This document shows, piece by piece, positions 1-64,000 of a stretch of DNA of 64,000 nt. Position numbers and translations under genes: made by a program. Numbering within the stretch: the first letter of the stretch is position 1; every line of letters begins with the position of its first letter. The DNA is from an uncultured Gammaproteobacteria bacterium (lineage in GTDB: Bacteria > Patescibacteriota > Microgenomatia > Levybacterales > UBA12049): the NCBI GenBank assembly GCA_964603935.1, contig CAZRWL010000001.1:2306-66305 (forward strand), given 5' to 3'. The notes beneath the pieces were generated by a model. That model was not told where the DNA came from and ran no database searches. It saw nothing but the letters and a program-made list of their open reading frames with translations.

Positions 1-143
1 ATTTCATTCCTGATAGTTGCAGGAGAAGCGCTCAGACTGTATTTTTTCTCCAAAGTTTCCGACCCTACAGGCTCAGCTGTAGCGATATATTCCTCTATTA
101 AACTTTTGAGAATTTCTACCTGTCTCTGCGTCAAATCATTCAT
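1..143 (-). CDS. hrcA: Heat-inducible transcription repressor HrcA, N-terminal fragment (gene continues beyond window start)
   Basis: Minus-strand translation from ATG at 143 gives MNDLTQRQVEILKSLIEEYIATAEPVGSETLEKKYSLSASPATIRNE. This matches the conserved HrcA N-terminal winged-helix region (..PVGS..L......S.ATIRNEM). Confidence 0.75.
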   Translation of the reverse strand, partial: MNDLTQRQVEILKSLIEEYIATAEPVGSETLEKKYSLSASPATIRNE

Positions 144-155
144 AGGATTTTTGGT

Positions 156-182
156 TTAGCAGTAATATAACATGAGTGCTAA
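156..182. promoter_or_regulatory. CIRCE operator (HrcA binding site) upstream of hrcA
   Basis: TTAGCAGTA-N9-GAGTGCTAA at 156-182, against the consensus TTAGCACTC-N9-GAGTGCTAA. The right half matches 9/9 and the left half 7/9. It lies 13 bp upstream of the hrcA start. Confidence 0.8.
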
Positions 183-219
183 AAAAAGTCAAGGGGCAAC
201 TGATTATTGAAGTTGCCCC
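181..219 (-). terminator. Putative intrinsic terminator (9-bp stem hairpin + T7 on minus strand)
   Basis: GGGGCAACT-gattattga-AGTTGCCCC at 193-219 forms a perfect 9-bp stem. On the minus strand it is followed by TTTTTTT (181-187). Confidence 0.4.
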
Positions 220-318
220 GCGAATCCCGTACACGCGCTCTTGCGACGCGAGGACGTAGACCTCGGGAGCAAGTAAGCGATGTAGCGGGATCAAGAGGTA
301 AAGTGATAAACTCAATGT

Positions 319-684
319 ATGAATCGGAGAAAGCGGCCTTTTTGGCTTTTGGTTACTAGCCTTTTGTCTTTAGCCGGCATTATTTTTTTAATTAATTTTT
401 ACTCCCCATCAGCGCAATTTTCCTTGCCCCTCGGAGCCTTGGCAAAGGGGGGAATTTTCAATTTTCAATTTTCAATTCTTTCTGTTTTCTTTTTATTATT
501 TTTTACTTTCCTCTTGTCTCTTATCACTTATCTCCTACGTAGTTCTCGGAGGGCTTTCTTAATTGGATTTTTGACGATAATTTATCTTATTTTCCGCATG
601 CTTAATTTAAACAGCCCCTATTTTCTGCTCCTGCTCATCGCTCTTTTCGTGAGCCTTGAACTTTTCTTCAAAAAACAAGCATAA
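319..684 (+). CDS. Hypothetical small membrane protein (3-4 predicted TM helices); contains in-frame heptamer repeat
   Basis: 121-aa ORF, strongly hydrophobic. No recognisable family. Confidence 0.3.
   Translation: MNRRKRPFWLLVTSLLSLAGIIFLINFYSPSAQFSLPLGALAKGGIFNFQFSILSVFFLLFFTFLLSLITYLLRSSRRAFLIGFLTIIYLIFRMLNLNSPYFLLLLIALFVSLELFFKKQA
453..476. repeat. Heptanucleotide tandem repeat (AATTTTC)x3.4
   Basis: gaattttcaattttcaattttcaattc, translated in-frame as FNFQFSI within ORF 319-684. Confidence 0.9.
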
Positions 685-703
685 AATCTGATAAAATAGA
701 TTT

Positions 704-2143
704 GTGAATAAATTTTATATTACAACCGCAATTCCTTATGTTAATGCAGCTCCTCACATTGGACACGCTTTAGAATTTGTTCAGGCGGATGTTCTAACGC
801 GTTATAATAGAATCAAAGGGAACGAAATTTTACTTTTGTCAGGAGCGGACGAGAACGCTTTGAAAAATGTTCAGGCTGCGGAAAAAGCAAATTTGCCAAT
901 TCAGGAATTTATTGACAAAAACAGCGCTCTTTTTGCCGATCTTGCTAAAAAATTAAACATCAACTTTGACGTATTCCAAAAAGGCAGTGATCCAAAGCAT
1001 CATTCTTCTTCTCAAGCACTGTGGAATCTTTGTAATGCAAGCGGAGATATTTATAAAAAAATTTATACAGGACTTTATTGCGTAGGCTGTGAGTTGTTTT
1101 ACGAAAAAGAAGAATTAAATGAAGGGGGGGAATGCGCTGAGCACCCGGGGAAAAAACTTGACGAAGTTTCTGAAGAAAATTATTTTTTCCGCCTTTCAAA
1201 ATATGAAACGCAAATCAAAAAATTAATTGAAGATAATACTATTAATATAATCCCGGAAAATAGAAAAAATGAAATGCTGGCTTTTGTTAAACAAGGATTA
1301 AAAGATATCAGTATTTCAAGATCAAATGAACGGGCAAAGAATTGGGGAGTTTCGGTTCCCAATGATAATGCGCAAAAAATGTATGTTTGGTTTGACGCTC
1401 TTAATATTTACCAATCAGGAATTGGGTTTGGAGCGGACGAAAAAAAATATCACAAATGGTGGCCGGCAGACTTGCATGTTATCGGCAAGGGAATTTTGCG
1501 CTTTCATGCTATTTATTGGCCGGCATTTTTATTGTCCGCCAAACTTAAACTTCCCAAAGCTATTTTTGTCCACGAATACATCACTGTCAACGGACAAAAA
1601 ATGTCCAAGACTGTCGGGAATGTTTTAGACCCAATTCCTTTGATCGAGAAATACGGCGCAGATGCTTTGCGTTATTATCTGCTTGCAAAAATATCTCCAT
1701 TTTCCGATGGCGATTTTTCCGAAGAAAAATTCAAAGAAGTTTACAATGCAGATTTAGCAAATGGAATTGGAAATACAGTATCAAGAATTGCAAAACTAGC
1801 AGAAACTTCAGGATTAAACTTTGATGAAAAGAAAATTGCTGAAAAACTATATTCAGAAGAACTCGAAGATGCTTTTGAGGAATTTAGATTTAGCGATATT
1901 TTACAAAATCTTTGGAATGTTCGTCTTTTTCTTATTAACGAACATGTTAACCAACACAATCCATGGATTGAGCTTAAAAGAGATAAAAACAAATTCAAAA
2001 TTATCTTACAAGAAGAAATTAATATGTTAAGAGAATTTGCTAGACAAATTAAACCTTTTCTCCCCGAAACTTCCGCAAAAATCGAAGAACAATTTAAGGG
2101 ACCAAAAATCTCCTCCCAAAAACCTCTATTCCCTAGAGTATAA
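704..2143 (+). CDS. metG: Methionine--tRNA ligase (class I aaRS, short form lacking C-terminal tRNA-binding domain)
   Basis: HIGH motif (AAPHIGHA) and KMSKS motif (KMSKTVGN) are present, plus MetRS-like Zn-knuckle Cys (CVGCELF..GGECAEHPG). GTG start at 704. Confidence 0.9.
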   Translation: MNKFYITTAIPYVNAAPHIGHALEFVQADVLTRYNRIKGNEILLLSGADENALKNVQAAEKANLPIQEFIDKNSALFADLAKKLNINFDVFQKGSDPKHHSSSQALWNLCNASGDIYKKIYTGLYCVGCELFYEKEELNEGGECAEHPGKKLDEVSEENYFFRLSKYETQIKKLIEDNTINIIPENRKNEMLAFVKQGLKDISISRSNERAKNWGVSVPNDNAQKMYVWFDALNIYQSGIGFGADEKKYHKWWPADLHVIGKGILRFHAIYWPAFLLSAKLKLPKAIFVHEYITVNGQKMSKTVGNVLDPIPLIEKYGADALRYYLLAKISPFSDGDFSEEKFKEVYNADLANGIGNTVSRIAKLAETSGLNFDEKKIAEKLYSEELEDAFEEFRFSDILQNLWNVRLFLINEHVNQHNPWIELKRDKNKFKIILQEEINMLREFARQIKPFLPETSAKIEEQFKGPKISSQKPLFPRV

Positions 2144-2208
2144 ATCTTCTCTCCGGAAAATATAATTTTCTAGTAAAAAATATTTATTGACACAGCATGC
2201 GAGAATGT

Positions 2209-2234
2209 GCTTTAATGATTTAAATCATTAAAGC
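2209..2234. promoter_or_regulatory. 26-bp perfect palindrome GCTTTAATGATTTAAATCATTAAAGC immediately upstream of trpR-like gene (candidate operator)
   Basis: Perfect dyad symmetry, 4 bp before the ATG at 2238. An upstream TTGACA sits at 2186-2191. Confidence 0.5.
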
Positions 2235-2237
2235 GAT

Positions 2238-2690
2238 ATGACACAGGTTTCCAGCTATCCCATTTCGAAAGAAATCGCCGACCGGATTTTTGAGATTTTT
2301 CTTAAAAGTCTTGTTAAAATACGTGATCAGAAAGAAGCGGATCAATTTATTTCTGACCTTTTAACTCCCACCGAAAAAATCATGCTTTCAAAAAGACTTG
2401 CGATTGCCTTGCTTCTGCAAAAAGATTATGACTACAGAACTATTCAAAAAATTATTAGAGTAAGCGCTGCTACTATTGCCTCTGTGAATATGGCAATCCG
2501 ATACGGAAGCGAAGGATACAGAAATCTGCTTAATAAAATTCTCAGGGAGGAAAAATTGATTAGCATTATGGAGAAATCGATTTCAAAACTCCTGTCTTTT
2601 CCGGCTAAAGCAACCAAAGGCGGAGCGGTCTGGAGATATTTAAAAGATGAGATAGATAAAAGCAGGAAGAAAAATAAGAAAGCGTTCTGA
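2238..2690 (+). CDS. TrpR/YerC/YecD-family (Trp repressor-like) DNA-binding protein
   Basis: 150 aa. The pattern LTPTEKIMLSKRLAIALLLQKDYDYRTIQKIIRVSAATIASV is typical of the YerC/YecD TrpR-like helix-turn-helix. Confidence 0.6.
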   Translation: MTQVSSYPISKEIADRIFEIFLKSLVKIRDQKEADQFISDLLTPTEKIMLSKRLAIALLLQKDYDYRTIQKIIRVSAATIASVNMAIRYGSEGYRNLLNKILREEKLISIMEKSISKLLSFPAKATKGGAVWRYLKDEIDKSRKKNKKAF

Positions 2691-2714
2691 CTTCAATGAT
2701 TTAAATCATTGAAG
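2691..2714. promoter_or_regulatory. 24-bp perfect palindrome CTTCAATGATTTAAATCATTGAAG immediately downstream of trpR-like gene (second operator copy or terminator hairpin)
   Basis: It shares the 16-bp core AATGATTTAAATCATT with the upstream palindrome and starts 1 bp after the stop codon. Confidence 0.45.
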
Positions 2715-2785
2715 CAATTAGAAAAAAAGGAATTTAGTGCTTGCAAAGAGATGCTTTTTTATACTAAGATTAATGTCGTTTTGAC

Positions 2786-3958
2786 ATGAAACATCCCAAA
2801 AAAACTGACAAGCAAAAACTCCTTATTATTTTATTTTTATGCTTAATTGTTCTTAGCGCTATTTCCTTCTTCTATTTTCTTGAGTCAAGAAAATCTCAAA
2901 ATTTCATTTTAAGCTTGAATAAGACTATAGACTCTACAAAAAAAGAATTGAGTAAGTTAAAAAACGAAGATCAATACAAGATTAACGAACAACTAAAAAC
3001 AGACATTAAATCAACCCATGATTCCTATAGCGAAACTGTTAAAGCCTATGAGAAAATCTTGGATTTAAAAGCGCAAAAGCAAGATGTTGGCGATTTGGAA
3101 AAAACTTATGCGGGAATTTTACAATATTTAACTGATCTTAATTATTCATCCGGATCCGCTCTGCTGACGGAATTAAATAACGATATAAACAAGAAATATA
3201 ACGCAATTGCTGCGACACAGAGTTCATTACCTTCAAATCAAACAGCAACTGCAAGCAATACTCCGCCATCAAGCGGATACAGTTTTCAGACAGTCAAAAC
3301 CGACAATGGAACTTTTAACGTGGCTATTATAGCAGCTGATCTTAATTCAACTAAAGTCATTATTGATACCGCATCGGATTCGGATTGCAATAATAATTGT
3401 CCGGTTATGGCTTTGGGTGATTATGCTGCCAGATCCGGAGCTTATGCGGGAATCAACGGCCCGTTTTTCTGTCCGGCAGAATATCCCAGCTGCGCAGGCA
3501 AAACTAATTCTTTTGATACTCTTTTGATGAATAAAAATAAACATTATTTTAATTCCGATAATAATAAATACAGCACCGTGCCGCTTATTTATTTTAGCGG
3601 CAATACCATGGGAGTACGGGGACAATCTTTGGATTGGGGACGGGATACGGGCGTAGATGCTGTTGTGGCTAACTTTCCTCTTTATCTTTCAGGCGGCAAT
3701 AATAATTTTGGAGGAAGTTCGGATCCTAAGATTAATAGCGCCGGCGCCCGAACTTTTGTCGCCAACAAAGGCAACTCTGTTTATATCGGTATTGTCTATA
3801 ATGCTTCAGCAGCCCAAGCAGCAGGCGTTCTTAAGACGCTTGGGATGGATAACGCTCTGGGATTGGATCAGGGAGGGTCAACTGCGCTTTGGTTCAACGG
3901 CTACAAAGCAGGTCCGGGAAGAAACATCCCCAGCGCTCTTCTTTTCGTCAGAAAATAA
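2786..3958 (+). CDS. Membrane-anchored phosphodiester glycosidase (DUF2233/NAGPA-like) family protein
   Basis: N-terminal TM helix, then a coiled-coil region, then a C-terminal domain with GINGPFF..DQGGSTALW motifs resembling DUF2233. Confidence 0.45.
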   Translation: MKHPKKTDKQKLLIILFLCLIVLSAISFFYFLESRKSQNFILSLNKTIDSTKKELSKLKNEDQYKINEQLKTDIKSTHDSYSETVKAYEKILDLKAQKQDVGDLEKTYAGILQYLTDLNYSSGSALLTELNNDINKKYNAIAATQSSLPSNQTATASNTPPSSGYSFQTVKTDNGTFNVAIIAADLNSTKVIIDTASDSDCNNNCPVMALGDYAARSGAYAGINGPFFCPAEYPSCAGKTNSFDTLLMNKNKHYFNSDNNKYSTVPLIYFSGNTMGVRGQSLDWGRDTGVDAVVANFPLYLSGGNNNFGGSSDPKINSAGARTFVANKGNSVYIGIVYNASAAQAAGVLKTLGMDNALGLDQGGSTALWFNGYKAGPGRNIPSALLFVRK

Positions 3959-4050
3959 ATATTAGAGAAGAGAAACAGGAACTCTTAATCCCATTCTAAT
4001 CAGCTTCTTGAATTGATTTCTGCAGATTTGCCTTACGCTCTCCAATTTAG

Positions 4051-4078
4051 AAAAAGAGATATCTCTTTTTATTTTTCT
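4051..4078 (+). terminator. Putative intrinsic terminator
   Basis: aaaaAGAGATATCTCTtttt palindrome followed by ATTTTTC, about 90 bp downstream of the 3958 stop. Confidence 0.4.
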
Positions 4079-4137
4079 TGCAAAAATTCTCATAGCAGCG
4101 ATCTTCATAGCTTCGATTTGCTCATTCTTCGATTCCA

Positions 4138-4180
4138 CTCAGAATCCTGAGCGAGTCGAAGGACTATGACCCTGAGCCTG
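4138..4180. repeat. Dispersed ~45-bp repeat family, copy A (intergenic)
   Basis: ctcagaatcctgagcgagtcgaaggactatgaccctgag resembles copies at 12593-12640 and 17855-17913. Shared core is CAGAATC..CTGA..CGAG.TC.AGGA..TGAC. Confidence 0.4.
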
Positions 4181-4357
4181 CCGAACGGATCATACTACCC
4201 AAATTGCTGCGTGCGCATTAGCATATAAAACCCTATTGCGCTCACCGCAATCAACAGCGATATTTCCATGCACTCATTTTAAGTTTCGGGTGTAAATATT
4301 ACTTTAAGCGCAAGTAAGAAACATGAAAGAGAAACTGATATATAATAATGGTACCCT

Positions 4358-5152
4358 ATGATTGACGTGCACTGTCATCTGAATTTTCATGCTTTTGCAA
4401 AAGATACCGATAAAGTTATCGGAAACGCATTTGCAGCCGGAGTTACCAAAATCATTAATGTGGGGACTAAAATTGACTCAAGCCAAACCGCTGTAGATTT
4501 GGCGCAAAAATACGAAAATTTATATGCAATTGTTGGAATCCATCCCCACCACGCTGATAAATTAGAAAGCAATTGGCTTGAAGAGTTGGAAGAATTAGCA
4601 AAAAAACCAAAAGTAGTGGCAATTGGCGAGATTGGAATGGATTATTATTCTTACAAATCAAATGCTATTGTTGACCCCAAATTGCAAAAAGAAGTATTCA
4701 TAAAACAGATTCAGTTGGCGCATAAACTAAATCTTCCTCTGCAAATTCATAATCGTCAGGCAGGAAAAGACATAGTGGATATACTGCTAAATCATAAGTC
4801 ATATCTCTTAAATCCCCCGGGCATGTTTCACTGCATGTCAGGAGACTTAGATTTGTTGAAAAAAGTCCTGGATTTTGGATTTTATGTTGGCTTTGATGGC
4901 AATATTACCTATAATGGTATCGCTAAAGGAGAAACAACAGCTCTATCCGAGCTGGTAGAATATGCTCCCTGCGATAGAATTGTGACTGAAACAGACAGTC
5001 CTTTTTTGACGCCCGAGCCCCACAGGGGTAGCAGAAATATACCCTCCTATGTTATAATTACAGCTAGGAAAATTGCGGAAATTAAGAAAATTCCCTTTGA
5101 AGAATTAGCCGATAATGCAATCCAAAACGCAATAAGACTCTTTAAGCTATGA
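4358..5152 (+). CDS. tatD: TatD-family metal-dependent hydrolase (DNase)
   Basis: MIDVHCHLNFHAF start, GEIGMDY motif and a D..G...FDG pattern typical of the TatD family. Confidence 0.85.
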   Translation: MIDVHCHLNFHAFAKDTDKVIGNAFAAGVTKIINVGTKIDSSQTAVDLAQKYENLYAIVGIHPHHADKLESNWLEELEELAKKPKVVAIGEIGMDYYSYKSNAIVDPKLQKEVFIKQIQLAHKLNLPLQIHNRQAGKDIVDILLNHKSYLLNPPGMFHCMSGDLDLLKKVLDFGFYVGFDGNITYNGIAKGETTALSELVEYAPCDRIVTETDSPFLTPEPHRGSRNIPSYVIITARKIAEIKKIPFEELADNAIQNAIRLFKL

Positions 5153-5195
5153 CACGTTCGACTATCGCTCAGTGTCATAGTGAGGAATTCGAACT

Positions 5196-6689
5196 ATGAC
5201 TGCTTTCTTTCAAAAAGTATTTACACGCTATCCCATAAAGACAAAAAGATTTCTGGAAATACTCCCTGGAACCGTATCTTGGACATTAATTCTTTTTCCC
5301 GTATGGGGTTCGCTTCTAATACCATATATTGTCGCATATTTTATTTTATTCTTTGATGTTTATTGGTTTTACAAATCATTCTCGCTTGCAATCATGGCTT
5401 TCATCGCATCCAGGAAGATAAAAAAATCGGAAAATGAAAATTGGTTTAATAAAATTAAAACTCTTAAGAATTACCAAAAAATTAGCCATGTGGTAATAAT
5501 CCCGAATTATACCGAAACTGTAGGTAAGTTAAGAACAACTCTTAATTCAATTGCGTCCCAAACATTCCCTGCAAAAAGAATATTTGTAGTTCTAGGAATG
5601 GAAGAAAGAGAAAGTCAGGGAGCAGAACGAGCCAAAATACTAATTCGGGAATTTAAGAGCATATTTGGAGGAATATATGCTACGTATCATCCTGATATTC
5701 CAGGTGAAGTAAAAGGAAAATCGTCAAATCAGTCGTTTGCATCAAAAGAAATTTACAAAAAACTTATTCTTAAAAAAATCATTGATATAAATTATGCAAC
5801 CATATCTTCTGTTGACGCTGATTCGATTTTCGATAAACAATATTTTTCTTATTTGACATACGAATTTTTAACCGATCCCAAGCCGTACAATAGATTTTGG
5901 CAATCGGCAAATGTTAATCACAATAATTTTTGGAATGTGCCCGCGCCAATAAGAATTATCTCTTTTTTCGGTTCTCTTTGGAGAACGGCAGTATTAGTGC
6001 AGGGAGACAGGCTTATTTCCAATTCAACTTATTCGCTATCTTTCGCTCTACTTAAGAAAATAGACTTTTGGGATACGGACGTTATTCCGGAAGACTATAG
6101 AATTTTCTTCAAGGCGTTTTACAAACTTAACGGCAATGTATGGGCAAAGCCAATATTCCTAAAAACATCTATGGATTCTCCGCGGTCATCCAATTTTCTC
6201 AAAAGTCTTAAGAGTAAATATCAGCAAGAGCAAAGATGGTCTTGGGGCGCTTCCGATGACCCCGTATTTATTAAATGGTGGTTCACTGTCCCCAACGTCC
6301 CTTTTGCAAGAAAAACAATTATGCTTTTCCATGTTCTGTTTGATCATTTCCTTTGGCCTGTAAATTGGTTCATTATCACTATTTCCGCAAACATCATAAC
6401 TCTTGTAAATCCTATTTTTTCAAGAACAACTATTGGGTATATGTTACCTCGTTTGGCAGGATTTATTTTAACTTCTTGCACAATAGCTTTTATCTCCATG
6501 ATTATTATTGATTTCAGAAACAGACCAAAAGATCCTTCCGTTTCTAAAATTCGTCAATTTATTTTTCCTCTGGAATTCATCCTTCTGCCAATCGTAGGAT
6601 TTTTTCTATCCACTCTTCCTGCTTTAATCTCTCATACTCGGCTTATGTTTGGAAAAAGAATGGAATATAAAGTCACGGAAAAATTATGA
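5196..6689 (+). CDS. Processive family-2 glycosyltransferase (CesA/chitin-synthase-like) integral membrane protein
   Basis: VVIIPNYTE start of the GT-A domain, DAD(S) DxD motif, QQEQRWSWG (QxxRW) motif, N- and C-terminal TM helices. Confidence 0.65.
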   Translation: MTAFFQKVFTRYPIKTKRFLEILPGTVSWTLILFPVWGSLLIPYIVAYFILFFDVYWFYKSFSLAIMAFIASRKIKKSENENWFNKIKTLKNYQKISHVVIIPNYTETVGKLRTTLNSIASQTFPAKRIFVVLGMEERESQGAERAKILIREFKSIFGGIYATYHPDIPGEVKGKSSNQSFASKEIYKKLILKKIIDINYATISSVDADSIFDKQYFSYLTYEFLTDPKPYNRFWQSANVNHNNFWNVPAPIRIISFFGSLWRTAVLVQGDRLISNSTYSLSFALLKKIDFWDTDVIPEDYRIFFKAFYKLNGNVWAKPIFLKTSMDSPRSSNFLKSLKSKYQQEQRWSWGASDDPVFIKWWFTVPNVPFARKTIMLFHVLFDHFLWPVNWFIITISANIITLVNPIFSRTTIGYMLPRLAGFILTSCTIAFISMIIIDFRNRPKDPSVSKIRQFIFPLEFILLPIVGFFLSTLPALISHTRLMFGKRMEYKVTEKL

Positions 6690-8161
6690 CCCTTACAAAA
6701 ATTCTAAAAGGACTTGAGAGAAGCAAAGAATTCTGGTTTGCTATTTTAACCTTATTCTTATTCTTTATACTAAGACTCCCTTCACTTTTTGAACCTCTTT
6801 GGTACGGAGATGAAGGAATATATCAAACAATAGGATCCTCGTTGAATCATGGAAAGTTGCTTTATTCGGAGGTATTCGATAACAAACCGCCTCTTTTGTA
6901 TTGGCTATATTCCTTTCTTCGCTCCGATCAGTTCAGCGTAAGGCTTGCATCTCTTATGTTTGGCGCGCTTTCTGTCGGAGCATTTTTCCTATTATCAAGA
7001 AGGCTTTTCAAAGGCAAAAATAGTGCTTCTTGTCTGGCAACTCTTGTTTTTGCTATTTTATTTGGCTTACCAACGTTAGAAGGAAATATCGCAAATGCGG
7101 AAAACTTTATGCTGCTACCAATCCTAGTTGCTGCGTTCATAATTTCAAATTTCAAATTTCACCTGTCCCCAGCGGGGGAAATTTCAAATTTCAAATTATT
7201 TATAGCCGGGACTTTCCTGGGTATTGCTTTTCTTTTCAAGATTGTCGCAATTTTTGATCTAGCTGCTTTTACCATTTTTTATTTTATCGCTAATTATAAT
7301 TTACTAAAAAAGGGCGTTAAAATACGATCTATTATTGTCGGATTTGCGCTTCCAATACTTCTTATTGCTTTGTTTTTTATCCTTAATGGAACATTTGCAG
7401 ACTTTATAAGAGCTGCATTTATCTCTAATATCTCTTATGTTAGTTATGGAAACAGAATTGGCGCATTCCCCATTATTCTTTTTATAAAATTGATTATTTT
7501 AGGAATTTTTATTCTATATGTCTTTAAGGAAAAAGAGAAAATTAGTCAAGTTTATCTTTTTATTCTGACTTGGTTCGCATTCTCATTGTTCAACGCTTAC
7601 TTTCCCCAACGCCCATACACTCATTATCTATTAATTTTAATTCCAAGCCTATCTCTTCTGATAGGGTTAATTTTATTTGATAAAAAGTATCGAAAAACTA
7701 TAGCTGTTATTTTTTTAATAGCTTTATTAATTGTAATAAAAGGATTTGGTATTCCAAAATTTCACAAAAGCATTAACTATTATCAAAATTTCCTATCTTA
7801 TGCTAAAGGCGAAAAGACAATGAGCTCGTATCAGGAATTTTTTGACCGAAATACGCCATTTGATTATGAAATAGCGCGTTTTATTAAGCCCAAACTTACC
7901 AAGAACGAGACTATTTTTGTTTGGGGAAACAATGCTCAATTATATCAATTGACCAACACAATTGCTCCAGCAAAATATACTGTTGCATATCACACATCAA
8001 ATTATAGCGATGGAGAAATAAACACAAAAACAATGATTGAAAAAGCAAGACCAAAATTTATCGTATTAATGCCTAATCAGAAAGCACTTCCTTTTTCGCT
8101 TATAGGTTATTTTCAAATAATAGAAATTAACAAAACAATAATATATGAGAGATTTTTTTAA
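6686..8161 (+). CDS. GT-C fold membrane glycosyltransferase (ArnT/PMT, family 39/83-like)
   Basis: About 11 TM helices. PLWYGDEGIY and DNKPPLLYWL motifs are typical of polyprenyl-phosphate-sugar dependent GT-C enzymes. Confidence 0.55.
   Translation: MTLTKILKGLERSKEFWFAILTLFLFFILRLPSLFEPLWYGDEGIYQTIGSSLNHGKLLYSEVFDNKPPLLYWLYSFLRSDQFSVRLASLMFGALSVGAFFLLSRRLFKGKNSASCLATLVFAILFGLPTLEGNIANAENFMLLPILVAAFIISNFKFHLSPAGEISNFKLFIAGTFLGIAFLFKIVAIFDLAAFTIFYFIANYNLLKKGVKIRSIIVGFALPILLIALFFILNGTFADFIRAAFISNISYVSYGNRIGAFPIILFIKLIILGIFILYVFKEKEKISQVYLFILTWFAFSLFNAYFPQRPYTHYLLILIPSLSLLIGLILFDKKYRKTIAVIFLIALLIVIKGFGIPKFHKSINYYQNFLSYAKGEKTMSSYQEFFDRNTPFDYEIARFIKPKLTKNETIFVWGNNAQLYQLTNTIAPAKYTVAYHTSNYSDGEINTKTMIEKARPKFIVLMPNQKALPFSLIGYFQIIEINKTIIYERFF
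7141..7197. repeat. Heptamer repeat (AATTTCA)x3 - hairpin (TCCCCagcGGGGA) - (AATTTCA)x2.7
   Basis: aatttcaaatttcaaatttca cctgTCCCCagcGGGGAa atttcaaatttcaaatt, in-frame inside the GT-C gene, giving peptide ISNFKFHLSPAGEISNFKLF. Confidence 0.9.
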
Positions 8162-8498
8162 AGAAATAACGCAGGATAAAACCGTAACTTTAGTATACTT
8201 TATCAACGGATTTTTTATTATTTCGTCCGTTGTTCTTGTTTTATTTTTCTACAGACGCTTCCCCCCATTGATTCCAATTTTCAATCAGCTGCCATGGGGC
8301 GAGCAAAGACTGGGAACAACAATAACTATATTTATACCCATATTTGTGTCGCTGTCAATTTTGGTAAGCAATATTTTTATTTCGGCTTTAATCTACAAAA
8401 ATATTCCCCTCGCTGCCCGCATGCTCGCAGCCATTAGCCTTCTTATAGGAATACTTACGCTGCTTCTTGTTGTAAAAACTATTGCATTGACTGCTTGA
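8145..8498 (+). CDS. Hypothetical small membrane protein
   Basis: 117-aa hydrophobic ORF. No family recognised. Confidence 0.3.
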   Translation: MRDFFKEITQDKTVTLVYFINGFFIISSVVLVLFFYRRFPPLIPIFNQLPWGEQRLGTTITIFIPIFVSLSILVSNIFISALIYKNIPLAARMLAAISLLIGILTLLLVVKTIALTA

Positions 8499-8499
8499 T

Positions 8500-9549
8500 A
8501 TGACAATATTTTTTTCTTTTCTAACAGCATTTATTGCGACTATCATCGCAACACCTTTATCTATATTCATTATGAAAAAGATGAATATTATTGATGATCC
8601 AAAAATCCATAAGCATCCCGCAATAATTCATAAAAAACCTATTCCCCGAGGCGGAGGAATTCCTCTTTTTGCAGGAACTGTCTTGGCTGCAATATTTTTT
8701 CTGCCTCTTCCCAAAACCATGATTATGCTTTTCATCGCAGGATTTATTGCGCTTCTAATCGGCATTATAGATGATAAATATGATATTTCCCCATACTTAC
8801 GATTTCTTTCAAATATTGCAGTTGCAGGAATTGTCGTTGGAAGCGGAATAACTATTCCTTTCGTAACAAATCCATTGGGAGGAATATTGTATCTTGATTC
8901 AATGAGTCTCCCTTTTGGGCTCAAACTTCCCGACATGATTGCGATGCTTTGGATTATCTGGGTTATGAATATGTTAAACTGGAGCAAAGGAGTTGACGGC
9001 CAAATGCCCGGAATTGTAGCAATATCGGCAATCGTAATAGGACTCCTTGGTATTCGTCTCGCAGATCCCAGCCACACAAATCAAGTAAGCATAATGCTTT
9101 CTTTTATTATAGCCGGAGCATCGCTTGGATTCTTAGTATTTAATTATCATCCGGCGAGGATATTTCCCGGATATGGCGCCACTGCTATTTATCTCTTGCT
9201 TGGCGCGGCTTCTATTTTGTCCGGAGCAAAACTAGCAACAGCTATATTGGTAATGGGAGTGCCAATGGTGGATGGCGCATTCACGATAATACGCCGTCTT
9301 TTAACAGGGCGTTCTCCTTTCTGGCATGACAAAAAACATCTCCACCATCTGCTCTTAAGTCTTGGCATGGGACAGAAGCGTATCGCATTGTTTTATTGGA
9401 CAATCTCTGCTATATTAGGAGCGCTTGCTTTGGTTTTGTCAAGTCAAGCTAAGGCTTTTGCGATTATAATGCTTTTAATTGTATTAGGCGGAACATTGCT
9501 TTTTCTGCATTATGCTCTTGAAAACACCTATGACAAAAATCGCCTATAA
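8500..9549 (+). CDS. MraY/WecA-family (GT4) polyprenyl-phosphate N-acetylhexosamine-1-phosphate transferase
   Basis: About 10 TM helices. Motifs IIDDP, NMLNWSKGVDG (NxxNxxDGxDG) and the general MraY/WecA topology. Confidence 0.65.
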   Translation: MTIFFSFLTAFIATIIATPLSIFIMKKMNIIDDPKIHKHPAIIHKKPIPRGGGIPLFAGTVLAAIFFLPLPKTMIMLFIAGFIALLIGIIDDKYDISPYLRFLSNIAVAGIVVGSGITIPFVTNPLGGILYLDSMSLPFGLKLPDMIAMLWIIWVMNMLNWSKGVDGQMPGIVAISAIVIGLLGIRLADPSHTNQVSIMLSFIIAGASLGFLVFNYHPARIFPGYGATAIYLLLGAASILSGAKLATAILVMGVPMVDGAFTIIRRLLTGRSPFWHDKKHLHHLLLSLGMGQKRIALFYWTISAILGALALVLSSQAKAFAIIMLLIVLGGTLLFLHYALENTYDKNRL

Positions 9550-10477
9550 TACATTGCGATTGCTTAGGCCAAGGCAGTGGATAAAAAATACTGCAATATT
9601 TGCTGCGATAACATTTTCAGGCGATCTTTTCGAATGGGCAATCTTACAAAAAGTGCTATTTGCTTTTTTCGTATTCTGCGCCTTATCTTCCGCAAGCTAC
9701 ATAATCAATGATATTTTCGATGCAAAAAACGATAGGCTTCATCCATTCAAACGGTTTAGACCTATTGCAAGTAAAAACCTGACAACAAATTACGCATTAG
9801 CGTTTGCATTTTTTTTAATATTTATTTCTTTTGTATTGGGTATTATGGTCAATCCGGCATTTTTCATTATTCAAATTATATATTTGCTGACTCAATTCCT
9901 TTATTCCGCCTCCCTTAAATTAATTGCCGTTGTAGATATTCTGGCAATAGCTTTAGGGTACATATTGAGAGTTTATGCCGGAGAATTAGCCGGAGGATTT
10001 CACATATCGGTATGGCTTTTATTGACAACTATTTCCCTTTCGCTTTTTCTGGCAATTGGAAAAAGAAGATCGGAATTAACACTTGTTTCTCAAATTAAAT
10101 CCGTAAACATATCCGATGTGAGAAAAACCCTATCTCATTATTCCGAACGCTTATTGGATGTTTACGCCTCTATTTTCGCAACATCTACATTTGTTTCCTA
10201 TTCGCTTTTTACTTTTCTGGAAAATCCGCGGGGATTCAAACTCGGGCTTAGCATTTTTTTGCCTGATTTTTTGCCGGCCTTTTTCCAAAGAAAGTGGCTC
10301 ATGATAACAATAGTCCCTGTTGTTTACGGACTCATGAAATATCTTCAGGATATCTACGAAAAACACGAAGGTGAAAGCCCGGAAAGAGTATTGTTGTCAG
10401 ACAAGTCCTTGCTTGCATCCGTAATTATCTGGATTGTCTTAGTTATTACCATAATCTACTTAATCGGTCCCAATTAG
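9512..10477 (+). CDS. UbiA-family prenyltransferase resembling decaprenyl-phosphate 5-phosphoribosyltransferase (DPPR synthase)
   Basis: RPRQWIKN N-terminus, NDIFDAKNDRLHPFKRFRPIAS (NDxxDxxxD plus KRFRPIA) as in Rv3806c-type enzymes, 8-9 TM helices. The start may be the ATG at 9530. Confidence 0.65.
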   Translation: MLLKTPMTKIAYNTLRLLRPRQWIKNTAIFAAITFSGDLFEWAILQKVLFAFFVFCALSSASYIINDIFDAKNDRLHPFKRFRPIASKNLTTNYALAFAFFLIFISFVLGIMVNPAFFIIQIIYLLTQFLYSASLKLIAVVDILAIALGYILRVYAGELAGGFHISVWLLLTTISLSLFLAIGKRRSELTLVSQIKSVNISDVRKTLSHYSERLLDVYASIFATSTFVSYSLFTFLENPRGFKLGLSIFLPDFLPAFFQRKWLMITIVPVVYGLMKYLQDIYEKHEGESPERVLLSDKSLLASVIIWIVLVITIIYLIGPN

Positions 10478-10484
10478 TTTTACT

Positions 10485-11351
10485 ATGAAATTAGAACACG
10501 CAGACAAGCTTAAAAAAGTAATCCAATATTTTAATACAAAAGAGTCTAAATGGGGATATGCGCTTCTCCTAAAGGGAACTAAGCATTTTGGATATTACCC
10601 GAAAGGAAAAGAAAAAATTTCTATGTCTCAGGCTCAAGGATTAATGGAAGACAAACTCGCAGAAAAGCTTGGTTTGCCAGCTAACTCTCTCGTGTTGGAT
10701 GCCGGAAGCGGTGAGGGAAATGTGGCAATTAATCTTGCAAAAAAATATGGACTGCGTATTTATGGAGTTGATTTGTTAGATTTTGCCGTAAACAAAGCAA
10801 GTTCTAAATCCAAAGAACTTAACTTACAAAATAAAGTAAAATTTAAACTTGGAGATTATACCAGATTAGACTTTCCCGATGAAACCTTCGACGGTGTCTA
10901 TACAATGGAAACTTTGGTACACGTCCCCGACTACAAGAAAGCTCTTAAGGAATTCTATCGAGTTCTAAAACCAAATGGAAAACTTGTTCTTTTCGAATAC
11001 TCGATGTGTTCCAAGAAAAATCTTACGCCAAAAGAACTAAAAATTGTAGATATTTTAGACATGGTTAATGAAGAATCAGGAATGCATAGCTTGCCTCATT
11101 TTCTTCACAATAAATTTCCTGAAGTACTGAAAAATGCCGGTTTTAATCATGTTACCGTAAGCAATATTACCTCCAATATTATGCCCATGCTAAAAACATT
11201 TTATTTGATTGCATATGCGCCTTACATGCTTATTAAATTCTTAGGGTTGCAACGAAAATTTATCAATGCAACATCTGCAGTTGAAGGCTACAGGAATATA
11301 AAAAAAGGTGATTTTTGGCGTTATAATATAATTTCAGCAGTAAAAAAATAG
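10485..11351 (+). CDS. Class I SAM-dependent methyltransferase
   Basis: VLDAGSGEGNVAINLAKKYGLRIYGVDL SAM-binding motif I. Confidence 0.65.
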   Translation: MKLEHADKLKKVIQYFNTKESKWGYALLLKGTKHFGYYPKGKEKISMSQAQGLMEDKLAEKLGLPANSLVLDAGSGEGNVAINLAKKYGLRIYGVDLLDFAVNKASSKSKELNLQNKVKFKLGDYTRLDFPDETFDGVYTMETLVHVPDYKKALKEFYRVLKPNGKLVLFEYSMCSKKNLTPKELKIVDILDMVNEESGMHSLPHFLHNKFPEVLKNAGFNHVTVSNITSNIMPMLKTFYLIAYAPYMLIKFLGLQRKFINATSAVEGYRNIKKGDFWRYNIISAVKK

Positions 11352-11358
11352 TCGGCCG

Positions 11359-12195
11359 TTACTCTTTAACAGCGTAGGAGGCGCTTACCCATCCCTTTTT
11401 TCCATCATTAAGTTTTATTTCAAGCCAGTCTTCTTCCTCGGAAACTAATTCATAGCTTTCTCCGGGCTTTACCTGGGCTATTTCAGAAGATGTAACAGAA
11501 TTGCCCTCTCTAACTCTTAAAAATCCTGTTGGAGTATTTAGGATTAAAACTCGGGAAACCACAACGGTTGGAGAAAGCAAGGCTTCCGATGATGCCAAAG
11601 GAATGCCGGGTAAATCAGGACTTATACCTAAAAAAATAAAAGAATTAAGCCTAAATCCCAGAGCTGTTTTAATTTTTATAGACTTTTCCTTATAGCCATC
11701 GCGAGTAATCCTAATATCATGATCAGACTCGCTAACTTGTTTCAGAAGTAAAGGCGTTACCCCAACGGGACTACTGTCCAAAAAGACATTTGCCTTGTCA
11801 GGCAGAGAAATTACCAGCAGCTCCACATCTTTTTTATTGCCCAAAGGAGACAGACTGATGATGCTCCCATCGCTTCCTCCGCTATTCGCAAATGTTCTAT
11901 CGATAACTGTCAGTGTCCCTTTATTGATGGTAACTTTGTCTTCAAAAGGTCTGTAGTTCCCATCCATTGGCGCTAATTTAACATCATAATCGCCGATAGA
12001 TAACATGTGATCTAAATCACAAATACAAAGAGGTGTAGTTCCTACTAATTTATTTTCCAAATAAACTTTGCTTTTGGGAACAGAAGTAACCTGAAGCGCT
12101 CCTTTGCCTGTTTTTTTATCCAAGAAAAACAAAATGCCGGAAAAAATAACTATCGCAATCAAAAGCGGCGCTAAAAATAACAAAGCTCTTTTCAT
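11359..12195 (-). CDS. Membrane-anchored PEGA-domain / bacterial SH3 (SH3b) domain protein
   Basis: N-terminal TM helix, two PEGA-like segments (..KVYLENKLVGTTPL.., ..NVFLDSSPVGVTPL..), and a C-terminal SH3_3-like region (VKPGESYELVSEEEDWLEIKLNDGKKGWV). Confidence 0.5.
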   Translation of the reverse strand: MKRALLFLAPLLIAIVIFSGILFFLDKKTGKGALQVTSVPKSKVYLENKLVGTTPLCICDLDHMLSIGDYDVKLAPMDGNYRPFEDKVTINKGTLTVIDRTFANSGGSDGSIISLSPLGNKKDVELLVISLPDKANVFLDSSPVGVTPLLLKQVSESDHDIRITRDGYKEKSIKIKTALGFRLNSFIFLGISPDLPGIPLASSEALLSPTVVVSRVLILNTPTGFLRVREGNSVTSSEIAQVKPGESYELVSEEEDWLEIKLNDGKKGWVSASYAVKE

Positions 12196-12232
12196 AAAAG
12201 TAGAGATAATTATATCATGCTATAATTTATTC

Positions 12233-12568
12233 ATGTTAATAAATTACGGTGATTTTAAGAAAGTGGATATTAGAGTCGGAAAAATTATAAAAGCGGAAGA
12301 TTTTCCGCAAGCTCGAAAACCGGCTTATAAACTAACTATTGATTTTGGAGCGGAAATTGGAATTAAAAAATCCAGTGTTCAAATTGTTGATCTTTATAAA
12401 AAAGAAGAACTGCAAGGCTTATTGATTATGGGAGTTATAAATTTCCCTTCAAAACAAATCGGTCCTTTCATGTCTGAAGTTCTAACAGTCGGAGTTGCAA
12501 ATGAAGAAGGTCAAGTAGTCCTAGTCCGCCCGGATAAAAATGCCAAACTCGGTTCTAAACTTTTCTAG
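12233..12568 (+). CDS. CsaA/Trbp111-type tRNA-binding domain protein
   Basis: FKKVDIRVGKIIKAEDFPQARKPAYKLTIDFG matches the MetRS C-terminal-like tRNA-binding fold. The ORF track's N-terminal extension from 12104 is rejected. An ATG at 12233 is preceded by TATAAT at 12222-12227. Confidence 0.7.
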   Translation: MLINYGDFKKVDIRVGKIIKAEDFPQARKPAYKLTIDFGAEIGIKKSSVQIVDLYKKEELQGLLIMGVINFPSKQIGPFMSEVLTVGVANEEGQVVLVRPDKNAKLGSKLF

Positions 12569-12574
12569 TCTAAT

Positions 12575-12592
12575 AAAAATCCCCTTTCGGGG
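12575..12592 (-). terminator. Putative intrinsic terminator for minus-strand RhuM gene
   Basis: CCCC-tttc-GGGG hairpin at 12581-12592, followed on the minus strand by TTTTTATT. Confidence 0.4.
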
Positions 12593-12640
12593 AATTCTGA
12601 GAACCGAGATCCTGAAATAAATTCAGGATGACATTTTAAT
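12593..12640. repeat. Dispersed ~45-bp repeat family, copy B (intergenic, contains ATCCTGAA-ataa-ATTCAGGAT hairpin)
   Basis: gaattctgagaaccgagatcctgaaataaattcaggatgacatt. The lepA copy looks like this one with the hairpin loop deleted (gaaccgag + ttcaggatgaca). Confidence 0.5.
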
Positions 12641-12664
12641 AAACCAGTAGTCCATTTTTCTCAA

Positions 12665-13219
12665 TCATTTTTTAATTCTTTTCAAAAGTTTTTTAACTTC
12701 TTTATCAAAGTCGGAAATATAATTTTTGTCCTGTACTTTTTTATATTTTTCGTATTCGCCAAGAGCAAGAGTTTCTGCAACTTCGTGGCTTATTTTTCCG
12801 GCATTGGTTAAAATCTCATATTCACTAAACTTCAAAAAAGCATTTAGCTTTTCTGTCCAATCTTTCATCGTCATTGCCTTTCCCCTTGCCGCCTGCATTT
12901 CCGCATAATCCAAATACATATTGCCGATACGATTAAGATGGGCCAATTCTTTTTTGTCCAGATAATTTTTCCCATCTTCGGCAGTATGTGCAAATTTTGC
13001 ACTAACTGAATCTTTATCTAACTCATTCTCAATAAAAATGTTCTTTAGGTGTTTGGTGACAACGCTTCTCTCGACATCAAAAAGTTCCGCTATCCTTTTT
13101 TGCGTCAACCAGATATTTTCCCTAGCATAGAGCACCTCAATATTTACTGCTCCGTCTGGAGATTGATAGAAAGCGATTTGATTATCCGGTATTTTTCTAA
13201 CTGAATATTTCCGATTCAT
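12665..13219 (-). CDS. RhuM-family virulence/mobile-element-associated protein
   Basis: 184 aa. NIEVLYARENIWLTQKRIAELFDVERSVVTKHLKNIF matches the RhuM (PF13310) signature. Confidence 0.6.
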   Translation of the reverse strand: MNRKYSVRKIPDNQIAFYQSPDGAVNIEVLYARENIWLTQKRIAELFDVERSVVTKHLKNIFIENELDKDSVSAKFAHTAEDGKNYLDKKELAHLNRIGNMYLDYAEMQAARGKAMTMKDWTEKLNAFLKFSEYEILTNAGKISHEVAETLALGEYEKYKKVQDKNYISDFDKEVKKLLKRIKK

Positions 13220-13242
13220 TGAAGCTCATTATAACAAAACCA

Positions 13243-13266
13243 CAAAAAAACCGCCTTTCAGCGGTA
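13243..13266 (-). terminator. Intrinsic terminator downstream of groEL
   Basis: Minus strand reads ACCGC-tgaaag-GCGGT followed by TTTTTTT. Confidence 0.7.
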
Positions 13267-13305
13267 CAATTATTTTTAACTTTGCACTTTAAATTTTGAA
13301 CTTAT

Positions 13306-14967
13306 TTAATAGTCCATTCCGCCCATGCCCCCTGGCATCCCGCCCGGCATTGGAGATTCTTTTTTCTCCGGAAGATCGGTAACAAGCGCCTCTGTCGTAA
13401 GGATCATAATTGCCACAGAGATTGCATTTTGAATTGCAGTTCTGACAACTTTCAAAGGATCAATAATTCCTTCTTTGAGCATATCCACAGGCTTGGCAGT
13501 TTCAACCGAATCCAAAGTCATGATGTTAAATCCCTGACCGGAAGCGCTTATTTGCCGAGCCTTAGCAATTAGTTGCCCCGCGTCCACTCCTGCATTTTCC
13601 ATAAGCTTTACGAATGGAGACTCCAAGGCTTTTTTGACAATTTCAAACCCAAACACTTCGTCTCGGGATGAACTTGCTTTTTCCAAATCTTTTATGGTCA
13701 TTCTTCCTGAAATATCCAAAAGCGCAACTGCTCCTCCAGGAACAATTCCCTCCTCCAAAGCTGCTTTTGTTGCTGCTACCGCATCATTAACTCTTTCTTT
13801 TCTGTCTTTCATCTCCACTTCCGTTGCTGCGCCGACATTGATAACCGCAACTCCGCCGGACATCTTGGCCAATCTTTCCTGCAATTTTTCTTTATCAAAA
13901 TCTGAGGTTGAATCGGCAATGGCTGTCCTTATCTGAGCAACTCTGGCGGTAATTTTAACTTTAAGCCCTTTTCCTCCAATAATTCTTGCGTTGTCTTTGT
14001 CTGCCCATACTTTATCTGCGCGTCCGCAATCTTCAATGGTAACCGAGTCAAATTTCCGTCCGGTGTCATCCGAGATAACAGTTCCGCCTGTTAAAATTGC
14101 TATGTCTTCCAGCATTTCTTTTCTTCTGTCTCCAAATCCCGGAGCTTTAATAGCTAAAGCATTAAATGTGCCTCTTAATTTATTCACCACCAAAGTTGCC
14201 AAAGCTTCACCGTCTATCTCATCGGCAATAATTACCAAATTTTTGGAAACTTTGACCAGATTTTCCAGGAAAGGCAGAAGCTCATTAAGAGCGGAGATTT
14301 TTTTGTCGGTGATTAAAATATACGGATCTTCAATTTCCGCTTCCATTTTATCGGAATTTGTTACCAAATAAGCAGAGGCATAACCTTTGTCAAATTCCAT
14401 TCCCTCTTTATATTCGATCTCCGTTGACAATCCTTTTCCTTCTTCAACTGTTACAACTCCGTCTTTCCCAACTTTTTTCAACGCTTCCGCGATAAGATTT
14501 CCCAACTGGGAATCGCCTGCTGAAATTGTCGCAACATTGGCAATATCGGTTTGCTTGATTGCTTTGCCCATTTTCTTAAGTTCGGAAACTACAAACTCAC
14601 TGGCTTTTTCAAGTCCTCTTCTCATAACCATGGGATTTGATCCGGCGGTGATCATTTTTATTCCCTCCGTTACTATTGCGTGGGCTAAAACAGTGGATGT
14701 GGTTGTTCCGTCTCCCGCAACATCTGCAGTTTTTGAAGCTGCTTCTTTGACGAGTTGCGCGCCCATATTTTCAAATGGGTTTTCCAACTCTATTTCTTTT
14801 GCTACAGTTACGCCATCATGAATAACATTTGGCGCTCCCCATTTTTTATCCAATGCGACATTGCGTCCTTTAGGGCCAAGTGTCGTTGCCACAGCTTTGG
14901 CCAGCTGGTCTACGCCTTTTTTGAGTAATTCCCGCGCTTCTGCACTGTATTTAATTTGCTTTGCCAT
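13306..14967 (-). CDS. groL: Chaperonin GroEL (Cpn60)
   Basis: [12 protein letters not shown].. start, [13 protein letters not shown] and the C-terminal [10 protein letters not shown] tail. Confidence 0.95.
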
Positions 14968-14968
14968 A

Positions 14969-15268
14969 TTAATTCAAAATTGCCAATATATCTTCCTGTC
15001 CGACCATTGTCCACTCTTCACCTTCTACTTTAACCTCTGTTCCGCCCCATTTTTTATACATCACTTTTTGTCCGACTTTTACGACGACCGGATGTTTTTC
15101 TCCTTTTGGCCCGATTTTTCCTTCTCCAACGGCCATAATTAAGCCCATTTGCGGTTTTTCTTTTGCGCTGTCGGGAAGAATTATTCCGCTTGCGGTCTTG
15201 GCTTCTGCCTCCAAAGGCTTAATCAAAACATTGTCAAAAAGCGGTTTTATGTTAATTTTCTTTGCCAT
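14969..15268 (-). CDS. groS: Co-chaperonin GroES (Cpn10)
   Basis: [42 protein letters not shown]. The stop is 1 bp from the groEL start. Confidence 0.9.
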
Positions 15269-15271
15269 AAC

Positions 15272-15298
15272 TTATCACTCGTTAAATACGACTGACAA
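15272..15298. promoter_or_regulatory. Degenerate CIRCE-like inverted repeat between groES promoter and start
   Basis: Plus strand reads TTATCACTC-N9-GACTGACAA, about 14/18 against the CIRCE consensus. It sits between the predicted -10 and the groES ATG, as in classical groESL operons. An hrcA fragment is present in the window. Confidence 0.45.
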
Positions 15299-15327
15299 TT
15301 TATACAACAAAACTAAAATCATGTCAA
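15299..15327 (-). promoter_or_regulatory. Putative sigma70-like promoter for groES-groEL
   Basis: Minus strand reads TTGACA (plus 15322-15327), then a 17-nt spacer, then TATAAA (plus 15299-15304). Confidence 0.45.
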
Positions 15328-15395
15328 TAACCTATAGTTATAACCGTTGTTGACATGCTCTTTATTTCTTTATACGATAATTTATAGGAATTATT

Positions 15396-16301
15396 ATGTC
15401 CATTTTTTCGTCATACAAAAAAATATTTTTATTAGGCTTCATGGTTATGGTTCTGGTAATAACTCCTCTTTTCGTATTTGTAGCTCAGCAAAACCAGCAA
15501 ACAAAAAGCAAAGCATCCGCATCCACCACTCTTGCTTTTGAACCTATATCTTCCGCAGTAAAAGTAGGGGAGATTTTAACTTTAAATGTCATATTGGACC
15601 CGGGAAAAAGCACATCATCTCCAAATTTAGTCTCTTTTGTAAAACTAGTCATTAACTTTGACCCGAGAAAATTTACAGCTGAAAACACATGCCTTACCGA
15701 AAACACTGTTGCCAACACCTTAACTACCAAATTGGAAGGGCCGATATGCGAACCAGGAAAAGCATCTATTTCTTTGTCTATCGGCGCTGATCCTGCCAAG
15801 GTCGTAACAGAAGTAACCAAAATTGCCGTACTTCAGCTTAAAGCTTTATCCCCAACTGAAGGCAATAATCCCAGCAGTATCACATTTGATATTTCCAACA
15901 ATAATACCCAAGTTTTGTCAATTGCATCAACAGACAAAACAAGCGAAAATGTGCTAAATTTATTATCAACCAGCACGCCTGCTTCGATAACCATTAACCC
16001 CGCGCCATCTGCTCCCGGAGCTAGTCCAACTCCAACCCCAACTCCTACTCCAGCTACTGCCCCATCCGCATCCGCTGGAAGCGCTCCTGCTGCTCCTCAA
16101 ACAGGAGATGCCGTTGTTAACGCAGGAACGCCTGAAGCAATTGCTCCGACTGCTGCTCCTGAGATAATTGCTCTAGCTCCGCAGCCCCCACCTACCGAAA
16201 TAGTCCTTCCCCCAACAGGTCCTGAAGAAAACATATTGGGAATTGGGGCAATTGGGATAATACTTACAATTATAGGCAGCGCTTTATTTATGCTCCTTTA
16301 G
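15396..16301 (+). CDS. Cell-surface protein with cohesin-like domain, Pro/Thr/Ala-rich linker and C-terminal LPXTG-type anchor (LPPTG + TM)
   Basis: N-terminal signal anchor, a cohesin-like beta domain, PTPTPTP linker, then ..IVLPPTGPEENILGIGAIGIILTIIGSALFMLL at the C-terminus. Confidence 0.55.
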   Translation: MSIFSSYKKIFLLGFMVMVLVITPLFVFVAQQNQQTKSKASASTTLAFEPISSAVKVGEILTLNVILDPGKSTSSPNLVSFVKLVINFDPRKFTAENTCLTENTVANTLTTKLEGPICEPGKASISLSIGADPAKVVTEVTKIAVLQLKALSPTEGNNPSSITFDISNNNTQVLSIASTDKTSENVLNLLSTSTPASITINPAPSAPGASPTPTPTPTPATAPSASAGSAPAAPQTGDAVVNAGTPEAIAPTAAPEIIALAPQPPPTEIVLPPTGPEENILGIGAIGIILTIIGSALFMLL

Positions 16302-18109
16302 TTGTTTTCTTCAATCATCGAAAGAAGAGCTTCTTGGGGAATAGAAATTTTTGCCTGCTCGATCATTCGCGATTTTCCTTTTTTCTGGGCTTCTAATAAT
16401 TTATCCTTTCTTCTTCTGTCCCCGCCTGACATTTTCGCCAAAACATCTTTCCTGAAAGGAGGTATTTCTTCCCGAGTAACAATCTCTCCGTTCATAACCC
16501 CTTGAATAATTTGTCTGAATTGCTGTCTAGGCAAAGAGTTTTTAAGTCTTTCAGCTTTCTTCCTCACCGCACTAACTGCCTCGTCTTTGTATGCAAGCTC
16601 AGACAAGACATCTATTGCAATATCATTCACTTTTATTTCTACCTTTGCCAAATCTGCTTCTTTATATGATGTAACTTCATAATCTAGGCTTGCAAATCCT
16701 TCCGACGCGGATTTCAGATCTGAAGAAATTCCTCTAATAAACATGCTGAATGGCATATCATAAGATAATACCGCATAGGACTCATGGTAATTTAAGTCCA
16801 AAAGATTGCCCTTTCTGGTCTGGCAAATATTCATTACCGGACCGACATACTCTTTTGGCGTATAAACTACAAGCTTCATGTATGGTTCAAGCATTATTCC
16901 GTCAGGTGTTTTTTCGTATAAGACTTGGGGCATTGTCAGCAATATTTCAAGATTAAATTCCTGTTTTATTCTTTCTTTAACAATCTGCGCATGCAAAAGC
17001 CCCAGAAAGCCTATTCTAAATCCGCTTCCCAAATATGACGAGTACTCCTCAGTGTAGGTTAAAGCCGTATCGTTCAAAGTTAATTTTGCTAAAGATTCTC
17101 TTAAGTAAACAAAATCATTCGTATCCTTAGGATATGCTCCAAAGAACACCATAGGTTTTGGAATCTTATATCCCGCCAACGCTTCAACTTTTCCATCTTC
17201 CATCTTCCATCTTCCATCTTCAGCCGTTACTGTGTCTCCAACGCGCACTTTTCTAATATCTTTTATTCCTGTAATAACATAGCCGATTTCGCCTGTTGAT
17301 AAGCTTCCCGAAGATATCAAGTGAGGAGAAAAATAACCTAAATCAGTTACTTCTGTTTGAATATTATTCTGATAGAGCTTGAGACTGTCTCCTTTATTCA
17401 AATGTCCGTCAACAATCCTGACGTACGCGACTACTCCGCGGAATTCGTCATAGACCGCATCGAAAATCAAACCGCGAAGAGGCTTATCTTTTTCTCCAAT
17501 TGGGGGCGGCAGTTTTTTTACAATCGTATCTAATAATAAATCCACATTTTTGCCGGTTTTGGCCGAAATATATATTATTTCCTCTTTTTTAAACCCAAAG
17601 GTCTCTATTAATTCTTGAGCTGTCATTTCTGTCCGGGCGCTTTCCAAATCTATTTTATTAACAACAGGAATCATTATCAAATTCTGTTTTTGAGCTTCTC
17701 TAAAATGAGCAACAGTCTGCGCCTGAATGCCTTGTGTCGCATCAACCAATAAAATAGCTCCCTCGCAAGCAGCCAGAGTTCGGGAAACTTCGTAGGAAAA
17801 ATCAACATGCCCGGGAGTATCTATCAAGTTCAAAATGCATTCCTCACTCATATTGTCATTCTGACGAATGTCAGAATCTAGATACTGAACCGAGTTCAGG
17901 ATGACACGCGACTTATACCTCATTCTTACCGGCGCTAATTTGATTGTAATTCCCCGCTTACGGCTGATTGGATTCTGGTCCAGAAATTGCTCCTGCATCT
18001 TATCTTTTTTGACAGTACCTGTTATTTCCAAAAACCTATCCGCAAGAGTAGATTTCCCGTGATCCACATGGGCAATAATCGCAAAATTCCTGATCTGTTT
18101 CTGCTCCAT
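16298..18109 (-). CDS. lepA: Translation elongation factor 4 (LepA) with ~19-aa in-frame insertion in G domain
   Basis: NFAIIAHVDHGKSTL, IDTPGHVDFSYEV and the LepA C-terminal domain are all present. An extra segment SRVILNSVQYLDSDIRQNDNMSEEC lies between G1 and G2, relative to E. coli LepA. Confidence 0.9.
   Translation of the reverse strand: MEQKQIRNFAIIAHVDHGKSTLADRFLEITGTVKKDKMQEQFLDQNPISRKRGITIKLAPVRMRYKSRVILNSVQYLDSDIRQNDNMSEECILNLIDTPGHVDFSYEVSRTLAACEGAILLVDATQGIQAQTVAHFREAQKQNLIMIPVVNKIDLESARTEMTAQELIETFGFKKEEIIYISAKTGKNVDLLLDTIVKKLPPPIGEKDKPLRGLIFDAVYDEFRGVVAYVRIVDGHLNKGDSLKLYQNNIQTEVTDLGYFSPHLISSGSLSTGEIGYVITGIKDIRKVRVGDTVTAEDGRWKMEDGKVEALAGYKIPKPMVFFGAYPKDTNDFVYLRESLAKLTLNDTALTYTEEYSSYLGSGFRIGFLGLLHAQIVKERIKQEFNLEILLTMPQVLYEKTPDGIMLEPYMKLVVYTPKEYVGPVMNICQTRKGNLLDLNYHESYAVLSYDMPFSMFIRGISSDLKSASEGFASLDYEVTSYKEADLAKVEIKVNDIAIDVLSELAYKDEAVSAVRKKAERLKNSLPRQQFRQIIQGVMNGEIVTREEIPPFRKDVLAKMSGGDRRRKDKLLEAQKKGKSRMIEQAKISIPQEALLSMIEENN
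17855..17913. repeat. Dispersed ~45-bp repeat family, copy C, inserted in-frame within lepA; two adjacent perfect hairpins
   Basis: ATTCTGAC-gaat-GTCAGAAT (17858-17877) and CTGAAC-cga-GTTCAG (17885-17899), then ttcaggatgaca shared with 12628-12639. Confidence 0.5.
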
Positions 18110-18131
18110 AAGACACGTATTATACTCTATT

Positions 18132-19796
18132 CTAAGAAGTGGGGCGGGTGCCGTCTATAACTTCATCGCTTTTACCTAAAATTTCTTTCCAGTTACCGAC
18201 TTTCTTGAAAATTAACAAAAACGTACTTGCTTCTTTAACATTCAAAAGCCATGTCAGAAAAAGGTAAAAAGAAAGTCCGATAAAACTCGATATACCCGTA
18301 AGGAGAATTAAGTTAACGGTACGAGTGGTATCAAACACCAGCTGATCTAATAATTTTATCGGCATATATAATGCTATGCCTGTAAAAAAACCGGCCAAAA
18401 AAATCTTGAATGCCGGGAAAAAAAGCTGTATTTTCGGAAATCCGCCGACTCTTTTGTCCAGAAGAACAATTAATATAAAAAGCTGAAGTATATTTGCCAA
18501 TGTAAAGGCAATAGCTACACTTTCTATACTCATATTTCCGATAACAACAAAATAATAACCCAAAATTACAAGCAAAAGCGTTGAGAAAGCACTGATAATA
18601 AGGGGCATAATCGAATTGTGCAGAGCGTAAAACGCTCTATAAAAAAGGACAATTAAAGCCTGTGCGAAAATAGACAAAGATAAAAAAGCCAGGATATGGC
18701 CGGTCAAAACAGTGGCAGGCCAATCAAATTTATCCGCTCCATACGCAAGTCTCACAATCGGTACGCGCAAAACAAGAATAATTGCGGAAAGCGGCAAAAT
18801 CAAATACAGCATTTGATTAAAACTCGTAGCAAAAGTCATTTTAAAATCACTAAGACTGTTTTTCTCTCTTGAAAGAACAGGAAATGCGGCCTGGGCTATA
18901 CTAACTCCAACAAGAGAAACCGGAGCAAACATCAGGGTTTTTGCCGCGTCAAAAAGTAAATGCATGCGTCCGGGCTCAACCATAAACGCAATAATAGCGG
19001 CAAGAAAAATTGTCCCCGCCTGTTGCACGGCAACCTGAATTGTACGGGGCCACATAAGCATAACTATTTTCCTGAGTCCTCTTGATTTAAGAAAATTAAT
19101 TGTCGGAGTAAAGGAAAATCCTACTTTTTTAGCAAGAGGAATTTGAAAGACGACAAAAATAAAAGCTCCCATGATAACTCCAAGCGGAATAGCATAAATT
19201 CCAAAAGGCCGGTGAAACAGCAGAATACCTATTATTATTCCCACATTATAAAATGCGGCGGCAATGCCCGGAATAAAAAAATGACTGTAAGACTGAAGCA
19301 ATGCGCTAAAAAATGTTCCTATTACGTATATAAGCTGACCGATAATAATGATCCGGGTCAGATTAACCATTAAGGCCATATCTTGTGATGAGAAATTTTG
19401 TCCTCCGTTGAAGATTGAAAGTATTTGAGAAGCAAATAAAACCAGAATCAAAGAAAAAACCGCAAAAATAGCAAGTCCTGCCATAAGAAGAGTAGATGCC
19501 ATTTTATGCGCGTCTTTTTCGCTCCCTTTGGTTAAATATTCTGAAAAAACAGGTATAAAAGATGACGTTAGCGCTGCCGCGATAGTCAGCTGAAAAATAG
19601 TGTCGGGAAGAATTGAAGCGTAATTATAAATACCCAAAGTATTTGACGCTCCGAAAATAGAAAATGACAGTCGTGCGCGAAATACCCCCAGGACTTGAGA
19701 CAAAACAACAGTTGCCATAATAACAAAAGCAGCGGTTAAAATATTTGTCTGGCGGGCAAGCAAAATATCGAGGCTTTTTTTTATAAAATTCGGCAT
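18132..19796 (-). CDS. murJ: Lipid II flippase MurJ (MviN)
   Basis: 554 aa with 14 predicted TM helices. MurJ-like N-terminus (..LLARQTNILTAAFVIMATVVLSQVLGVFR..). Confidence 0.8.
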   Translation of the reverse strand: MPNFIKKSLDILLARQTNILTAAFVIMATVVLSQVLGVFRARLSFSIFGASNTLGIYNYASILPDTIFQLTIAAALTSSFIPVFSEYLTKGSEKDAHKMASTLLMAGLAIFAVFSLILVLFASQILSIFNGGQNFSSQDMALMVNLTRIIIIGQLIYVIGTFFSALLQSYSHFFIPGIAAAFYNVGIIIGILLFHRPFGIYAIPLGVIMGAFIFVVFQIPLAKKVGFSFTPTINFLKSRGLRKIVMLMWPRTIQVAVQQAGTIFLAAIIAFMVEPGRMHLLFDAAKTLMFAPVSLVGVSIAQAAFPVLSREKNSLSDFKMTFATSFNQMLYLILPLSAIILVLRVPIVRLAYGADKFDWPATVLTGHILAFLSLSIFAQALIVLFYRAFYALHNSIMPLIISAFSTLLLVILGYYFVVIGNMSIESVAIAFTLANILQLFILIVLLDKRVGGFPKIQLFFPAFKIFLAGFFTGIALYMPIKLLDQLVFDTTRTVNLILLTGISSFIGLSFYLFLTWLLNVKEASTFLLIFKKVGNWKEILGKSDEVIDGTRPTS

Positions 19797-19832
19797 GTTG
19801 TTTTTTATAGTATAGCATGTTAAAATAGCACA

Positions 19833-20102
19833 ATGCCGGTAATAAAATCTGCTAAGAAAAAATTGCGGGTCGATAGAAAAAGACAGTCAGCCAACAAAAA
19901 AGTAAAAGCAGCTATTGAATCGTTTATCAAAAAAGCTGAAAAAAAACCAACCCCTAAGGGTGTGCAGGAAGCTTTCAGTGTTATAGACAAAGGTGTTAAG
20001 CTCAATGTAATCCACAAGAATAAAGCATCCCGAATAAAATCCAGATTGTCAAGACTCTTGAAGCCAGCCAAAACAAAAGAAACTAAAAAGAGCAAGAAAT
20101 AG
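19833..20102 (+). CDS. rpsT: 30S ribosomal protein S20
   Basis: MPVIKSAKKKLRVDRKRQSANKKVKAAIESFIKKA.. basic helical protein typical of S20. Confidence 0.85.
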   Translation: MPVIKSAKKKLRVDRKRQSANKKVKAAIESFIKKAEKKPTPKGVQEAFSVIDKGVKLNVIHKNKASRIKSRLSRLLKPAKTKETKKSKK

Positions 20103-20115
20103 CCTCAACTAGACT

Positions 20116-20144
20116 TTGACAAAAGCGCCTAATTCCCCTAGACT
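20116..20144 (+). promoter_or_regulatory. Putative promoter TTGACA-N17-TAGACT upstream of pilN-like gene
   Basis: ttgaca at 20116-20121 and tagact at 20139-20144. The ATG is at 20154. Confidence 0.35.
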
Positions 20145-20153
20145 AAATTTAGT

Positions 20154-20684
20154 ATGTCAAATAGTCTGCCCTCGATAAATTTAGTCCGAAATAAAAAAAT
20201 TCCCCTTATTGACAGGTTTATGGATTGGGCGCTAACAATAGGCCGTCTAATCGTAATCCTTACCGAAGTAATAGCGCTGTTAACTTTTCTTTATAGATTT
20301 TCTTTGGATGAAAAGCTTATCGATCTTCATTCTTTAATCAAGCAAAAACAAACCGTAATTTCATTTCAAAAACAAGATGAAGATAAATACAGAAACTTGC
20401 AGGACCGCATCGCCTTGGCCTCGGATTATTCGGAAAAAATTACCAAGACTAACAGGGTCATTTTGGACATTATTAATCTAATACCGCAGGGAATAAAAAT
20501 TAGCGATTTAAACTTTAATAAGGACAGAATAACTATAAATTTAGATATGGCTTCTGCCTCAATGCTGAAGAATTTCGTAAATCCTCTTAAGAACTACTCC
20601 GAAGTAAAATCCGTAAGCATCGACAGTATTGAAAAAAAACCGGATATCGGCCTTTTGGCTTCCGTAACAGTTATGCTTAAATAA
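20154..20684 (+). CDS. PilN-like type IV pilus assembly membrane protein
   Basis: N-terminal SINLV (INLLP-like) motif, a single TM helix, then a coiled-coil periplasmic region. Followed by a PilO-like gene. Confidence 0.4.
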   Translation: MSNSLPSINLVRNKKIPLIDRFMDWALTIGRLIVILTEVIALLTFLYRFSLDEKLIDLHSLIKQKQTVISFQKQDEDKYRNLQDRIALASDYSEKITKTNRVILDIINLIPQGIKISDLNFNKDRITINLDMASASMLKNFVNPLKNYSEVKSVSIDSIEKKPDIGLLASVTVMLK

Positions 20685-20689
20685 AAAAT

Positions 20690-21292
20690 ATGCAAGATAT
20701 AGACAAGGATATAATAAAGCTTAAATATTTCCGGACGCTGCCATATCTAAATCAGGAAAGAACACAAAAATTTTTTGGCATAACATTGACCATTCTTGCT
20801 TTAATGTTCTTTGGATTCTTTGCTGTTAATCCAACAATTTCAGCTATTTTAAAATTAAAAAAAGAAGTTGCGGACAGCGAATTTGTTTATAGTCAATTAG
20901 GCGATAAGCTAAAAAATTTAAGCCAATTAAGAAATCGATATGATAACCTTCAGAGCGACCTTAACGTCATAACGGACTCTATTCCAATAGAACCAAATGC
21001 ACATCTGCTCTTTGCGCAGATACAAACCATCGCCTTACAATCAAATATTAAAATAAAAACTCTTAACAATTACGAAGTAGAGGTAATCAAAAACAATAAA
21101 ATATCCGGGAAAAAGTATTATTCTTACTCTTTTAATATTTCGGGAGAGGGATCTTTTGAGAATATATCCAAATTTATTTCAGCTATTACGGGGATGCAAA
21201 GAATTATAAGCATTGACTCTTTTACGATAGTTGACAAAAACAGCCAGTCGTTAGGATTTACTATTCAAGGAACAACTTTTTTTAAAGAATAG
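20690..21292 (+). CDS. PilO-like type IV pilus assembly membrane protein
   Basis: Short cytoplasmic N-terminus, one TM helix, then a coiled coil and a C-terminal alpha/beta region. Synteny with the pilN-like gene. Confidence 0.35.
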   Translation: MQDIDKDIIKLKYFRTLPYLNQERTQKFFGITLTILALMFFGFFAVNPTISAILKLKKEVADSEFVYSQLGDKLKNLSQLRNRYDNLQSDLNVITDSIPIEPNAHLLFAQIQTIALQSNIKIKTLNNYEVEVIKNNKISGKKYYSYSFNISGEGSFENISKFISAITGMQRIISIDSFTIVDKNSQSLGFTIQGTTFFKE

Positions 21293-21296
21293 GAAT

Positions 21297-21557
21297 ATGA
21301 AGAAAGCAGATGTTTTAATAATTTTAATTTTATTATTTGCTGTTGTTTCAGCCTGGATTATTTCCAATATCTACCATAGCGCAACAAGCTCAACGATATC
21401 CGAAGCTCTCAACAAAAACATATTGCCTATTGATCCAACTTTTAACGAAAACGCAATTAACAGTCTTAAGCAGAGACAAAAAATAGATCCCTCTTTCGAA
21501 CTGAAAAACGAAACGGAGGCGCCAACAGCATCCCAAGCAGGAGAACAAGCATTATGA
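21297..21557 (+). CDS. Hypothetical small membrane-anchored protein
   Basis: 86 aa, N-terminal TM helix. Overlaps the next gene by 4 bp (operon). Confidence 0.3.
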   Translation: MKKADVLIILILLFAVVSAWIISNIYHSATSSTISEALNKNILPIDPTFNENAINSLKQRQKIDPSFELKNETEAPTASQAGEQAL

Positions 21558-22897
21558 AAAATAAATTATTCAACAAAAGAATTCCGACTATTTTTGGCAT
21601 TGGCTTTGTAATATTGGGAATAGCATTAACGGCTATTGTTGCCAATAATCAAACCGGTCTTAAAAGTAAGGCTTCAAATTCGCAAAACCCTCAAGACATA
21701 AAAATTACTAACTTATCAGACAAATCTTTTACCATAACATATCAAACAGACGCTGTTGTTACAGGCTCCGTTAATTATGGCAGAGATAAAAACTTAGGCA
21801 ACATGGAATTAGAAGATTTGGATAAGGAGAAAGGGAATTTCTCTCCTAAGAATATTCATAGTATAACGGTAAAAAAACTGCTGCCTAAAACAAAATATAA
21901 TCTCGTTATAATTTCCGGCCAGAATACATTCCTAGATAATGGGTCGCCATTCAGAATAACAACTGCCCCAAATATTGCCTCCCCATCAGCAGGACAATAT
22001 ACGGTAAAAGGGAAAGTTTTACTGCCTAACGGAAATCCTCCCGATGAAGCGCTTGTTTATTTACGCACGCAAAATTCACAGCTTTTGTCCGCTCCTGTTG
22101 CGAAAAACGGAGAATTTGATTTTTCTTTAAAATCTTTGCGATCTGAAAATTTTACATCCTATTTAGATTTAAATGAAAATACGGTTTTAGAGATCACGGC
22201 TGTTGCTAGCGGATCTTTGAAGTCATCTGTTTTAACCTCTTTGAACAAAAAAGATTCTATGCCAACAATAACGTTGTCCAACAATTATGATTTCACGAGC
22301 GATATTGCTCCCATTGCTTCTCAATCAGGGGAAGAAAAATCTTCAGGCTTCCCTACTATTGCCCCCAAAGAAACAGGTCTTACCCCCCAAATTTTAACTC
22401 CTAAAGAAAATCAATCTTTTACCAACCAACAGCCTCAATTTCAGGGAAAAAGCTTACCTAACGAAAAAGTAGAAATTATAATTCATTCAGATGAAAATAT
22501 ACAAATTCAAATAACAGCAGACAGTAACGGTAATTGGACGTACCAGCCTCCAAATAATCTTTCTCCGGGAGCACATACGATAACTATAAAAACCCGCGAC
22601 TCCTCCGGGATACTAAAGACTTTAACGCAATCATTTATTGTTTTCGCCGCAGAAACAACTCCCCCTACCCTACAACCTATTCCAACCCTACAACCTTCTC
22701 CCACAGTTATTCTAATGCCAATTACCGCTCCAGCATTTAGCCCAACTCCCATTCCATTCGCAATTCTTCCACCTATGACATCGAAAGACGGTCTTCCGCC
22801 AACAGGAAGCTCTACCTTAACACCGCTGACTATCGGAGGCGTTATCGCAACTATAGCAGGAATAGCATTATTTTTAATAACGCGCTCTATGTTATGA
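21554..22897 (+). CDS. Cell-surface protein with C-terminal LPXTG-type sorting signal (LPPTG + TM + RS)
   Basis: N-terminal TM or signal, beta-rich domains, a PTLQP repeat linker, then ..DGLPPTGSSTLTPLTIGGVIATIAGIALFLITRSML. Confidence 0.55.
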   Translation: MKNKLFNKRIPTIFGIGFVILGIALTAIVANNQTGLKSKASNSQNPQDIKITNLSDKSFTITYQTDAVVTGSVNYGRDKNLGNMELEDLDKEKGNFSPKNIHSITVKKLLPKTKYNLVIISGQNTFLDNGSPFRITTAPNIASPSAGQYTVKGKVLLPNGNPPDEALVYLRTQNSQLLSAPVAKNGEFDFSLKSLRSENFTSYLDLNENTVLEITAVASGSLKSSVLTSLNKKDSMPTITLSNNYDFTSDIAPIASQSGEEKSSGFPTIAPKETGLTPQILTPKENQSFTNQQPQFQGKSLPNEKVEIIIHSDENIQIQITADSNGNWTYQPPNNLSPGAHTITIKTRDSSGILKTLTQSFIVFAAETTPPTLQPIPTLQPSPTVILMPITAPAFSPTPIPFAILPPMTSKDGLPPTGSSTLTPLTIGGVIATIAGIALFLITRSML

Positions 22898-22898
22898 T

Positions 22899-24548
22899 AT
22901 GCAAGTCTTTGTTAAAAACCACAAATTGTTATTTTATTTGCTTTTATTAACCGCTGTTGGCGGATTTTTTCGCTTTTATAATCTTGATTGGGATAATGGC
23001 AATTTTTTCCATCCGGACGAGAGAAATATATCCAATGCAGTTTCAAGAATTAAATTTTTCTCTCAATTAAATCCTGATTTTTTCGCGTATGGGGGATTTT
23101 TGATCTATTTATACAGGATAACAGGAGATATTTTGTATAAGATTACAAATAATTCTAATTGGGTTTATGACTGGGGACACATAAATATTATTGGAAGATT
23201 TTACTCCGCTTTATTCTCTACAATAACTATTCCTTTAGTTTTTTTTCTGGCTAAAAATATTTTTAATAAATATACCGCAATGATAGCAGCCGCGCTAACT
23301 GCTTTTACTGTTTCTTTTATCCAGATTTCTCATTTCAGCATTACGGAAAATCTCTTAACACTGATGGCTGTTTTAATTTGCTTTCTTGCTGTCAAATTAT
23401 TAGAAACAGGAAAGCTTATAAATTATATTTTATGTGCGATTGCAATCGGCATTGCTGCTGCAACCAAAACAACAGCTTTATCTTTTATAATATTTCCTTT
23501 AATTGCTCATTTCCTATCTATTACAAAACAGCCATATAATTTCATAAAGAGAGTTTGCTTTTTATTTGTCTTTTTATTAACAAGCTTTATTATCTTCAGT
23601 ATCTTATCTCCCTACACCTTTATAAAGTGGGATAAATTTATGGAGTCGATGAAATACGAATCGGGCGTAGCTTTAGGAACTCTCCCCGTCCCTTATACTC
23701 TTCAATTTACCAATACATCCCCTTATCTTTTTCAGCTTCAAAATTTCTTATGGCAATTGGGCCCAATTTCTTATTTACTAATTCCTTCTTTTATTCTATT
23801 TGTATTTCTTGCTATAAAAACAAGGAATCCCAAATTTATTTTGTTCATCTCTTTCCCTTTAATTTATTTTTTATATGTCGGTTATTGGCATACGAAATTT
23901 ATTAGATTTATGCTTCCGATTTTTCCTTTCATAATTATATTAATAAGCTATTCTCTATTTGCATTGCAAAAGAAAACTAAAACCTTGGGAAAACTCTTTC
24001 TTATTATTTCCATTCTCTCCTCAATTATTTGGGCTCTCGCATTTTTCTCAATCTACACAAAAGAGCAAACCAGAATTAATGCTTCTAAATGGATATATGA
24101 AAATATTCCAGACGGAAGCAAAATCCTAGGAGAACATTGGGATGATGGATTACCCACTACGATAGGCTCTTCTTATCCAAGTAAATACAATATTGAACAG
24201 CTAACTATTTACGAACCGGACAATCAAGCAAAAATTGATTATTATGTAAAAAAATTATCCTCTGCCGATTATATTATCATTAACAGCAAAAGACTTTACG
24301 GAACATTAATTAATCTACAGGATAAATACCCCATAACAAGCCGCTATTATAAATTATTATTTAACGGCAGATTGGGATATGAAAAAATTAAAGAATTTAA
24401 GTCCTACCCCTCAATCTTTGGCTTTGAAATAAACGATGATGCAAGCGAAGAAACCTTCCAAGTCTACGACCACCCAAAAGTAATGGTATTTAAAAATACT
24501 GCTTACCTCTCAGGAAAACAATTAGCTGAAATACTCCAAACAAAGTAG
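22899..24548 (+). CDS. GT-C fold membrane glycosyltransferase (family 39/PMT-like)
   Basis: About 12 TM helices. Conserved FHPDERN loop motif plus a C-terminal soluble domain. Confidence 0.45.
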   Translation: MQVFVKNHKLLFYLLLLTAVGGFFRFYNLDWDNGNFFHPDERNISNAVSRIKFFSQLNPDFFAYGGFLIYLYRITGDILYKITNNSNWVYDWGHINIIGRFYSALFSTITIPLVFFLAKNIFNKYTAMIAAALTAFTVSFIQISHFSITENLLTLMAVLICFLAVKLLETGKLINYILCAIAIGIAAATKTTALSFIIFPLIAHFLSITKQPYNFIKRVCFLFVFLLTSFIIFSILSPYTFIKWDKFMESMKYESGVALGTLPVPYTLQFTNTSPYLFQLQNFLWQLGPISYLLIPSFILFVFLAIKTRNPKFILFISFPLIYFLYVGYWHTKFIRFMLPIFPFIIILISYSLFALQKKTKTLGKLFLIISILSSIIWALAFFSIYTKEQTRINASKWIYENIPDGSKILGEHWDDGLPTTIGSSYPSKYNIEQLTIYEPDNQAKIDYYVKKLSSADYIIINSKRLYGTLINLQDKYPITSRYYKLLFNGRLGYEKIKEFKSYPSIFGFEINDDASEETFQVYDHPKVMVFKNTAYLSGKQLAEILQTK

Positions 24549-24572
24549 TACAATAGGTTTTATCCTAAGATT

Positions 24573-25121
24573 ATGAATGTTGGATTTGATTTGGACAGGA
24601 TATTTATACACAGTCCTCCTTTTGTTCCAGGAAAAATTGTTGACAGATTTTACAAAGGGAAACAAGATGGAAAACTAAAATATCGTATCCCCGGACGACT
24701 TGAGAAATTGATGAGAATTTTCAGCCATCATTCAATCTTCCGGCCGCCAATTGTCAAAAATGTGAATTATGTTAAAAATTTAGCATTAGCAAATACCCAT
24801 AAGTATTATCTTATCTCAAGCAGATTTAACTTCTTAAAGAAGAGAACCTCCAAGCTTATTCAACGTTATGAATTAGACAGAATATTTAATGCAATGTATT
24901 TCAATTATTCAGACGATCAACCGCATAATTTTAAAAATAAAGTAGTAGAAGAACTAAAATTGGACATGTATGTTGATGATGATTTGCAGCTTTTGAGACA
25001 CTTAGCAAGTAATAATTCCAAAACCAAATTTTTCTGGTTTAATAAAAAAATAAATCAAAAATTATCAAACAATCTCTTCGCCATTAGCAATCTTTCCGAA
25101 ATATTCCTAAACAAAGACTAA
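24573..25121 (+). CDS. HAD-superfamily hydrolase-like protein (5'(3')-deoxyribonucleotidase-like)
   Basis: GFDLDRIF (DxD motif I) near the N-terminus and MYVDDD near the C-terminus. Confidence 0.35.
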   Translation: MNVGFDLDRIFIHSPPFVPGKIVDRFYKGKQDGKLKYRIPGRLEKLMRIFSHHSIFRPPIVKNVNYVKNLALANTHKYYLISSRFNFLKKRTSKLIQRYELDRIFNAMYFNYSDDQPHNFKNKVVEELKLDMYVDDDLQLLRHLASNNSKTKFFWFNKKINQKLSNNLFAISNLSEIFLNKD

Positions 25122-25125
25122 ATCC

Positions 25126-27477
25126 ATGAATTTTTCCGACTTTTTATCCGTTGTGCAATGGTGGACAGTAATTTTTATTATTGGAGCTATTTTTATTCCA
25201 ATAACGAATTTAATTCTTTCAAATTTTTTTGACAAAGGCTATATTTTTTCAAAAATTATAGGGACAGCTGCAATAAGTTACGCTGTTTTTGTTCTCGGAT
25301 TTTTAAAAATCCTCCCCTTCACTCAAGCAACAATCTTTATTGTAATTGCCTTATTTGCAGGTATAAATATACTAATTTTCAAAAAAAAAATAAAGTTAGC
25401 AATTAAACAATTTGACAATGAAGCAATTAAAATAATTATCTTCGAAGAGGCTCTTTTTTTGGGAGTTCTATTTTTCTGGTCTTTTATTCACGCTCATCAG
25501 CCAGACATTCATGGTTTGGAAAAATACATGGATTACGGATTTATTAATTCGATATTGAGAGCCAAATATTTCCCGCCTCTAGATATGTGGTTTACTCCAT
25601 TCTCAATTAATTATTATTATTTCGGCCATTTAGTTACAGCCGTGCTAACAAAATTGTCCCTCCTTCCCTCACCAATTACTTTTAACCTAATGCTCTCGAC
25701 AATTTCTGCGCTATCTTTTGTTTCCGCTTTCTCAATCGGAGCTAATCTTTTCAAGATTTTAATGAACAAGGGACGGGTGGCAAAAGAGGAAGGGCTCCCG
25801 ACCCCACTTCGCTTGAAAGCTTCGAGGGGCAAAACAACGCTAGAGTCAGCGGGCTTGCCAGCCGTAGCTTTAGCGAAGGTTGGAGGGAAACTTTTGACAG
25901 GACCCGTCCTCGCAGGACTTTTGACGGCATTTATTTTAAACTTTGCGGGAAATTTACATACCCTGCATCTATTCTTTAAGCCTTATCTTAATGAAAATCC
26001 TGTGCCTTTTTGGAATTTAATATTCTCCCCCCAAACATTCCCCAATAATTATTGGTATCCAAATGCAACGCGTTTTATTGAAAATACGATCCACGAATTT
26101 CCCATTTATTCCTCTGTTGTTTCCGATCTTCACGGCCACTTCCTGGATCTCCCTTTTGTTTTACTAACAATAGCCATTCTCTTATCGCTAGTACTAAAAT
26201 CGCAAATCACAAATCACAAATCACAAATAAACCTTAATGTTCAAAATTCAAAACGTTTTGGATTTTTTAATTTTAGAAATTTGAATTTATTTGGAACTTG
26301 GAATTTTGAATTTAGAATTTTATTGCTGGCATTTTTGCTGGCAATAATGTATATGACGAATGCTTGGGACGGAATAATCTATTTCATACTAGCTACTCTT
26401 ATTATTGGCTATACTATTCTAAAATCACTAATTAATCCTTCAGAAATTAAAAATGCAAAATTCAAAAATTTTATTACTTTATTTATTCCCAAGATTTTAT
26501 TATTAGGATTCTTCTTTTTTCTATTCTCTCTACCCTTTAATTTAAATTTCAAGCCTTTTGCTTCCGCAATTGGCATACTTTGCGCGCCGGATTTCTTAGT
26601 GCGTTTGGAAAAATTCGGACCTTTCATTTTTGAAGCGAATCATTGCCAGCACTCTCCCGTATGGCAGTTATTTATTCTTTATGGCTTCTTTTACTTTTGG
26701 GTAGTTTCGTTCGTTATATTTCTTTTTAAAAATTTAAAAACAAAAATTGAAAATTTATCAGTATCCGATATATTCGTTGGAATTCTGATAATATTATCTA
26801 CCCTGCTTATTATTATCCCTGAATTTATCTATGTAAAAGATATTTATCCCGCGCACTACCGCGCCAATACGATGTTCAAGCTCGTTTATGAATCCTTCAT
26901 TATGCTTTCGTTAGCCTCGGGCTACATCGTAATAAGAATAATTAATAGTTTCAAATTTGTTTATTTGTTTATTGGCAGTATTGGATTATTCCTCGTAATG
27001 GTCTATCCTTATTTTGCGATTAAATCTTATTTTGGAGATTTAAAGGCTTACTCCGGACTTAATGGAACAAACTACCTTAAGCCGCTTTATCCTCAGGACT
27101 ACGATGCTATTTTATGGATAAATAAAAATATCAAAGGACAACCTGTAATTTTGGAAGCTCAAGGCGACTCGTACACGGATTATGGACGTATATCTACTAA
27201 TACCGGATTGCCGACAGTTTTGGGCTGGACTGTTCACGAATGGCTTTGGCGCGGCGCCTATGATATTCCAGCCCCAAGAATTGCGGAAATCGCAGAAATG
27301 TATGAGTCTAAAAACCCTAAGGAAACAAAAAAATTATTAAAAAAATATAACGTATCGCTTGTATTTTTGGGCGACCTTGAACGGCAAAAATATCTCAATC
27401 TTAACGAAGAGAAATTTAACTCATTTGGAAAAATAATTTACCAAAACAACCAGACAAAAATTTACAAAATTAATTAG
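25126..27477 (+). CDS. Large polytopic membrane protein of the YYY (TIGR03662/DUF2298) family
   Basis: SINYYYFGH motif and more than 15 TM helices. Contains a GC-rich insert (25765-25920) and variant heptamer repeats (26197-26320). Confidence 0.55.
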   Translation: MNFSDFLSVVQWWTVIFIIGAIFIPITNLILSNFFDKGYIFSKIIGTAAISYAVFVLGFLKILPFTQATIFIVIALFAGINILIFKKKIKLAIKQFDNEAIKIIIFEEALFLGVLFFWSFIHAHQPDIHGLEKYMDYGFINSILRAKYFPPLDMWFTPFSINYYYFGHLVTAVLTKLSLLPSPITFNLMLSTISALSFVSAFSIGANLFKILMNKGRVAKEEGLPTPLRLKASRGKTTLESAGLPAVALAKVGGKLLTGPVLAGLLTAFILNFAGNLHTLHLFFKPYLNENPVPFWNLIFSPQTFPNNYWYPNATRFIENTIHEFPIYSSVVSDLHGHFLDLPFVLLTIAILLSLVLKSQITNHKSQINLNVQNSKRFGFFNFRNLNLFGTWNFEFRILLLAFLLAIMYMTNAWDGIIYFILATLIIGYTILKSLINPSEIKNAKFKNFITLFIPKILLLGFFFFLFSLPFNLNFKPFASAIGILCAPDFLVRLEKFGPFIFEANHCQHSPVWQLFILYGFFYFWVVSFVIFLFKNLKTKIENLSVSDIFVGILIILSTLLIIIPEFIYVKDIYPAHYRANTMFKLVYESFIMLSLASGYIVIRIINSFKFVYLFIGSIGLFLVMVYPYFAIKSYFGDLKAYSGLNGTNYLKPLYPQDYDAILWINKNIKGQPVILEAQGDSYTDYGRISTNTGLPTVLGWTVHEWLWRGAYDIPAPRIAEIAEMYESKNPKETKKLLKKYNVSLVFLGDLERQKYLNLNEEKFNSFGKIIYQNNQTKIYKIN
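26197..26320. repeat. Variant heptamer repeats (AAATCAC)x4 followed by AATTTTGAATTT-type degenerate units
   Basis: aaatcgcaaatcacaaatcacaaatcacaaataaa ... ttgaatttatttggaacttggaattttgaatttagaatttt, in-frame, giving peptide KSQITNHKSQIN... Confidence 0.8.
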
Positions 27478-28540
27478 AGGGAATTTCTGGAACATGACAA
27501 TTGCCGACTGTTATTTCACAAGCGACAAACTTCTGGATCTCTGAAAAATTATCGTTCCCAACTCTTGGAATTAAAACCCACTGATTTTCATAAACTGAAG
27601 ATATTGGAGGATTTACCAAAAGACCGGGTCTCTCTTCCTGATTGTCTCCGTAATCCAATACAGCGCTTTCTATTTTCGCTTCTCTCATTTTATTTGCAAG
27701 CTTTATGAAATCATCTATTTCCCCCTCTTTTATATTTGTGTCTATACTGCCTTTCAAAGCTCCATAGACACTAACTATTTTTGCCGGATTAAGTAAAAAA
27801 TTTATGGAAAAAATTTTATCTTTCACTGCCTTTATTACCTGTTCCTGTCTTTTGGATCGTGCGAAATCCGTTCCATTTGATCCTTCCGCATGTCTGGATC
27901 TCACAAATTCAAGAGCTGCTTCTCCGTCTATATGGGTAACTCCCTTATCAAAATGCAGATGTTTGTACCTGCAGATAAATTTTTCCTGAATCTCTATTTC
28001 GGCAGAAATGGTAGCAACAAACGTCCCAATATCTTCATCGGAATATCCACAGGAATCATTTTCTCTTCCTGCTATGGGATACTTATAGTCATCAAAAGTG
28101 CTTTGAACATCAATGTCTATACCCCCAAGAATATCTAGAGTTTTGACAAAGCCGTCAAAATCAATTTTCACCGTATAGTCAATTGCATGCCCTATTACCT
28201 TCTTGACAACTGCGTTAGATAGCAAAATTCCCCCGCCCTTTTGTTTTGCTTCGGCTGTGGAATACGCAGTGTTAATTCTGGCATTTAAGTCGGTTATCCA
28301 TAAATCTCTTGGAACAGAAACCAGAGTGACTTTGTTATTTTCAGGATCAAGGCTTGCAAAAATCATAGTGTCTGTTAAATCAGGTCCTTGATGAATACCT
28401 CCTCCAACCCCTAACAAAAGAATGTTAATTCTGTCTTGAGTTTTCTTAAGGTCTATATTTTTATTGAAAGCCGTTTCTCCGACTTTCCCAAGAAATATCA
28501 AAAATAAAATTGAAAAAATTATCAATATTTTTTTATGCAT
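27470..28540 (-). CDS. LytR-CpsA-Psr (LCP) family cell-wall glycopolymer phosphotransferase
   Basis: N-terminal TM helix, NILLLGVGGG..DLTDTMIFASLDP..VSVPRDLW LCP core. Confidence 0.75.
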   Translation of the reverse strand: MHKKILIIFSILFLIFLGKVGETAFNKNIDLKKTQDRINILLLGVGGGIHQGPDLTDTMIFASLDPENNKVTLVSVPRDLWITDLNARINTAYSTAEAKQKGGGILLSNAVVKKVIGHAIDYTVKIDFDGFVKTLDILGGIDIDVQSTFDDYKYPIAGRENDSCGYSDEDIGTFVATISAEIEIQEKFICRYKHLHFDKGVTHIDGEAALEFVRSRHAEGSNGTDFARSKRQEQVIKAVKDKIFSINFLLNPAKIVSVYGALKGSIDTNIKEGEIDDFIKLANKMREAKIESAVLDYGDNQEERPGLLVNPPISSVYENQWVLIPRVGNDNFSEIQKFVACEITVGNCHVPEIPSN

Positions 28541-29198
28541 TTTTTATAATTTCCAAAAATTCTAAGACACCAAGACTTGCTGTTCCAACCCCTACGCCGT
28601 CTATATGAGGCATTGCGGTAAAAGATGATACATTTCCGGGATTCACGCTCCCGCCATACAAAACAACTTTTACGGGATTGTTACTCTTTGTAAATTCAGC
28701 AACTTCATTGGCATTACGAGGATTATCCGGAATGCCCGTACCAATTGCCTCTATTGGCTCGTATAGCACAATATCTGTATTTTTGGGTACAAACGTATTT
28801 CTGCTTTGAATGCAAAAAATTGAAATTAAATTATTGGCTTTGGCTAAATTAACTTTACGTTCCAACATCTCATCGTTTTCTAAAAAATTTTTTCTTCTTT
28901 CGGAATGTCCAATAATTACATAGTCCGCTAATTCCTTTATTTGCTTTGCGTTGATTTCGCCGGTATACGCTCCTTCACTAAAAGGCGAGATGTTTTGCGC
29001 TCCCAGCTTTATATTCAATTTGTGATTTAAGATATAAGATTTAAGAATGGGAAGAAGCGTAAAAGGCGGACAAATAATGATTTCCTTCCCTGAAATTGAA
29101 AATTGAAAATTGAAAATTGAAAATTTATGGAGCCAATCTTTAGCTTCAGATTCGGTTTTATTGGACTTCCAATTGGCAATAATATAGAGTTTTTTCAT
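28533..29198 (-). CDS. tpiA: Triosephosphate isomerase with in-frame heptamer-repeat insertion
   Basis: ANWKSN, IIGHSERR, YEPIEAIGTG and YGGSV motifs. The inserted loop FSIFNFQFSISGKE is encoded by (GAAAATT)n at 29091-29126. Confidence 0.85.
   Translation of the reverse strand: MKKLYIIANWKSNKTESEAKDWLHKFSIFNFQFSISGKEIIICPPFTLLPILKSYILNHKLNIKLGAQNISPFSEGAYTGEINAKQIKELADYVIIGHSERRKNFLENDEMLERKVNLAKANNLISIFCIQSRNTFVPKNTDIVLYEPIEAIGTGIPDNPRNANEVAEFTKSNNPVKVVLYGGSVNPGNVSSFTAMPHIDGVGVGTASLGVLEFLEIIKNA
29091..29126. repeat. Heptanucleotide tandem repeat (GAAAATT)x5 (= AATTTTC on coding strand) inside tpiA
   Basis: tgaaattgaaaattgaaaattgaaaattgaaaattt. Confidence 0.9.
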
Positions 29199-29233
29199 GC
29201 TATAATTACAAAGCCGCGGATTTATTATACGCT

Positions 29234-31099
29234 ATGAATAAGGACTTTCTCAAGGACTTAAACCCTGAGCAGCAAAAGGCAGTTTTAGCTACTGAGGGTC
29301 CAATTATTATTCTGGCAGGCGCGGGCTCGGGAAAAACCCGTGTTCTAACTTACAAAGTCATGTACTTAACAAAAGAGAAAGATGTAAATCCTTTTAATAT
29401 TCTCATGATAACTTTTACCAATAAAGCAGCCAATGAGATGAAAGAACGCGTGCGGCAATCTCTTACTAATGACCAAAGACTAACGACTAGAGACCAGCCT
29501 GCAATCGCTACTTTTCATTCTCTCTGCGCGAAAATCTTAAGAATTGAAGGTAAATACATAGGTCTTCCCCCGCAATTTGCGATTTACGATACTCAAGACC
29601 AAATAGATGCAGTAAAAGAAGCTATGAGAAGGCTTGACATATCAATAAAAGATTACAAACCGTCATCAGTCTTAGCCAATATATCTCAAGCAAAAAATGA
29701 ACTTATAAACGAATCCGAATATCCAAAATACGCAAGGGGTAATTTTCAGGAAAAAGTTGCAAAAATTTATTTTATTTACCAAAAAGTTTTGTCTGAAAAT
29801 AGCGCGCTTGATTTTGACGATCTTCTTGCAAAAACGGTATTTTTATTTGAAAACAATCCTCGAATTCTTCAGAAATATCAGAATCGTTTTCAGTACATAT
29901 TAATTGACGAATATCAGGATACAAACAAAGCGCAATATATTTTGACCAAATATTTAGCTAAAAAATGGAATAATATTTGCGTTGTAGGAGATTTCTCTCA
30001 AAGCATTTATTCATGGAGAGGCGCTGACTTTACCAATCTCACTCGTTTTAAGGAAGATTTCAAAAATACGAAAACATTTTCCCTTTCTCAAAACTATCGC
30101 TCTACACAAAAAATCTTGGATGCTGCATCATCTGTAATCTCTAAAAATACTACTCATCCAGTTCTGACTCTTTGGACGGAAAATTCGGAAGGTGAAGAAG
30201 TTTCAATCTTTGAAGCGCGAAATGAACAACAGGAAATAGAATTTATTGTAAATCAAATTTCAACCCTTCGGCTCCGCTCAGAGCAAGATTTTAAATATTC
30301 GAATATTGCGGTACTGTATAGAACCAATGCTCAATCGCGAATTTTGGAAGAAATTTTCCTGCATAACAGCATTCCCTATATACTTATTGGGGGAACAAGG
30401 TTTTATGAAAGAAAAGAAATTAAAGACGTACTTGCTTATTTAAGAAATCTTAACAACAAAAGCGATAAAATTTCATTAAAGCGCATAGAAAAAATTGGCA
30501 AAAGAAAAATGGAAAAATATTTAGAATTTTCCCGTGAACGGGATCCCGATGCTTCGGGACAAGAAACTATCGAGCTTCTAGACGACGTCCTTAAACAAAC
30601 AGAATATCTTAAATTGTATGACGAAAAAGACGAAGAAGATAGACAAAGACTGGAGAATATTAAGGAACTTCGCTCTGTTGCCCTCAATTTTCCAGACTTA
30701 ACAAATTTCCTGGAAAATGTTTCCCTCGTAGAACAAGAGTATTTACCTGATAACGCCAATGGTCAAAACAAAAAAGATGCGGTAACTTTTATGACTTTAC
30801 ACGCAGCAAAAGGCTTGGAATTCCCTTATGTATTTATGATTGGGATGGAAGAAGGGTTATTTCCCCATTCCCGGTCGCTAATGGACAAACATGCGCTTGA
30901 AGAAGAGAGAAGACTTTGTTATGTTGGAATGACCAGAGCTCGCGAAAGACTTTTTTTAACTTATGCCAGAAGAAGAATTTTCTTTGGACAGAAAATTTCA
31001 AATGTTATTTCCAGATTCGTGTTGGAATTGCCAAGAAATGTAATCGAACAAAATATTCATGCAATCAGCAAGGAAAGCGATACGCAAGATTATTTATGA
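29234..31099 (+). CDS. pcrA: UvrD/PcrA-family ATP-dependent DNA helicase
   Basis: Walker A AGAGSGKT, LNPEQQKAV, and helicase motifs through the C-terminal domain. Confidence 0.85.
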   Translation: MNKDFLKDLNPEQQKAVLATEGPIIILAGAGSGKTRVLTYKVMYLTKEKDVNPFNILMITFTNKAANEMKERVRQSLTNDQRLTTRDQPAIATFHSLCAKILRIEGKYIGLPPQFAIYDTQDQIDAVKEAMRRLDISIKDYKPSSVLANISQAKNELINESEYPKYARGNFQEKVAKIYFIYQKVLSENSALDFDDLLAKTVFLFENNPRILQKYQNRFQYILIDEYQDTNKAQYILTKYLAKKWNNICVVGDFSQSIYSWRGADFTNLTRFKEDFKNTKTFSLSQNYRSTQKILDAASSVISKNTTHPVLTLWTENSEGEEVSIFEARNEQQEIEFIVNQISTLRLRSEQDFKYSNIAVLYRTNAQSRILEEIFLHNSIPYILIGGTRFYERKEIKDVLAYLRNLNNKSDKISLKRIEKIGKRKMEKYLEFSRERDPDASGQETIELLDDVLKQTEYLKLYDEKDEEDRQRLENIKELRSVALNFPDLTNFLENVSLVEQEYLPDNANGQNKKDAVTFMTLHAAKGLEFPYVFMIGMEEGLFPHSRSLMDKHALEEERRLCYVGMTRARERLFLTYARRRIFFGQKISNVISRFVLELPRNVIEQNIHAISKESDTQDYL

Positions 31100-32031
31100 A
31101 AGACGATTTGCCCAGTCATCCCCTGCAATCAAAGGAATGGGGAGAATTTAGAAAAAAAACAGAAGTCAAAGTAATTAGAATAGGTGGAGTTCAAATGACA
31201 GTCCACAAAATTCCCCATATGCCTTGGACAATCGGCTATGTACCAAAAGGACCTTTGCCTACGCAAGATATGATTTCCGATCTCAAAAAAATTGGCAAAC
31301 AGGAAAAATGCATTTTTATTCAACTAGAACCCAACGCCTCAAAAATTTCAAATTTCAAATTTCAAATTTCAAATTTGGGGCTTCGGCCGTCTGTTCATCC
31401 TCTTTTTACCAAATATACCTTCATTCTTGATCTGACAAAATCAGAAGAAGAATTATTAAAAGCAATGCATCCGAAAACTCGTTACAACATCAAAGTAGCG
31501 CTTAAACATGGTGTTAAAATTGTTGAAGATAATTCGGACGGGACATTTGAAACTTATTTAGATCTCACAAAAGAAACAACCAAGCGTCAAGGTTTTTATG
31601 CACACACAGAAATGTACCATCAGCTAATGTGGGATACTCTTAAAAATAAGATAGCTCACTTACTTTTGGCAAAATATGGGAAGCAAACGCTGGCGGCGTG
31701 GATTTTATTTGTTTACAAAGATACCCTTTATTACCCATATGGAGCTTCCTCAAGCTTACATAGAGAAACAATGGCATCCAATCTAATGATGTGGGAAGCA
31801 ATAAGGTTTGGAAAAAAATTAGGTCTTAAAAGATTTGACATGTGGGGAGCGCTAGAGCCAAATCCGGACAAGAATGATTCCTGGTATGGATTTCACAAAT
31901 TTAAAGAAGGGTATGGACCGCAACATGTGGAGTTTTTAGGAAGCTTCGACCTGATTATAAACCCCGTGCTTTATCAACTCTATAAAATATTAGACAAGAT
32001 TAGATGGATATTTCTAGGGCTTAAAAAATGA
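31096..32031 (+). CDS. FemAB-family peptidoglycan interpeptide-bridge aminoacyltransferase (start corrected; ATGA overlap with helicase stop)
   Basis: PLQSKEWGEFRK N-terminus and FemX-like GNAT-fold C-terminal half. The upstream extension of ORF 30916 lies inside the helicase gene and is rejected. Contains the in-frame repeat peptide KISNFKFQISNLG. Confidence 0.7.
   Translation: MKDDLPSHPLQSKEWGEFRKKTEVKVIRIGGVQMTVHKIPHMPWTIGYVPKGPLPTQDMISDLKKIGKQEKCIFIQLEPNASKISNFKFQISNLGLRPSVHPLFTKYTFILDLTKSEEELLKAMHPKTRYNIKVALKHGVKIVEDNSDGTFETYLDLTKETTKRQGFYAHTEMYHQLMWDTLKNKIAHLLLAKYGKQTLAAWILFVYKDTLYYPYGASSSLHRETMASNLMMWEAIRFGKKLGLKRFDMWGALEPNPDKNDSWYGFHKFKEGYGPQHVEFLGSFDLIINPVLYQLYKILDKIRWIFLGLKK
31341..31376. 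repeat. Heptanucleotide tandem repeat (AAATTTC)x5 inside FemAB-family gene
   Basis: aaaaatttcaaatttcaaatttcaaatttcaaattt, followed by ggggcttcggcc. Confidence 0.9.
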
Positions 32032-33395
32032 AAAGAATTATTCCTCTTTTTTTCTCAATTTCTCTTTTTTTAATAATAAAAATTGCCAACAATAGCGTTC
32101 GTCTTTCAGACACAAATATATATTTCAATATTGCCTACCAGATATCTCAAGGCAAACTTCTTTATAAAGACATATTTTTCTCTAATTTTCCTTTTTTTTC
32201 CTACGCGTCTTCTTTTTATTATATGTTGAGCGGAAAAAATATAGATTTTTTTTATCTTACATCTGCCATCGAAGTTTCCGTAATTACAATCTTCATATAT
32301 CTTATTGTTTATAGAAAAACGACAGACTATATGGTCTCAATAATAAGTTCTCTTTTGTATATTTTCTCCTTCATTGTCCTTTCGACCTCCGATCATCAGA
32401 CAGGAATCTTCACTGCTTCCCTGTTCGCAATATTGAGCTACTATTTTTTCCAAGAAAAAAAGATGCTGCTGTCGGGAATTTTTATTGCCATATCTTTTCT
32501 TACAAAAGCCTATCTTCTGCCCATCCTAATCTCCTTTTACATGTATTTAACGATCAAAAAAGAATGGAAAAAATCATTAAAATTCAGCATAGGATTGGGA
32601 GCAGTAGGATTAATAATATTGTTACCCTTTTTAATACAAGCTCCCAAAGCTTTTTTCTCCGATATATTTGGCTTTTCTTTAACTCGTCCGATTGGTCTTT
32701 CAAAAATAAACATAATGTGGTTTTTCATAGTAAAAGACTTTCCGCTTTTTGTTTTGTTATTGTTCAACATAATCAACATTAGAAGAAATGTCCTGTTTGG
32801 CTTAATGTCAATTTTGTCTATTATCTTTTTCGCAGGCTATAAAGACATCTATTATCTTTATCTTAATTTCCTGACACCCTTTCTCTGCATTTCTTTTTAT
32901 GAATTAGATTATTTCTTTAAAAATAAATTGAATTTACAGAAAATGGTAATTCCAACTATAATTTTAGCTTTCCTGTTATATAATTTGATTACCTACTTAA
33001 GCGCATATAGAAATTTAGGAAAACTTCCGGAAATTAATAAAGTTATAGGAATAATCCTTGAAGAAAAACCTGATTTTTTGTTTGGAGTAAATGATATTAC
33101 TCCGCTGCTGCTTTCGCTTACTAAAATTCCACCCCTTGAAAATGTCAGCGATGCACACGAATATTTTTTTACAAAGGGCGTTTATGACAGAAAACTCTTA
33201 ACAGAGAAAGCAATCTCGAACAAAACTGTTGTCATTGCTCATGGAGCAAATTATCCTCAATATGGAATCCAACAGGACATATTAGATAATATTTTTATAA
33301 AAGATTCTATCTATGAATCTTGCAAGATTATCCTAAGCGTTCCGGTTCAAGCTGAAGGAGATACCAACAGAATAAATCTATTTAAATGCTATTAA
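32028..33395 (+). CDS. Polytopic membrane protein, probable GT-C-like glycosyltransferase
   Basis: About 12 TM helices and a 4-bp overlap with the FemAB-family gene. No sharp motif, so the assignment is weak. Confidence 0.3.
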   Translation: MKRIIPLFFSISLFLIIKIANNSVRLSDTNIYFNIAYQISQGKLLYKDIFFSNFPFFSYASSFYYMLSGKNIDFFYLTSAIEVSVITIFIYLIVYRKTTDYMVSIISSLLYIFSFIVLSTSDHQTGIFTASLFAILSYYFFQEKKMLLSGIFIAISFLTKAYLLPILISFYMYLTIKKEWKKSLKFSIGLGAVGLIILLPFLIQAPKAFFSDIFGFSLTRPIGLSKINIMWFFIVKDFPLFVLLLFNIINIRRNVLFGLMSILSIIFFAGYKDIYYLYLNFLTPFLCISFYELDYFFKNKLNLQKMVIPTIILAFLLYNLITYLSAYRNLGKLPEINKVIGIILEEKPDFLFGVNDITPLLLSLTKIPPLENVSDAHEYFFTKGVYDRKLLTEKAISNKTVVIAHGANYPQYGIQQDILDNIFIKDSIYESCKIILSVPVQAEGDTNRINLFKCY

Positions 33396-33919
33396 ACTTT
33401 ATATAAATAGATATTATTTGCTTTATCGTAAGCAACAAGAGGCAAATTAGTTTTATATCTAAAACTTACCAATAAAGTCCCGCTTCTTAACTCCTTTAAA
33501 AATTTTGGCCTGAGTCTTTCCAGAGCTTTGGGAACAAGATAAACAAAAACTACGGATGCTGAAGAAATATTTACATGATGAAAATTTTTCTTAATAATTC
33601 TTACTTTCTCATCTAATCCGTTTAGTCTAAATCTAAGCTTGGAGAATAAGTATCGTAGAGGATCGATCTCTATACCAACTCCCCGCGCTCCAAATTCTTT
33701 TGCTGCAATGCTAAGAGCTGTCCCATCACCGCATCCCAAATCACAAACGACATCTTTCTTGCCAACTTTTGCCAACCGGCACATCGCGCGGGCTACCTTC
33801 TTATTTGTTCTCCACCAGGGAGCCCACGGACTGTCCGGCGGCCAAACCCAAGATAAGAGTACCAGAAGAAAAATTATTATTAATAATAAAACTATATTTA
33901 TAATCCACCACAATGTCAT
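33392..33919 (-). CDS. Membrane-anchored class I SAM-dependent methyltransferase
   Basis: N-terminal TM helix, then VVCDLGCGDGTALSIAAKEFGARGVGIEID motif I. Confidence 0.6.
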   Translation of the reverse strand: MTLWWIINIVLLLIIIFLLVLLSWVWPPDSPWAPWWRTNKKVARAMCRLAKVGKKDVVCDLGCGDGTALSIAAKEFGARGVGIEIDPLRYLFSKLRFRLNGLDEKVRIIKKNFHHVNISSASVVFVYLVPKALERLRPKFLKELRSGTLLVSFRYKTNLPLVAYDKANNIYLYKV

Positions 33920-33920
33920 A

Positions 33921-34226
33921 TTAAATTTTAAACATCACCCTCCCAACAATGTCTTTTTTTCTCACCCAGCCAAAATGCCTGCTATCTGTGCTTTCTCTCC
34001 TGTTGTCTCCGGTAACAAAAAAGATGTCTCCGTCAGCTGACGGCTTTATTTTTGCGATTCGTTTTATTATAAACTTTTCTCTCTTCAAAACAACAACATC
34101 TCTAATCCTGGGTTTATTTAAGAGATATGAAAGTCTATTCACCAAAATCCTATCGCCCACTCTAAATGCAGGAGTCATGCTATTACCTTTAATTTGAAAT
34201 TTAAAAAGAGGGAGTAAGCTAAACAC
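33921..34226 (-). CDS. sodX: S26-family signal-peptidase-like protease, putative Ni-SOD maturation peptidase SodX
   Basis: GNSMTPAF (catalytic Ser box), KRIAK (Lys box) and GDNRRESTDSRHFGWV (SPase box E). Immediately downstream of, and co-oriented with, a Ni-SOD precursor gene. Confidence 0.65.
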   Translation of the reverse strand: MFSLLPLFKFQIKGNSMTPAFRVGDRILVNRLSYLLNKPRIRDVVVLKREKFIIKRIAKIKPSADGDIFFVTGDNRRESTDSRHFGWVRKKDIVGRVMFKI

Positions 34227-34663
34227 TATTTCGCTTTAGACTTTACAAATATTCCTGCTATTTCATCTACCGCTTTCACCAATTCCTGGGCGGCTTGTAA
34301 ATTTACTTCCTGTTTATTCTTAGAACAAAGTTTTGCTGCTTGCCAAAATTTTTCGTGCAGATTAGAGAATCGAACTAAATGTTCAGGCTTAAAATAATCA
34401 GTCCATAATATTAAAAGTTCCTCTTTGCATCTTCTCGCATGTTCTTCTTTGGTTAGAACACAACGGACAAATTTACTTCTATCATTAACTGTGGGTTTCT
34501 CCGCAGGCAAGTCTTGAATTAATTGCACCATTTTTAAAACTGTTTGCGCTGCAATTTGGGCTGACTTCGGATCATAAATTCCGCAAGGCACATCACAATG
34601 AGCATAAGCTATCCTTACCGGAAGAAACTTTGAGATTATTATAGATATACTTCTCGGAATCAT
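34226..34663 (-). CDS. sodN: Nickel superoxide dismutase precursor (SodN) with N-terminal propeptide
   Basis: The propeptide MIPRSISIIISKFLPVRIAYA is followed by the Ni-hook HCDVPCGIYDP (His1-Cys2-x-x-Pro-Cys6-Gly-x-Tyr). About 120 aa of helical bundle follow. Confidence 0.8.
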   Translation of the reverse strand: MIPRSISIIISKFLPVRIAYAHCDVPCGIYDPKSAQIAAQTVLKMVQLIQDLPAEKPTVNDRSKFVRCVLTKEEHARRCKEELLILWTDYFKPEHLVRFSNLHEKFWQAAKLCSKNKQEVNLQAAQELVKAVDEIAGIFVKSKAK

Positions 34664-34708
34664 ATGACAATATAATACTAATCTCTTTTGAAAAAACTGT
34701 CAATTCGC

Positions 34709-35788
34709 CTAATCATCATTTAAATCTCTCTCAAATCTTACAAAACGCTTTATCGCTTCTGCAAATGGTACGATTGTCAATAAATATCTTAAAAAAATAA
34801 GCTGCTGAAGTACGTATGCAAAAATTCCGGAAATGTAAAATTTGCCCATTGCAAATGTGGCAAAATGGCCTCCCAAAGGAATTACATATCCCATATCTCG
34901 ATAGTCGAAAACTAAAAGAGGTTCGTTTCTGATAGATCTTAGTATGTTTTCTGCCGCAATCTTACCCATCTCTATAGCCTTCGGGGCAACACCAGGGAAA
35001 ATTGCATCTCCTATTGCAAAAACGTTCTTTAAGTTTTTTACTGCAAGGTTTTCGTCAATTTCAATCTTGCCTAAAAGATTATTCGATTTAACTCCTCCGG
35101 TCCAGACAAATACATCGTAAGGAAGCGTTTCTTCCCCTTTCAATTCAATTGCTTCTTTGGAAACTTTTTTTATATGCTTTCCAAACAGGAGATTCACTCC
35201 GCTTCTTTCCAATCTTTTCTTAGCGAGCATGGAAATTCCTTCCCCTAGCTCCTTTAACAGCATGGTTGAACCTTGAATAAGCGTAATGCCCAAATGACCT
35301 TTATGAATTGCCAGTTCGCAGGCAAGTTCTGTTCCCGAAAATCCTCCTCCACCTATTATAATTGTTTTGGCAATTTTCAAGGCATTTTTTATTTTCGTTG
35401 CGTCTTCCAATGTTTTCAGCGGAATTCCGTATTCCTTAATTCCGGGTATACCAAAGTCTGCAGATTCGCTTCCTAGCGCAAAAACCAAATAGTCATAAGA
35501 ATACTCCCCGTTGTTATCCAGGAAGATTTTTTGGCGCTCTGTATCTATTTTTTCAACATTTCCTTTAACCACTTCAAAGGCATTATTAAATATAGATTTG
35601 TATGGAATGGTTGCATTCCTTTCCGACTCTTCTGCAGCCGCAACCTCATAAAGCGACGGGGTAAAGGTATGAGAACTATTCCTGTCAATAATAATTACAT
35701 TTAAATCATAAGATCTGATTTTATTTTTAAGAGTAAGAGCAGTTCTTATTCCCGCAAATCCCCCTCCCAAAATAATAACTCTTTTCAT
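34709..35788 (-). CDS. FAD-dependent pyridine nucleotide-disulfide oxidoreductase (type II NADH dehydrogenase-like)
   Basis: N-terminal MKRVIILGGGFAGI Rossmann motif and a second GGGFSGTE dinucleotide-binding motif. Confidence 0.6.
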   Translation of the reverse strand: MKRVIILGGGFAGIRTALTLKNKIRSYDLNVIIIDRNSSHTFTPSLYEVAAAEESERNATIPYKSIFNNAFEVVKGNVEKIDTERQKIFLDNNGEYSYDYLVFALGSESADFGIPGIKEYGIPLKTLEDATKIKNALKIAKTIIIGGGGFSGTELACELAIHKGHLGITLIQGSTMLLKELGEGISMLAKKRLERSGVNLLFGKHIKKVSKEAIELKGEETLPYDVFVWTGGVKSNNLLGKIEIDENLAVKNLKNVFAIGDAIFPGVAPKAIEMGKIAAENILRSIRNEPLLVFDYRDMGYVIPLGGHFATFAMGKFYISGIFAYVLQQLIFLRYLLTIVPFAEAIKRFVRFERDLNDD

Positions 35789-35857
35789 CTATACCTTTCC
35801 TATCTTATCTATTCCATAAACTTTTCTCAAGATGTATACTGTAAAACAGAGGATTAT

Positions 35858-36799
35858 ATGATGCCTAATCATTTTGACGCTATATGTGTCGGGAATGCAA
35901 AAATAGACACTTTCCTTACGCTCCATGAGGCAAATTCCCACCTTCGCTTAATAAAAGATACTAATGAACTTTGTATAAAATTCGGAGAAAAAATAACTGT
36001 TGACAAAGCGGAAATCCTGCTTGGGGGAAATGCAGCGAATGTGGCGGTTGGCATCTCTCGTCTTGGATTAAATGCAGGCATTGTCGCAGAAATAGGTAAA
36101 GACGAATTTGCGCAGAAAATAATAAATACCTTGTCCAAGGAAAAAGTTGATGTCTCAAATGTTACCCAAACAGAAGGAGCGCAATCCTCTTTTTCCACGA
36201 TCATTAATTTTAAAAACGAAAGGACAATTTTCTCAGAACACGTAAAAAGACTGCATAATTTCGACCTTGACAATCTTTCAGCAAAATGGGTTTACTTAAC
36301 CTCTTTGGGAGAGGAATGGCGAAACGCCTACAATAAAGTCTTCCATTTCGTTAAAGAAAAACAGTGTTTACTCGCTTTTAATCCCGGTACACTGCAAATC
36401 AAAAGCGGTAAAAATAGCATAGAAAATCTCTTATCGATTACAAATCTCCTTTTTGTAAACAAGGAAGAAGGAGAAGAATTACTAAATTATCCTAAGGGGC
36501 AAAATACAATTCAAGAAATCATTGTAAATTTACAAAAACTCGGACCAAAGATAGTCGTGGTTACGGATGGAAAAAACGGATCTTACGCGATTGATGAAAA
36601 AGATGAAATTTTTAAGCAAGGGATAACTAAGGAAATAAAGGTTGTGGAAAAAACCGGAGCAGGAGATGCTTATTCATCGGGTTTCCTTTCCTCAATGATA
36701 CGCAATAAATCAATTACGGATGCTATGATCTGGGGCGCGAAAAATTCAGCGTCTGTTATACGTAAAGTCGGCGCTCAAGCCGGACTTCTTTATGATTGA
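35858..36799 (+). CDS. PfkB-family carbohydrate/nucleoside kinase (ribokinase-like)
   Basis: GGNAANVAVG and TGAGDAYSSGF motifs. Confidence 0.75.
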   Translation: MMPNHFDAICVGNAKIDTFLTLHEANSHLRLIKDTNELCIKFGEKITVDKAEILLGGNAANVAVGISRLGLNAGIVAEIGKDEFAQKIINTLSKEKVDVSNVTQTEGAQSSFSTIINFKNERTIFSEHVKRLHNFDLDNLSAKWVYLTSLGEEWRNAYNKVFHFVKEKQCLLAFNPGTLQIKSGKNSIENLLSITNLLFVNKEEGEELLNYPKGQNTIQEIIVNLQKLGPKIVVVTDGKNGSYAIDEKDEIFKQGITKEIKVVEKTGAGDAYSSGFLSSMIRNKSITDAMIWGAKNSASVIRKVGAQAGLLYD

Positions 36800-37652
36800 C
36801 AATCTAGGGTACAAAAAAAATCTTTTCATACTTCCATTCGACCACAGAGCATCATTTGCGAAAATGTTTGGATTTGCAAATTTAACTCTTGAGGAAAAAA
36901 ATTATATTGTTTCTGCCAAAAAACTTATCTATGAAGCTTTCAGAATGTCTCTCTCTCAAGGAATTTCAAAGAAAGAAGCCGCAATCTTGGTTGACGAAGA
37001 ATACGGAGATGAAATTTTAAAAGATGCCGGAAATCAAGGGATTACAACTATTTTAACTGCGGAAAAAAGCGGGCTCGCCTCGCCGCGAAGCGGGCAAGAA
37101 GGATTTAGCTTTGAGTATGGAGATAAATTTGCGCAGCATTTAGAAAAATATAAACCTACTTTTGCAAAAGCATTGATTCGATATAAACCGAATGCAGATT
37201 GGGTTAATTTAAAAGTCCTTTCGGATTATTGCCATACTCACGGATATAAGTTTTTGCTGGAAATGTTAATGGGATTAGACATTCCTAATGCGCAAAATTT
37301 TTTACCCGCAATCGAGGAGCTCAAAGAATTAGGTATTGAGCCTGATGTCTGGAAATTAGAAGGAATGGAAAATAAAAATGACTATGAACTTGTTGTTGCA
37401 AAAATTAGAGAAGGAGAAAGACAAAATGTAGGACTTGTCATCTTGGGACGCGGAGAAAGCAAGGAAAAAGTAGAACAGTGGATAATGGCTGGAAAAGATG
37501 TAAGCGGAGTGATAGGATTTGCAGTGGGCCGGACAATTTTTGCGGATTCCCTGAAAAAATACAAAGATGGTAAAATAGATAAAAATAAAGCAATAGAAAA
37601 AATTAGCGATAATTTTTTACATTTTTACCATATTTTTATAAATAAACAATGA
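36792..37652 (+). CDS. Conserved protein, possibly DUF2090/aldolase-like TIM-barrel partner of PfkB kinases
   Basis: LPFDHRASF N-terminus. Overlaps the PfkB gene by 8 bp. Assignment is from memory of the PfkB plus DUF2090 architecture and is weak. Confidence 0.3.
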   Translation: MIDNLGYKKNLFILPFDHRASFAKMFGFANLTLEEKNYIVSAKKLIYEAFRMSLSQGISKKEAAILVDEEYGDEILKDAGNQGITTILTAEKSGLASPRSGQEGFSFEYGDKFAQHLEKYKPTFAKALIRYKPNADWVNLKVLSDYCHTHGYKFLLEMLMGLDIPNAQNFLPAIEELKELGIEPDVWKLEGMENKNDYELVVAKIREGERQNVGLVILGRGESKEKVEQWIMAGKDVSGVIGFAVGRTIFADSLKKYKDGKIDKNKAIEKISDNFLHFYHIFINKQ

Positions 37653-38104
37653 AGATTTATTTGGGGACAGACCATGCGGGATTTGAGCTGAAGGAACAAA
37701 TTAAAGAATACCTCATTCAAGAACATTATGATGTTGTTGATTGCGGCGCTTACTCATTTGATAAAAATGATGACTATCCGGACTTTATCGGTAAAGTTGG
37801 AGAGAATGTTTCGAAAGATTTAAGCTCTCGCGGCGTTGTACTGGGGAAATCAGGGGCAGGAGAGTGCATTGTGGCTAATAAATATAAAAATGTGCGGGCA
37901 TTTCTTGCAGTCAATGAAAAAAATGTTAGGCTTGCAAGAGAACATAATGATGCAAATGTTATTTCTGTCGGATCAGAAATTGTTTCCCCTACCGAGACCA
38001 AAACGCTTATAAAACTTTTCCTTGAAACTCCATTTCCGGGAGACGAGCGCCATGCAAGAAGAATTAATAAAATTAAAGCGATTGAAGGAAGTCAGACTTC
38101 CTGA
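37649..38104 (+). CDS. rpiB: Ribose-5-phosphate isomerase B (RpiB/LacAB family)
   Basis: MKIYLGTDHAGFELKEQIKEYL..GKSGAGECIVANK. Confidence 0.85.
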   Translation: MKIYLGTDHAGFELKEQIKEYLIQEHYDVVDCGAYSFDKNDDYPDFIGKVGENVSKDLSSRGVVLGKSGAGECIVANKYKNVRAFLAVNEKNVRLAREHNDANVISVGSEIVSPTETKTLIKLFLETPFPGDERHARRINKIKAIEGSQTS

Positions 38105-38109
38105 AAAAA

Positions 38110-39387
38110 ATGTTAATTAAAAATTTTGATGCATTAAATTCCACTCCCCAAAGAAAAATCTGCCTGGAGCTCATAGAAGCAGCGCTTGAGTCAATTCAAC
38201 CCAAAAATGTAATTAAAAAAAATATTTCCTTAAAAGAAAGTGTTCTAAAAATTCAGGATAAAACTTTTAATTTAAAAGACTTTGATCGAGTTTTTCTTAT
38301 TGGTTTTGGAAAAGGATCTGCCGGTATTTCCAAAAGAATTGAAACCATACTTAAGGAAAAACTAACTGAAGGTTACATTATCGATACAACTTCTGAGGAA
38401 TTTGCAAAAATAAAATTTACTCAAGGCGCTCATCCATTGCCCTCCGAGACAAATCTTGACTTTACAAAAAAAATAATTCAACAATTTAACAACCTGACAA
38501 TTAAAGACTTAGCTATCGTTGTAATTGCCGGAGGCGGGTCCGTGCTGTTTGAAAATCCATATAAAATTAATCTTGAAAAATTGACTGAAGTAAATAATGC
38601 CTTACTTAAATCCGGAGCAAATATTATAGAAATGAATATCGTAAGACAACATTTGTCAGATGTTAAAGGAGGAGGTCTTGCTAAAATTCTATATCCGTCA
38701 ACAGTTGTAAGCTTAATTTTTTCTGATGTCCCAGGAAACGATATTTCCTATATTGCGTCCGGCCCGACAGTAAAAAATCATACAACAATTTCAGATGCCC
38801 TCGATATTCTCAAAAAATACAATCTTGAAAAGGAGTTGAATTTGCCGGCCGATTCATTTACGGAAAATCCAAAAGAAGATAAATATTTTGAAAAAGTTAA
38901 TAATTTAATAATCTTAAGCAATCAAACTGCACTGCAGACAATGAAGAAAAAGGGAGAAGAATTGGGATTTGCTGCCAGAATTTACTCGGATAAATTTGAA
39001 TCAGATGCCAAAACCGCAGGTAAAACATTAATTGACGCAGTAAATTCTGATGAAATTTTGCTAGTTGGCGGAGAAACAACTGTAAAAGTTTTGAATAAAG
39101 GAGGACAGGGAGGAAGAAATCAAGAGTTAGTTTTGGCTGCGCTTGCATCAATCGATGAAAGGACAACAATTGTTTCCTTTGATTCTGACGGATGGGATAA
39201 CTCTTCTTTCGCAGGAGCTATTGGAGATTTACTGACAATTCAAAAAGCTAAGGAATTAAACATTGTTCCCGATGTTTTCTCACAGGAAAATAACAGCTTT
39301 CTCTTCTTTGAAAAAACAGGCGACGGAATTATTACAGACCGCCTTCCCTCCAACGTGTCCGACCTCATGATTGTTCTGAAAAAATAA
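38110..39387 (+). CDS. Glycerate kinase (MOFRL/GckA family, glycerate 2-kinase)
   Basis: GFGKGSAG, AGGGSVLFENP, LVGGETTVKV and GGQGGRNQEL motifs of DUF4147 plus MOFRL. Confidence 0.7.
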   Translation: MLIKNFDALNSTPQRKICLELIEAALESIQPKNVIKKNISLKESVLKIQDKTFNLKDFDRVFLIGFGKGSAGISKRIETILKEKLTEGYIIDTTSEEFAKIKFTQGAHPLPSETNLDFTKKIIQQFNNLTIKDLAIVVIAGGGSVLFENPYKINLEKLTEVNNALLKSGANIIEMNIVRQHLSDVKGGGLAKILYPSTVVSLIFSDVPGNDISYIASGPTVKNHTTISDALDILKKYNLEKELNLPADSFTENPKEDKYFEKVNNLIILSNQTALQTMKKKGEELGFAARIYSDKFESDAKTAGKTLIDAVNSDEILLVGGETTVKVLNKGGQGGRNQELVLAALASIDERTTIVSFDSDGWDNSSFAGAIGDLLTIQKAKELNIVPDVFSQENNSFLFFEKTGDGIITDRLPSNVSDLMIVLKK

Positions 39388-39405
39388 TTCTGTTACTATA
39401 GATTA

Positions 39406-40248
39406 ATGATTGCAACTCCGGAAAAAATAAAAGATCTTGATCTTAAAGCAGATAAAATAAGACAGCTTATTATTGAAATGCTTTTGGAGGCAGGCTCGGG
39501 ACATTCGGCAGGACCCTTGGGAATGGCAGATATCTTTACTGCTTTTTATTTTCATATTCTAAACCATGATCCTAAAAACCCAAGTTTGCCTGACCGAGAC
39601 AGATTAGTTTTATCCAACGGACACATTTGTCCCGTTCAATATGCAGCTATGGCTTTAGCAGGATATTTCCCCATTGAGGAATTAAAAACTTTGCGAAAAA
39701 TAAATTCCCGGCTGCAAGGACATCCCCACAGAACCTCCCTTCCGGGAATTGAAACAACTTCCGGACCCCTTGGTGAAGGATTATCTCAAGCGATCGGAAT
39801 TGCCTTAGCCGGAAGACTGGATAATAAAAATTACAAAGTGTACTGCTTAACATCAGATGGCGAACATGAAGAAGGAAATACTTGGGAAGCGGTGATGTTT
39901 GCCGCGAAAAATAAGTTAAATAATTTAATTCAAGTTATAGACCGCAATTATATTCAAATTGATGGCAACACGGAAAATGTTATGCCTCTTGATCTCCTAA
40001 AAGCAAAATACGAATCATTTAATTGGAACGTTATTGAAGTAGACGGAAATGATATTAAGAGTTTTATTGAGGCAGTTGAAAAAGCAAAATTAGCAACAGA
40101 CAAACCCACCATTATAATTGCCAAAACAATTCCGGGAAAAGGAGTAAGCTTTATGGAAAATGATTATCATTGGCATGGCAAACCGCCAAACAAAGAAGAA
40201 GCAAAGAAAGCTCTCGAAGAGCTTCGTAGTTCAAAATTTAAAATTTAA
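39406..40248 (+). CDS. Transketolase, N-terminal (TPP-binding) subunit
   Basis: GSGHSAGPLGMADI, LSNGH and GEHEEGNTWEA motifs. Split tkt. Confidence 0.85.
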   Translation: MIATPEKIKDLDLKADKIRQLIIEMLLEAGSGHSAGPLGMADIFTAFYFHILNHDPKNPSLPDRDRLVLSNGHICPVQYAAMALAGYFPIEELKTLRKINSRLQGHPHRTSLPGIETTSGPLGEGLSQAIGIALAGRLDNKNYKVYCLTSDGEHEEGNTWEAVMFAAKNKLNNLIQVIDRNYIQIDGNTENVMPLDLLKAKYESFNWNVIEVDGNDIKSFIEAVEKAKLATDKPTIIIAKTIPGKGVSFMENDYHWHGKPPNKEEAKKALEELRSSKFKI

Positions 40249-40257
40249 AATTATACT

Positions 40258-41250
40258 ATGTTGAATCCTGATTTGAAACTTAACCAAAAATTATTTGATG
40301 CTGACGCAGAAATTAAACCTACCCGCGCAGGTTATGGAGAAGGACTTTTGGAGCTTGGCGGAAAAAATCCCAATATTGTTGCTCTTTGCGCTGATTTAAC
40401 AGAATCAACCTACGCTCATCTTTTTGCGGAGAAATATCCCGAAAGATTTTTCCAAGTCGGAGTTGCCGAGCAAAATATGGCTGCAATCGCAGCGGGTCTT
40501 GGAGTAAGCGGAAAAATTCCCTTTATTTCTTCGTACGCAACTTTTTCTCCGGGCAAAAACTGGGAAACTATCAGAACAACTATTGCCTATAACAACTCTA
40601 ATGTGAAAATTGCCGGACACCACGCAGGAATAATGACCGGTCCGGATGGCGCAACTCACCAGGCAACCGAGGACATTGCAAGCATCAGATCCTGGCCGAA
40701 TATAAAAATTCTTGCTCCTTGCGACAGTATTGAGGCAAAAAAAGCAACAATTGCAGCCGGAGAAACAAACGGCCCTGTTTATCTCAGATTCTCCAGAGAT
40801 AAAACTCCAATAATCACAACGCAGGATTCGCCTTTTGAAATAGGTAAGATTCAAATTTTTTGGACTAGTGATACTCCAATTGCAACAATTCTTGCAATGG
40901 GCTACATGCTCCATTACGCGCTGGTTGCTGCAAAGGAGTTAGAGCAAGAAGGAGTTAGAGTGCTGGTTGCAAATGCTTCAACTGTCAAACCTTTGGATGA
41001 AGAAGCTGTTTTTTCCCTTGCTAAAAGGACCGGCGCTTTTGTTACAGTTGAGGATCACCAGGTTATGGGCGGACTGGGAGGAACGATCGCAGAATATTTG
41101 GCTAAAAATGTTCCAACACCAATGGAATTTATCGGTCTTCAGGACACCTTTGCGGAATCAGGAAATCCAAAAGAATTAATTGAAAAGTATGGAATGGGAG
41201 TTCAGGCAATAAAACAAGCAGTGAAAAAAGTAATCGCCAGAAAAATATAA
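40258..41250 (+). CDS. Transketolase, C-terminal (pyrimidine-binding + C-terminal domain) subunit
   Basis: GVAEQNMAAIAAGL and PDGATHQATEDIA motifs. Confidence 0.85.
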   Translation: MLNPDLKLNQKLFDADAEIKPTRAGYGEGLLELGGKNPNIVALCADLTESTYAHLFAEKYPERFFQVGVAEQNMAAIAAGLGVSGKIPFISSYATFSPGKNWETIRTTIAYNNSNVKIAGHHAGIMTGPDGATHQATEDIASIRSWPNIKILAPCDSIEAKKATIAAGETNGPVYLRFSRDKTPIITTQDSPFEIGKIQIFWTSDTPIATILAMGYMLHYALVAAKELEQEGVRVLVANASTVKPLDEEAVFSLAKRTGAFVTVEDHQVMGGLGGTIAEYLAKNVPTPMEFIGLQDTFAESGNPKELIEKYGMGVQAIKQAVKKVIARKI

Positions 41251-41333
41251 TTTTCAATTTGAAATTTAAAATTTGAAATGAAAATTTAATTTTAAAAATT
41301 CAATGAAAATTAAAAATTGAAAATTTAAAATTA
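41251..41333. repeat. Degenerate A/T heptamer repeat tract (GAAATTT/GAAAATT-like units) in intergenic region
   Basis: ttttcaatttgaaatttaaaatttgaaatgaaaatttaattttaaaaattcaatgaaaattaaaaattgaaaatttaaaatt. Confidence 0.6.
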
Positions 41334-42986
41334 ATGGAAAATAATCTTATTGATCAAATCAAAACCATAATCAAAGGGGATGTCTTAGGAGATGAAAAAA
41401 CTCTTCAGGAATATTCCCATGATGCCAGTCTTTTTGAAGTAAAACCCCAAGCAGTCGTCTTCCCAAAAGACGTGGAGGATATAAAAAAACTGGTTAAATT
41501 TGTATCGGAAAATAAGAAAAGCAATCCCTCGCTTTCTCTAACCGGAAGATCTGCGGGAACAGATATGGGAGGAGGGTCTATCAATGATTCTATCATTGTG
41601 GAATTTAATAAATATTTTAATCATACCCCGCAAATAAACGGTACTGTTGCCACAACAGAACCCGGTGTTTTTTATCGGGATTTTGAAAAAGAAACATTAA
41701 AACACAACCTTATTTTTCCTTCTTATCCTGCGTCCAGAGAAATCTGCGCAATGGGCGGAATTTTGAATAATAATTCCGGCGGAGAAAAATCACTGCAATA
41801 TGGAAAAACAGAAAAATACATTGAGGCAATGAAAGTTGTATTAAGTGATGGAAATATTTACGAGTTCAAAAAACTCTCAGAACAGGAGCTCCAAGAAAAA
41901 ATATCGCTCAAAACATTTGAAGGCAAAATTTACAGAAAGATATATAAACTCATTATTGATAACCAAGATAAGATTAGCAAAGCCAAACCTAATGTTTCTA
42001 AAAATTCCGCAGGATACTATCTATGGAATGTTTACGACAGGGAGAAGAAAACTTTTGACCTAACGCAGTTATTTGTCGGAGCACAAGGGACATTAGGACT
42101 TCTGACGGAAGCAAAGGTTAAGCTTGTCCCCGTACCCATACACCGGGAGATGGAAATTATTTTCCTGCGCGATCTTGCACATTTAGGAGAGATTATTGAT
42201 GCAGCCTTATCTTTGCAGCCGGAAAGTTTTGAGTCATATGACGATAACACGCTAAAACTGTCTCTGAGATATTTCCCTGAATTCGCTCACCAGCTGGGCA
42301 TTGCCGGACTTATCCAGGCAGGCATAGCGTTTCTGCCGGCATTTTTACAAATGCTTATCGGCAGACTTCCAAAATTGGTTCTGCAAATTGATTTTGCCGG
42401 AAATGATCTTAGCGAACTTAAGAAAAAAATAGATACTCTGCATGCAAAGCTTAAACCCTTTCACCCTCAAACACGTATCGCAATTGACGATCAGGAAAAA
42501 AAATATTGGCTGGTCAGACGGGAAAGTTTTAATTTGCTGCGCAAAAAAATCAGAAACAAACACACCGCGCCTTTTATTGATGATTTCGTAATCAACCCGC
42601 ATCAAATTGCAGAAGTCATTCCAAAAGTAACTTCAATTTTGAAAAAATATCCGGAATTTATTTTCACTGTGGCAGGTCATGTCGGCAATGGAAATTTCCA
42701 TATTATTCCATTGGCTGATATTACAAACAAAAAAGTACGTCAGGCCATCCCAATTATTGCCGACAAGACTTACGATATTATTGCCGAATATAAAGGTTCT
42801 ATAACCGGAGAGCATAATGATGGACTTATCCGTACCCCCTATTTGAAACAAATGTATGGCGAAAAAATAATAAAAATTTTCGAAGAGGTTAAAAATATTT
42901 TCGATCCCCAAAACATCTTTAATCCCAGAAAAAAAGTTTTTGGAGATTTGGATTTCGCCCTAAACCACATCAGAGAAAATTGGTAA
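41334..42986 (+). CDS. FAD-linked oxidase (GlcD/D-lactate dehydrogenase family)
   Basis: FAD-binding PCMH-type N-terminus (LTGRSAGTDMGGGS) and a C-terminal FAD-oxidase domain. Confidence 0.6.
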   Translation: MENNLIDQIKTIIKGDVLGDEKTLQEYSHDASLFEVKPQAVVFPKDVEDIKKLVKFVSENKKSNPSLSLTGRSAGTDMGGGSINDSIIVEFNKYFNHTPQINGTVATTEPGVFYRDFEKETLKHNLIFPSYPASREICAMGGILNNNSGGEKSLQYGKTEKYIEAMKVVLSDGNIYEFKKLSEQELQEKISLKTFEGKIYRKIYKLIIDNQDKISKAKPNVSKNSAGYYLWNVYDREKKTFDLTQLFVGAQGTLGLLTEAKVKLVPVPIHREMEIIFLRDLAHLGEIIDAALSLQPESFESYDDNTLKLSLRYFPEFAHQLGIAGLIQAGIAFLPAFLQMLIGRLPKLVLQIDFAGNDLSELKKKIDTLHAKLKPFHPQTRIAIDDQEKKYWLVRRESFNLLRKKIRNKHTAPFIDDFVINPHQIAEVIPKVTSILKKYPEFIFTVAGHVGNGNFHIIPLADITNKKVRQAIPIIADKTYDIIAEYKGSITGEHNDGLIRTPYLKQMYGEKIIKIFEEVKNIFDPQNIFNPRKKVFGDLDFALNHIRENW

Positions 42987-43607
42987 CTAAACTTCCTTAG
43001 TTTTTCTTCTTTTCGCGTAAAGTATGTAGGGAATAATGCTTAATAAATTGGTGATTGCCACCAGATAAAATAAAAATGCAAATCCATATCTGTTCGCTAC
43101 AAATCCTCCGATTGTTGCAGACATGGCCATTCCCATAAATACGAATCCGTCATAGATGCTCCATTCCGCTACTTCTTTGTCTTTATCAAGATGCGTTGAA
43201 AAAAGAGAATTTTTTGCAGGCGAAGCAATTCCCAATCCCATACCAATAACACCATAAAAAACAAATACCGAGGAAACATTTTTTGTCAGGGCAAAACCCA
43301 GATACCCAAGACTGACAAGAAAAATCCCGATAATTGATACTGCAAATTTCTGTATATCTTTTGACTTGGCTAAATACCTTCCGCTAACCAACTCGAAAAT
43401 AACTCTTACGATAAGGTAGGCGCTGAAAGATGATGCGGCAATTTCGGTATTTCCTCCGGATATTTCAGTGGCGGCAAAAATAGCAAAAATCGGAGTGATT
43501 GCATTCCATGAAGACCAGAGAAATATCTCGGAAATAATAAATGCCTTCACGATGGAATTCATGTGGAAATCCGAAGGCTTTCTTCCGATAAAAATTTCTT
43601 TTATCAT
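42987..43607 (-). CDS. Six-TM membrane protein, MFS-half-like
   Basis: 206 aa with 6 TM helices and a basic C-terminus. Confidence 0.3.
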   Translation of the reverse strand: MIKEIFIGRKPSDFHMNSIVKAFIISEIFLWSSWNAITPIFAIFAATEISGGNTEIAASSFSAYLIVRVIFELVSGRYLAKSKDIQKFAVSIIGIFLVSLGYLGFALTKNVSSVFVFYGVIGMGLGIASPAKNSLFSTHLDKDKEVAEWSIYDGFVFMGMAMSATIGGFVANRYGFAFLFYLVAITNLLSIIPYILYAKRRKTKEV

Positions 43608-43677
43608 TTGCTAGAATTAGCATATCACAAAATTCCAAAAAATATTCATTTTTGATAAGATAAGCCAGAGAAAACAA

Positions 43678-44451
43678 ATGAAACTTATATCTTTAAATAT
43701 TTGGGGAGGCAAAATCTATAAACCTCTTTTGGATTTTATTCAAATGCAGTCGCAAACAACTGATATTTTTTGCTTTCAGGAAGTTTTCCAAAACAATGCC
43801 GGCATAGCGGAAAGTTCCGGATATAAAACGGATATTTTAAGCGATCTTGCCTATACTCTGAACGACTTTCAGGAATATTTCGCTAAAACTTTTACAGGTT
43901 ACGACATGATAAAACTTGTTGATTTTGAACTTAATTTTGGCTTGGCAATGTTTGTAAAAAAATACATCAAAGTTTTGTCTTACGATAAGACATTGATTCA
44001 CAAGGCAGAAGGAGGAGTAAGAAGAAGAAAGGGTTATTTTGAAACTTCAAGAAGTATCCAAACCATACAATTTCAACAAAACAATAAAATATTCAATGTG
44101 TATAATCTGCATGGGCTATGGGTTCCCGATTCTTTAGGTAAAAGAGACAATGAAGAAAGAATTCAGCAGTCAAAAAGAATAGAGGATTTTATGCAAAAAC
44201 AAGCAGGCTTAAAAATTATGGCCGGAGATTTTAATTTGGATCCGGATACCCAAAGCCTAAAAATATTAGAAAAAAATTTAAAAAATTTAGTTAAAGAGTA
44301 TAATATTCCGACAACGAGAAGTAGTCTCTATACGAGAGGCCATAAATTTGCGGATTATATTTTGGTTTCGCAGGGAATTAAAGTAATTGACTTTCAAGTT
44401 CCAAATACTTCTGTTTCCGACCACCTCCCAATGATTCTGGAATTTACTTAG
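43678..44451 (+). CDS. Endonuclease/exonuclease/phosphatase (EEP) family protein
   Basis: MKLISLNIWGG N-terminus and a C-terminal SDHLP motif. Confidence 0.55.
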   Translation: MKLISLNIWGGKIYKPLLDFIQMQSQTTDIFCFQEVFQNNAGIAESSGYKTDILSDLAYTLNDFQEYFAKTFTGYDMIKLVDFELNFGLAMFVKKYIKVLSYDKTLIHKAEGGVRRRKGYFETSRSIQTIQFQQNNKIFNVYNLHGLWVPDSLGKRDNEERIQQSKRIEDFMQKQAGLKIMAGDFNLDPDTQSLKILEKNLKNLVKEYNIPTTRSSLYTRGHKFADYILVSQGIKVIDFQVPNTSVSDHLPMILEFT

Positions 44452-44484
44452 CAATTCCAGGCAAAATGTAGTATAATTTCAGAT

Positions 44485-45156
44485 ATGATTCCCAGTATTT
44501 TGGTGGTTGATGACGATGAAGGAATTCGCGAATATTTAAAAGATATTCTCACAGAAAACGGCTATTCCGTAAGAGTTGTCGCAGACGGAATAAGCGCTCT
44601 GAAGACGATAAAAAAATCCCAGCCTGATTTGATAATCCTTGATCTTAATCTTCCCGACATGAGCGGAGAAGGAGTTTGTCTTGAAGTAAGGAAAGACTAC
44701 CCATCTTTGCCTATCATCATGCTCACAGCCAAGGACGATATCAAGGACAAGGTCGAGGGGCTGAAAATGGGAGCGGATGATTATATCACCAAACCTTTTA
44801 TCGCAGACGAATTTATCGCGCGGGTTAAAGCAAGATTAAGAAACAATACTCAAGGAAAGTCTAATTTAAAAGTTGCGGATTTAGAGCTTGATAATAAAAA
44901 ATTCCAGGTAACCCGCGCAGGCAAGATTATTAATTTTACCCCGCAAGAATTCCGGCTGCTGGAATACCTTATGCTGAATAAAGGCGTTGTTCTGACAAGG
45001 GAAATGATTTTGAACAGAATTTGGCTTTATTCTCCCGACATAGAAAGCAGAGTTGTTGACGTATATATCGGATACTTAAGGAAGAAGATAGATAGCGGTC
45101 ATAACCAAAAGCTCGTCCATTCCGTCAGGGGATTTGGATATACTATAAAAGACTAG
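44485..45156 (+). CDS. OmpR-family two-component response regulator
   Basis: Receiver domain (VVDDDEGI .. DLIILDLNLPDMSG .. MLTAKDD..K) plus a winged-helix trans_reg_C domain. Confidence 0.85.
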   Translation: MIPSILVVDDDEGIREYLKDILTENGYSVRVVADGISALKTIKKSQPDLIILDLNLPDMSGEGVCLEVRKDYPSLPIIMLTAKDDIKDKVEGLKMGADDYITKPFIADEFIARVKARLRNNTQGKSNLKVADLELDNKKFQVTRAGKIINFTPQEFRLLEYLMLNKGVVLTREMILNRIWLYSPDIESRVVDVYIGYLRKKIDSGHNQKLVHSVRGFGYTIKD

Positions 45157-45460
45157 CTGATCTGAAAATATTGTAAAAATCCCAGACGAAAGTTTTCCTG
45201 AGAAATACCTTTACGGCATAAATTATTTCCATTCGTATCACCTCTTTTCTAAGGAAGGGTAAAGTTATGATCTGAAAGTAAAAGTTTTCTAGGGGAGAAC
45301 GCAATTTTTGTCTCGGCCCTGATCCTTACTTTCTAATCCTTAACCTTACCCTCCTTCTTTACTAAATCCTATGCCCTGCCTCTCTAACCTGTCTTATCTA
45401 CAATTAAATAATACATTCGCAAAATAAGAATGGATATCGAAAAATGGTAAGAAATTTGTA

Positions 45461-45472
45461 AAACCGGTTTTA
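45461..45472 (-). terminator. Possible terminator hairpin AAAACCGGTTTT downstream of giant gene
   Basis: 12-bp palindrome, 10 bp after the minus-strand stop at 45482. Confidence 0.3.
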
Positions 45473-45481
45473 TTGAAGATT

Positions 45482-48400
45482 TTAGAAATTCAGCTTATGC
45501 AGTTTCCTGTAGAATAGCTCTCTGTTCAAGACTAGGACTGATGTGATCATCAAGACAATCAGGATAAGCATAATGTTCTTAGCAGGAAAACCTTTAGCTG
45601 TTTGAGTCTTGCCTTGAGGTGTTTCTTTTTCCTGAGTTGCCCCTAGAACTTCTTTTTCATTCTGACCTATTTGATCTAATTGAGTAATTAAGTTATCATC
45701 TGCTAAATCAGAAATAGTATTGCTGTTTCCCTCCCCATTTGCCGTAACTGTGGAAGTTGTATTTGAAGAAGCAGACGACAGAGTGGGAGTGGGAGTTGGA
45801 GCAGCAGTTACAACAACAGGAGCAACGGTTTGAGTAGTAGCTATATAATAGGAAGCTTTGGTTGCCTGAAACGTGCATGTCCCATCCGCAACAACACATT
45901 TGTGAGGCGGGAGAATGCCGTCATTTGTCCAGTTGTCCGTACCTGTTCTTGAGCGCAAAACACTGAGCGTTTGACCGTTAAGAGCGGTTCCTACAAAAAT
46001 ATTTAATGTGATGGGATTGCTGAACGAAAGTCCATGATTTGGAATACCCCATTGCAGCTTGCCGTTAACCACTATCCCCTCGCCTACTCCTGTTATAGAG
46101 TCGCTTGTAGGTTCAATCGCTGTGAGAGCGGCAATATCCAGATTGCTTCCGTCGATCTTGGTAATTTCTGTTCCGTCAGGCACTGTTACGAAACTTGTTC
46201 CTCCGTTAACAGTAACGTTAACAACAGATGTTCCTAAGGAAATTACTTTGGAAGTGATTGTCTCTCCGTTTAGGGGAGCAAATTTACCCTGTCCGTCAAT
46301 ACTTTTGAAAACCGCATTGCCAAAGCTTAATCCTTCGATTTGGTCTCCTCCGGAAATGGTAACAGCGTGCTTCCCATTTCCTCCTCTTGGCGTGGATAAT
46401 TCCCAGTTGCTTTGCAGAATTTCCCTGACATTGTATGATCCGGGAATTAAATCGGAGAATTGATAGTTACCAAATGCATCGGTTACGGTTGAGAATTCCC
46501 CTGTATCCAATATACTATTGTCGTTGGCATCCAGGAAAATCGTCCAGCCGGAAAGCGCTAATTCATTTACATCTTTGACCCGATTTATATTTGCATCCTG
46601 AAAGACTATTCCGCTAATTGCGCCTTTCTTGTCTTCATCAGGCACAACTACGTCCAAAGGAGCAGTTACCGTAATAGCTGCAGCTATGGGACTTATTCTT
46701 TTGGCAGGACCAAAACTATACGCCCGCAGGAAAACCTGATGCGAGGGGTGCGAGGTATAAGTTTGATTTTGGTCAACAAAAGGAGATGTTTGATTTATGT
46801 GTTCGCGGATATCATCCGAAGTTCCCATAATCCCGTCAGGTCCGGGTAAATTGGTTGCGCGGGTTAAGACCATGAAGTTGGAATGGCTTAACGGATTGAA
46901 AAGAGGATCATCCGGCATAAGAGGTACGAACACTGTGCCGCTTTTTCCCTTGTTAACCAGGTCAAGACCATGATCAAAAAACTGGCCGAATAGAATAAAC
47001 CATGAATTGAATGATGCGGACAAACCCATATCCGGAGCAACATTTGGAATAAATAGAGTGCCTGCAAAAGGATCGGGCAAGGTAAGTTCTCCTGCGGCGG
47101 CAACAGCTGCGGGATTGCTTGGGGTTTGATCAACAATCAAATTGCTGATCAAACGCGGTTTGGAATCAAACACAAAACCATTGGTTTGAGCGTAAGATGT
47201 TAAGTCCCCTACCTTTAACGGTCCCGGCCCATCCAGGTCAATACTAACTATTTCTCCCTCTCTAAATATCGGAGTTGTCAAACGGGGGAATATCCGGTCT
47301 GCTGCGCCAAAACTTGATTGGCCGGGCACAATATTATTCCATGATCCGTCAATCGTACGAAGACCCCAAGGCAAAGTATCTTTGGGGATTAGATTCAATA
47401 ACGGTGTGCCCGCCGCATGAGCTTCCGCAATCCTGATTTGGTCTAAAATGAATTGCAGGTCAGATCTTATCAGGGTCAGTCCTGATCCGCCAAGGAAACT
47501 GCTGCCTGCAGATATTGCCAAAATACCCTTAAGCTTCGGAGATTCTACTTTGTTAAGACCATGCTCCAGATCTATTGTCTGATCGGCAAACTGTAATTTT
47601 TCAATGTTGCGGATTGTGTCTATGCCATTGTTTTCTTTGCCCCCATTGTCAGCTCTATTATCGGTTACTGTTATTCTGCCCTGAGCATCAGGCAAGCTAA
47701 TAGTATAGTCGGCAAAATTACCTGAAAATACGGCTGTGTCAATATCATTTTCGGCAGTACCCGATACCAATATTTCACGGATTATTCTGATTTGACCCGG
47801 ATTTATTTTGCCTTCAAAGATCGCTTCCTGAAGCTCTGTCATGCTGTCAGCAGTCAGAATTTCAATGCCGGGATCATTGCTGTCTCTTACGCTAAGACGC
47901 GCATTAAGCCATGCGTCCCCGTCTATAAGATCGTTTCCGCCGCGTCCCTCAATAATATCGTTTCCGCCCCCGCCCAGAATAATATTACCGCCGGAAAAAG
48001 AGGTAATATCGTCTCCAAGCAAACTTTGCAAACCGTCAATCAGCGCAATTTGACCTGCATTATTTAATGAATTGTTTTGGCCGGAGTTACCGTCAATTTT
48101 TGAGAGTTCAATGCTGCCAAGATTGTCTCCCCGCAGAATGTCGTTGAATTGTCCGCCTGATAAACCTTCGACCGAATCGAAGCGGTCGCGAAGAGTATCT
48201 ACTTCCGGCAACATTAAGCCTTTGAAAAACATATCCGCGTTAGCCGGCTGAGGATCATTTTTATAAGTAACCCAGTCAAAACCCTGCATGCCTTCATTGC
48301 GTTCAATACCCGGATCGGAAAGCATAATGTCATCTCCTGATTCGGAGTCGTAATCGTCGTCTCCTCCGCCACCTATAATAACATCATTGCCGATAGTTGA

Positions 48401-51400
48401 GCTGTTTTGAAACGGATTGCCGTTATCGCCCTGAAGCAGATCGGCCTGCGCTCCGCCTTCAATCCAATCATCGCCTTCATTGCCAAACACCGTATCGGCA
48501 GCATCCCCTGCCAAAATAAAATCATTCCCCTCTCCGCCAAAAATCTCTTTGGGATCTCTTCCTCCGACAACAAAGTCATGGCCTGATCCTCCCAGGATAA
48601 GATCAATACCCGAACCCGCATTAATCACATCATTGCCCTCTCCGCCCTTGATATTGTCGTCGCCAAAGATGTCGGTCAAAATATCATCCCCTGTTCCTCC
48701 GATTATAAAATCATTGCCCTCTCCGCCTTCCAGACGGTCGTTTCCGCCATCTCCCCACAGTGTATCGTCTCCTTCGCTTGAGCGCATTTTGTCATTACCT
48801 TCGGTTCCTCCCATAACAATGTGCTCAATACCTGTATAGCGGATAGTGCCGTCAGGCATGATAATTGTGTCTGAGGGAAGCGTTGACGGATCCAGGGGAT
48901 CTATGTCAGCCGCTTCAATATTAAAAGCCGGATGGGAGAAAATGTCATGCGGCGGATGCTTTATTCCGGAAGTATTACGCATCGCAAGTTCCGCAAACGA
49001 GTTTTGCTCAAGCTGAGTAAGAAAATTTAATCCTGCGTTGCGGGACAAATAGTAAAGCCTGTCGCCGTCCTGCAGTTTTTCCATCTGCGTTTCAAAAACA
49101 AAGTTAAAAGTAGAACCCAGAAGTCCGCCGAACGGCATTTGTTTTTCCGCAAGACCGCCTATCCAAAAATCAACATCATTAACACCGGTAATAATCCCCT
49201 TATCCGTGCTTGCCCATGCGCCCGTACTATTTAAGAAATCAAGACGATCCTCCGGCGCTCCCTCACCGCCAAGCACCAATAGTGTTGCTGCTGCGCGTTT
49301 GTCCGCAAGAGTTACGGCGTCCGTAATGGCCGTGTGCGTGCCATACGCGGCAATAAAATTAATTAAAGACTCCGGATGTCTAATGCCAAGTTTAAATTCT
49401 ACCCAGCTGCCATAGGGTTTTAAAGCAGGGTCGCCTGCAGTTGCCAAAAAGAATTGAGCGCGGGCCGAATTAAGAGACGGAATACCCGTATCACGGCCCC
49501 TTGCTAAATTTATCGTGGCAAGGTCCAAGGGTAATCCCAATAGATTATTGCGCAGTGACTCTGTTACAAATTCGTCAATTTCGCTGCCAACCTGTCCAAT
49601 CATACCAGCTGCAATAGCTCCGGCCGCCGCATCCGGAGTTGTTCCGCTTTCTAAAAATTCCAGAGGATTTAAGAAAGCCTGAATCAAACCGATATCATTA
49701 CTTGTGCCATCCGGATTAGTGCGGGCGATTGTATCGGTCAGCATGGTGTGGCCAAAGCGGTAAACCGTATGAGCGAACTCGGCTGCAATTGCAGGATCAA
49801 TATCCGTATGATAACCGCTGAATACATTAACCTGCGGCTGAATTTTGCGCGCGAATTCCTCGAATACCAAATGCTGATATTGCATTTCCGTGCCGAATTT
49901 AGCTGCTTGAAACAAACGCTCGCCATTCCAGGAAAGACCGTTAATTGCCTCTTGAGTTATTGGGAAAACTGCAGGCACGGTACCGGGCATAAGCCATTGA
50001 GTTAAGAATTCCAGATCGCCCGTATCCAAAATTACATTCTTAGTATATTCAACCAGACGATTATGTTCGGAATGAAAAATATGATGAACAGAGGTAAGGC
50101 CGATATTTTCATTAACCCTGCCGTCTCCTGCTATAAAATGAGCGTCTAAAAGTTCGTTATCATAGGTACCAGGTTCGGATAATCCGATAACGCTATCCGA
50201 ATCGGGTTTAAGCGGTACGCCTCTGGTATTTACAGGATTGGCGTCATGAGCAATATCAGCCAGGAAAGGATGTCCGCTTCGTATTGCGCCTGTAGCATCA
50301 ACCGGAGATAAGGGATTCCCTTCTACTAAAATTGGGGAATCTGCGGGGCTTAATCCGGGCATCACCAACTGAGGAAAACCGCTTACGCCTTTTAAGAAAT
50401 TTCCGTATGCGTCAACAGCCAAAAGGGGCAGGTCAAGAACATCAAGATCATCGAGTAAAATACCCAGCATGTTTTTCGCCTGAGCTTTAACCTCTGCCCA
50501 GGTAGCCATTCCTCCTCCAAGATTGCGGCTTTCAATCAGCCGTCCCGTCGCAACCGGAGCATTTACTCCATCGGATACTAAAATGTCAAATGTAAATGCG
50601 CCTGCTATTGTAGGTGTCCAGGAAAAAACTCCGCTTACGGGATCTATAGTTGCGCCTTCCGGAGCGTCATTTCCCAGTGAAAATGTCAAAATGTCGCTAT
50701 CAGCATCCGTGGCGGCAACAGTGAAGGAAACAGGCGTGCCAAGCGTGATAGACAGATTTGGAATTGGCGCGATTACAGGAGGAGTGTTTGCCGGAGAAGG
50801 CAAGGGGGCGGGTTCAGGGATTGGCAAAGGCGTTGGTAAAGGTTCGGGCGCGGGTATTGCATTAACTGTTACAGCAGTTGATCCTGTTACTTCTGCGCTA
50901 ACGGCGGTAATTATCGTTACACCTTCGGAAAGAGCAGTAAATGAACCTGTTGAGGAGTTTATTAATCCCACCGCAATATTAGAACTTGTCCACGTAACTG
51001 CTGCTGCAATCGGATTGCCGAATTGATCAAGAGCAGCTGCGCTAAACGCCTGAACTGCTCCAACATTAATCGCAGGAGCTGCAGGACTAACGTTAATTAC
51101 AGCTAAAACAGGTTGAACTGTAACTGTTGTTGATCCGCTAACTGCTCCGCTAGTGGCGGTAATTGTAGTTATGCCGCCTTTAAGAGGAGTGAATACTCCG
51201 GTTGCGGAATCAATTGTTCCAACCAGAGGATCAGAGCTTGTCCACGATACTGCTGCTGCAATCGGATTGCCGAATTGATCAAGAGTAGCTGCGCTAAATG
51301 CCTGAACTGCTCCCACATTGATTATTGGCAAAACAGGAACTACATTAATTGTGTTTAAGACTGGGGCTTCCGCTGCCACATTGATTGTTCTTATTACCTG

Positions 51401-52933
51401 TGTTGCGGTATTTCCCGCGGCATCAGATACATTGTAAGTAATAGTGAATGTTCCGACTGCCGATGTATTAATAGGCAAGCCTGTGGTTATAATACTAGCT
51501 GTAATATCTCCGTCAACATTGTCTATGGCTGTTGCGCCGGCATCAACATAAACAGTGTTTCGTATGACTTCTACCGGGCTTGTTCCATTAAGTGTAATAA
51601 CCGGAGCAATTGTATCAGCGGGAGGAACAGGCGCCGGAGGCAAGGGAGCAACTATCACATTGACTGTTCTGATAACCGGGATCGCTGCATTTCCTGCCGA
51701 ATCTATAGCAGTATATGTAACTGTGTATTCTCCTATAACTGCCGTATTAACAGTACTGACGGAATTAACTTCAACAGCCGTATCAACATTGTCTGCAGCA
51801 GTTGCGCCCGCGTCAATATAAACAGTGTTTTGTACTATTTCTACAGGATTTTCTCCGTTGAGCGTAATAACCGGAGCAGTTACGTCAGCAGGAGGGGGAG
51901 GAGGTTCAGGAGGCAAAGGGACAGCAATTACATTAACAGTCCTTATAACAGGAGCAGCGCTGTTGCCCGCAGTATCAGCTGCTGTATAGACAACAGTGTA
52001 GGCGCCGATTACGCTTGTATTTACAGAATTTACTACATTAACCGTAACTTCCGGATCAACGTTATCAGCAGCGGTTGCGCCGGCATCAGTATAAGTTTCC
52101 CCAACAAACACGCTGACAGGATTGTCGCCAAGCATAGTAATAATAGGAGCAACGGTGTCGGTGGGCGCGGGCGGTGTAGATGGCGTATCATCAACAGGCG
52201 GAGTCGGTGTGGGAGGAGTAGGTTCAGATGCTGAAACAAAAAGAGAAGATTCTATTCTGGTCTGCGCAGCTGAAGTTTGTCCGTCTTCAAATATTAATAA
52301 TGTTTTCCCGGCATTACAATCCGCGATACAATGATCAAATATTTGCACTACAAGATAAGCATTGTTGAATTCAAATTGGCTCTGCGAGGCAGCAAAACTA
52401 AGCTGTTCATCATTATTGTTCCACCAGTCCGGTCCTTCAATGTCAAATAGGAAAACAGCATCTGTCAAACTCGTATTGCTTGGGCTTGAGTAAACGTTAA
52501 TATGGGGCTTTGAAAATTCTCCTCCTGTATTGTCATCTTTATGGATTACGAATTTCCAGCTGCCTGCTTGAAAACTGCCATTAAGAGGCGTCTCGCTTAT
52601 CCACGAAGCGGAATCAACCGGCGGAGCGTGAGACGGCTCTGTTGATGGAAAAATGTGCTGGTGATTAACTTTTCCAGGATGAAAATGCCGAAAAGAAGGA
52701 GTGTTAGTGCTGTTGATGGATGAGACTTGAGAATTACCCAACGTTGGAGCGGTAGTACTCAAAACATGACTATTGGTAAGCGCAGCTGTTTGATTATGGA
52801 AATAAAATATTTTGCTTTCGCCGCCCGATGGCGCAGGGGGTACAGCTTGAGCAAAAGCCAAAAAACTATTTGAAAAAGTTATAGTTAAGGCTAAGAAAAC
52901 TGATAAAATTTTTGATAAAATAGTTTTATTCAC
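45482..52933 (-). CDS. Giant (2483 aa) surface protein
   Basis: Domain order: signal peptide, 3x DUF5011-type Ig-like repeats, 2x Big_2, a cadherin-like repeat, peroxidase C-terminal half, RTX block, peroxidase N-terminal half, SdrD-B/CnaB-like repeat, a conserved C-terminal module, a Pro/Thr linker and a C-terminal TM anchor. Peroxidase C-half spans about aa 880-1310 (FIAGDGRVNEN..HHIFHSEHNRLV, RGRDTGIPS, DGDRLYY). RTX Ca-binding nonapeptide block spans about aa 1375-1680 (GGEGNDFIIGGTGDD...). Peroxidase N-half spans about aa 1855-2075 (RTIDGSWNN, PRLISN, FGQFFDHGLD, VDQNQTY). Confidence 0.8.
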   Translation of the reverse strand: MNKTILSKILSVFLALTITFSNSFLAFAQAVPPAPSGGESKIFYFHNQTAALTNSHVLSTTAPTLGNSQVSSINSTNTPSFRHFHPGKVNHQHIFPSTEPSHAPPVDSASWISETPLNGSFQAGSWKFVIHKDDNTGGEFSKPHINVYSSPSNTSLTDAVFLFDIEGPDWWNNNDEQLSFAASQSQFEFNNAYLVVQIFDHCIADCNAGKTLLIFEDGQTSAAQTRIESSLFVSASEPTPPTPTPPVDDTPSTPPAPTDTVAPIITMLGDNPVSVFVGETYTDAGATAADNVDPEVTVNVVNSVNTSVIGAYTVVYTAADTAGNSAAPVIRTVNVIAVPLPPEPPPPPADVTAPVITLNGENPVEIVQNTVYIDAGATAADNVDTAVEVNSVSTVNTAVIGEYTVTYTAIDSAGNAAIPVIRTVNVIVAPLPPAPVPPADTIAPVITLNGTSPVEVIRNTVYVDAGATAIDNVDGDITASIITTGLPINTSAVGTFTITYNVSDAAGNTATQVIRTINVAAEAPVLNTINVVPVLPIINVGAVQAFSAATLDQFGNPIAAAVSWTSSDPLVGTIDSATGVFTPLKGGITTITATSGAVSGSTTVTVQPVLAVINVSPAAPAINVGAVQAFSAAALDQFGNPIAAAVTWTSSNIAVGLINSSTGSFTALSEGVTIITAVSAEVTGSTAVTVNAIPAPEPLPTPLPIPEPAPLPSPANTPPVIAPIPNLSITLGTPVSFTVAATDADSDILTFSLGNDAPEGATIDPVSGVFSWTPTIAGAFTFDILVSDGVNAPVATGRLIESRNLGGGMATWAEVKAQAKNMLGILLDDLDVLDLPLLAVDAYGNFLKGVSGFPQLVMPGLSPADSPILVEGNPLSPVDATGAIRSGHPFLADIAHDANPVNTRGVPLKPDSDSVIGLSEPGTYDNELLDAHFIAGDGRVNENIGLTSVHHIFHSEHNRLVEYTKNVILDTGDLEFLTQWLMPGTVPAVFPITQEAINGLSWNGERLFQAAKFGTEMQYQHLVFEEFARKIQPQVNVFSGYHTDIDPAIAAEFAHTVYRFGHTMLTDTIARTNPDGTSNDIGLIQAFLNPLEFLESGTTPDAAAGAIAAGMIGQVGSEIDEFVTESLRNNLLGLPLDLATINLARGRDTGIPSLNSARAQFFLATAGDPALKPYGSWVEFKLGIRHPESLINFIAAYGTHTAITDAVTLADKRAAATLLVLGGEGAPEDRLDFLNSTGAWASTDKGIITGVNDVDFWIGGLAEKQMPFGGLLGSTFNFVFETQMEKLQDGDRLYYLSRNAGLNFLTQLEQNSFAELAMRNTSGIKHPPHDIFSHPAFNIEAADIDPLDPSTLPSDTIIMPDGTIRYTGIEHIVMGGTEGNDKMRSSEGDDTLWGDGGNDRLEGGEGNDFIIGGTGDDILTDIFGDDNIKGGEGNDVINAGSGIDLILGGSGHDFVVGGRDPKEIFGGEGNDFILAGDAADTVFGNEGDDWIEGGAQADLLQGDNGNPFQNSSTIGNDVIIGGGGDDDYDSESGDDIMLSDPGIERNEGMQGFDWVTYKNDPQPANADMFFKGLMLPEVDTLRDRFDSVEGLSGGQFNDILRGDNLGSIELSKIDGNSGQNNSLNNAGQIALIDGLQSLLGDDITSFSGGNIILGGGGNDIIEGRGGNDLIDGDAWLNARLSVRDSNDPGIEILTADSMTELQEAIFEGKINPGQIRIIREILVSGTAENDIDTAVFSGNFADYTISLPDAQGRITVTDNRADNGGKENNGIDTIRNIEKLQFADQTIDLEHGLNKVESPKLKGILAISAGSSFLGGSGLTLIRSDLQFILDQIRIAEAHAAGTPLLNLIPKDTLPWGLRTIDGSWNNIVPGQSSFGAADRIFPRLTTPIFREGEIVSIDLDGPGPLKVGDLTSYAQTNGFVFDSKPRLISNLIVDQTPSNPAAVAAAGELTLPDPFAGTLFIPNVAPDMGLSASFNSWFILFGQFFDHGLDLVNKGKSGTVFVPLMPDDPLFNPLSHSNFMVLTRATNLPGPDGIMGTSDDIREHINQTSPFVDQNQTYTSHPSHQVFLRAYSFGPAKRISPIAAAITVTAPLDVVVPDEDKKGAISGIVFQDANINRVKDVNELALSGWTIFLDANDNSILDTGEFSTVTDAFGNYQFSDLIPGSYNVREILQSNWELSTPRGGNGKHAVTISGGDQIEGLSFGNAVFKSIDGQGKFAPLNGETITSKVISLGTSVVNVTVNGGTSFVTVPDGTEITKIDGSNLDIAALTAIEPTSDSITGVGEGIVVNGKLQWGIPNHGLSFSNPITLNIFVGTALNGQTLSVLRSRTGTDNWTNDGILPPHKCVVADGTCTFQATKASYYIATTQTVAPVVVTAAPTPTPTLSSASSNTTSTVTANGEGNSNTISDLADDNLITQLDQIGQNEKEVLGATQEKETPQGKTQTAKGFPAKNIMLILIVLMITSVLVLNRELFYRKLHKLNF

Positions 52934-52953
52934 TTAATTATTGGATAAAAAAA

Positions 52954-55900
52954 TTACTTAAGCTTTCTATAAGAAAGCCTGTAATAGCTAAGACCCAAAA
53001 CTGTCAGCACCAATAACATTTGTACCGGCCAATTTTTCAGAATGCCCAGAATAAATTTTTCCACATCTTTTGGTGAAGGCAAACTCAAAACTCCAGATTC
53101 CTGTACTTGGGTTCCCTGTTTGTCTTCTTCGGATTGAGTAGTACCCAAAACTGTTTGGTTAAATTCCGAAGTAGATGCTGAACCAGGAACAACAGAGAGT
53201 TCATTGGAGAAATCTCCGGGCATGCAGTTATTAATCGCTTGAATTCTGAAGTAATATGGGGTGCCTGAAGACAAATCGCTTACGGTATAAGATGTGGCAT
53301 TTTTATCTCCGATATTTGTATTGCCGAACTGCATGGAGCCGGAAGAAAGTCCATACACTAACAAGTAGTGAGTTACGGGATCGTTTGCTTTGGCCCAAGT
53401 CAGGGTAACTTCATCGGATGCATTTGTAGTAACTGCGGAAAGCAGAATTGGCAGGCTTGCCGGTTTAGCATCCGAGCAGGCGGATGAAGAACTAACTGAC
53501 GTGAAGGAGGCGTTATTAGATGATTGGGATGATGCAGTAACAACAGGCGCAGAAGTTGGAGTTGCGGCCGGAACTGGCGCAGCATGGGATACGGCATAGA
53601 AAGATGCTTTTGTAGTCTGGAAAGAGCAGATTCCTGATGCGATTACACAGGTGGCAGGAGCCGCAATTCCGTCATTTGTCCATCCTGAAACTCCGGAAAC
53701 CGAACGCTGTATATCTAATGTTTGTCCATCAAGCGAAGTTCCAACGAAAATATTTAAAGTGATTGCGGGATTAAATGACAGACTTATGTTAGGAATACCC
53801 CACTGTAATACTCCATCAACAACCGCATTCTCAAGTCCCAAAATAGAACTTGCGGCAGGAATAGATGAGGCAAGAAGCGACATGTCAAAAGGTGTGCCGT
53901 CAACTCTGGTAATTATCGTACCGTCGGGAATGATTATTGCGCTTGTTCCGCCATTTCCCTCAACCGTAATAGTTGATTCTCCGCGGGATACAACCGAGGT
54001 AGTTCCTCCCGAAGCTCCGCCTGTTGAGACAAATCTGCCCTGATTTCCGATATTGAATATCTGCGCGTTACCAAAGTCGTTGTTGATGGATGCGGAGTTA
54101 TTGGCAATTGCTATAGCATGTTTGCTGCCTGAAGGAGAGGTCTGTTCCCAATTGCTCTGTACGAGTTCCCGTATATCGTACGTTCCGTCCGTAAAATCTG
54201 CGAATTGATACTCGCCATTTGCGTCTGTTATAACCGAAATCTCACCGCTGTCCAAAATTCCGTTGTTGTTGGTATCTGAAAACACTATCCATCCGGAAAT
54301 TCCTGTTTCGCCCATGTCTTTAATTCCATTGGCGTTAAGATCATCGAAAACAGTACCTGTTACGGATTGTCTTAATGAATTGGTAAGCGTGCAGATTATA
54401 TTTTCTCCGGCATCAAGATCAACTGTTGCCATGCGAGCCCCTGCATCAACAGTTGTTCCGTTGTCGGAATCTATGCAGCTGATATTTAGAATCCAATTTG
54501 ACGCGGAATCTTCCCTTAGTTCATACGAACCCTGCGCAATATCTGAAAATACTCTGACATTAGATAATTCATTTAGGCTGTTTCCGTCATCATCCAAAGA
54601 GAATCTTTCATCAAAACTGCCGTTCTCTGTTATTCTTAGTCTGAATCCAAAATCCTGCGCGCCGTTAGGTATTGTGTTTTCGATAATGGTAATCGTACCG
54701 GTTGCAGGAACAGGAATTGCAGTTACGTTAACTGTTCTGGTTACGGGGGTTGCCGCATTACCTGCGCTATCCGATACATTGTAAGTAACTGTAAAAGTGC
54801 CGGGAACAATAGTTGAAATTGGCAGTCCTGTTGTAGCAATAGCCAGAGTCAAGTCTCCGTCAATATTATCCAAAGCTGTAGCGCCGGCATCGGTATAGAC
54901 AGTGCCGATTAAGATGTTAACCGAGTTTGCTCCAAGAAGAGTAATCACAGGAGCTGTAACATCAGCAACAGGAGCTGCCGCAACTACATTCACTGTTCTT
55001 GTTACCGCAGTCGCAGCATTTCCCGCAGCATCAGACACATTGTAGACAACAGTAAATATTCCAACTGCTGATGTGTCAATTGGCAAACCTGTGGTTACAA
55101 TACCGGCTGTAATATCTCCATCAACATTGTCCAAAGCTGTAGCGCCGGCATCGGTATAGACAGTGCCGATTAAGATGTTAACAGAATTTGCGCCTGTGAT
55201 GGTAATGACCGGAGCCACAGTGTCAGCAACCACATTGACTGTTCTGGTTACTTGAGTTGCAGCATTTCCGGCTGCGTCTGAAACATTGTAGGTAACAGTG
55301 TAAGTACCAATTACTGCCGTATTAACAGGATTAACGGTAACAATATTGGCTGTGATATTTCCATCGACATTGTCCAAAGCGGTAGCTCCGGCATCAATGT
55401 AGGGAATACCTGCAACTACATTTACAGAGTTTGCGCCAAGAAGGGTAATAACCGGAGCTGTGGTATCAATGCCGGTTACGTTCACGGTTCTAGTCGCGGT
55501 AGCTGTATTGCCTGATCTATCGGTTGCAGAATACGTCACGGTCTTCGCGCCTACTATAGATGTGTCAACAGGCAGTCCTGTAGTTGTAACCGTTACTATT
55601 CCGTCGAAATCATCGGTTGCGGTTGCGCCGGCATCAACATAAACCGAATTCTGCGCAACTTCAACAGGATTTACGCCATTTAGTGTAATAACAGGTGCTT
55701 GTGTATCCGCCAATCTTCCGCTGACTGCGAAAAGGTCGGTTGTGAAATTCGACAACCCGGGACCTGTAACAGAGAATGAGTTTTGTCCGATAGGGCTTCC
55801 TATTACCGTATGTTCAATGCCCGGATTTCCAACATATCTTCTGCCGGGATTGGCAGCGTTAACTAGTAATGGATCTGTAAGACTGGAGTTTGCGCTAAAT

Positions 55901-58900
55901 GTATCCCATGTTAAGTATGGTCCAACTTGTCCGTTAAGCGCTGTGGAAAAGTTGGGTGTAGCTATTTGATCGCAGGTAACTCCTCCTCCCGCAAAGCATC
56001 CTATGTCATCGGTAACATTAATTACTCCGACCTCATCTGCAACTTCATCCACGTTTCCATATGGATGATGAATGGTATAGGTTTCGCCGGGTACTAACCC
56101 TGTAAGTCTGTATCTTAACCTGTTTTGTACGGATTGTTCTCCGTCAACAGCATCTTCTCCTGCAAACGCCGCCTCAACTGCCAGGACAATAAGCGCTGTT
56201 TGAGTTCCATTGTCTATTGCCGCTTCGGCAGACCACCAGAATCCTTCGGCTCCAAAGCCGATTTGCTCTGAAAAAGGATTTTCAGGATCAACAGGATCGG
56301 AGATACCGAATCCGTCAGTTGCTTCCATTAAATCCAATGCCAGACCATTGGAATCTTTATACCAGATCGGGAAACCTGCTATAAGACCGCCTGCAGGCGC
56401 AACCGGACCGACTTCGACCAGGCCTCCCGGAAGAGTATCTGCTACATTTACTGTTCTAGTCTTGACAGCAGTATTTCCCGCAGCATCGGCTACAGTATAA
56501 GTAACAGTGTTTGCTCCAACAATTGTGGTGTTAATCGGCAAACCGGTTGTGACAATACTGGCCGTAATATCTCCGTCAACATTGTCTATGGCAGTTGCTC
56601 CTGCGTCATTATAAGCTGCTCCAACGAATACGTTAACCGGATCTGCTCCAAGCAAAGTGATTACAGGCGCTGTAATATCTGATGTCACATTAACAGTTCT
56701 GGTTGCAGGTGCCGCAGGGTTTCCCGCGCTATCTGACACATTGTAAGTTACCGTGAATGTTCCGATTGCCGAAGTATCAATTGGAAGTCCTGCGGTTACA
56801 ATACTTCCTGTAATATTTCCGTCAACATCATCCAAAGCTGTTGCCCCTGCATCGATGTAGGGAGTTCCAACAACTACACTTACCGTATTTATTCCAAGCA
56901 GAGTGATTATGGGAGCTGTAGTATCAACTGCGCCGCCGGCTACAACTATATTAACAGTTCTAGTTACAGCAGCTGTATGTCCGGTGCTGTCAGTTACAGT
57001 ATACGTAACTGTTTTTGCTCCCAAAGTTGCAGTATCAACAGGCAGCCCTGTAACAACAATGCTTCCGGTTAAGTTTCCGTCAAGATCGTCAAGCGCTGTT
57101 GCTCCGGCGTCAATGTAAGTTGTGTTTTGAAGAACGTTTACGGAGCTATTTCCGAACAAAGTGATTACGGGCGCTCCTGCATCCGCCAGTCTTCCTGAGA
57201 CTGCAAAGAGTTCTGTTTCTATTGAATCAATTCCTTCTCCTCCGACATTGGGACCTTCAACGCGGAAGATATTATTGTTGGTTGGGCTTCCGGTTACCTC
57301 ATGCTCTATAGCTGGATTTCCAACGTATCTTCTGCTTGGATTTGCAGCATTAGTAAGCTGAGGATCAGTAAGATTAGGATCTGCATTGAAAGTCGTCCAG
57401 GTTAAGAATGGTCCGACCTGGCCGTTAAGTGGTGTAGAAAAGTTAGGAGCAGCTGCTTGATTGCATGTAACTCCTCCTCCCGCAAAGCATCCTATGTCAT
57501 CGGTAACATTGATTACTCCGACCTCATCTGCAACTTCATCTACGCTGCCGAAAGGATGAGTGATGGTGTAAGTTTCGCCCGGCACTAACCCGTCAATTCT
57601 GTATCTGACTCTGTTTTGCACCGATTGTTCTCCGTCAACTGCCTCTTCTCCGGCAAACGCTGCTTCAAGAGCCAGCACCAGTATGGTGCGCGTGCCTATC
57701 GGGCGGTCTATTCCCGCTTCCGCAGACCACCAGAATCCTTCAGCGTTGAAACCTACTGTCTGGGAGAAAGGATTGGCAGGATCAACAGGATCGGAGATAC
57801 CGAATCCGTCAGCCGCTTCCATTAAATCCAATGCCAGACCATTGGAATCTTTATACCAGATCGGGAAACCTGCTATAAGACCGCCTGCAGGCGCAATTGG
57901 ACCGACTTCTACGAGTCTGTCAGTTGGCGCGGGTATTACATTCGCTGTTCCTTTTGTGGGAGCAGTGAAAATTGCCCATTCGGAAACTCCGTCTGTTTTT
58001 CTGCCGACTGACTCGCCAACTAAAGGATAATGGTCAATGGCAAAACCCGGAGAAGTCAGAGATACGGTAACAGTATCTACAGTTGATCCCAATTCATTGG
58101 ACAAGCTGATTGTCTCGGGAGCAACATTGCTTAACCAGCCTGCCGGCGCTTCAAAAACAACTCTTCCTGCAGCCGCAACAGTCCCCAACGCAGACAAATT
58201 TTGCGGATTATTAGCGGAATTATTGATCATCCAGCCTGTTCCATTGGCTAAATCTACAGGAGAAGTGCTGTTGTTAAAAAGCTCAACCCATTCTGCTCCT
58301 GACGCAGGATTTGGCATAATTTCATTAATCAAAACTCTTTGAATAGTATCCGGAGCGGGCGCTGTAACTACGAAAACTGTAAAGTGGTTCAAACCTTTAA
58401 TAGTAATAGTGTCCGGAGATTTTTCTTCTTTTGGCTCTTCAACTTTTTGCGCGCTATTTAATTGATCAATATTTTCCGCTGATTTTATTTCGACATTTTC
58501 GGACTGTACATTTTCCGGCAGAGGCAAAGTCAAATCATATGCGAAAGTCCCATCCGTCATTGTTGAGGTAATATCATAAGCAGTATCGGACAAAGCTTTG
58601 GTTTGCTCTTTCTGTTCTTGAGTTAATTTAATTTCTTTAATTGTTAATTTGCCTGAGGAATCCGGCAATTTTGTAAACGCGATTTTTACCTTATCGTTTT
58701 GAGGAGCAGCATACTCTTTGTTTAATTCAACATTTTCCGTTGTTCCCCAACTATTAGCGTCCAAAACACTCCACAATGGGTTTGCCGAAGACTCGGCGGT
58801 TTGAGAAGGAGTCAAATCGATAGCTGCATCCGGGGAAACATTTTCGGATGGAATTTCTTCTGTTTCTGTTCCAAGAATTTCTTGAGGAGTCGCTGTTGGT

Positions 58901-59304
58901 TCCTGAACTGCCGGCTGCTCCTCTTGGGTTAAACCGGTTTCTGCGGATGGTGTTGGAGTTTGGGTTGGAGCTATTGCTTGAGGATCTGAAGGAATTACAT
59001 CGGTATTGTCAGGAACAGGAGTTGTGTCTAAAACAGGAGCAGTATCTGAAGCTGGAACTGGAACTGGAACTGGAGTTTCCGACGGAGCAACTTCTGGTGT
59101 TAAATTACCTGTTGGTAAAGTCGCTGGCTCAGGGTTTGGGTTAACAACCGGAATATTAGTATCCGCAACTGCTTCCTGAGCAAACGCAGTGTAAGTAAGC
59201 GTACCGGGCAAAACCAAATTAGCAATCAGCGAAAAGATGATTAATCTGAAAAATAATTTTTGCAAGAACTTTATTTTCATTTTGTATAACGCCCTTAGAA
59301 ACAT
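52954..59304 (-). CDS. Giant (2116 aa) surface protein
   Basis: Domain order: signal peptide, Glu/Pro/Thr-rich region, lamin-tail-like domain, then two copies of [~330-aa unknown module + 3x DUF5011 Ig-like repeats], an SdrD-B/CnaB-like repeat, a C-terminal module shared with the 2483-aa paralog, and a C-terminal TM anchor. The lamin-tail-like motif is INEIMPNPASGAEWVELFN..VDLANGTGW. The shared C-terminal module reads ..LQWGIPN.SLSF.P.ITLNIFVGT.L.GQTL... Confidence 0.8.
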   Translation of the reverse strand: MFLRALYKMKIKFLQKLFFRLIIFSLIANLVLPGTLTYTAFAQEAVADTNIPVVNPNPEPATLPTGNLTPEVAPSETPVPVPVPASDTAPVLDTTPVPDNTDVIPSDPQAIAPTQTPTPSAETGLTQEEQPAVQEPTATPQEILGTETEEIPSENVSPDAAIDLTPSQTAESSANPLWSVLDANSWGTTENVELNKEYAAPQNDKVKIAFTKLPDSSGKLTIKEIKLTQEQKEQTKALSDTAYDITSTMTDGTFAYDLTLPLPENVQSENVEIKSAENIDQLNSAQKVEEPKEEKSPDTITIKGLNHFTVFVVTAPAPDTIQRVLINEIMPNPASGAEWVELFNNSTSPVDLANGTGWMINNSANNPQNLSALGTVAAAGRVVFEAPAGWLSNVAPETISLSNELGSTVDTVTVSLTSPGFAIDHYPLVGESVGRKTDGVSEWAIFTAPTKGTANVIPAPTDRLVEVGPIAPAGGLIAGFPIWYKDSNGLALDLMEAADGFGISDPVDPANPFSQTVGFNAEGFWWSAEAGIDRPIGTRTILVLALEAAFAGEEAVDGEQSVQNRVRYRIDGLVPGETYTITHPFGSVDEVADEVGVINVTDDIGCFAGGGVTCNQAAAPNFSTPLNGQVGPFLTWTTFNADPNLTDPQLTNAANPSRRYVGNPAIEHEVTGSPTNNNIFRVEGPNVGGEGIDSIETELFAVSGRLADAGAPVITLFGNSSVNVLQNTTYIDAGATALDDLDGNLTGSIVVTGLPVDTATLGAKTVTYTVTDSTGHTAAVTRTVNIVVAGGAVDTTAPIITLLGINTVSVVVGTPYIDAGATALDDVDGNITGSIVTAGLPIDTSAIGTFTVTYNVSDSAGNPAAPATRTVNVTSDITAPVITLLGADPVNVFVGAAYNDAGATAIDNVDGDITASIVTTGLPINTTIVGANTVTYTVADAAGNTAVKTRTVNVADTLPGGLVEVGPVAPAGGLIAGFPIWYKDSNGLALDLMEATDGFGISDPVDPENPFSEQIGFGAEGFWWSAEAAIDNGTQTALIVLAVEAAFAGEDAVDGEQSVQNRLRYRLTGLVPGETYTIHHPYGNVDEVADEVGVINVTDDIGCFAGGGVTCDQIATPNFSTALNGQVGPYLTWDTFSANSSLTDPLLVNAANPGRRYVGNPGIEHTVIGSPIGQNSFSVTGPGLSNFTTDLFAVSGRLADTQAPVITLNGVNPVEVAQNSVYVDAGATATDDFDGIVTVTTTGLPVDTSIVGAKTVTYSATDRSGNTATATRTVNVTGIDTTAPVITLLGANSVNVVAGIPYIDAGATALDNVDGNITANIVTVNPVNTAVIGTYTVTYNVSDAAGNAATQVTRTVNVVADTVAPVITITGANSVNILIGTVYTDAGATALDNVDGDITAGIVTTGLPIDTSAVGIFTVVYNVSDAAGNAATAVTRTVNVVAAAPVADVTAPVITLLGANSVNILIGTVYTDAGATALDNIDGDLTLAIATTGLPISTIVPGTFTVTYNVSDSAGNAATPVTRTVNVTAIPVPATGTITIIENTIPNGAQDFGFRLRITENGSFDERFSLDDDGNSLNELSNVRVFSDIAQGSYELREDSASNWILNISCIDSDNGTTVDAGARMATVDLDAGENIICTLTNSLRQSVTGTVFDDLNANGIKDMGETGISGWIVFSDTNNNGILDSGEISVITDANGEYQFADFTDGTYDIRELVQSNWEQTSPSGSKHAIAIANNSASINNDFGNAQIFNIGNQGRFVSTGGASGGTTSVVSRGESTITVEGNGGTSAIIIPDGTIITRVDGTPFDMSLLASSIPAASSILGLENAVVDGVLQWGIPNISLSFNPAITLNIFVGTSLDGQTLDIQRSVSGVSGWTNDGIAAPATCVIASGICSFQTTKASFYAVSHAAPVPAATPTSAPVVTASSQSSNNASFTSVSSSSACSDAKPASLPILLSAVTTNASDEVTLTWAKANDPVTHYLLVYGLSSGSMQFGNTNIGDKNATSYTVSDLSSGTPYYFRIQAINNCMPGDFSNELSVVPGSASTSEFNQTVLGTTQSEEDKQGTQVQESGVLSLPSPKDVEKFILGILKNWPVQMLLVLTVLGLSYYRLSYRKLK
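54935..57915. repeat. ~1.49-kb tandem duplication inside the 2116-aa gene (two near-identical copies)
   Basis: Near-identical DNA recurs at a 1490-bp offset (the run ctcctcctcccgcaaagcatcctatgtcatcggtaacatt.. at about 55981 and about 57471). Matching near-identical reverse-strand ORFs lie at 56210-56500 and 57683-58030. Copy boundaries are approximate. Confidence 0.75.
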
Positions 59305-59374
59305 AAAACTATCACAGCATATCGCGGCAGAGTAAGAACGAAATGATTAGACGGTAAAAGTTTTGTAAGAAGTT

Positions 59375-60586
59375 TTAATTAAGGCTTGTGATTTTTGGGG
59401 CAAAATTTGAAGGTGTAAGATTATCTTTCTTTAACTTCAGAACAAAAACTAATCCTTTCGGCTTGTTATTTCTAACCTTTATTTCACCATCATACCTTTT
59501 CAGAGTTTTCTCTACTATATATAACCCCAAACCCGTGTGGCCTGTTTTACCATATACAAATCCTTCTTTGAAAAGATTGTTTTTTACAGAGTCCGGAATT
59601 CCTATTCCGTAATCAGCGATACTCACCTCAACAGCGTCCTTCATATTCTTTATCTCAATGTCTATTCTCTTTGTCCTGCCATGAGAAGAAGCATTTCGAA
59701 TAATATTTTCTATCACTGATGTTATCGCCTGATCTGCCAAAACCACCCCGCTGCCTTTTATCTCAAATTTAATTGCCGGAAAATATGAGCAAATTTCCTC
59801 TACTACTTCCCGCAATTTGTAAGGAACTAATGGTTCTCCTGTTGAAACAGCGCGCTCAAGAGACCCTATCTGCTGGATCAAATGCGCGCTGCGGTCAACA
59901 GCGGCATGCATATTCTTAAGCGTTTTTTCTTTTCTCTTTCCTTCCGTATAAAGTTGCATATTCCCCTTGACAACAGTCAGATTATTCAAAACATCATGTC
60001 TGAGAATTTTATTCAGGAGCCTTAAAACATCATTCAGTTCATTAACTTTCGCCTCTGCTTTGATCTTGGCTTTCAGAGCCCGGCTAAGCTCATGAATATT
60101 AATCTCCTGCTCAGCCCATGCGCTAAAACTCTTCAGCAGTAACTCTTCTTCTTTATTCAAATAACGGGGCTTGTAATCTTTTATGCAGAAAGCTCCTATT
60201 CTCCTGCCGTCTGCTGCTCTAAGCGGCACTCCCGCATAAAATCTAATATACGGCTTACCAATTACCATTGGATTTCCTGCAAATTTTGAGTCTTTTTTTG
60301 CATCAGGTATAATGAAGGTGTCGTCAGCAAGCATGGCGTGTCCGCAAAAAGAGATGGCTCTTTTTCCCTCCCGATTGAGCAAACCCTGACATGATTTAAA
60401 CCATTCTCTGTGGGAATCTACCAAAGTAACTGTTGATATCGGCACTTTAAATAAAGAAAGAGCCAGTCTGGTAATGCGATCGAATCTTTCTTCCGGAGGC
60501 GTATCCAATATTTGCAGCGCGCTTAAAGATTCAAGGCGTTTTTCTTCATCGGGCGGTATTGGCGCTTTTTGATAAGACGGTTGCAT
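59375..60586 (-). CDS. Cytoplasmic GAF-domain sensor histidine kinase
   Basis: No TM helices. GAF-like region (FCGHAMLADDTFIIPD..GVPLRAADGRRIGAFCI), a HisKA-like helix (LRHDVLNNL), and HATPase_c G-boxes (DYGIGI, GLGLYIV). Confidence 0.75.
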   Translation of the reverse strand: MQPSYQKAPIPPDEEKRLESLSALQILDTPPEERFDRITRLALSLFKVPISTVTLVDSHREWFKSCQGLLNREGKRAISFCGHAMLADDTFIIPDAKKDSKFAGNPMVIGKPYIRFYAGVPLRAADGRRIGAFCIKDYKPRYLNKEEELLLKSFSAWAEQEINIHELSRALKAKIKAEAKVNELNDVLRLLNKILRHDVLNNLTVVKGNMQLYTEGKRKEKTLKNMHAAVDRSAHLIQQIGSLERAVSTGEPLVPYKLREVVEEICSYFPAIKFEIKGSGVVLADQAITSVIENIIRNASSHGRTKRIDIEIKNMKDAVEVSIADYGIGIPDSVKNNLFKEGFVYGKTGHTGLGLYIVEKTLKRYDGEIKVRNNKPKGLVFVLKLKKDNLTPSNFAPKITSLN

Positions 60587-60623
60587 TATAATCTGAAGTA
60601 TACCACAAACTGCCGCAATTTCC

Positions 60624-61241
60624 CTAGAAGCCTAATTTCTCTTTGACTAAAATTATTGTAATTCTGCCTTGCGTAATTTCTTTGTTGACTATCAAGATTT
60701 TGTTAACCGCGCTTCCCGGCACCCCATAAGCTTTTTTGGCTCTTTCACTTTCCAAGGGAAGAGTGTGCTCGTAAATGCGTCTTATGCCTTCATCTGTGTT
60801 TTTAACAACTTTTTGAGATCCGACTACCCAGATGACGCGCCCTGCGGCATAAGCGTATGCCGGCAATTGACTGCCTGTATTGGAAGCAATTAAGACATGT
60901 CCGTCTTGGGTAACAGCGTGCGCGCTTCCGATGGCAAATTGGGGCGCTGCGCCCAGACGATTCATTTCCTGCGCCTCGGTTTTTCTATCCATTGCATAAA
61001 GCCTGTCTCTGACCGGCTTGAACTTTCCATCCGGTTTATTTATTTCCTCTGATAATCCAATAGCATCCAAGGTCACGGAAGTCATTGTCATAACTTCACT
61101 TCCCTGCGGAATAAGCTCCAAGACTTTTTCTTTGGCTTTTTTACCGCTGTCAACAGTTAACGCTTCTATTCCATTTTGCTGCAAAGCCTGTATGGTATTT
61201 TGTATTGTTTGCGCGCTGGCTAATTTATCCCAGTTAGTCAT
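60624..61241 (-). CDS. LUD-domain (LutC/YkgG-like) protein
   Basis: VLIASNTGSQL...GRVIWVVGSQKVV pattern resembling the LUD domain. Confidence 0.45.
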   Translation of the reverse strand: MTNWDKLASAQTIQNTIQALQQNGIEALTVDSGKKAKEKVLELIPQGSEVMTMTSVTLDAIGLSEEINKPDGKFKPVRDRLYAMDRKTEAQEMNRLGAAPQFAIGSAHAVTQDGHVLIASNTGSQLPAYAYAAGRVIWVVGSQKVVKNTDEGIRRIYEHTLPLESERAKKAYGVPGSAVNKILIVNKEITQGRITIILVKEKLGF

Positions 61242-61243
61242 AA

Positions 61244-61516
61244 TTAAGCAACTATTTTACTTATATCTATGCCAAGATTTTTTAGATATTTTTTATCTAC
61301 GCTGTAAAAATGGCTTGCCCCCTCTTTTCTGGCTTTTAATATATTTGCGTTAGAAAGTTTTCCGAAATGATGGGAAAGAGTCGGCTGGGAAAGAGGAAAT
61401 TTACTCAAAAGCTTTTTGCAGGAAAGTTCCTTTCCGTTATTTAAGATGTATTTAACAATATTTATTCTGGTTGTATCGGAAAGGGCTTTGAACAATTTAA
61501 CGACTTGTTTTTTCAT
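61244..61516 (-). CDS. ArsR/SmtB-family transcriptional regulator
   Basis: 90 aa. LSDTTRINIVKYIL..LSQPTLSHHFGKL winged HTH. Confidence 0.7.
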   Translation of the reverse strand: MKKQVVKLFKALSDTTRINIVKYILNNGKELSCKKLLSKFPLSQPTLSHHFGKLSNANILKARKEGASHFYSVDKKYLKNLGIDISKIVA

Positions 61517-61580
61517 GATTTAATTATAGAAATATTTGAATAATTCAATATTACTACGCGGTTTAATTTTTGTCAAGAGG

Positions 61581-62009
61581 CTATGAGCGAATAAATTTAG
61601 TAAACTCTGCCCAGTCTTTTCCGAGATAGTGTTTCCTTAACTCTCCTGTTTGGACAAACCCCATTTTTTTATAAAATTCGATCTCTCCCCACTCTTTACC
61701 TGTTAACAGAAATAATTTATGCGCTCCTTTTTCTCTTGCTATCTTTTCTGCTTTTGACATCAAGGCTTTTCCTATGCCGCGTTCTCGATGCTCATGGGAA
61801 ACAATTATTGTTACTATTTCCATAACTCCGGCTTTTAATAAATAATGAAGCATTCCGACTGTTGTTTCATTTTCCAATACGCTAATATAGTTATTTTCCT
61901 CTTTCCATCTTCCGGATTTACCAAAATGTTTTTCATCCGCTATTACCCATTCTTTATCGCTGAAATTTTTCATCTCTAATGTTTTACGCTTGGTTATCCT
62001 AAATTTCAT
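61581..62009 (-). CDS. GNAT-family N-acetyltransferase
   Basis: IVSHEHRERGIGKALMSKAEKIAREKG acetyl-CoA binding motif A. Confidence 0.7.
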   Translation of the reverse strand: MKFRITKRKTLEMKNFSDKEWVIADEKHFGKSGRWKEENNYISVLENETTVGMLHYLLKAGVMEIVTIIVSHEHRERGIGKALMSKAEKIAREKGAHKLFLLTGKEWGEIEFYKKMGFVQTGELRKHYLGKDWAEFTKFIRS

Positions 62010-62045
62010 GAGGCTATTATAGCAAAACAGAGAATTAGAAGATAA

Positions 62046-62417
62046 CTATTTTTCATTCTTCCAGGGAGACATGAGCTGGAAGTAGTTGCCGTCAGGATCA
62101 GCCAAAGTTGCTATCCACATCCCTTCCATTTCACCCATTTCATAAGGCTCTTTTATTACCTTGGCGCCGGCTGATTTGATTCTTTCAAATTCTTCTTTCA
62201 CTTTTTCCGTTTCCAAATTAAGTATTATCCTTTGCGGCTCTTTTGCATTACCCTTAACCTCCGAATGCTCCCCGATAGTCAGATAGGTCTTGCCTATTTG
62301 CCATCCATACCAATTATCTTCCATCATGTCCGCTTTTTTACCGAAAACTTTTGCGTAAAGTTCTGCCAAAACTTTTGGCTGTCGTGAGCCTATCATTACA
62401 GAATTAAAATTCAGCAT
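62046..62417 (-). CDS. VOC-family (glyoxalase/bleomycin-resistance fold) protein
   Basis: 123 aa with a paired beta-alpha-beta-beta-beta module pattern and DPDGNYFQL at the C-terminus. Confidence 0.55.
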   Translation of the reverse strand: MLNFNSVMIGSRQPKVLAELYAKVFGKKADMMEDNWYGWQIGKTYLTIGEHSEVKGNAKEPQRIILNLETEKVKEEFERIKSAGAKVIKEPYEMGEMEGMWIATLADPDGNYFQLMSPWKNEK

Positions 62418-62569
62418 AATTTATTACCACCTCCTTTTCTGCGTGAAGGATATTTTAATTTTAGGAAAAATTCAGTGAGAATTATTACAAAAATGGAGAT
62501 TTTAGGCTTGTTCCTATAGTTAAAAACATTGCTCCTAAGGACATCGTAATAAAGTTAAGCATATCATGT

Positions 62570-63121
62570 TTAAGGGAAAAATAATCTTACGAGAACCGCT
62601 AGTCCATTCATAGAGACGTGTAACATTGTTGTCGTATAAAATGCTTTCCATTTTGACTCATCCTTTTTGATTAAATACACCCAAGATAACAATATACCTG
62701 CTGGGATAATAGTTAAAATTGCTAACAATTCTAAATGAATTAAGGCAAATATAATTGCGGATACAAGTATTAATAAAACCTTTTTCTTTGTAAATATTGA
62801 TAAGAATTGCATTGCGAAATTTTGAAAAATCATTGTTTCAAAAGGCGGGAAAATAACCATTGAAATTATTGCTAATTTGCCTAAGCTCATTGTTGTAGTA
62901 AAACTTTGGTCAACAAAGAAATTGTCAATTAAATTTAAGCCAACCCCAGAAATTAACCCAACCGGTATAAGAATAAATATTAACACAAGAACCGCTACGC
63001 CAATTTTTGCTATCAAACCCAAAAGGGTAAATTCAACTATTAATCTAAAGGTTGAATAATTTTTAGCGTTATCGAAATATTTTGTTATTAAATTTAGTAG
63101 CCTATTTAGAATTGTCTTCAT
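62570..63121 (-). CDS. CPBP-family intramembrane metalloprotease (CAAX protease/Abi)
   Basis: TM protein with FETMIFQ (EExxxR-like), FALIH (FxxxH) and HVSMN (HxxxN/D) motifs. Confidence 0.55.
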   Translation of the reverse strand: MKTILNRLLNLITKYFDNAKNYSTFRLIVEFTLLGLIAKIGVAVLVLIFILIPVGLISGVGLNLIDNFFVDQSFTTTMSLGKLAIISMVIFPPFETMIFQNFAMQFLSIFTKKKVLLILVSAIIFALIHLELLAILTIIPAGILLSWVYLIKKDESKWKAFYTTTMLHVSMNGLAVLVRLFFP

Positions 63122-63196
63122 ATATATTTTAACTTTGGCACATTAAGCGCCAACTGGCCTTCCAATATTAGCATGCTTCGAATTAAGTTTCAGAAA

Positions 63197-63475
63197 CTAT
63201 TTATTGAAGAATTCTTTTAGCATGGTTCTCAATGTGGTTTTGCCTTTTGTGGTTTTAAAATATTTTTCTCTCCTTTTTGCGTCTTTTATATCCCTATACG
63301 CTTCATAATGAATAAGCTCGAATGGCGCATAAGGTTTCGTGGAAAATTCCTCTTTATCGTTGTGTTGCAAAAATCTTTTCTTTAAGTCTGTTGTAAAACC
63401 CGTATAGATAAAATTACGACTGAGGCTTTTTAGGATGTATACGTAATAAAATTTCATTGCTTGAGACAATGCCAT
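63197..63475 (-). CDS. Small GIY-YIG nuclease-family protein (YhbQ/UPF0213-like)
   Basis: MKFYYVYILKSLSRNFIYTGFTTDLKKRFLQHN.. is a GIY-YIG catalytic motif with no extra domains. The start may be 63475 or 63457. Confidence 0.7.
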   Translation of the reverse strand: MALSQAMKFYYVYILKSLSRNFIYTGFTTDLKKRFLQHNDKEEFSTKPYAPFELIHYEAYRDIKDAKRREKYFKTTKGKTTLRTMLKEFFNK

Positions 63476-63570
63476 GCGACATATCTCTTTGGGGACGTAC
63501 CAGTCGGTACATCCCTACCTCACCACTCATTGGCGAAGCGATGAACCCGAATGCAATGAGTGGTTCGTTG

Positions 63571-63850
63571 CTCCCCCGAGAGGACTCGGACCTCTAACCT
63601 TGTCCTTACAAAATTCCTTCTGTTACCAAAAGGTTTGGACTATCTCATCCCCCTACCATTTGATAGGGGATCGGGTATATAGTCTCTACACATTTACCAC
63701 ATTCAGTTTGCATGAACGTGGACTTAGCTCGGGATTACCCTTCGATAAACTCAGGGTTTCCCCGAATTAGCCCGATTTTTCATCCCAAATTACTTTGGGA
63801 AGCTGCGTTATGGTTCACAGGGACCTGCTCTACCATTGAGCTACAGGGGA
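63571..63850 (-). tRNA. tRNA-Asn(GUU) interrupted by a 208-nt group I intron in the anticodon loop (exons 63850-63817 and 63608-63571, minus strand)
   Basis: Acceptor stem UCCCCUG/CGGGGGA, D-arm UA-GCUC-AAUGGUA-GAGC, T-arm AGAGG-UCCGAGU-CCUCU. The spliced anticodon loop is CUGU|UAA, giving anticodon GUU. The U1-A72 start resembles E. coli tRNA-Asn. CCA is not encoded. Confidence 0.65.
63609..63816 (-). ncRNA. Group I intron (small, IC3-like) within tRNA-Asn
   Basis: The 5' exon ends with U, forming P1 CUGU/GCAG with a U.G wobble at the splice site. The intron ends with G. R-like GUAGAGACUAUA and S-like GAGAUAGUCC elements form a perfect 6-bp P7 (GACUAU/AUAGUC). P/Q-like elements are UUCGGGGAAACC and AAUCCCGAGC. 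Confidence 0.6.
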
Positions 63851-64000
63851 ACGAAACAAATTAAAAATTAAAAGTGCAAAATGAAAAATTAATTTCTGGT
63901 TAAGATTTTATCATTAATGACATCTGAAATCCAGCCCTCAACCTTTCTAGTCAGGATGTAATTGAAGAGTATTCAAAGTGTATTTGTATCGTTGACTAGA

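Follow-up and report, generated by a model that had tools for sequence, protein, structure and literature searches.

The window, a stretch of 64,000 nt of DNA that was analysed as a whole, carries on its minus strand a tRNA-Asn(GUU) gene that is split by a 208-nt group I intron and is followed directly by a structured leader and a small GIY-YIG nuclease gene. The GroEL protein encoded in the window was 100% identical to that of a Candidatus Levybacteria metagenome-assembled genome (MAG), and the next matches were likewise from Levybacteria. By GroEL identity, the host is therefore a member of the Patescibacteria, the phylum in which a class of group I introns at position 35/36 of tRNA genes has been described (Nakagawa et al., mSystems 2026, PMC13011429; preprint 10.1101/2025.07.03.662931).

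No tRNA was called in the whole window by ARAGORN under default settings. With introns allowed (minus strand, 63900-63500), the same program reported a tRNA-Asn(gtt) of 73 nt that is interrupted by 208 nt ('cctgt-Intron-taagg'); the 5' exon occupies 63850-63817, the intron 63816-63609 and the 3' exon 63608-63571 plus C63570. Joining the exons in silico gave the same tRNA-Asn call. The insertion was placed by ARAGORN at position 35/36 of the anticodon loop, between U35 and U36 of the anticodon gtt. The 5' exon (tRNA positions 1-35) ends in ...CCCUGU and could be aligned with the intron-less tRNA-Asn of the related locus L126, and the 3' exon (positions 36-73) was also recognised by reading the sequence directly. 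The discriminator is G73, and CCA is not encoded, the next bases being CAA. Two features of this tRNA are unusual, though found in relatives: the T loop reads UCCGAGU, with C55 in place of U55 (common to loci L016, L021, L023, L040 and L042), and a G27.A43 mismatch, which also recurs in relatives, is present in the anticodon stem.

If the boundaries were moved by two bases, the gene would be read as tRNA-Thr(UGU) with an intron at 33/34. Such a call is given by ARAGORN for many homologues and is a common mis-annotation (PMC13011429). In the window, the probability of this reading appeared to be negligible: ARAGORN itself calls Asn with the intron at 35/36, the exons agree with intron-less tRNA-Asn orthologues, the 2-nt shift would put U, not G, at the end of the intron, and the 35/36 junction has been sequenced experimentally in homologues (PMC13011429).

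The intron (63609-63816) contains no internal ORF. It was matched by the full Rfam model RF00028 at 63806-63616 of the minus strand, with 88.6 bits (gathering score 50; E 2.8e-21), and this was the sole Rfam match across the 64 kb. All helices from P1 to P9 could be identified, with GUAA tetraloops in L2 and L9. P1 is formed by the exon CUGU/G (the slash marks the splice site) and the internal guide sequence CGCAG (63803-63807), which places a U35.G pair at the 5' splice site; the C-G, U-A, G-C and U.G pairs were each kept in 33/33 homologues. The pseudoknot helix P7 pairs GACUAU (63679-63684) with AUAGUC (63638-63643; helix 7 of the covariation alignment), and its six pairs were likewise invariant in 33/33. 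P4 and the terminal G at 63609 were also invariant across the 33 related introns. By eye, the window intron is without P7.1/P7.2, because P3' abuts P8.

Covariation analysis of these 33 introns covered 55 pairs. In total, 91.3% of the cells were paired, vs 77% after shuffling and 34-50% when the partners were slid. Two-sided (compensatory) changes could be observed at 32 pairs, and the covariation score was reached by 0/500 shuffles. Because of the Rfam E-value and these covariation controls, chance could be excluded as the origin of the match. The preliminary description of this DNA had split a tRNA-Asn(GUU) by 208 nt (63609-63816) between U35 and U36, and had pointed to a P1 with U.G at the 5' splice site, a terminal G and a perfect P7. 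Its boundaries proved exact by intron-aware ARAGORN, its structural elements are present in the window and conserved among relatives as given above, and the searches that it had proposed with intron-aware ARAGORN and RF00028 returned the split gene and the intron, respectively. It had also regarded a plus-strand ORF of 98 aa (63474-63770) as spurious, which is most likely correct: the ORF has no Pfam match and runs antisense to the leader, the 3' exon and the intron, that is, to RNA features supported on the other strand.

Once transcribed, the intron would fold into a P1-P9 ribozyme. Exogenous guanosine would attack after U35, held by the U.G pair that P1 forms with the guide CGCAG, and the terminal G would then direct exon ligation, yielding a 72-nt tRNA with anticodon GUU. 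Self-splicing in vitro has been demonstrated for the tRNA-Asp intron of GCA_001029755.1 and for a Saccharimonadia tRNA-Asn intron (PMC13011429), and it is from a homologue of this kind that we infer catalysis by the window intron.

Related introns were collected by a genome scan, which yielded 43 loci; splicing in silico gave 24 tRNA-Asn and 8 tRNA-Asp genes with the intron at 35/36, mostly from Microgenomates. It should be noted that the splice-boundary script required 4/5 anticodon-stem pairs, since a threshold of 5/5 misses the window and most homologues owing to the G27.A43 mismatch. Global identity between pairs of introns is about 0.6 at background and separates families weakly, and the family was therefore defined by pattern and covariation. 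One of the loci, L013 (GCA_001029755.1, Microgenomatia), holds the exact tRNA-Asp precursor that was spliced in vitro (PMC13011429). Its intron is 71% identical to that of the window, belongs to the same sequence family and has an identical P3/P4/P7 core. On the other side of the comparison, L126 is an orthologous locus (80% over 132 nt in the upstream region, 97% in the 3' part of the tRNA) that lacks both the intron and the GIY-YIG gene with its leader. Since a close relative has an orthologous allele with no intron, gain or loss of the intron was recent.

The same comparisons bear on whether the split gene might be a pseudogene in decay, its intron inactive or its tRNA no longer functional, in a cell that uses another tRNA-Asn. 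C55, the G27.A43 mismatch and the lack of an encoded CCA would fit such decay, and only 64 kb of the genome are visible. Nevertheless, all core positions that are invariant in the 33 homologues are intact in the window and every helix pairs. Moreover, C55 and the 27-43 mismatch are repeated in relatives, and in its acceptor, D and T stems the tRNA does not differ from the intron-less L126 orthologue. We thus consider decay very unlikely.

The ORF immediately downstream of the tRNA (63197-63475, minus strand) matched Pfam PF01541 (GIY-YIG) with E 1.4e-15 over residues 10-79 of the 92-aa reading, and no other Pfam domain was found in it. All homologues begin with MKFYYVY, and on this basis translation probably begins at M7 (63457) and yields a single-domain protein of 86 aa (63197-63457). 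The GIY-YIG catalytic domain named in the preliminary description is thus confirmed, whereas its length of 92 aa should probably be shortened. More than 1000 homologues were found at 65-88% identity. The catalytic-type residues Y7, Y18, G20, R28, H32 and E52 are conserved, and 32 residues were invariant across 24 diverse family members, indicating strong purifying selection. In searches of the PDB, the single sequence matched the UPF0213 proteins BH0048 (1zg2, E 2.7e-4) and EF2693 (1ywl, E 7.5e-3). The family profile returned the same two structures (E 5.4e-7 and 3.1e-5, respectively), followed by SLX1 (2.6e-3); neither I-TevI nor UvrC chains were among its matches at E <= 0.01. The protein is therefore best described as Slx1/UPF0213-like. 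It scored 17.6 bits against TIGR01453, the NCBIfam model of group I intron endonucleases, which is below the cut-off of 56.05. No match could be found in PHROGs, and no DNA-binding domain is present in the 86 aa.

Between the tRNA and the nuclease gene lies a leader (63458-63569) with a folding energy of -47.1 kcal/mol (z -4.47). Two hairpins in it are conserved, hairpin A (63566-63562 with 63547-63543) and H2 (63515-63506 with 63501-63492), in which compensatory changes were observed at 9/13 pairs among 17 leaders; T.G wobbles occur on the sense strand, as expected of RNA. A long-range helix (63563-63554 with 63532-63523), alternative to hairpin A, could be drawn at the same place in different sequences. 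This recurrence is no more than suggestive, since significance per sequence is weak (p <= 0.05 in 10/45 leaders). No Rfam family was found for the leader, the E-value scan of 63150-63620 giving only chance-level matches (E 0.5-5) far below gathering. A scan for the sigma-70 consensus revealed no sigma-70-like promoter between the tRNA and the GIY-YIG ORF.

Downstream of the nuclease gene, at 63116-63163, the tRNA-Asn 3' end appears to recur as a displaced remnant (GGAAGGCCA), together with its native 3' flank (GTTGGCGCTTAATGTGCCAAAGTT...), marking the right border of the inserted segment. Locus L005, which has no GIY-YIG cassette, matches this stretch in its tRNA 3' end and flank, as does L084 in the flank that follows its cassette; the two alignment scores were each reached by 0/500 shuffles. 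The repeat itself is degenerate in the window (GGAAGGCCA vs GGGGGAGC; direct-repeat test, p 0.78), and for this reason we infer the insertion from flank homology and not from a clean repeat. The cassette, of ~410 nt (63569 to about 63159), would thus start directly after the tRNA 3' end, comprise the hairpin-rich leader and the 86-aa gene, and have displaced the original 3' end and flank of the tRNA downstream. No integrase is encoded in it, its sole ORF being the GIY-YIG gene.

Examination of homologous loci indicated that this cassette belongs to a large, highly conserved family found behind many tRNA genes, with or without introns. Of the homologous GIY-YIG loci, 69 had sufficient flank, and in 50 of these a same-strand tRNA ended <=300 nt upstream; in a genome of 1 Mb with about 45 tRNAs, we estimate that roughly 1% would do so by chance. 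The other 19 had no tRNA call there, one of which (L079) has a tmRNA by Rfam scan only. Where close homologues follow a tRNA or tmRNA on their own strand, the distance is 75-240 nt. The hosts include at least seven kinds of tRNA, plus tmRNA, and most of them are intron-less (tRNA-Gln 24, Asn 9, Trp 5, also Ser and one tmRNA). In 8/46 cassette loci, the stop codon was followed by a significant direct repeat (15-34 nt) of the tRNA 3' end. A filled site (L099) could be compared with a matching empty site (L035), and orthologous loci of close relatives were found without the cassette. Two copies within 8 kb were present at 7/80 loci, and many family members reside on ~1-kb contigs, as repeats do.

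The homing endonucleases of group I introns classically include GIY-YIG enzymes, and the preliminary description had suggested that the neighbouring gene might be a relic or trans-acting partner of the intron. According to such a reading, the protein would be the homing endonuclease of the intron, moved outside it or acting in trans, and would cleave tRNA-Asn alleles that have no intron, into which the intron could then be copied. In addition to the adjacency in the window, the presence of the cassette at four distinct intron-bearing tRNA-Asn loci (L074, L086/L089, L099 and the window) and the presence or absence of the intron among relatives are consistent with it. However, the gene lies outside the intron and is not consistently linked to the intron family. 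Only 2/30 other tRNA-Asn/Asp loci of this family with downstream sequence are followed by a GIY-YIG gene, in both cases a distant one (36-47% identity, with different leaders). Most cassette copies, as listed above, follow intron-less tRNAs. The low TIGR01453 score, the lack of a DNA-binding domain and the affinity of the family profile to the Slx1/UPF0213 branch instead of I-TevI also argue against homing, and the endonucleases inside tRNA-Asn introns in the published survey are of the HNH type (PMC13011429). On the basis of these results, a homing partnership is highly improbable, and the suggestion is not supported.

Thus, the tRNA-Asn(GUU) gene of this Candidatus Levybacteria organism (Microgenomatia, Patescibacteria) very likely carries two independent insertions that do not cooperate, a group I intron of 208 nt that is predicted to self-splice and a GIY-YIG cassette of ~410 nt. 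The two would be adjacent since each targets tRNA-Asn, with no joint function.

One reading of the cassette, to which we give about an even chance, is that the leader and the Slx1-like gene form an undescribed mobile cassette of ~0.4 kb in Patescibacteria. It would insert at the 3' end of a tRNA or tmRNA gene, regenerate the tRNA and leave a repeat of its 3' end. The cassette, in which no promoter of its own was detected, would probably be transcribed together with the tRNA by read-through from the tRNA promoter, and the conserved hairpins could act in transcript processing or stability, or could be what the structure-specific nuclease recognises as its substrate.

Alternatively, the gene may encode a resident, non-mobile housekeeping nuclease of the Slx1/YhbQ type, acting in DNA repair or in tRNA/RNA metabolism and co-transcribed with tRNA genes, in which case the leader would be a regulatory or processing 5' UTR. 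This would agree with the UPF0213/SLX1 fold, the strong purifying selection, the RNA-like covariation of the leader and the result of the promoter scan. Furthermore, prokaryotic Slx1-like domains are fused to tRNA methyltransferases, from which a role in RNA metabolism has been proposed (PMC1564403). A resident gene would not, however, be expected behind so many kinds of tRNA and tmRNA, in two nearby copies, with tRNA 3'-end repeats and filled and empty sites, missing from orthologous loci of close relatives, and on short repeat-like contigs. We therefore regard this alternative as rather unlikely. The preliminary description had mentioned a YhbQ-type housekeeping nuclease as a further option. 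Its fold family is borne out by BH0048, EF2693 and SLX1, whereas 'housekeeping' is probably wrong for a ~410-nt insertion at a tRNA 3' end.

In the literature searched, neither tRNA-adjacent GIY-YIG genes nor a tRNA-3'-end cassette context for the UPF0213 family has been described. If the cassette is mobile, it would represent a new and extremely small kind of tRNA-targeting element and would likely cause assemblies to break at tRNA loci. A GIY-YIG nuclease of the Slx1 branch, which is supposed to be non-selfish, would then be acting as a selfish element.

Several known systems resemble parts of this locus. First, genomic islands with tyrosine integrases integrate into the 3' ends of tRNA and tmRNA genes. 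The cassettes share with them this target, the intact tRNA on the left and, at some loci, a repeated tRNA 3' end on the right, but have no integrase, a total size of ~0.4 kb with one 86-aa nuclease, and repeats of variable length (15-34 nt). Second, phage T4 segB is a free-standing GIY-YIG homing endonuclease gene in a tRNA gene cluster. Like segB-like genes, the window gene is a GIY-YIG gene located between genes in a tRNA region, and its presence varies among relatives. Seg proteins, however, end in a DNA-binding domain and are members of the I-TevI/UvrC branch, whereas the window protein consists of the catalytic domain only and falls in the Slx1 branch. Third, the UPF0213 proteins BH0048 and EF2693 (the class of E. 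coli YhbQ) have a single GIY-YIG domain of ~90 aa, as the window protein does, but in the literature searched they are described neither in a cassette at tRNA 3' ends nor with a conserved hairpin leader.

As for the intron, the IC3 introns of Azoarcus tRNA-Ile(CAU) and cyanobacterial tRNA-Leu(UAA) are self-splicing elements of ~200-250 nt that reside in the anticodon loop and have no ORF. The window intron is similarly small and ORF-less, with core motifs that are alike (AAUUCGGGGAAACC..., GUAGAGACUA), but IC3 introns are located at 33/34 or 34/35 of other host tRNAs and not at 35/36. Its global identity to the two IC3 introns compared, those of Nostoc tRNA-Leu and an Acidobacteriota tRNA-Ile2, was 0.58-0.59, which equals background.

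Finally, the window intron is of a kind already published, the 35/36 group I introns of Patescibacteria tRNA-Asn and tRNA-Asp (PMC13011429), with which it shares the insertion site, host tRNA and phylum, the exon-final U, the terminal G and the lack of an internal endonuclease gene; the assignment of 35/36 introns to structural subgroup IA is that paper's own. Among its complete genomes, the introns closest to that of the window are two in Microgenomatia tRNA-Asp and one in Paceibacteria tRNA-Asn. Most of the other tRNA-Asn introns listed there are longer (222-312 nt) and, by our own reading of the sequences, have extra elements between P7 and P3', whereas the compact type sits in tRNA-Asn in the window and in 24 draft genomes. 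Thus, the window provides one more example, now in Levybacteria, of an intron class published in 2025-26 that explains the apparent lack of tRNA-Asn in many Patescibacteria genomes and the resulting bias in completeness estimates. Our data add that, in draft Microgenomates genomes, the compact type is common not only in tRNA-Asp but also in tRNA-Asn, and that an orthologous intron-less tRNA-Asn allele is present in a close relative.

The minus strand of the window between 63850 and 63570 forms a tRNA only once 208 nt are taken out. ARAGORN at default settings detected no tRNA anywhere in the 64-kb window; with introns allowed, it called a 73-nt tRNA-Asn(gtt) with a 208-nt intron ('cctgt-Intron-taagg'). 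In this call, the intron spans 63816-63609, between a 5' exon of 63850-63817 and a 3' exon that begins at 63608; the sequence spliced in silico gave the same result. The preliminary description had proposed these very boundaries, between U35 and U36, and a group I intron within them. On the minus strand, the Rfam group I model (RF00028) matched 63806-63616 over its full length with 88.6 bits (E 2.8e-21; gathering score 50), the only Rfam match in the 64 kb. The elements described earlier are all present on this strand: a P1 that pairs CUGU-G with CGCAG (63807-63803) and has U35.G at the 5' splice site, a terminal G (63609), and a P7 of GACUAU with AUAGUC (63684-63679 with 63643-63638). L2 and L9 are GUAA tetraloops, and P3' abuts P8, so the intron has no P7.1 or P7.2. 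No family match was found for the plus-strand ORF 63474-63770.

A search of species-representative genomes with a core pattern (GGTAATCCCGAG, a gap of 20-50 nt, then GTAGAGACTATA) retrieved 43 loci, mostly from Microgenomates (Gottesman-, Roizman-, Woese-, Davies-, Levy-, Curtiss- and Shapirobacteria). In-silico splicing assigned 24 of them to tRNA-Asn(GUU) with an intron of 174-242 nt at 35/36, eight to tRNA-Asp(GUC) with an intron at the same site and a few to tRNA-Leu or tRNA-Met. When the helices of the window intron were projected on an alignment of 33 introns, standard pairs occupied 91.3% of cells, compared with 77% in shuffles and 34-50% with partners slid by 1-3 columns. Two-sided changes occurred in 32 of 55 pairs, located in P2, P3, P6, P8 and P9; P1, P4 and P7 were unvarying, with the U.G of P1 in 33/33, and every invariant position of the alignment is present in the window intron.

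The window encodes MetRS, GroEL, LepA, MurJ and PcrA. A MAG of a 'Candidatus Levybacteria bacterium' encodes a protein 100% identical to this GroEL. Loci of relatives were reached via the neighbouring LUD-domain gene. One of them, L126 (GCA_964646925.1), is 80% identical to the window ahead of the tRNA (63944-63813) and 97% identical over the 3' part of the tRNA (63600-63570), and there tRNA-Asn is uninterrupted and the GIY-YIG gene absent. The tRNA-Asn of a second relative, L125, is also intron-less, and thus intron presence varies among close relatives. Intron-bearing and intron-less alleles have identical acceptor, D and T stems and differ in the anticodon stem and T loop. U55 of the tRNA T loop is nearly universal; the window T loop (UCCGAGU, 63590-63584) has C55 in its place (about 63587), as do several Microgenomatia tRNA-Asn, tRNA-Asp and tRNA-Met genes (L016, L021, L023, L040, L042, L009, L086 and L100), and the intron-less orthologues of L125 and L126 have a normal UUCGA T loop.

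A variable islet adjoins tRNA-Asn: the genes directly 3' of it (window 62440-63569) are wholly different among the window, L125 and L126, and in L126 the downstream content is inverted relative to the conserved GNAT-ArsR-LUD block. Fragments resembling tRNA 3' ends lie downstream of the tRNA in both relatives. Perfect palindromes occur in the D arm or D loop of tRNA-Asn copies, one of 20 nt (CCTGCCTGCCGGCAGGCAGG; L099:330-410) and one of 39 nt (L125:~3600-3700), the latter in a remnant that is almost the same as the window 3' exon in its 3' half. At L125:~3495-3595, a 13-nt inverted repeat (ATAGAAACTCCGC / GCGGAGTTTCTAT) flanks the intron-less tRNA-Asn and would lengthen its acceptor stem. Elsewhere, two adjoining giant ORFs (45482-59304, minus strand; 2483 and 2116 aa) are repetitive and surface-protein-like, with a G+C of 0.43-0.48 compared with 0.33-0.40 in the rest of the window.

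The 92-aa ORF 3' of the tRNA (63197-63475, minus strand) is a GIY-YIG protein, as described previously (PF01541, E 1.4e-15). More than 1000 homologues of 86-100 aa occur in Patescibacteria (65-88% identity), and since all begin with MKFYYVY, the true start in the window is probably 63457. Database gene calls (P0016, P0020, P0046 and others) often carry N-terminal extensions that are translated H2, a conserved hairpin of the leader, and the first six codons of the window ORF (63458-63475) probably are as well. It had been suggested that this nuclease might be a relic or trans-acting partner of the intron. We reject this idea. With the NCBIfam model for group I intron endonucleases, the protein reached 17.6 bits where the cut-off is 56, and it matched no PHROG. 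In family profile comparison, its best solved relatives were the UPF0213 proteins BH0048 and EF2693, followed by SLX1; judged by sequence, it is a member of the Slx1 branch, which has been kept apart from the homing-endonuclease/UvrC branch (Dunin-Horkawicz et al.; PMC1564403). Furthermore, among 30 other tRNA-Asn/Asp loci of the intron family with downstream sequence, only two (L030 and L032) had a GIY-YIG gene downstream, both distant (36-47% identical) and with unrelated leaders.

Instead, the gene is part of a distinct cassette at tRNA 3' ends. Eighty metagenome loci with close homologues were sampled; 69 of them had 300 nt or more of upstream flank, and in 50 of these a same-strand tRNA ended within 300 nt upstream, the chance expectation being roughly 1% by our uncomputed estimate for a genome of ~1 Mb and ~45 tRNAs. 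These tRNAs were Gln (24), intron-less Asn (9), Trp (5) and some Ser and Met; one further locus had a tmRNA (Rfam scan only). Intron-bearing tRNAs were a minority (Asn in L074, L086/L089 and L099; Met in L100). For L086 ARAGORN called 'Asp' and for L099 'Ser', but both genes are tRNA-Asn with an intron at 35/36. A conserved leader separates the tRNA from the nuclease gene, with hairpin A directly after the tRNA 3' end and H2 ahead of the start codon. Compensatory changes affected 9 of 13 leader pairs, with T.G wobbles on the sense strand, and the fold of the window leader has an energy of -47.1 kcal/mol (z -4.47); the leader has no match in Rfam. A long-range helix competing with hairpin A recurs, but its significance is weak. 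H2-like palindromic hairpins (GGTAC[CA]G..T.GTACC) form tandem arrays in some leaders (L104, L094, L088, L073 and L112) and also follow the ORF (L055, L057, L062, L070, L084, L088, L106 and L111), so that in some loci the gene is hairpin-flanked on both sides. In L044, L058, L078, L088, L093 and L103, two GIY-YIG genes lie within 8 kb, often in the order GIY-YIG, tRNA, GIY-YIG, and the second copy is only 33-58% identical; it appears that tRNA clusters harbour several subfamilies.

After the stop codon, 8 of 46 distinct loci carry a stretch of 15-34 nt that directly repeats the 3' end of the tRNA. The order in L099 is tRNA-Asn, cassette, 18-nt repeat and flank, and in L035 the same flank directly follows the tRNA, making the two a filled/empty pair. 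Window 63158-63116 aligns with the tRNA end and flank of L005, which lacks the cassette, and also with the flank that follows the cassette in L084 (0/500 shuffles reached the score in either case). From these alignments and the filled/empty evidence, we infer that the unit from 63569 to ~63159 is an insertion. It would be transcribed by read-through from the tRNA promoter, which fits the finding that no sigma-70-like promoter was detected between tRNA and ORF. No description of such a tRNA-adjacent cassette was found in the searchable literature; the cassette is possibly new in its own right.

The intron interpretation, on the other hand, is correct yet already published. In 95 complete Patescibacteria genomes, group I introns, assigned to class IA, were reported at 35/36 in 15 tRNA-Asn(GUU) and 3 tRNA-Asp(GUC) genes, which annotation tools missed or mis-called, often as Thr(UGU) 33/34 (Nakagawa et al., 2026; PMC13011429). 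The majority lacked endonuclease genes, four tRNA-Asn introns having HNH genes; two introns self-spliced precisely in vitro, and a terminal G to C change stopped ligation (PMC13011429). A short-D-arm tRNA-Met(CAU) with a 33/34 intron was also listed for Microgenomatia (PMC13011429); we observed such a gene at L100:3612-3888 (also L101 and L105), where ARAGORN's 'tRNA-Leu(caa) with intron' is a tRNA-Met(CAU) of this kind with a 206-nt group I intron. Compared with the Table S3 sequences of that study, the window intron is nearest to the compact Microgenomatia type, its closest counterparts in the complete genomes covered there being two tRNA-Asp introns from Microgenomatia and one tRNA-Asn intron from Paceibacteria; in draft genomes, tRNA-Asn is at least as common as tRNA-Asp for this type. 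L013 contains the exact tRNA-Asp precursor spliced in vitro (GCA_001029755.1; PMC13011429), and its intron is 71% identical to that of the window over 198 aligned positions. Thus, the window intron adds a new member to an already known class.
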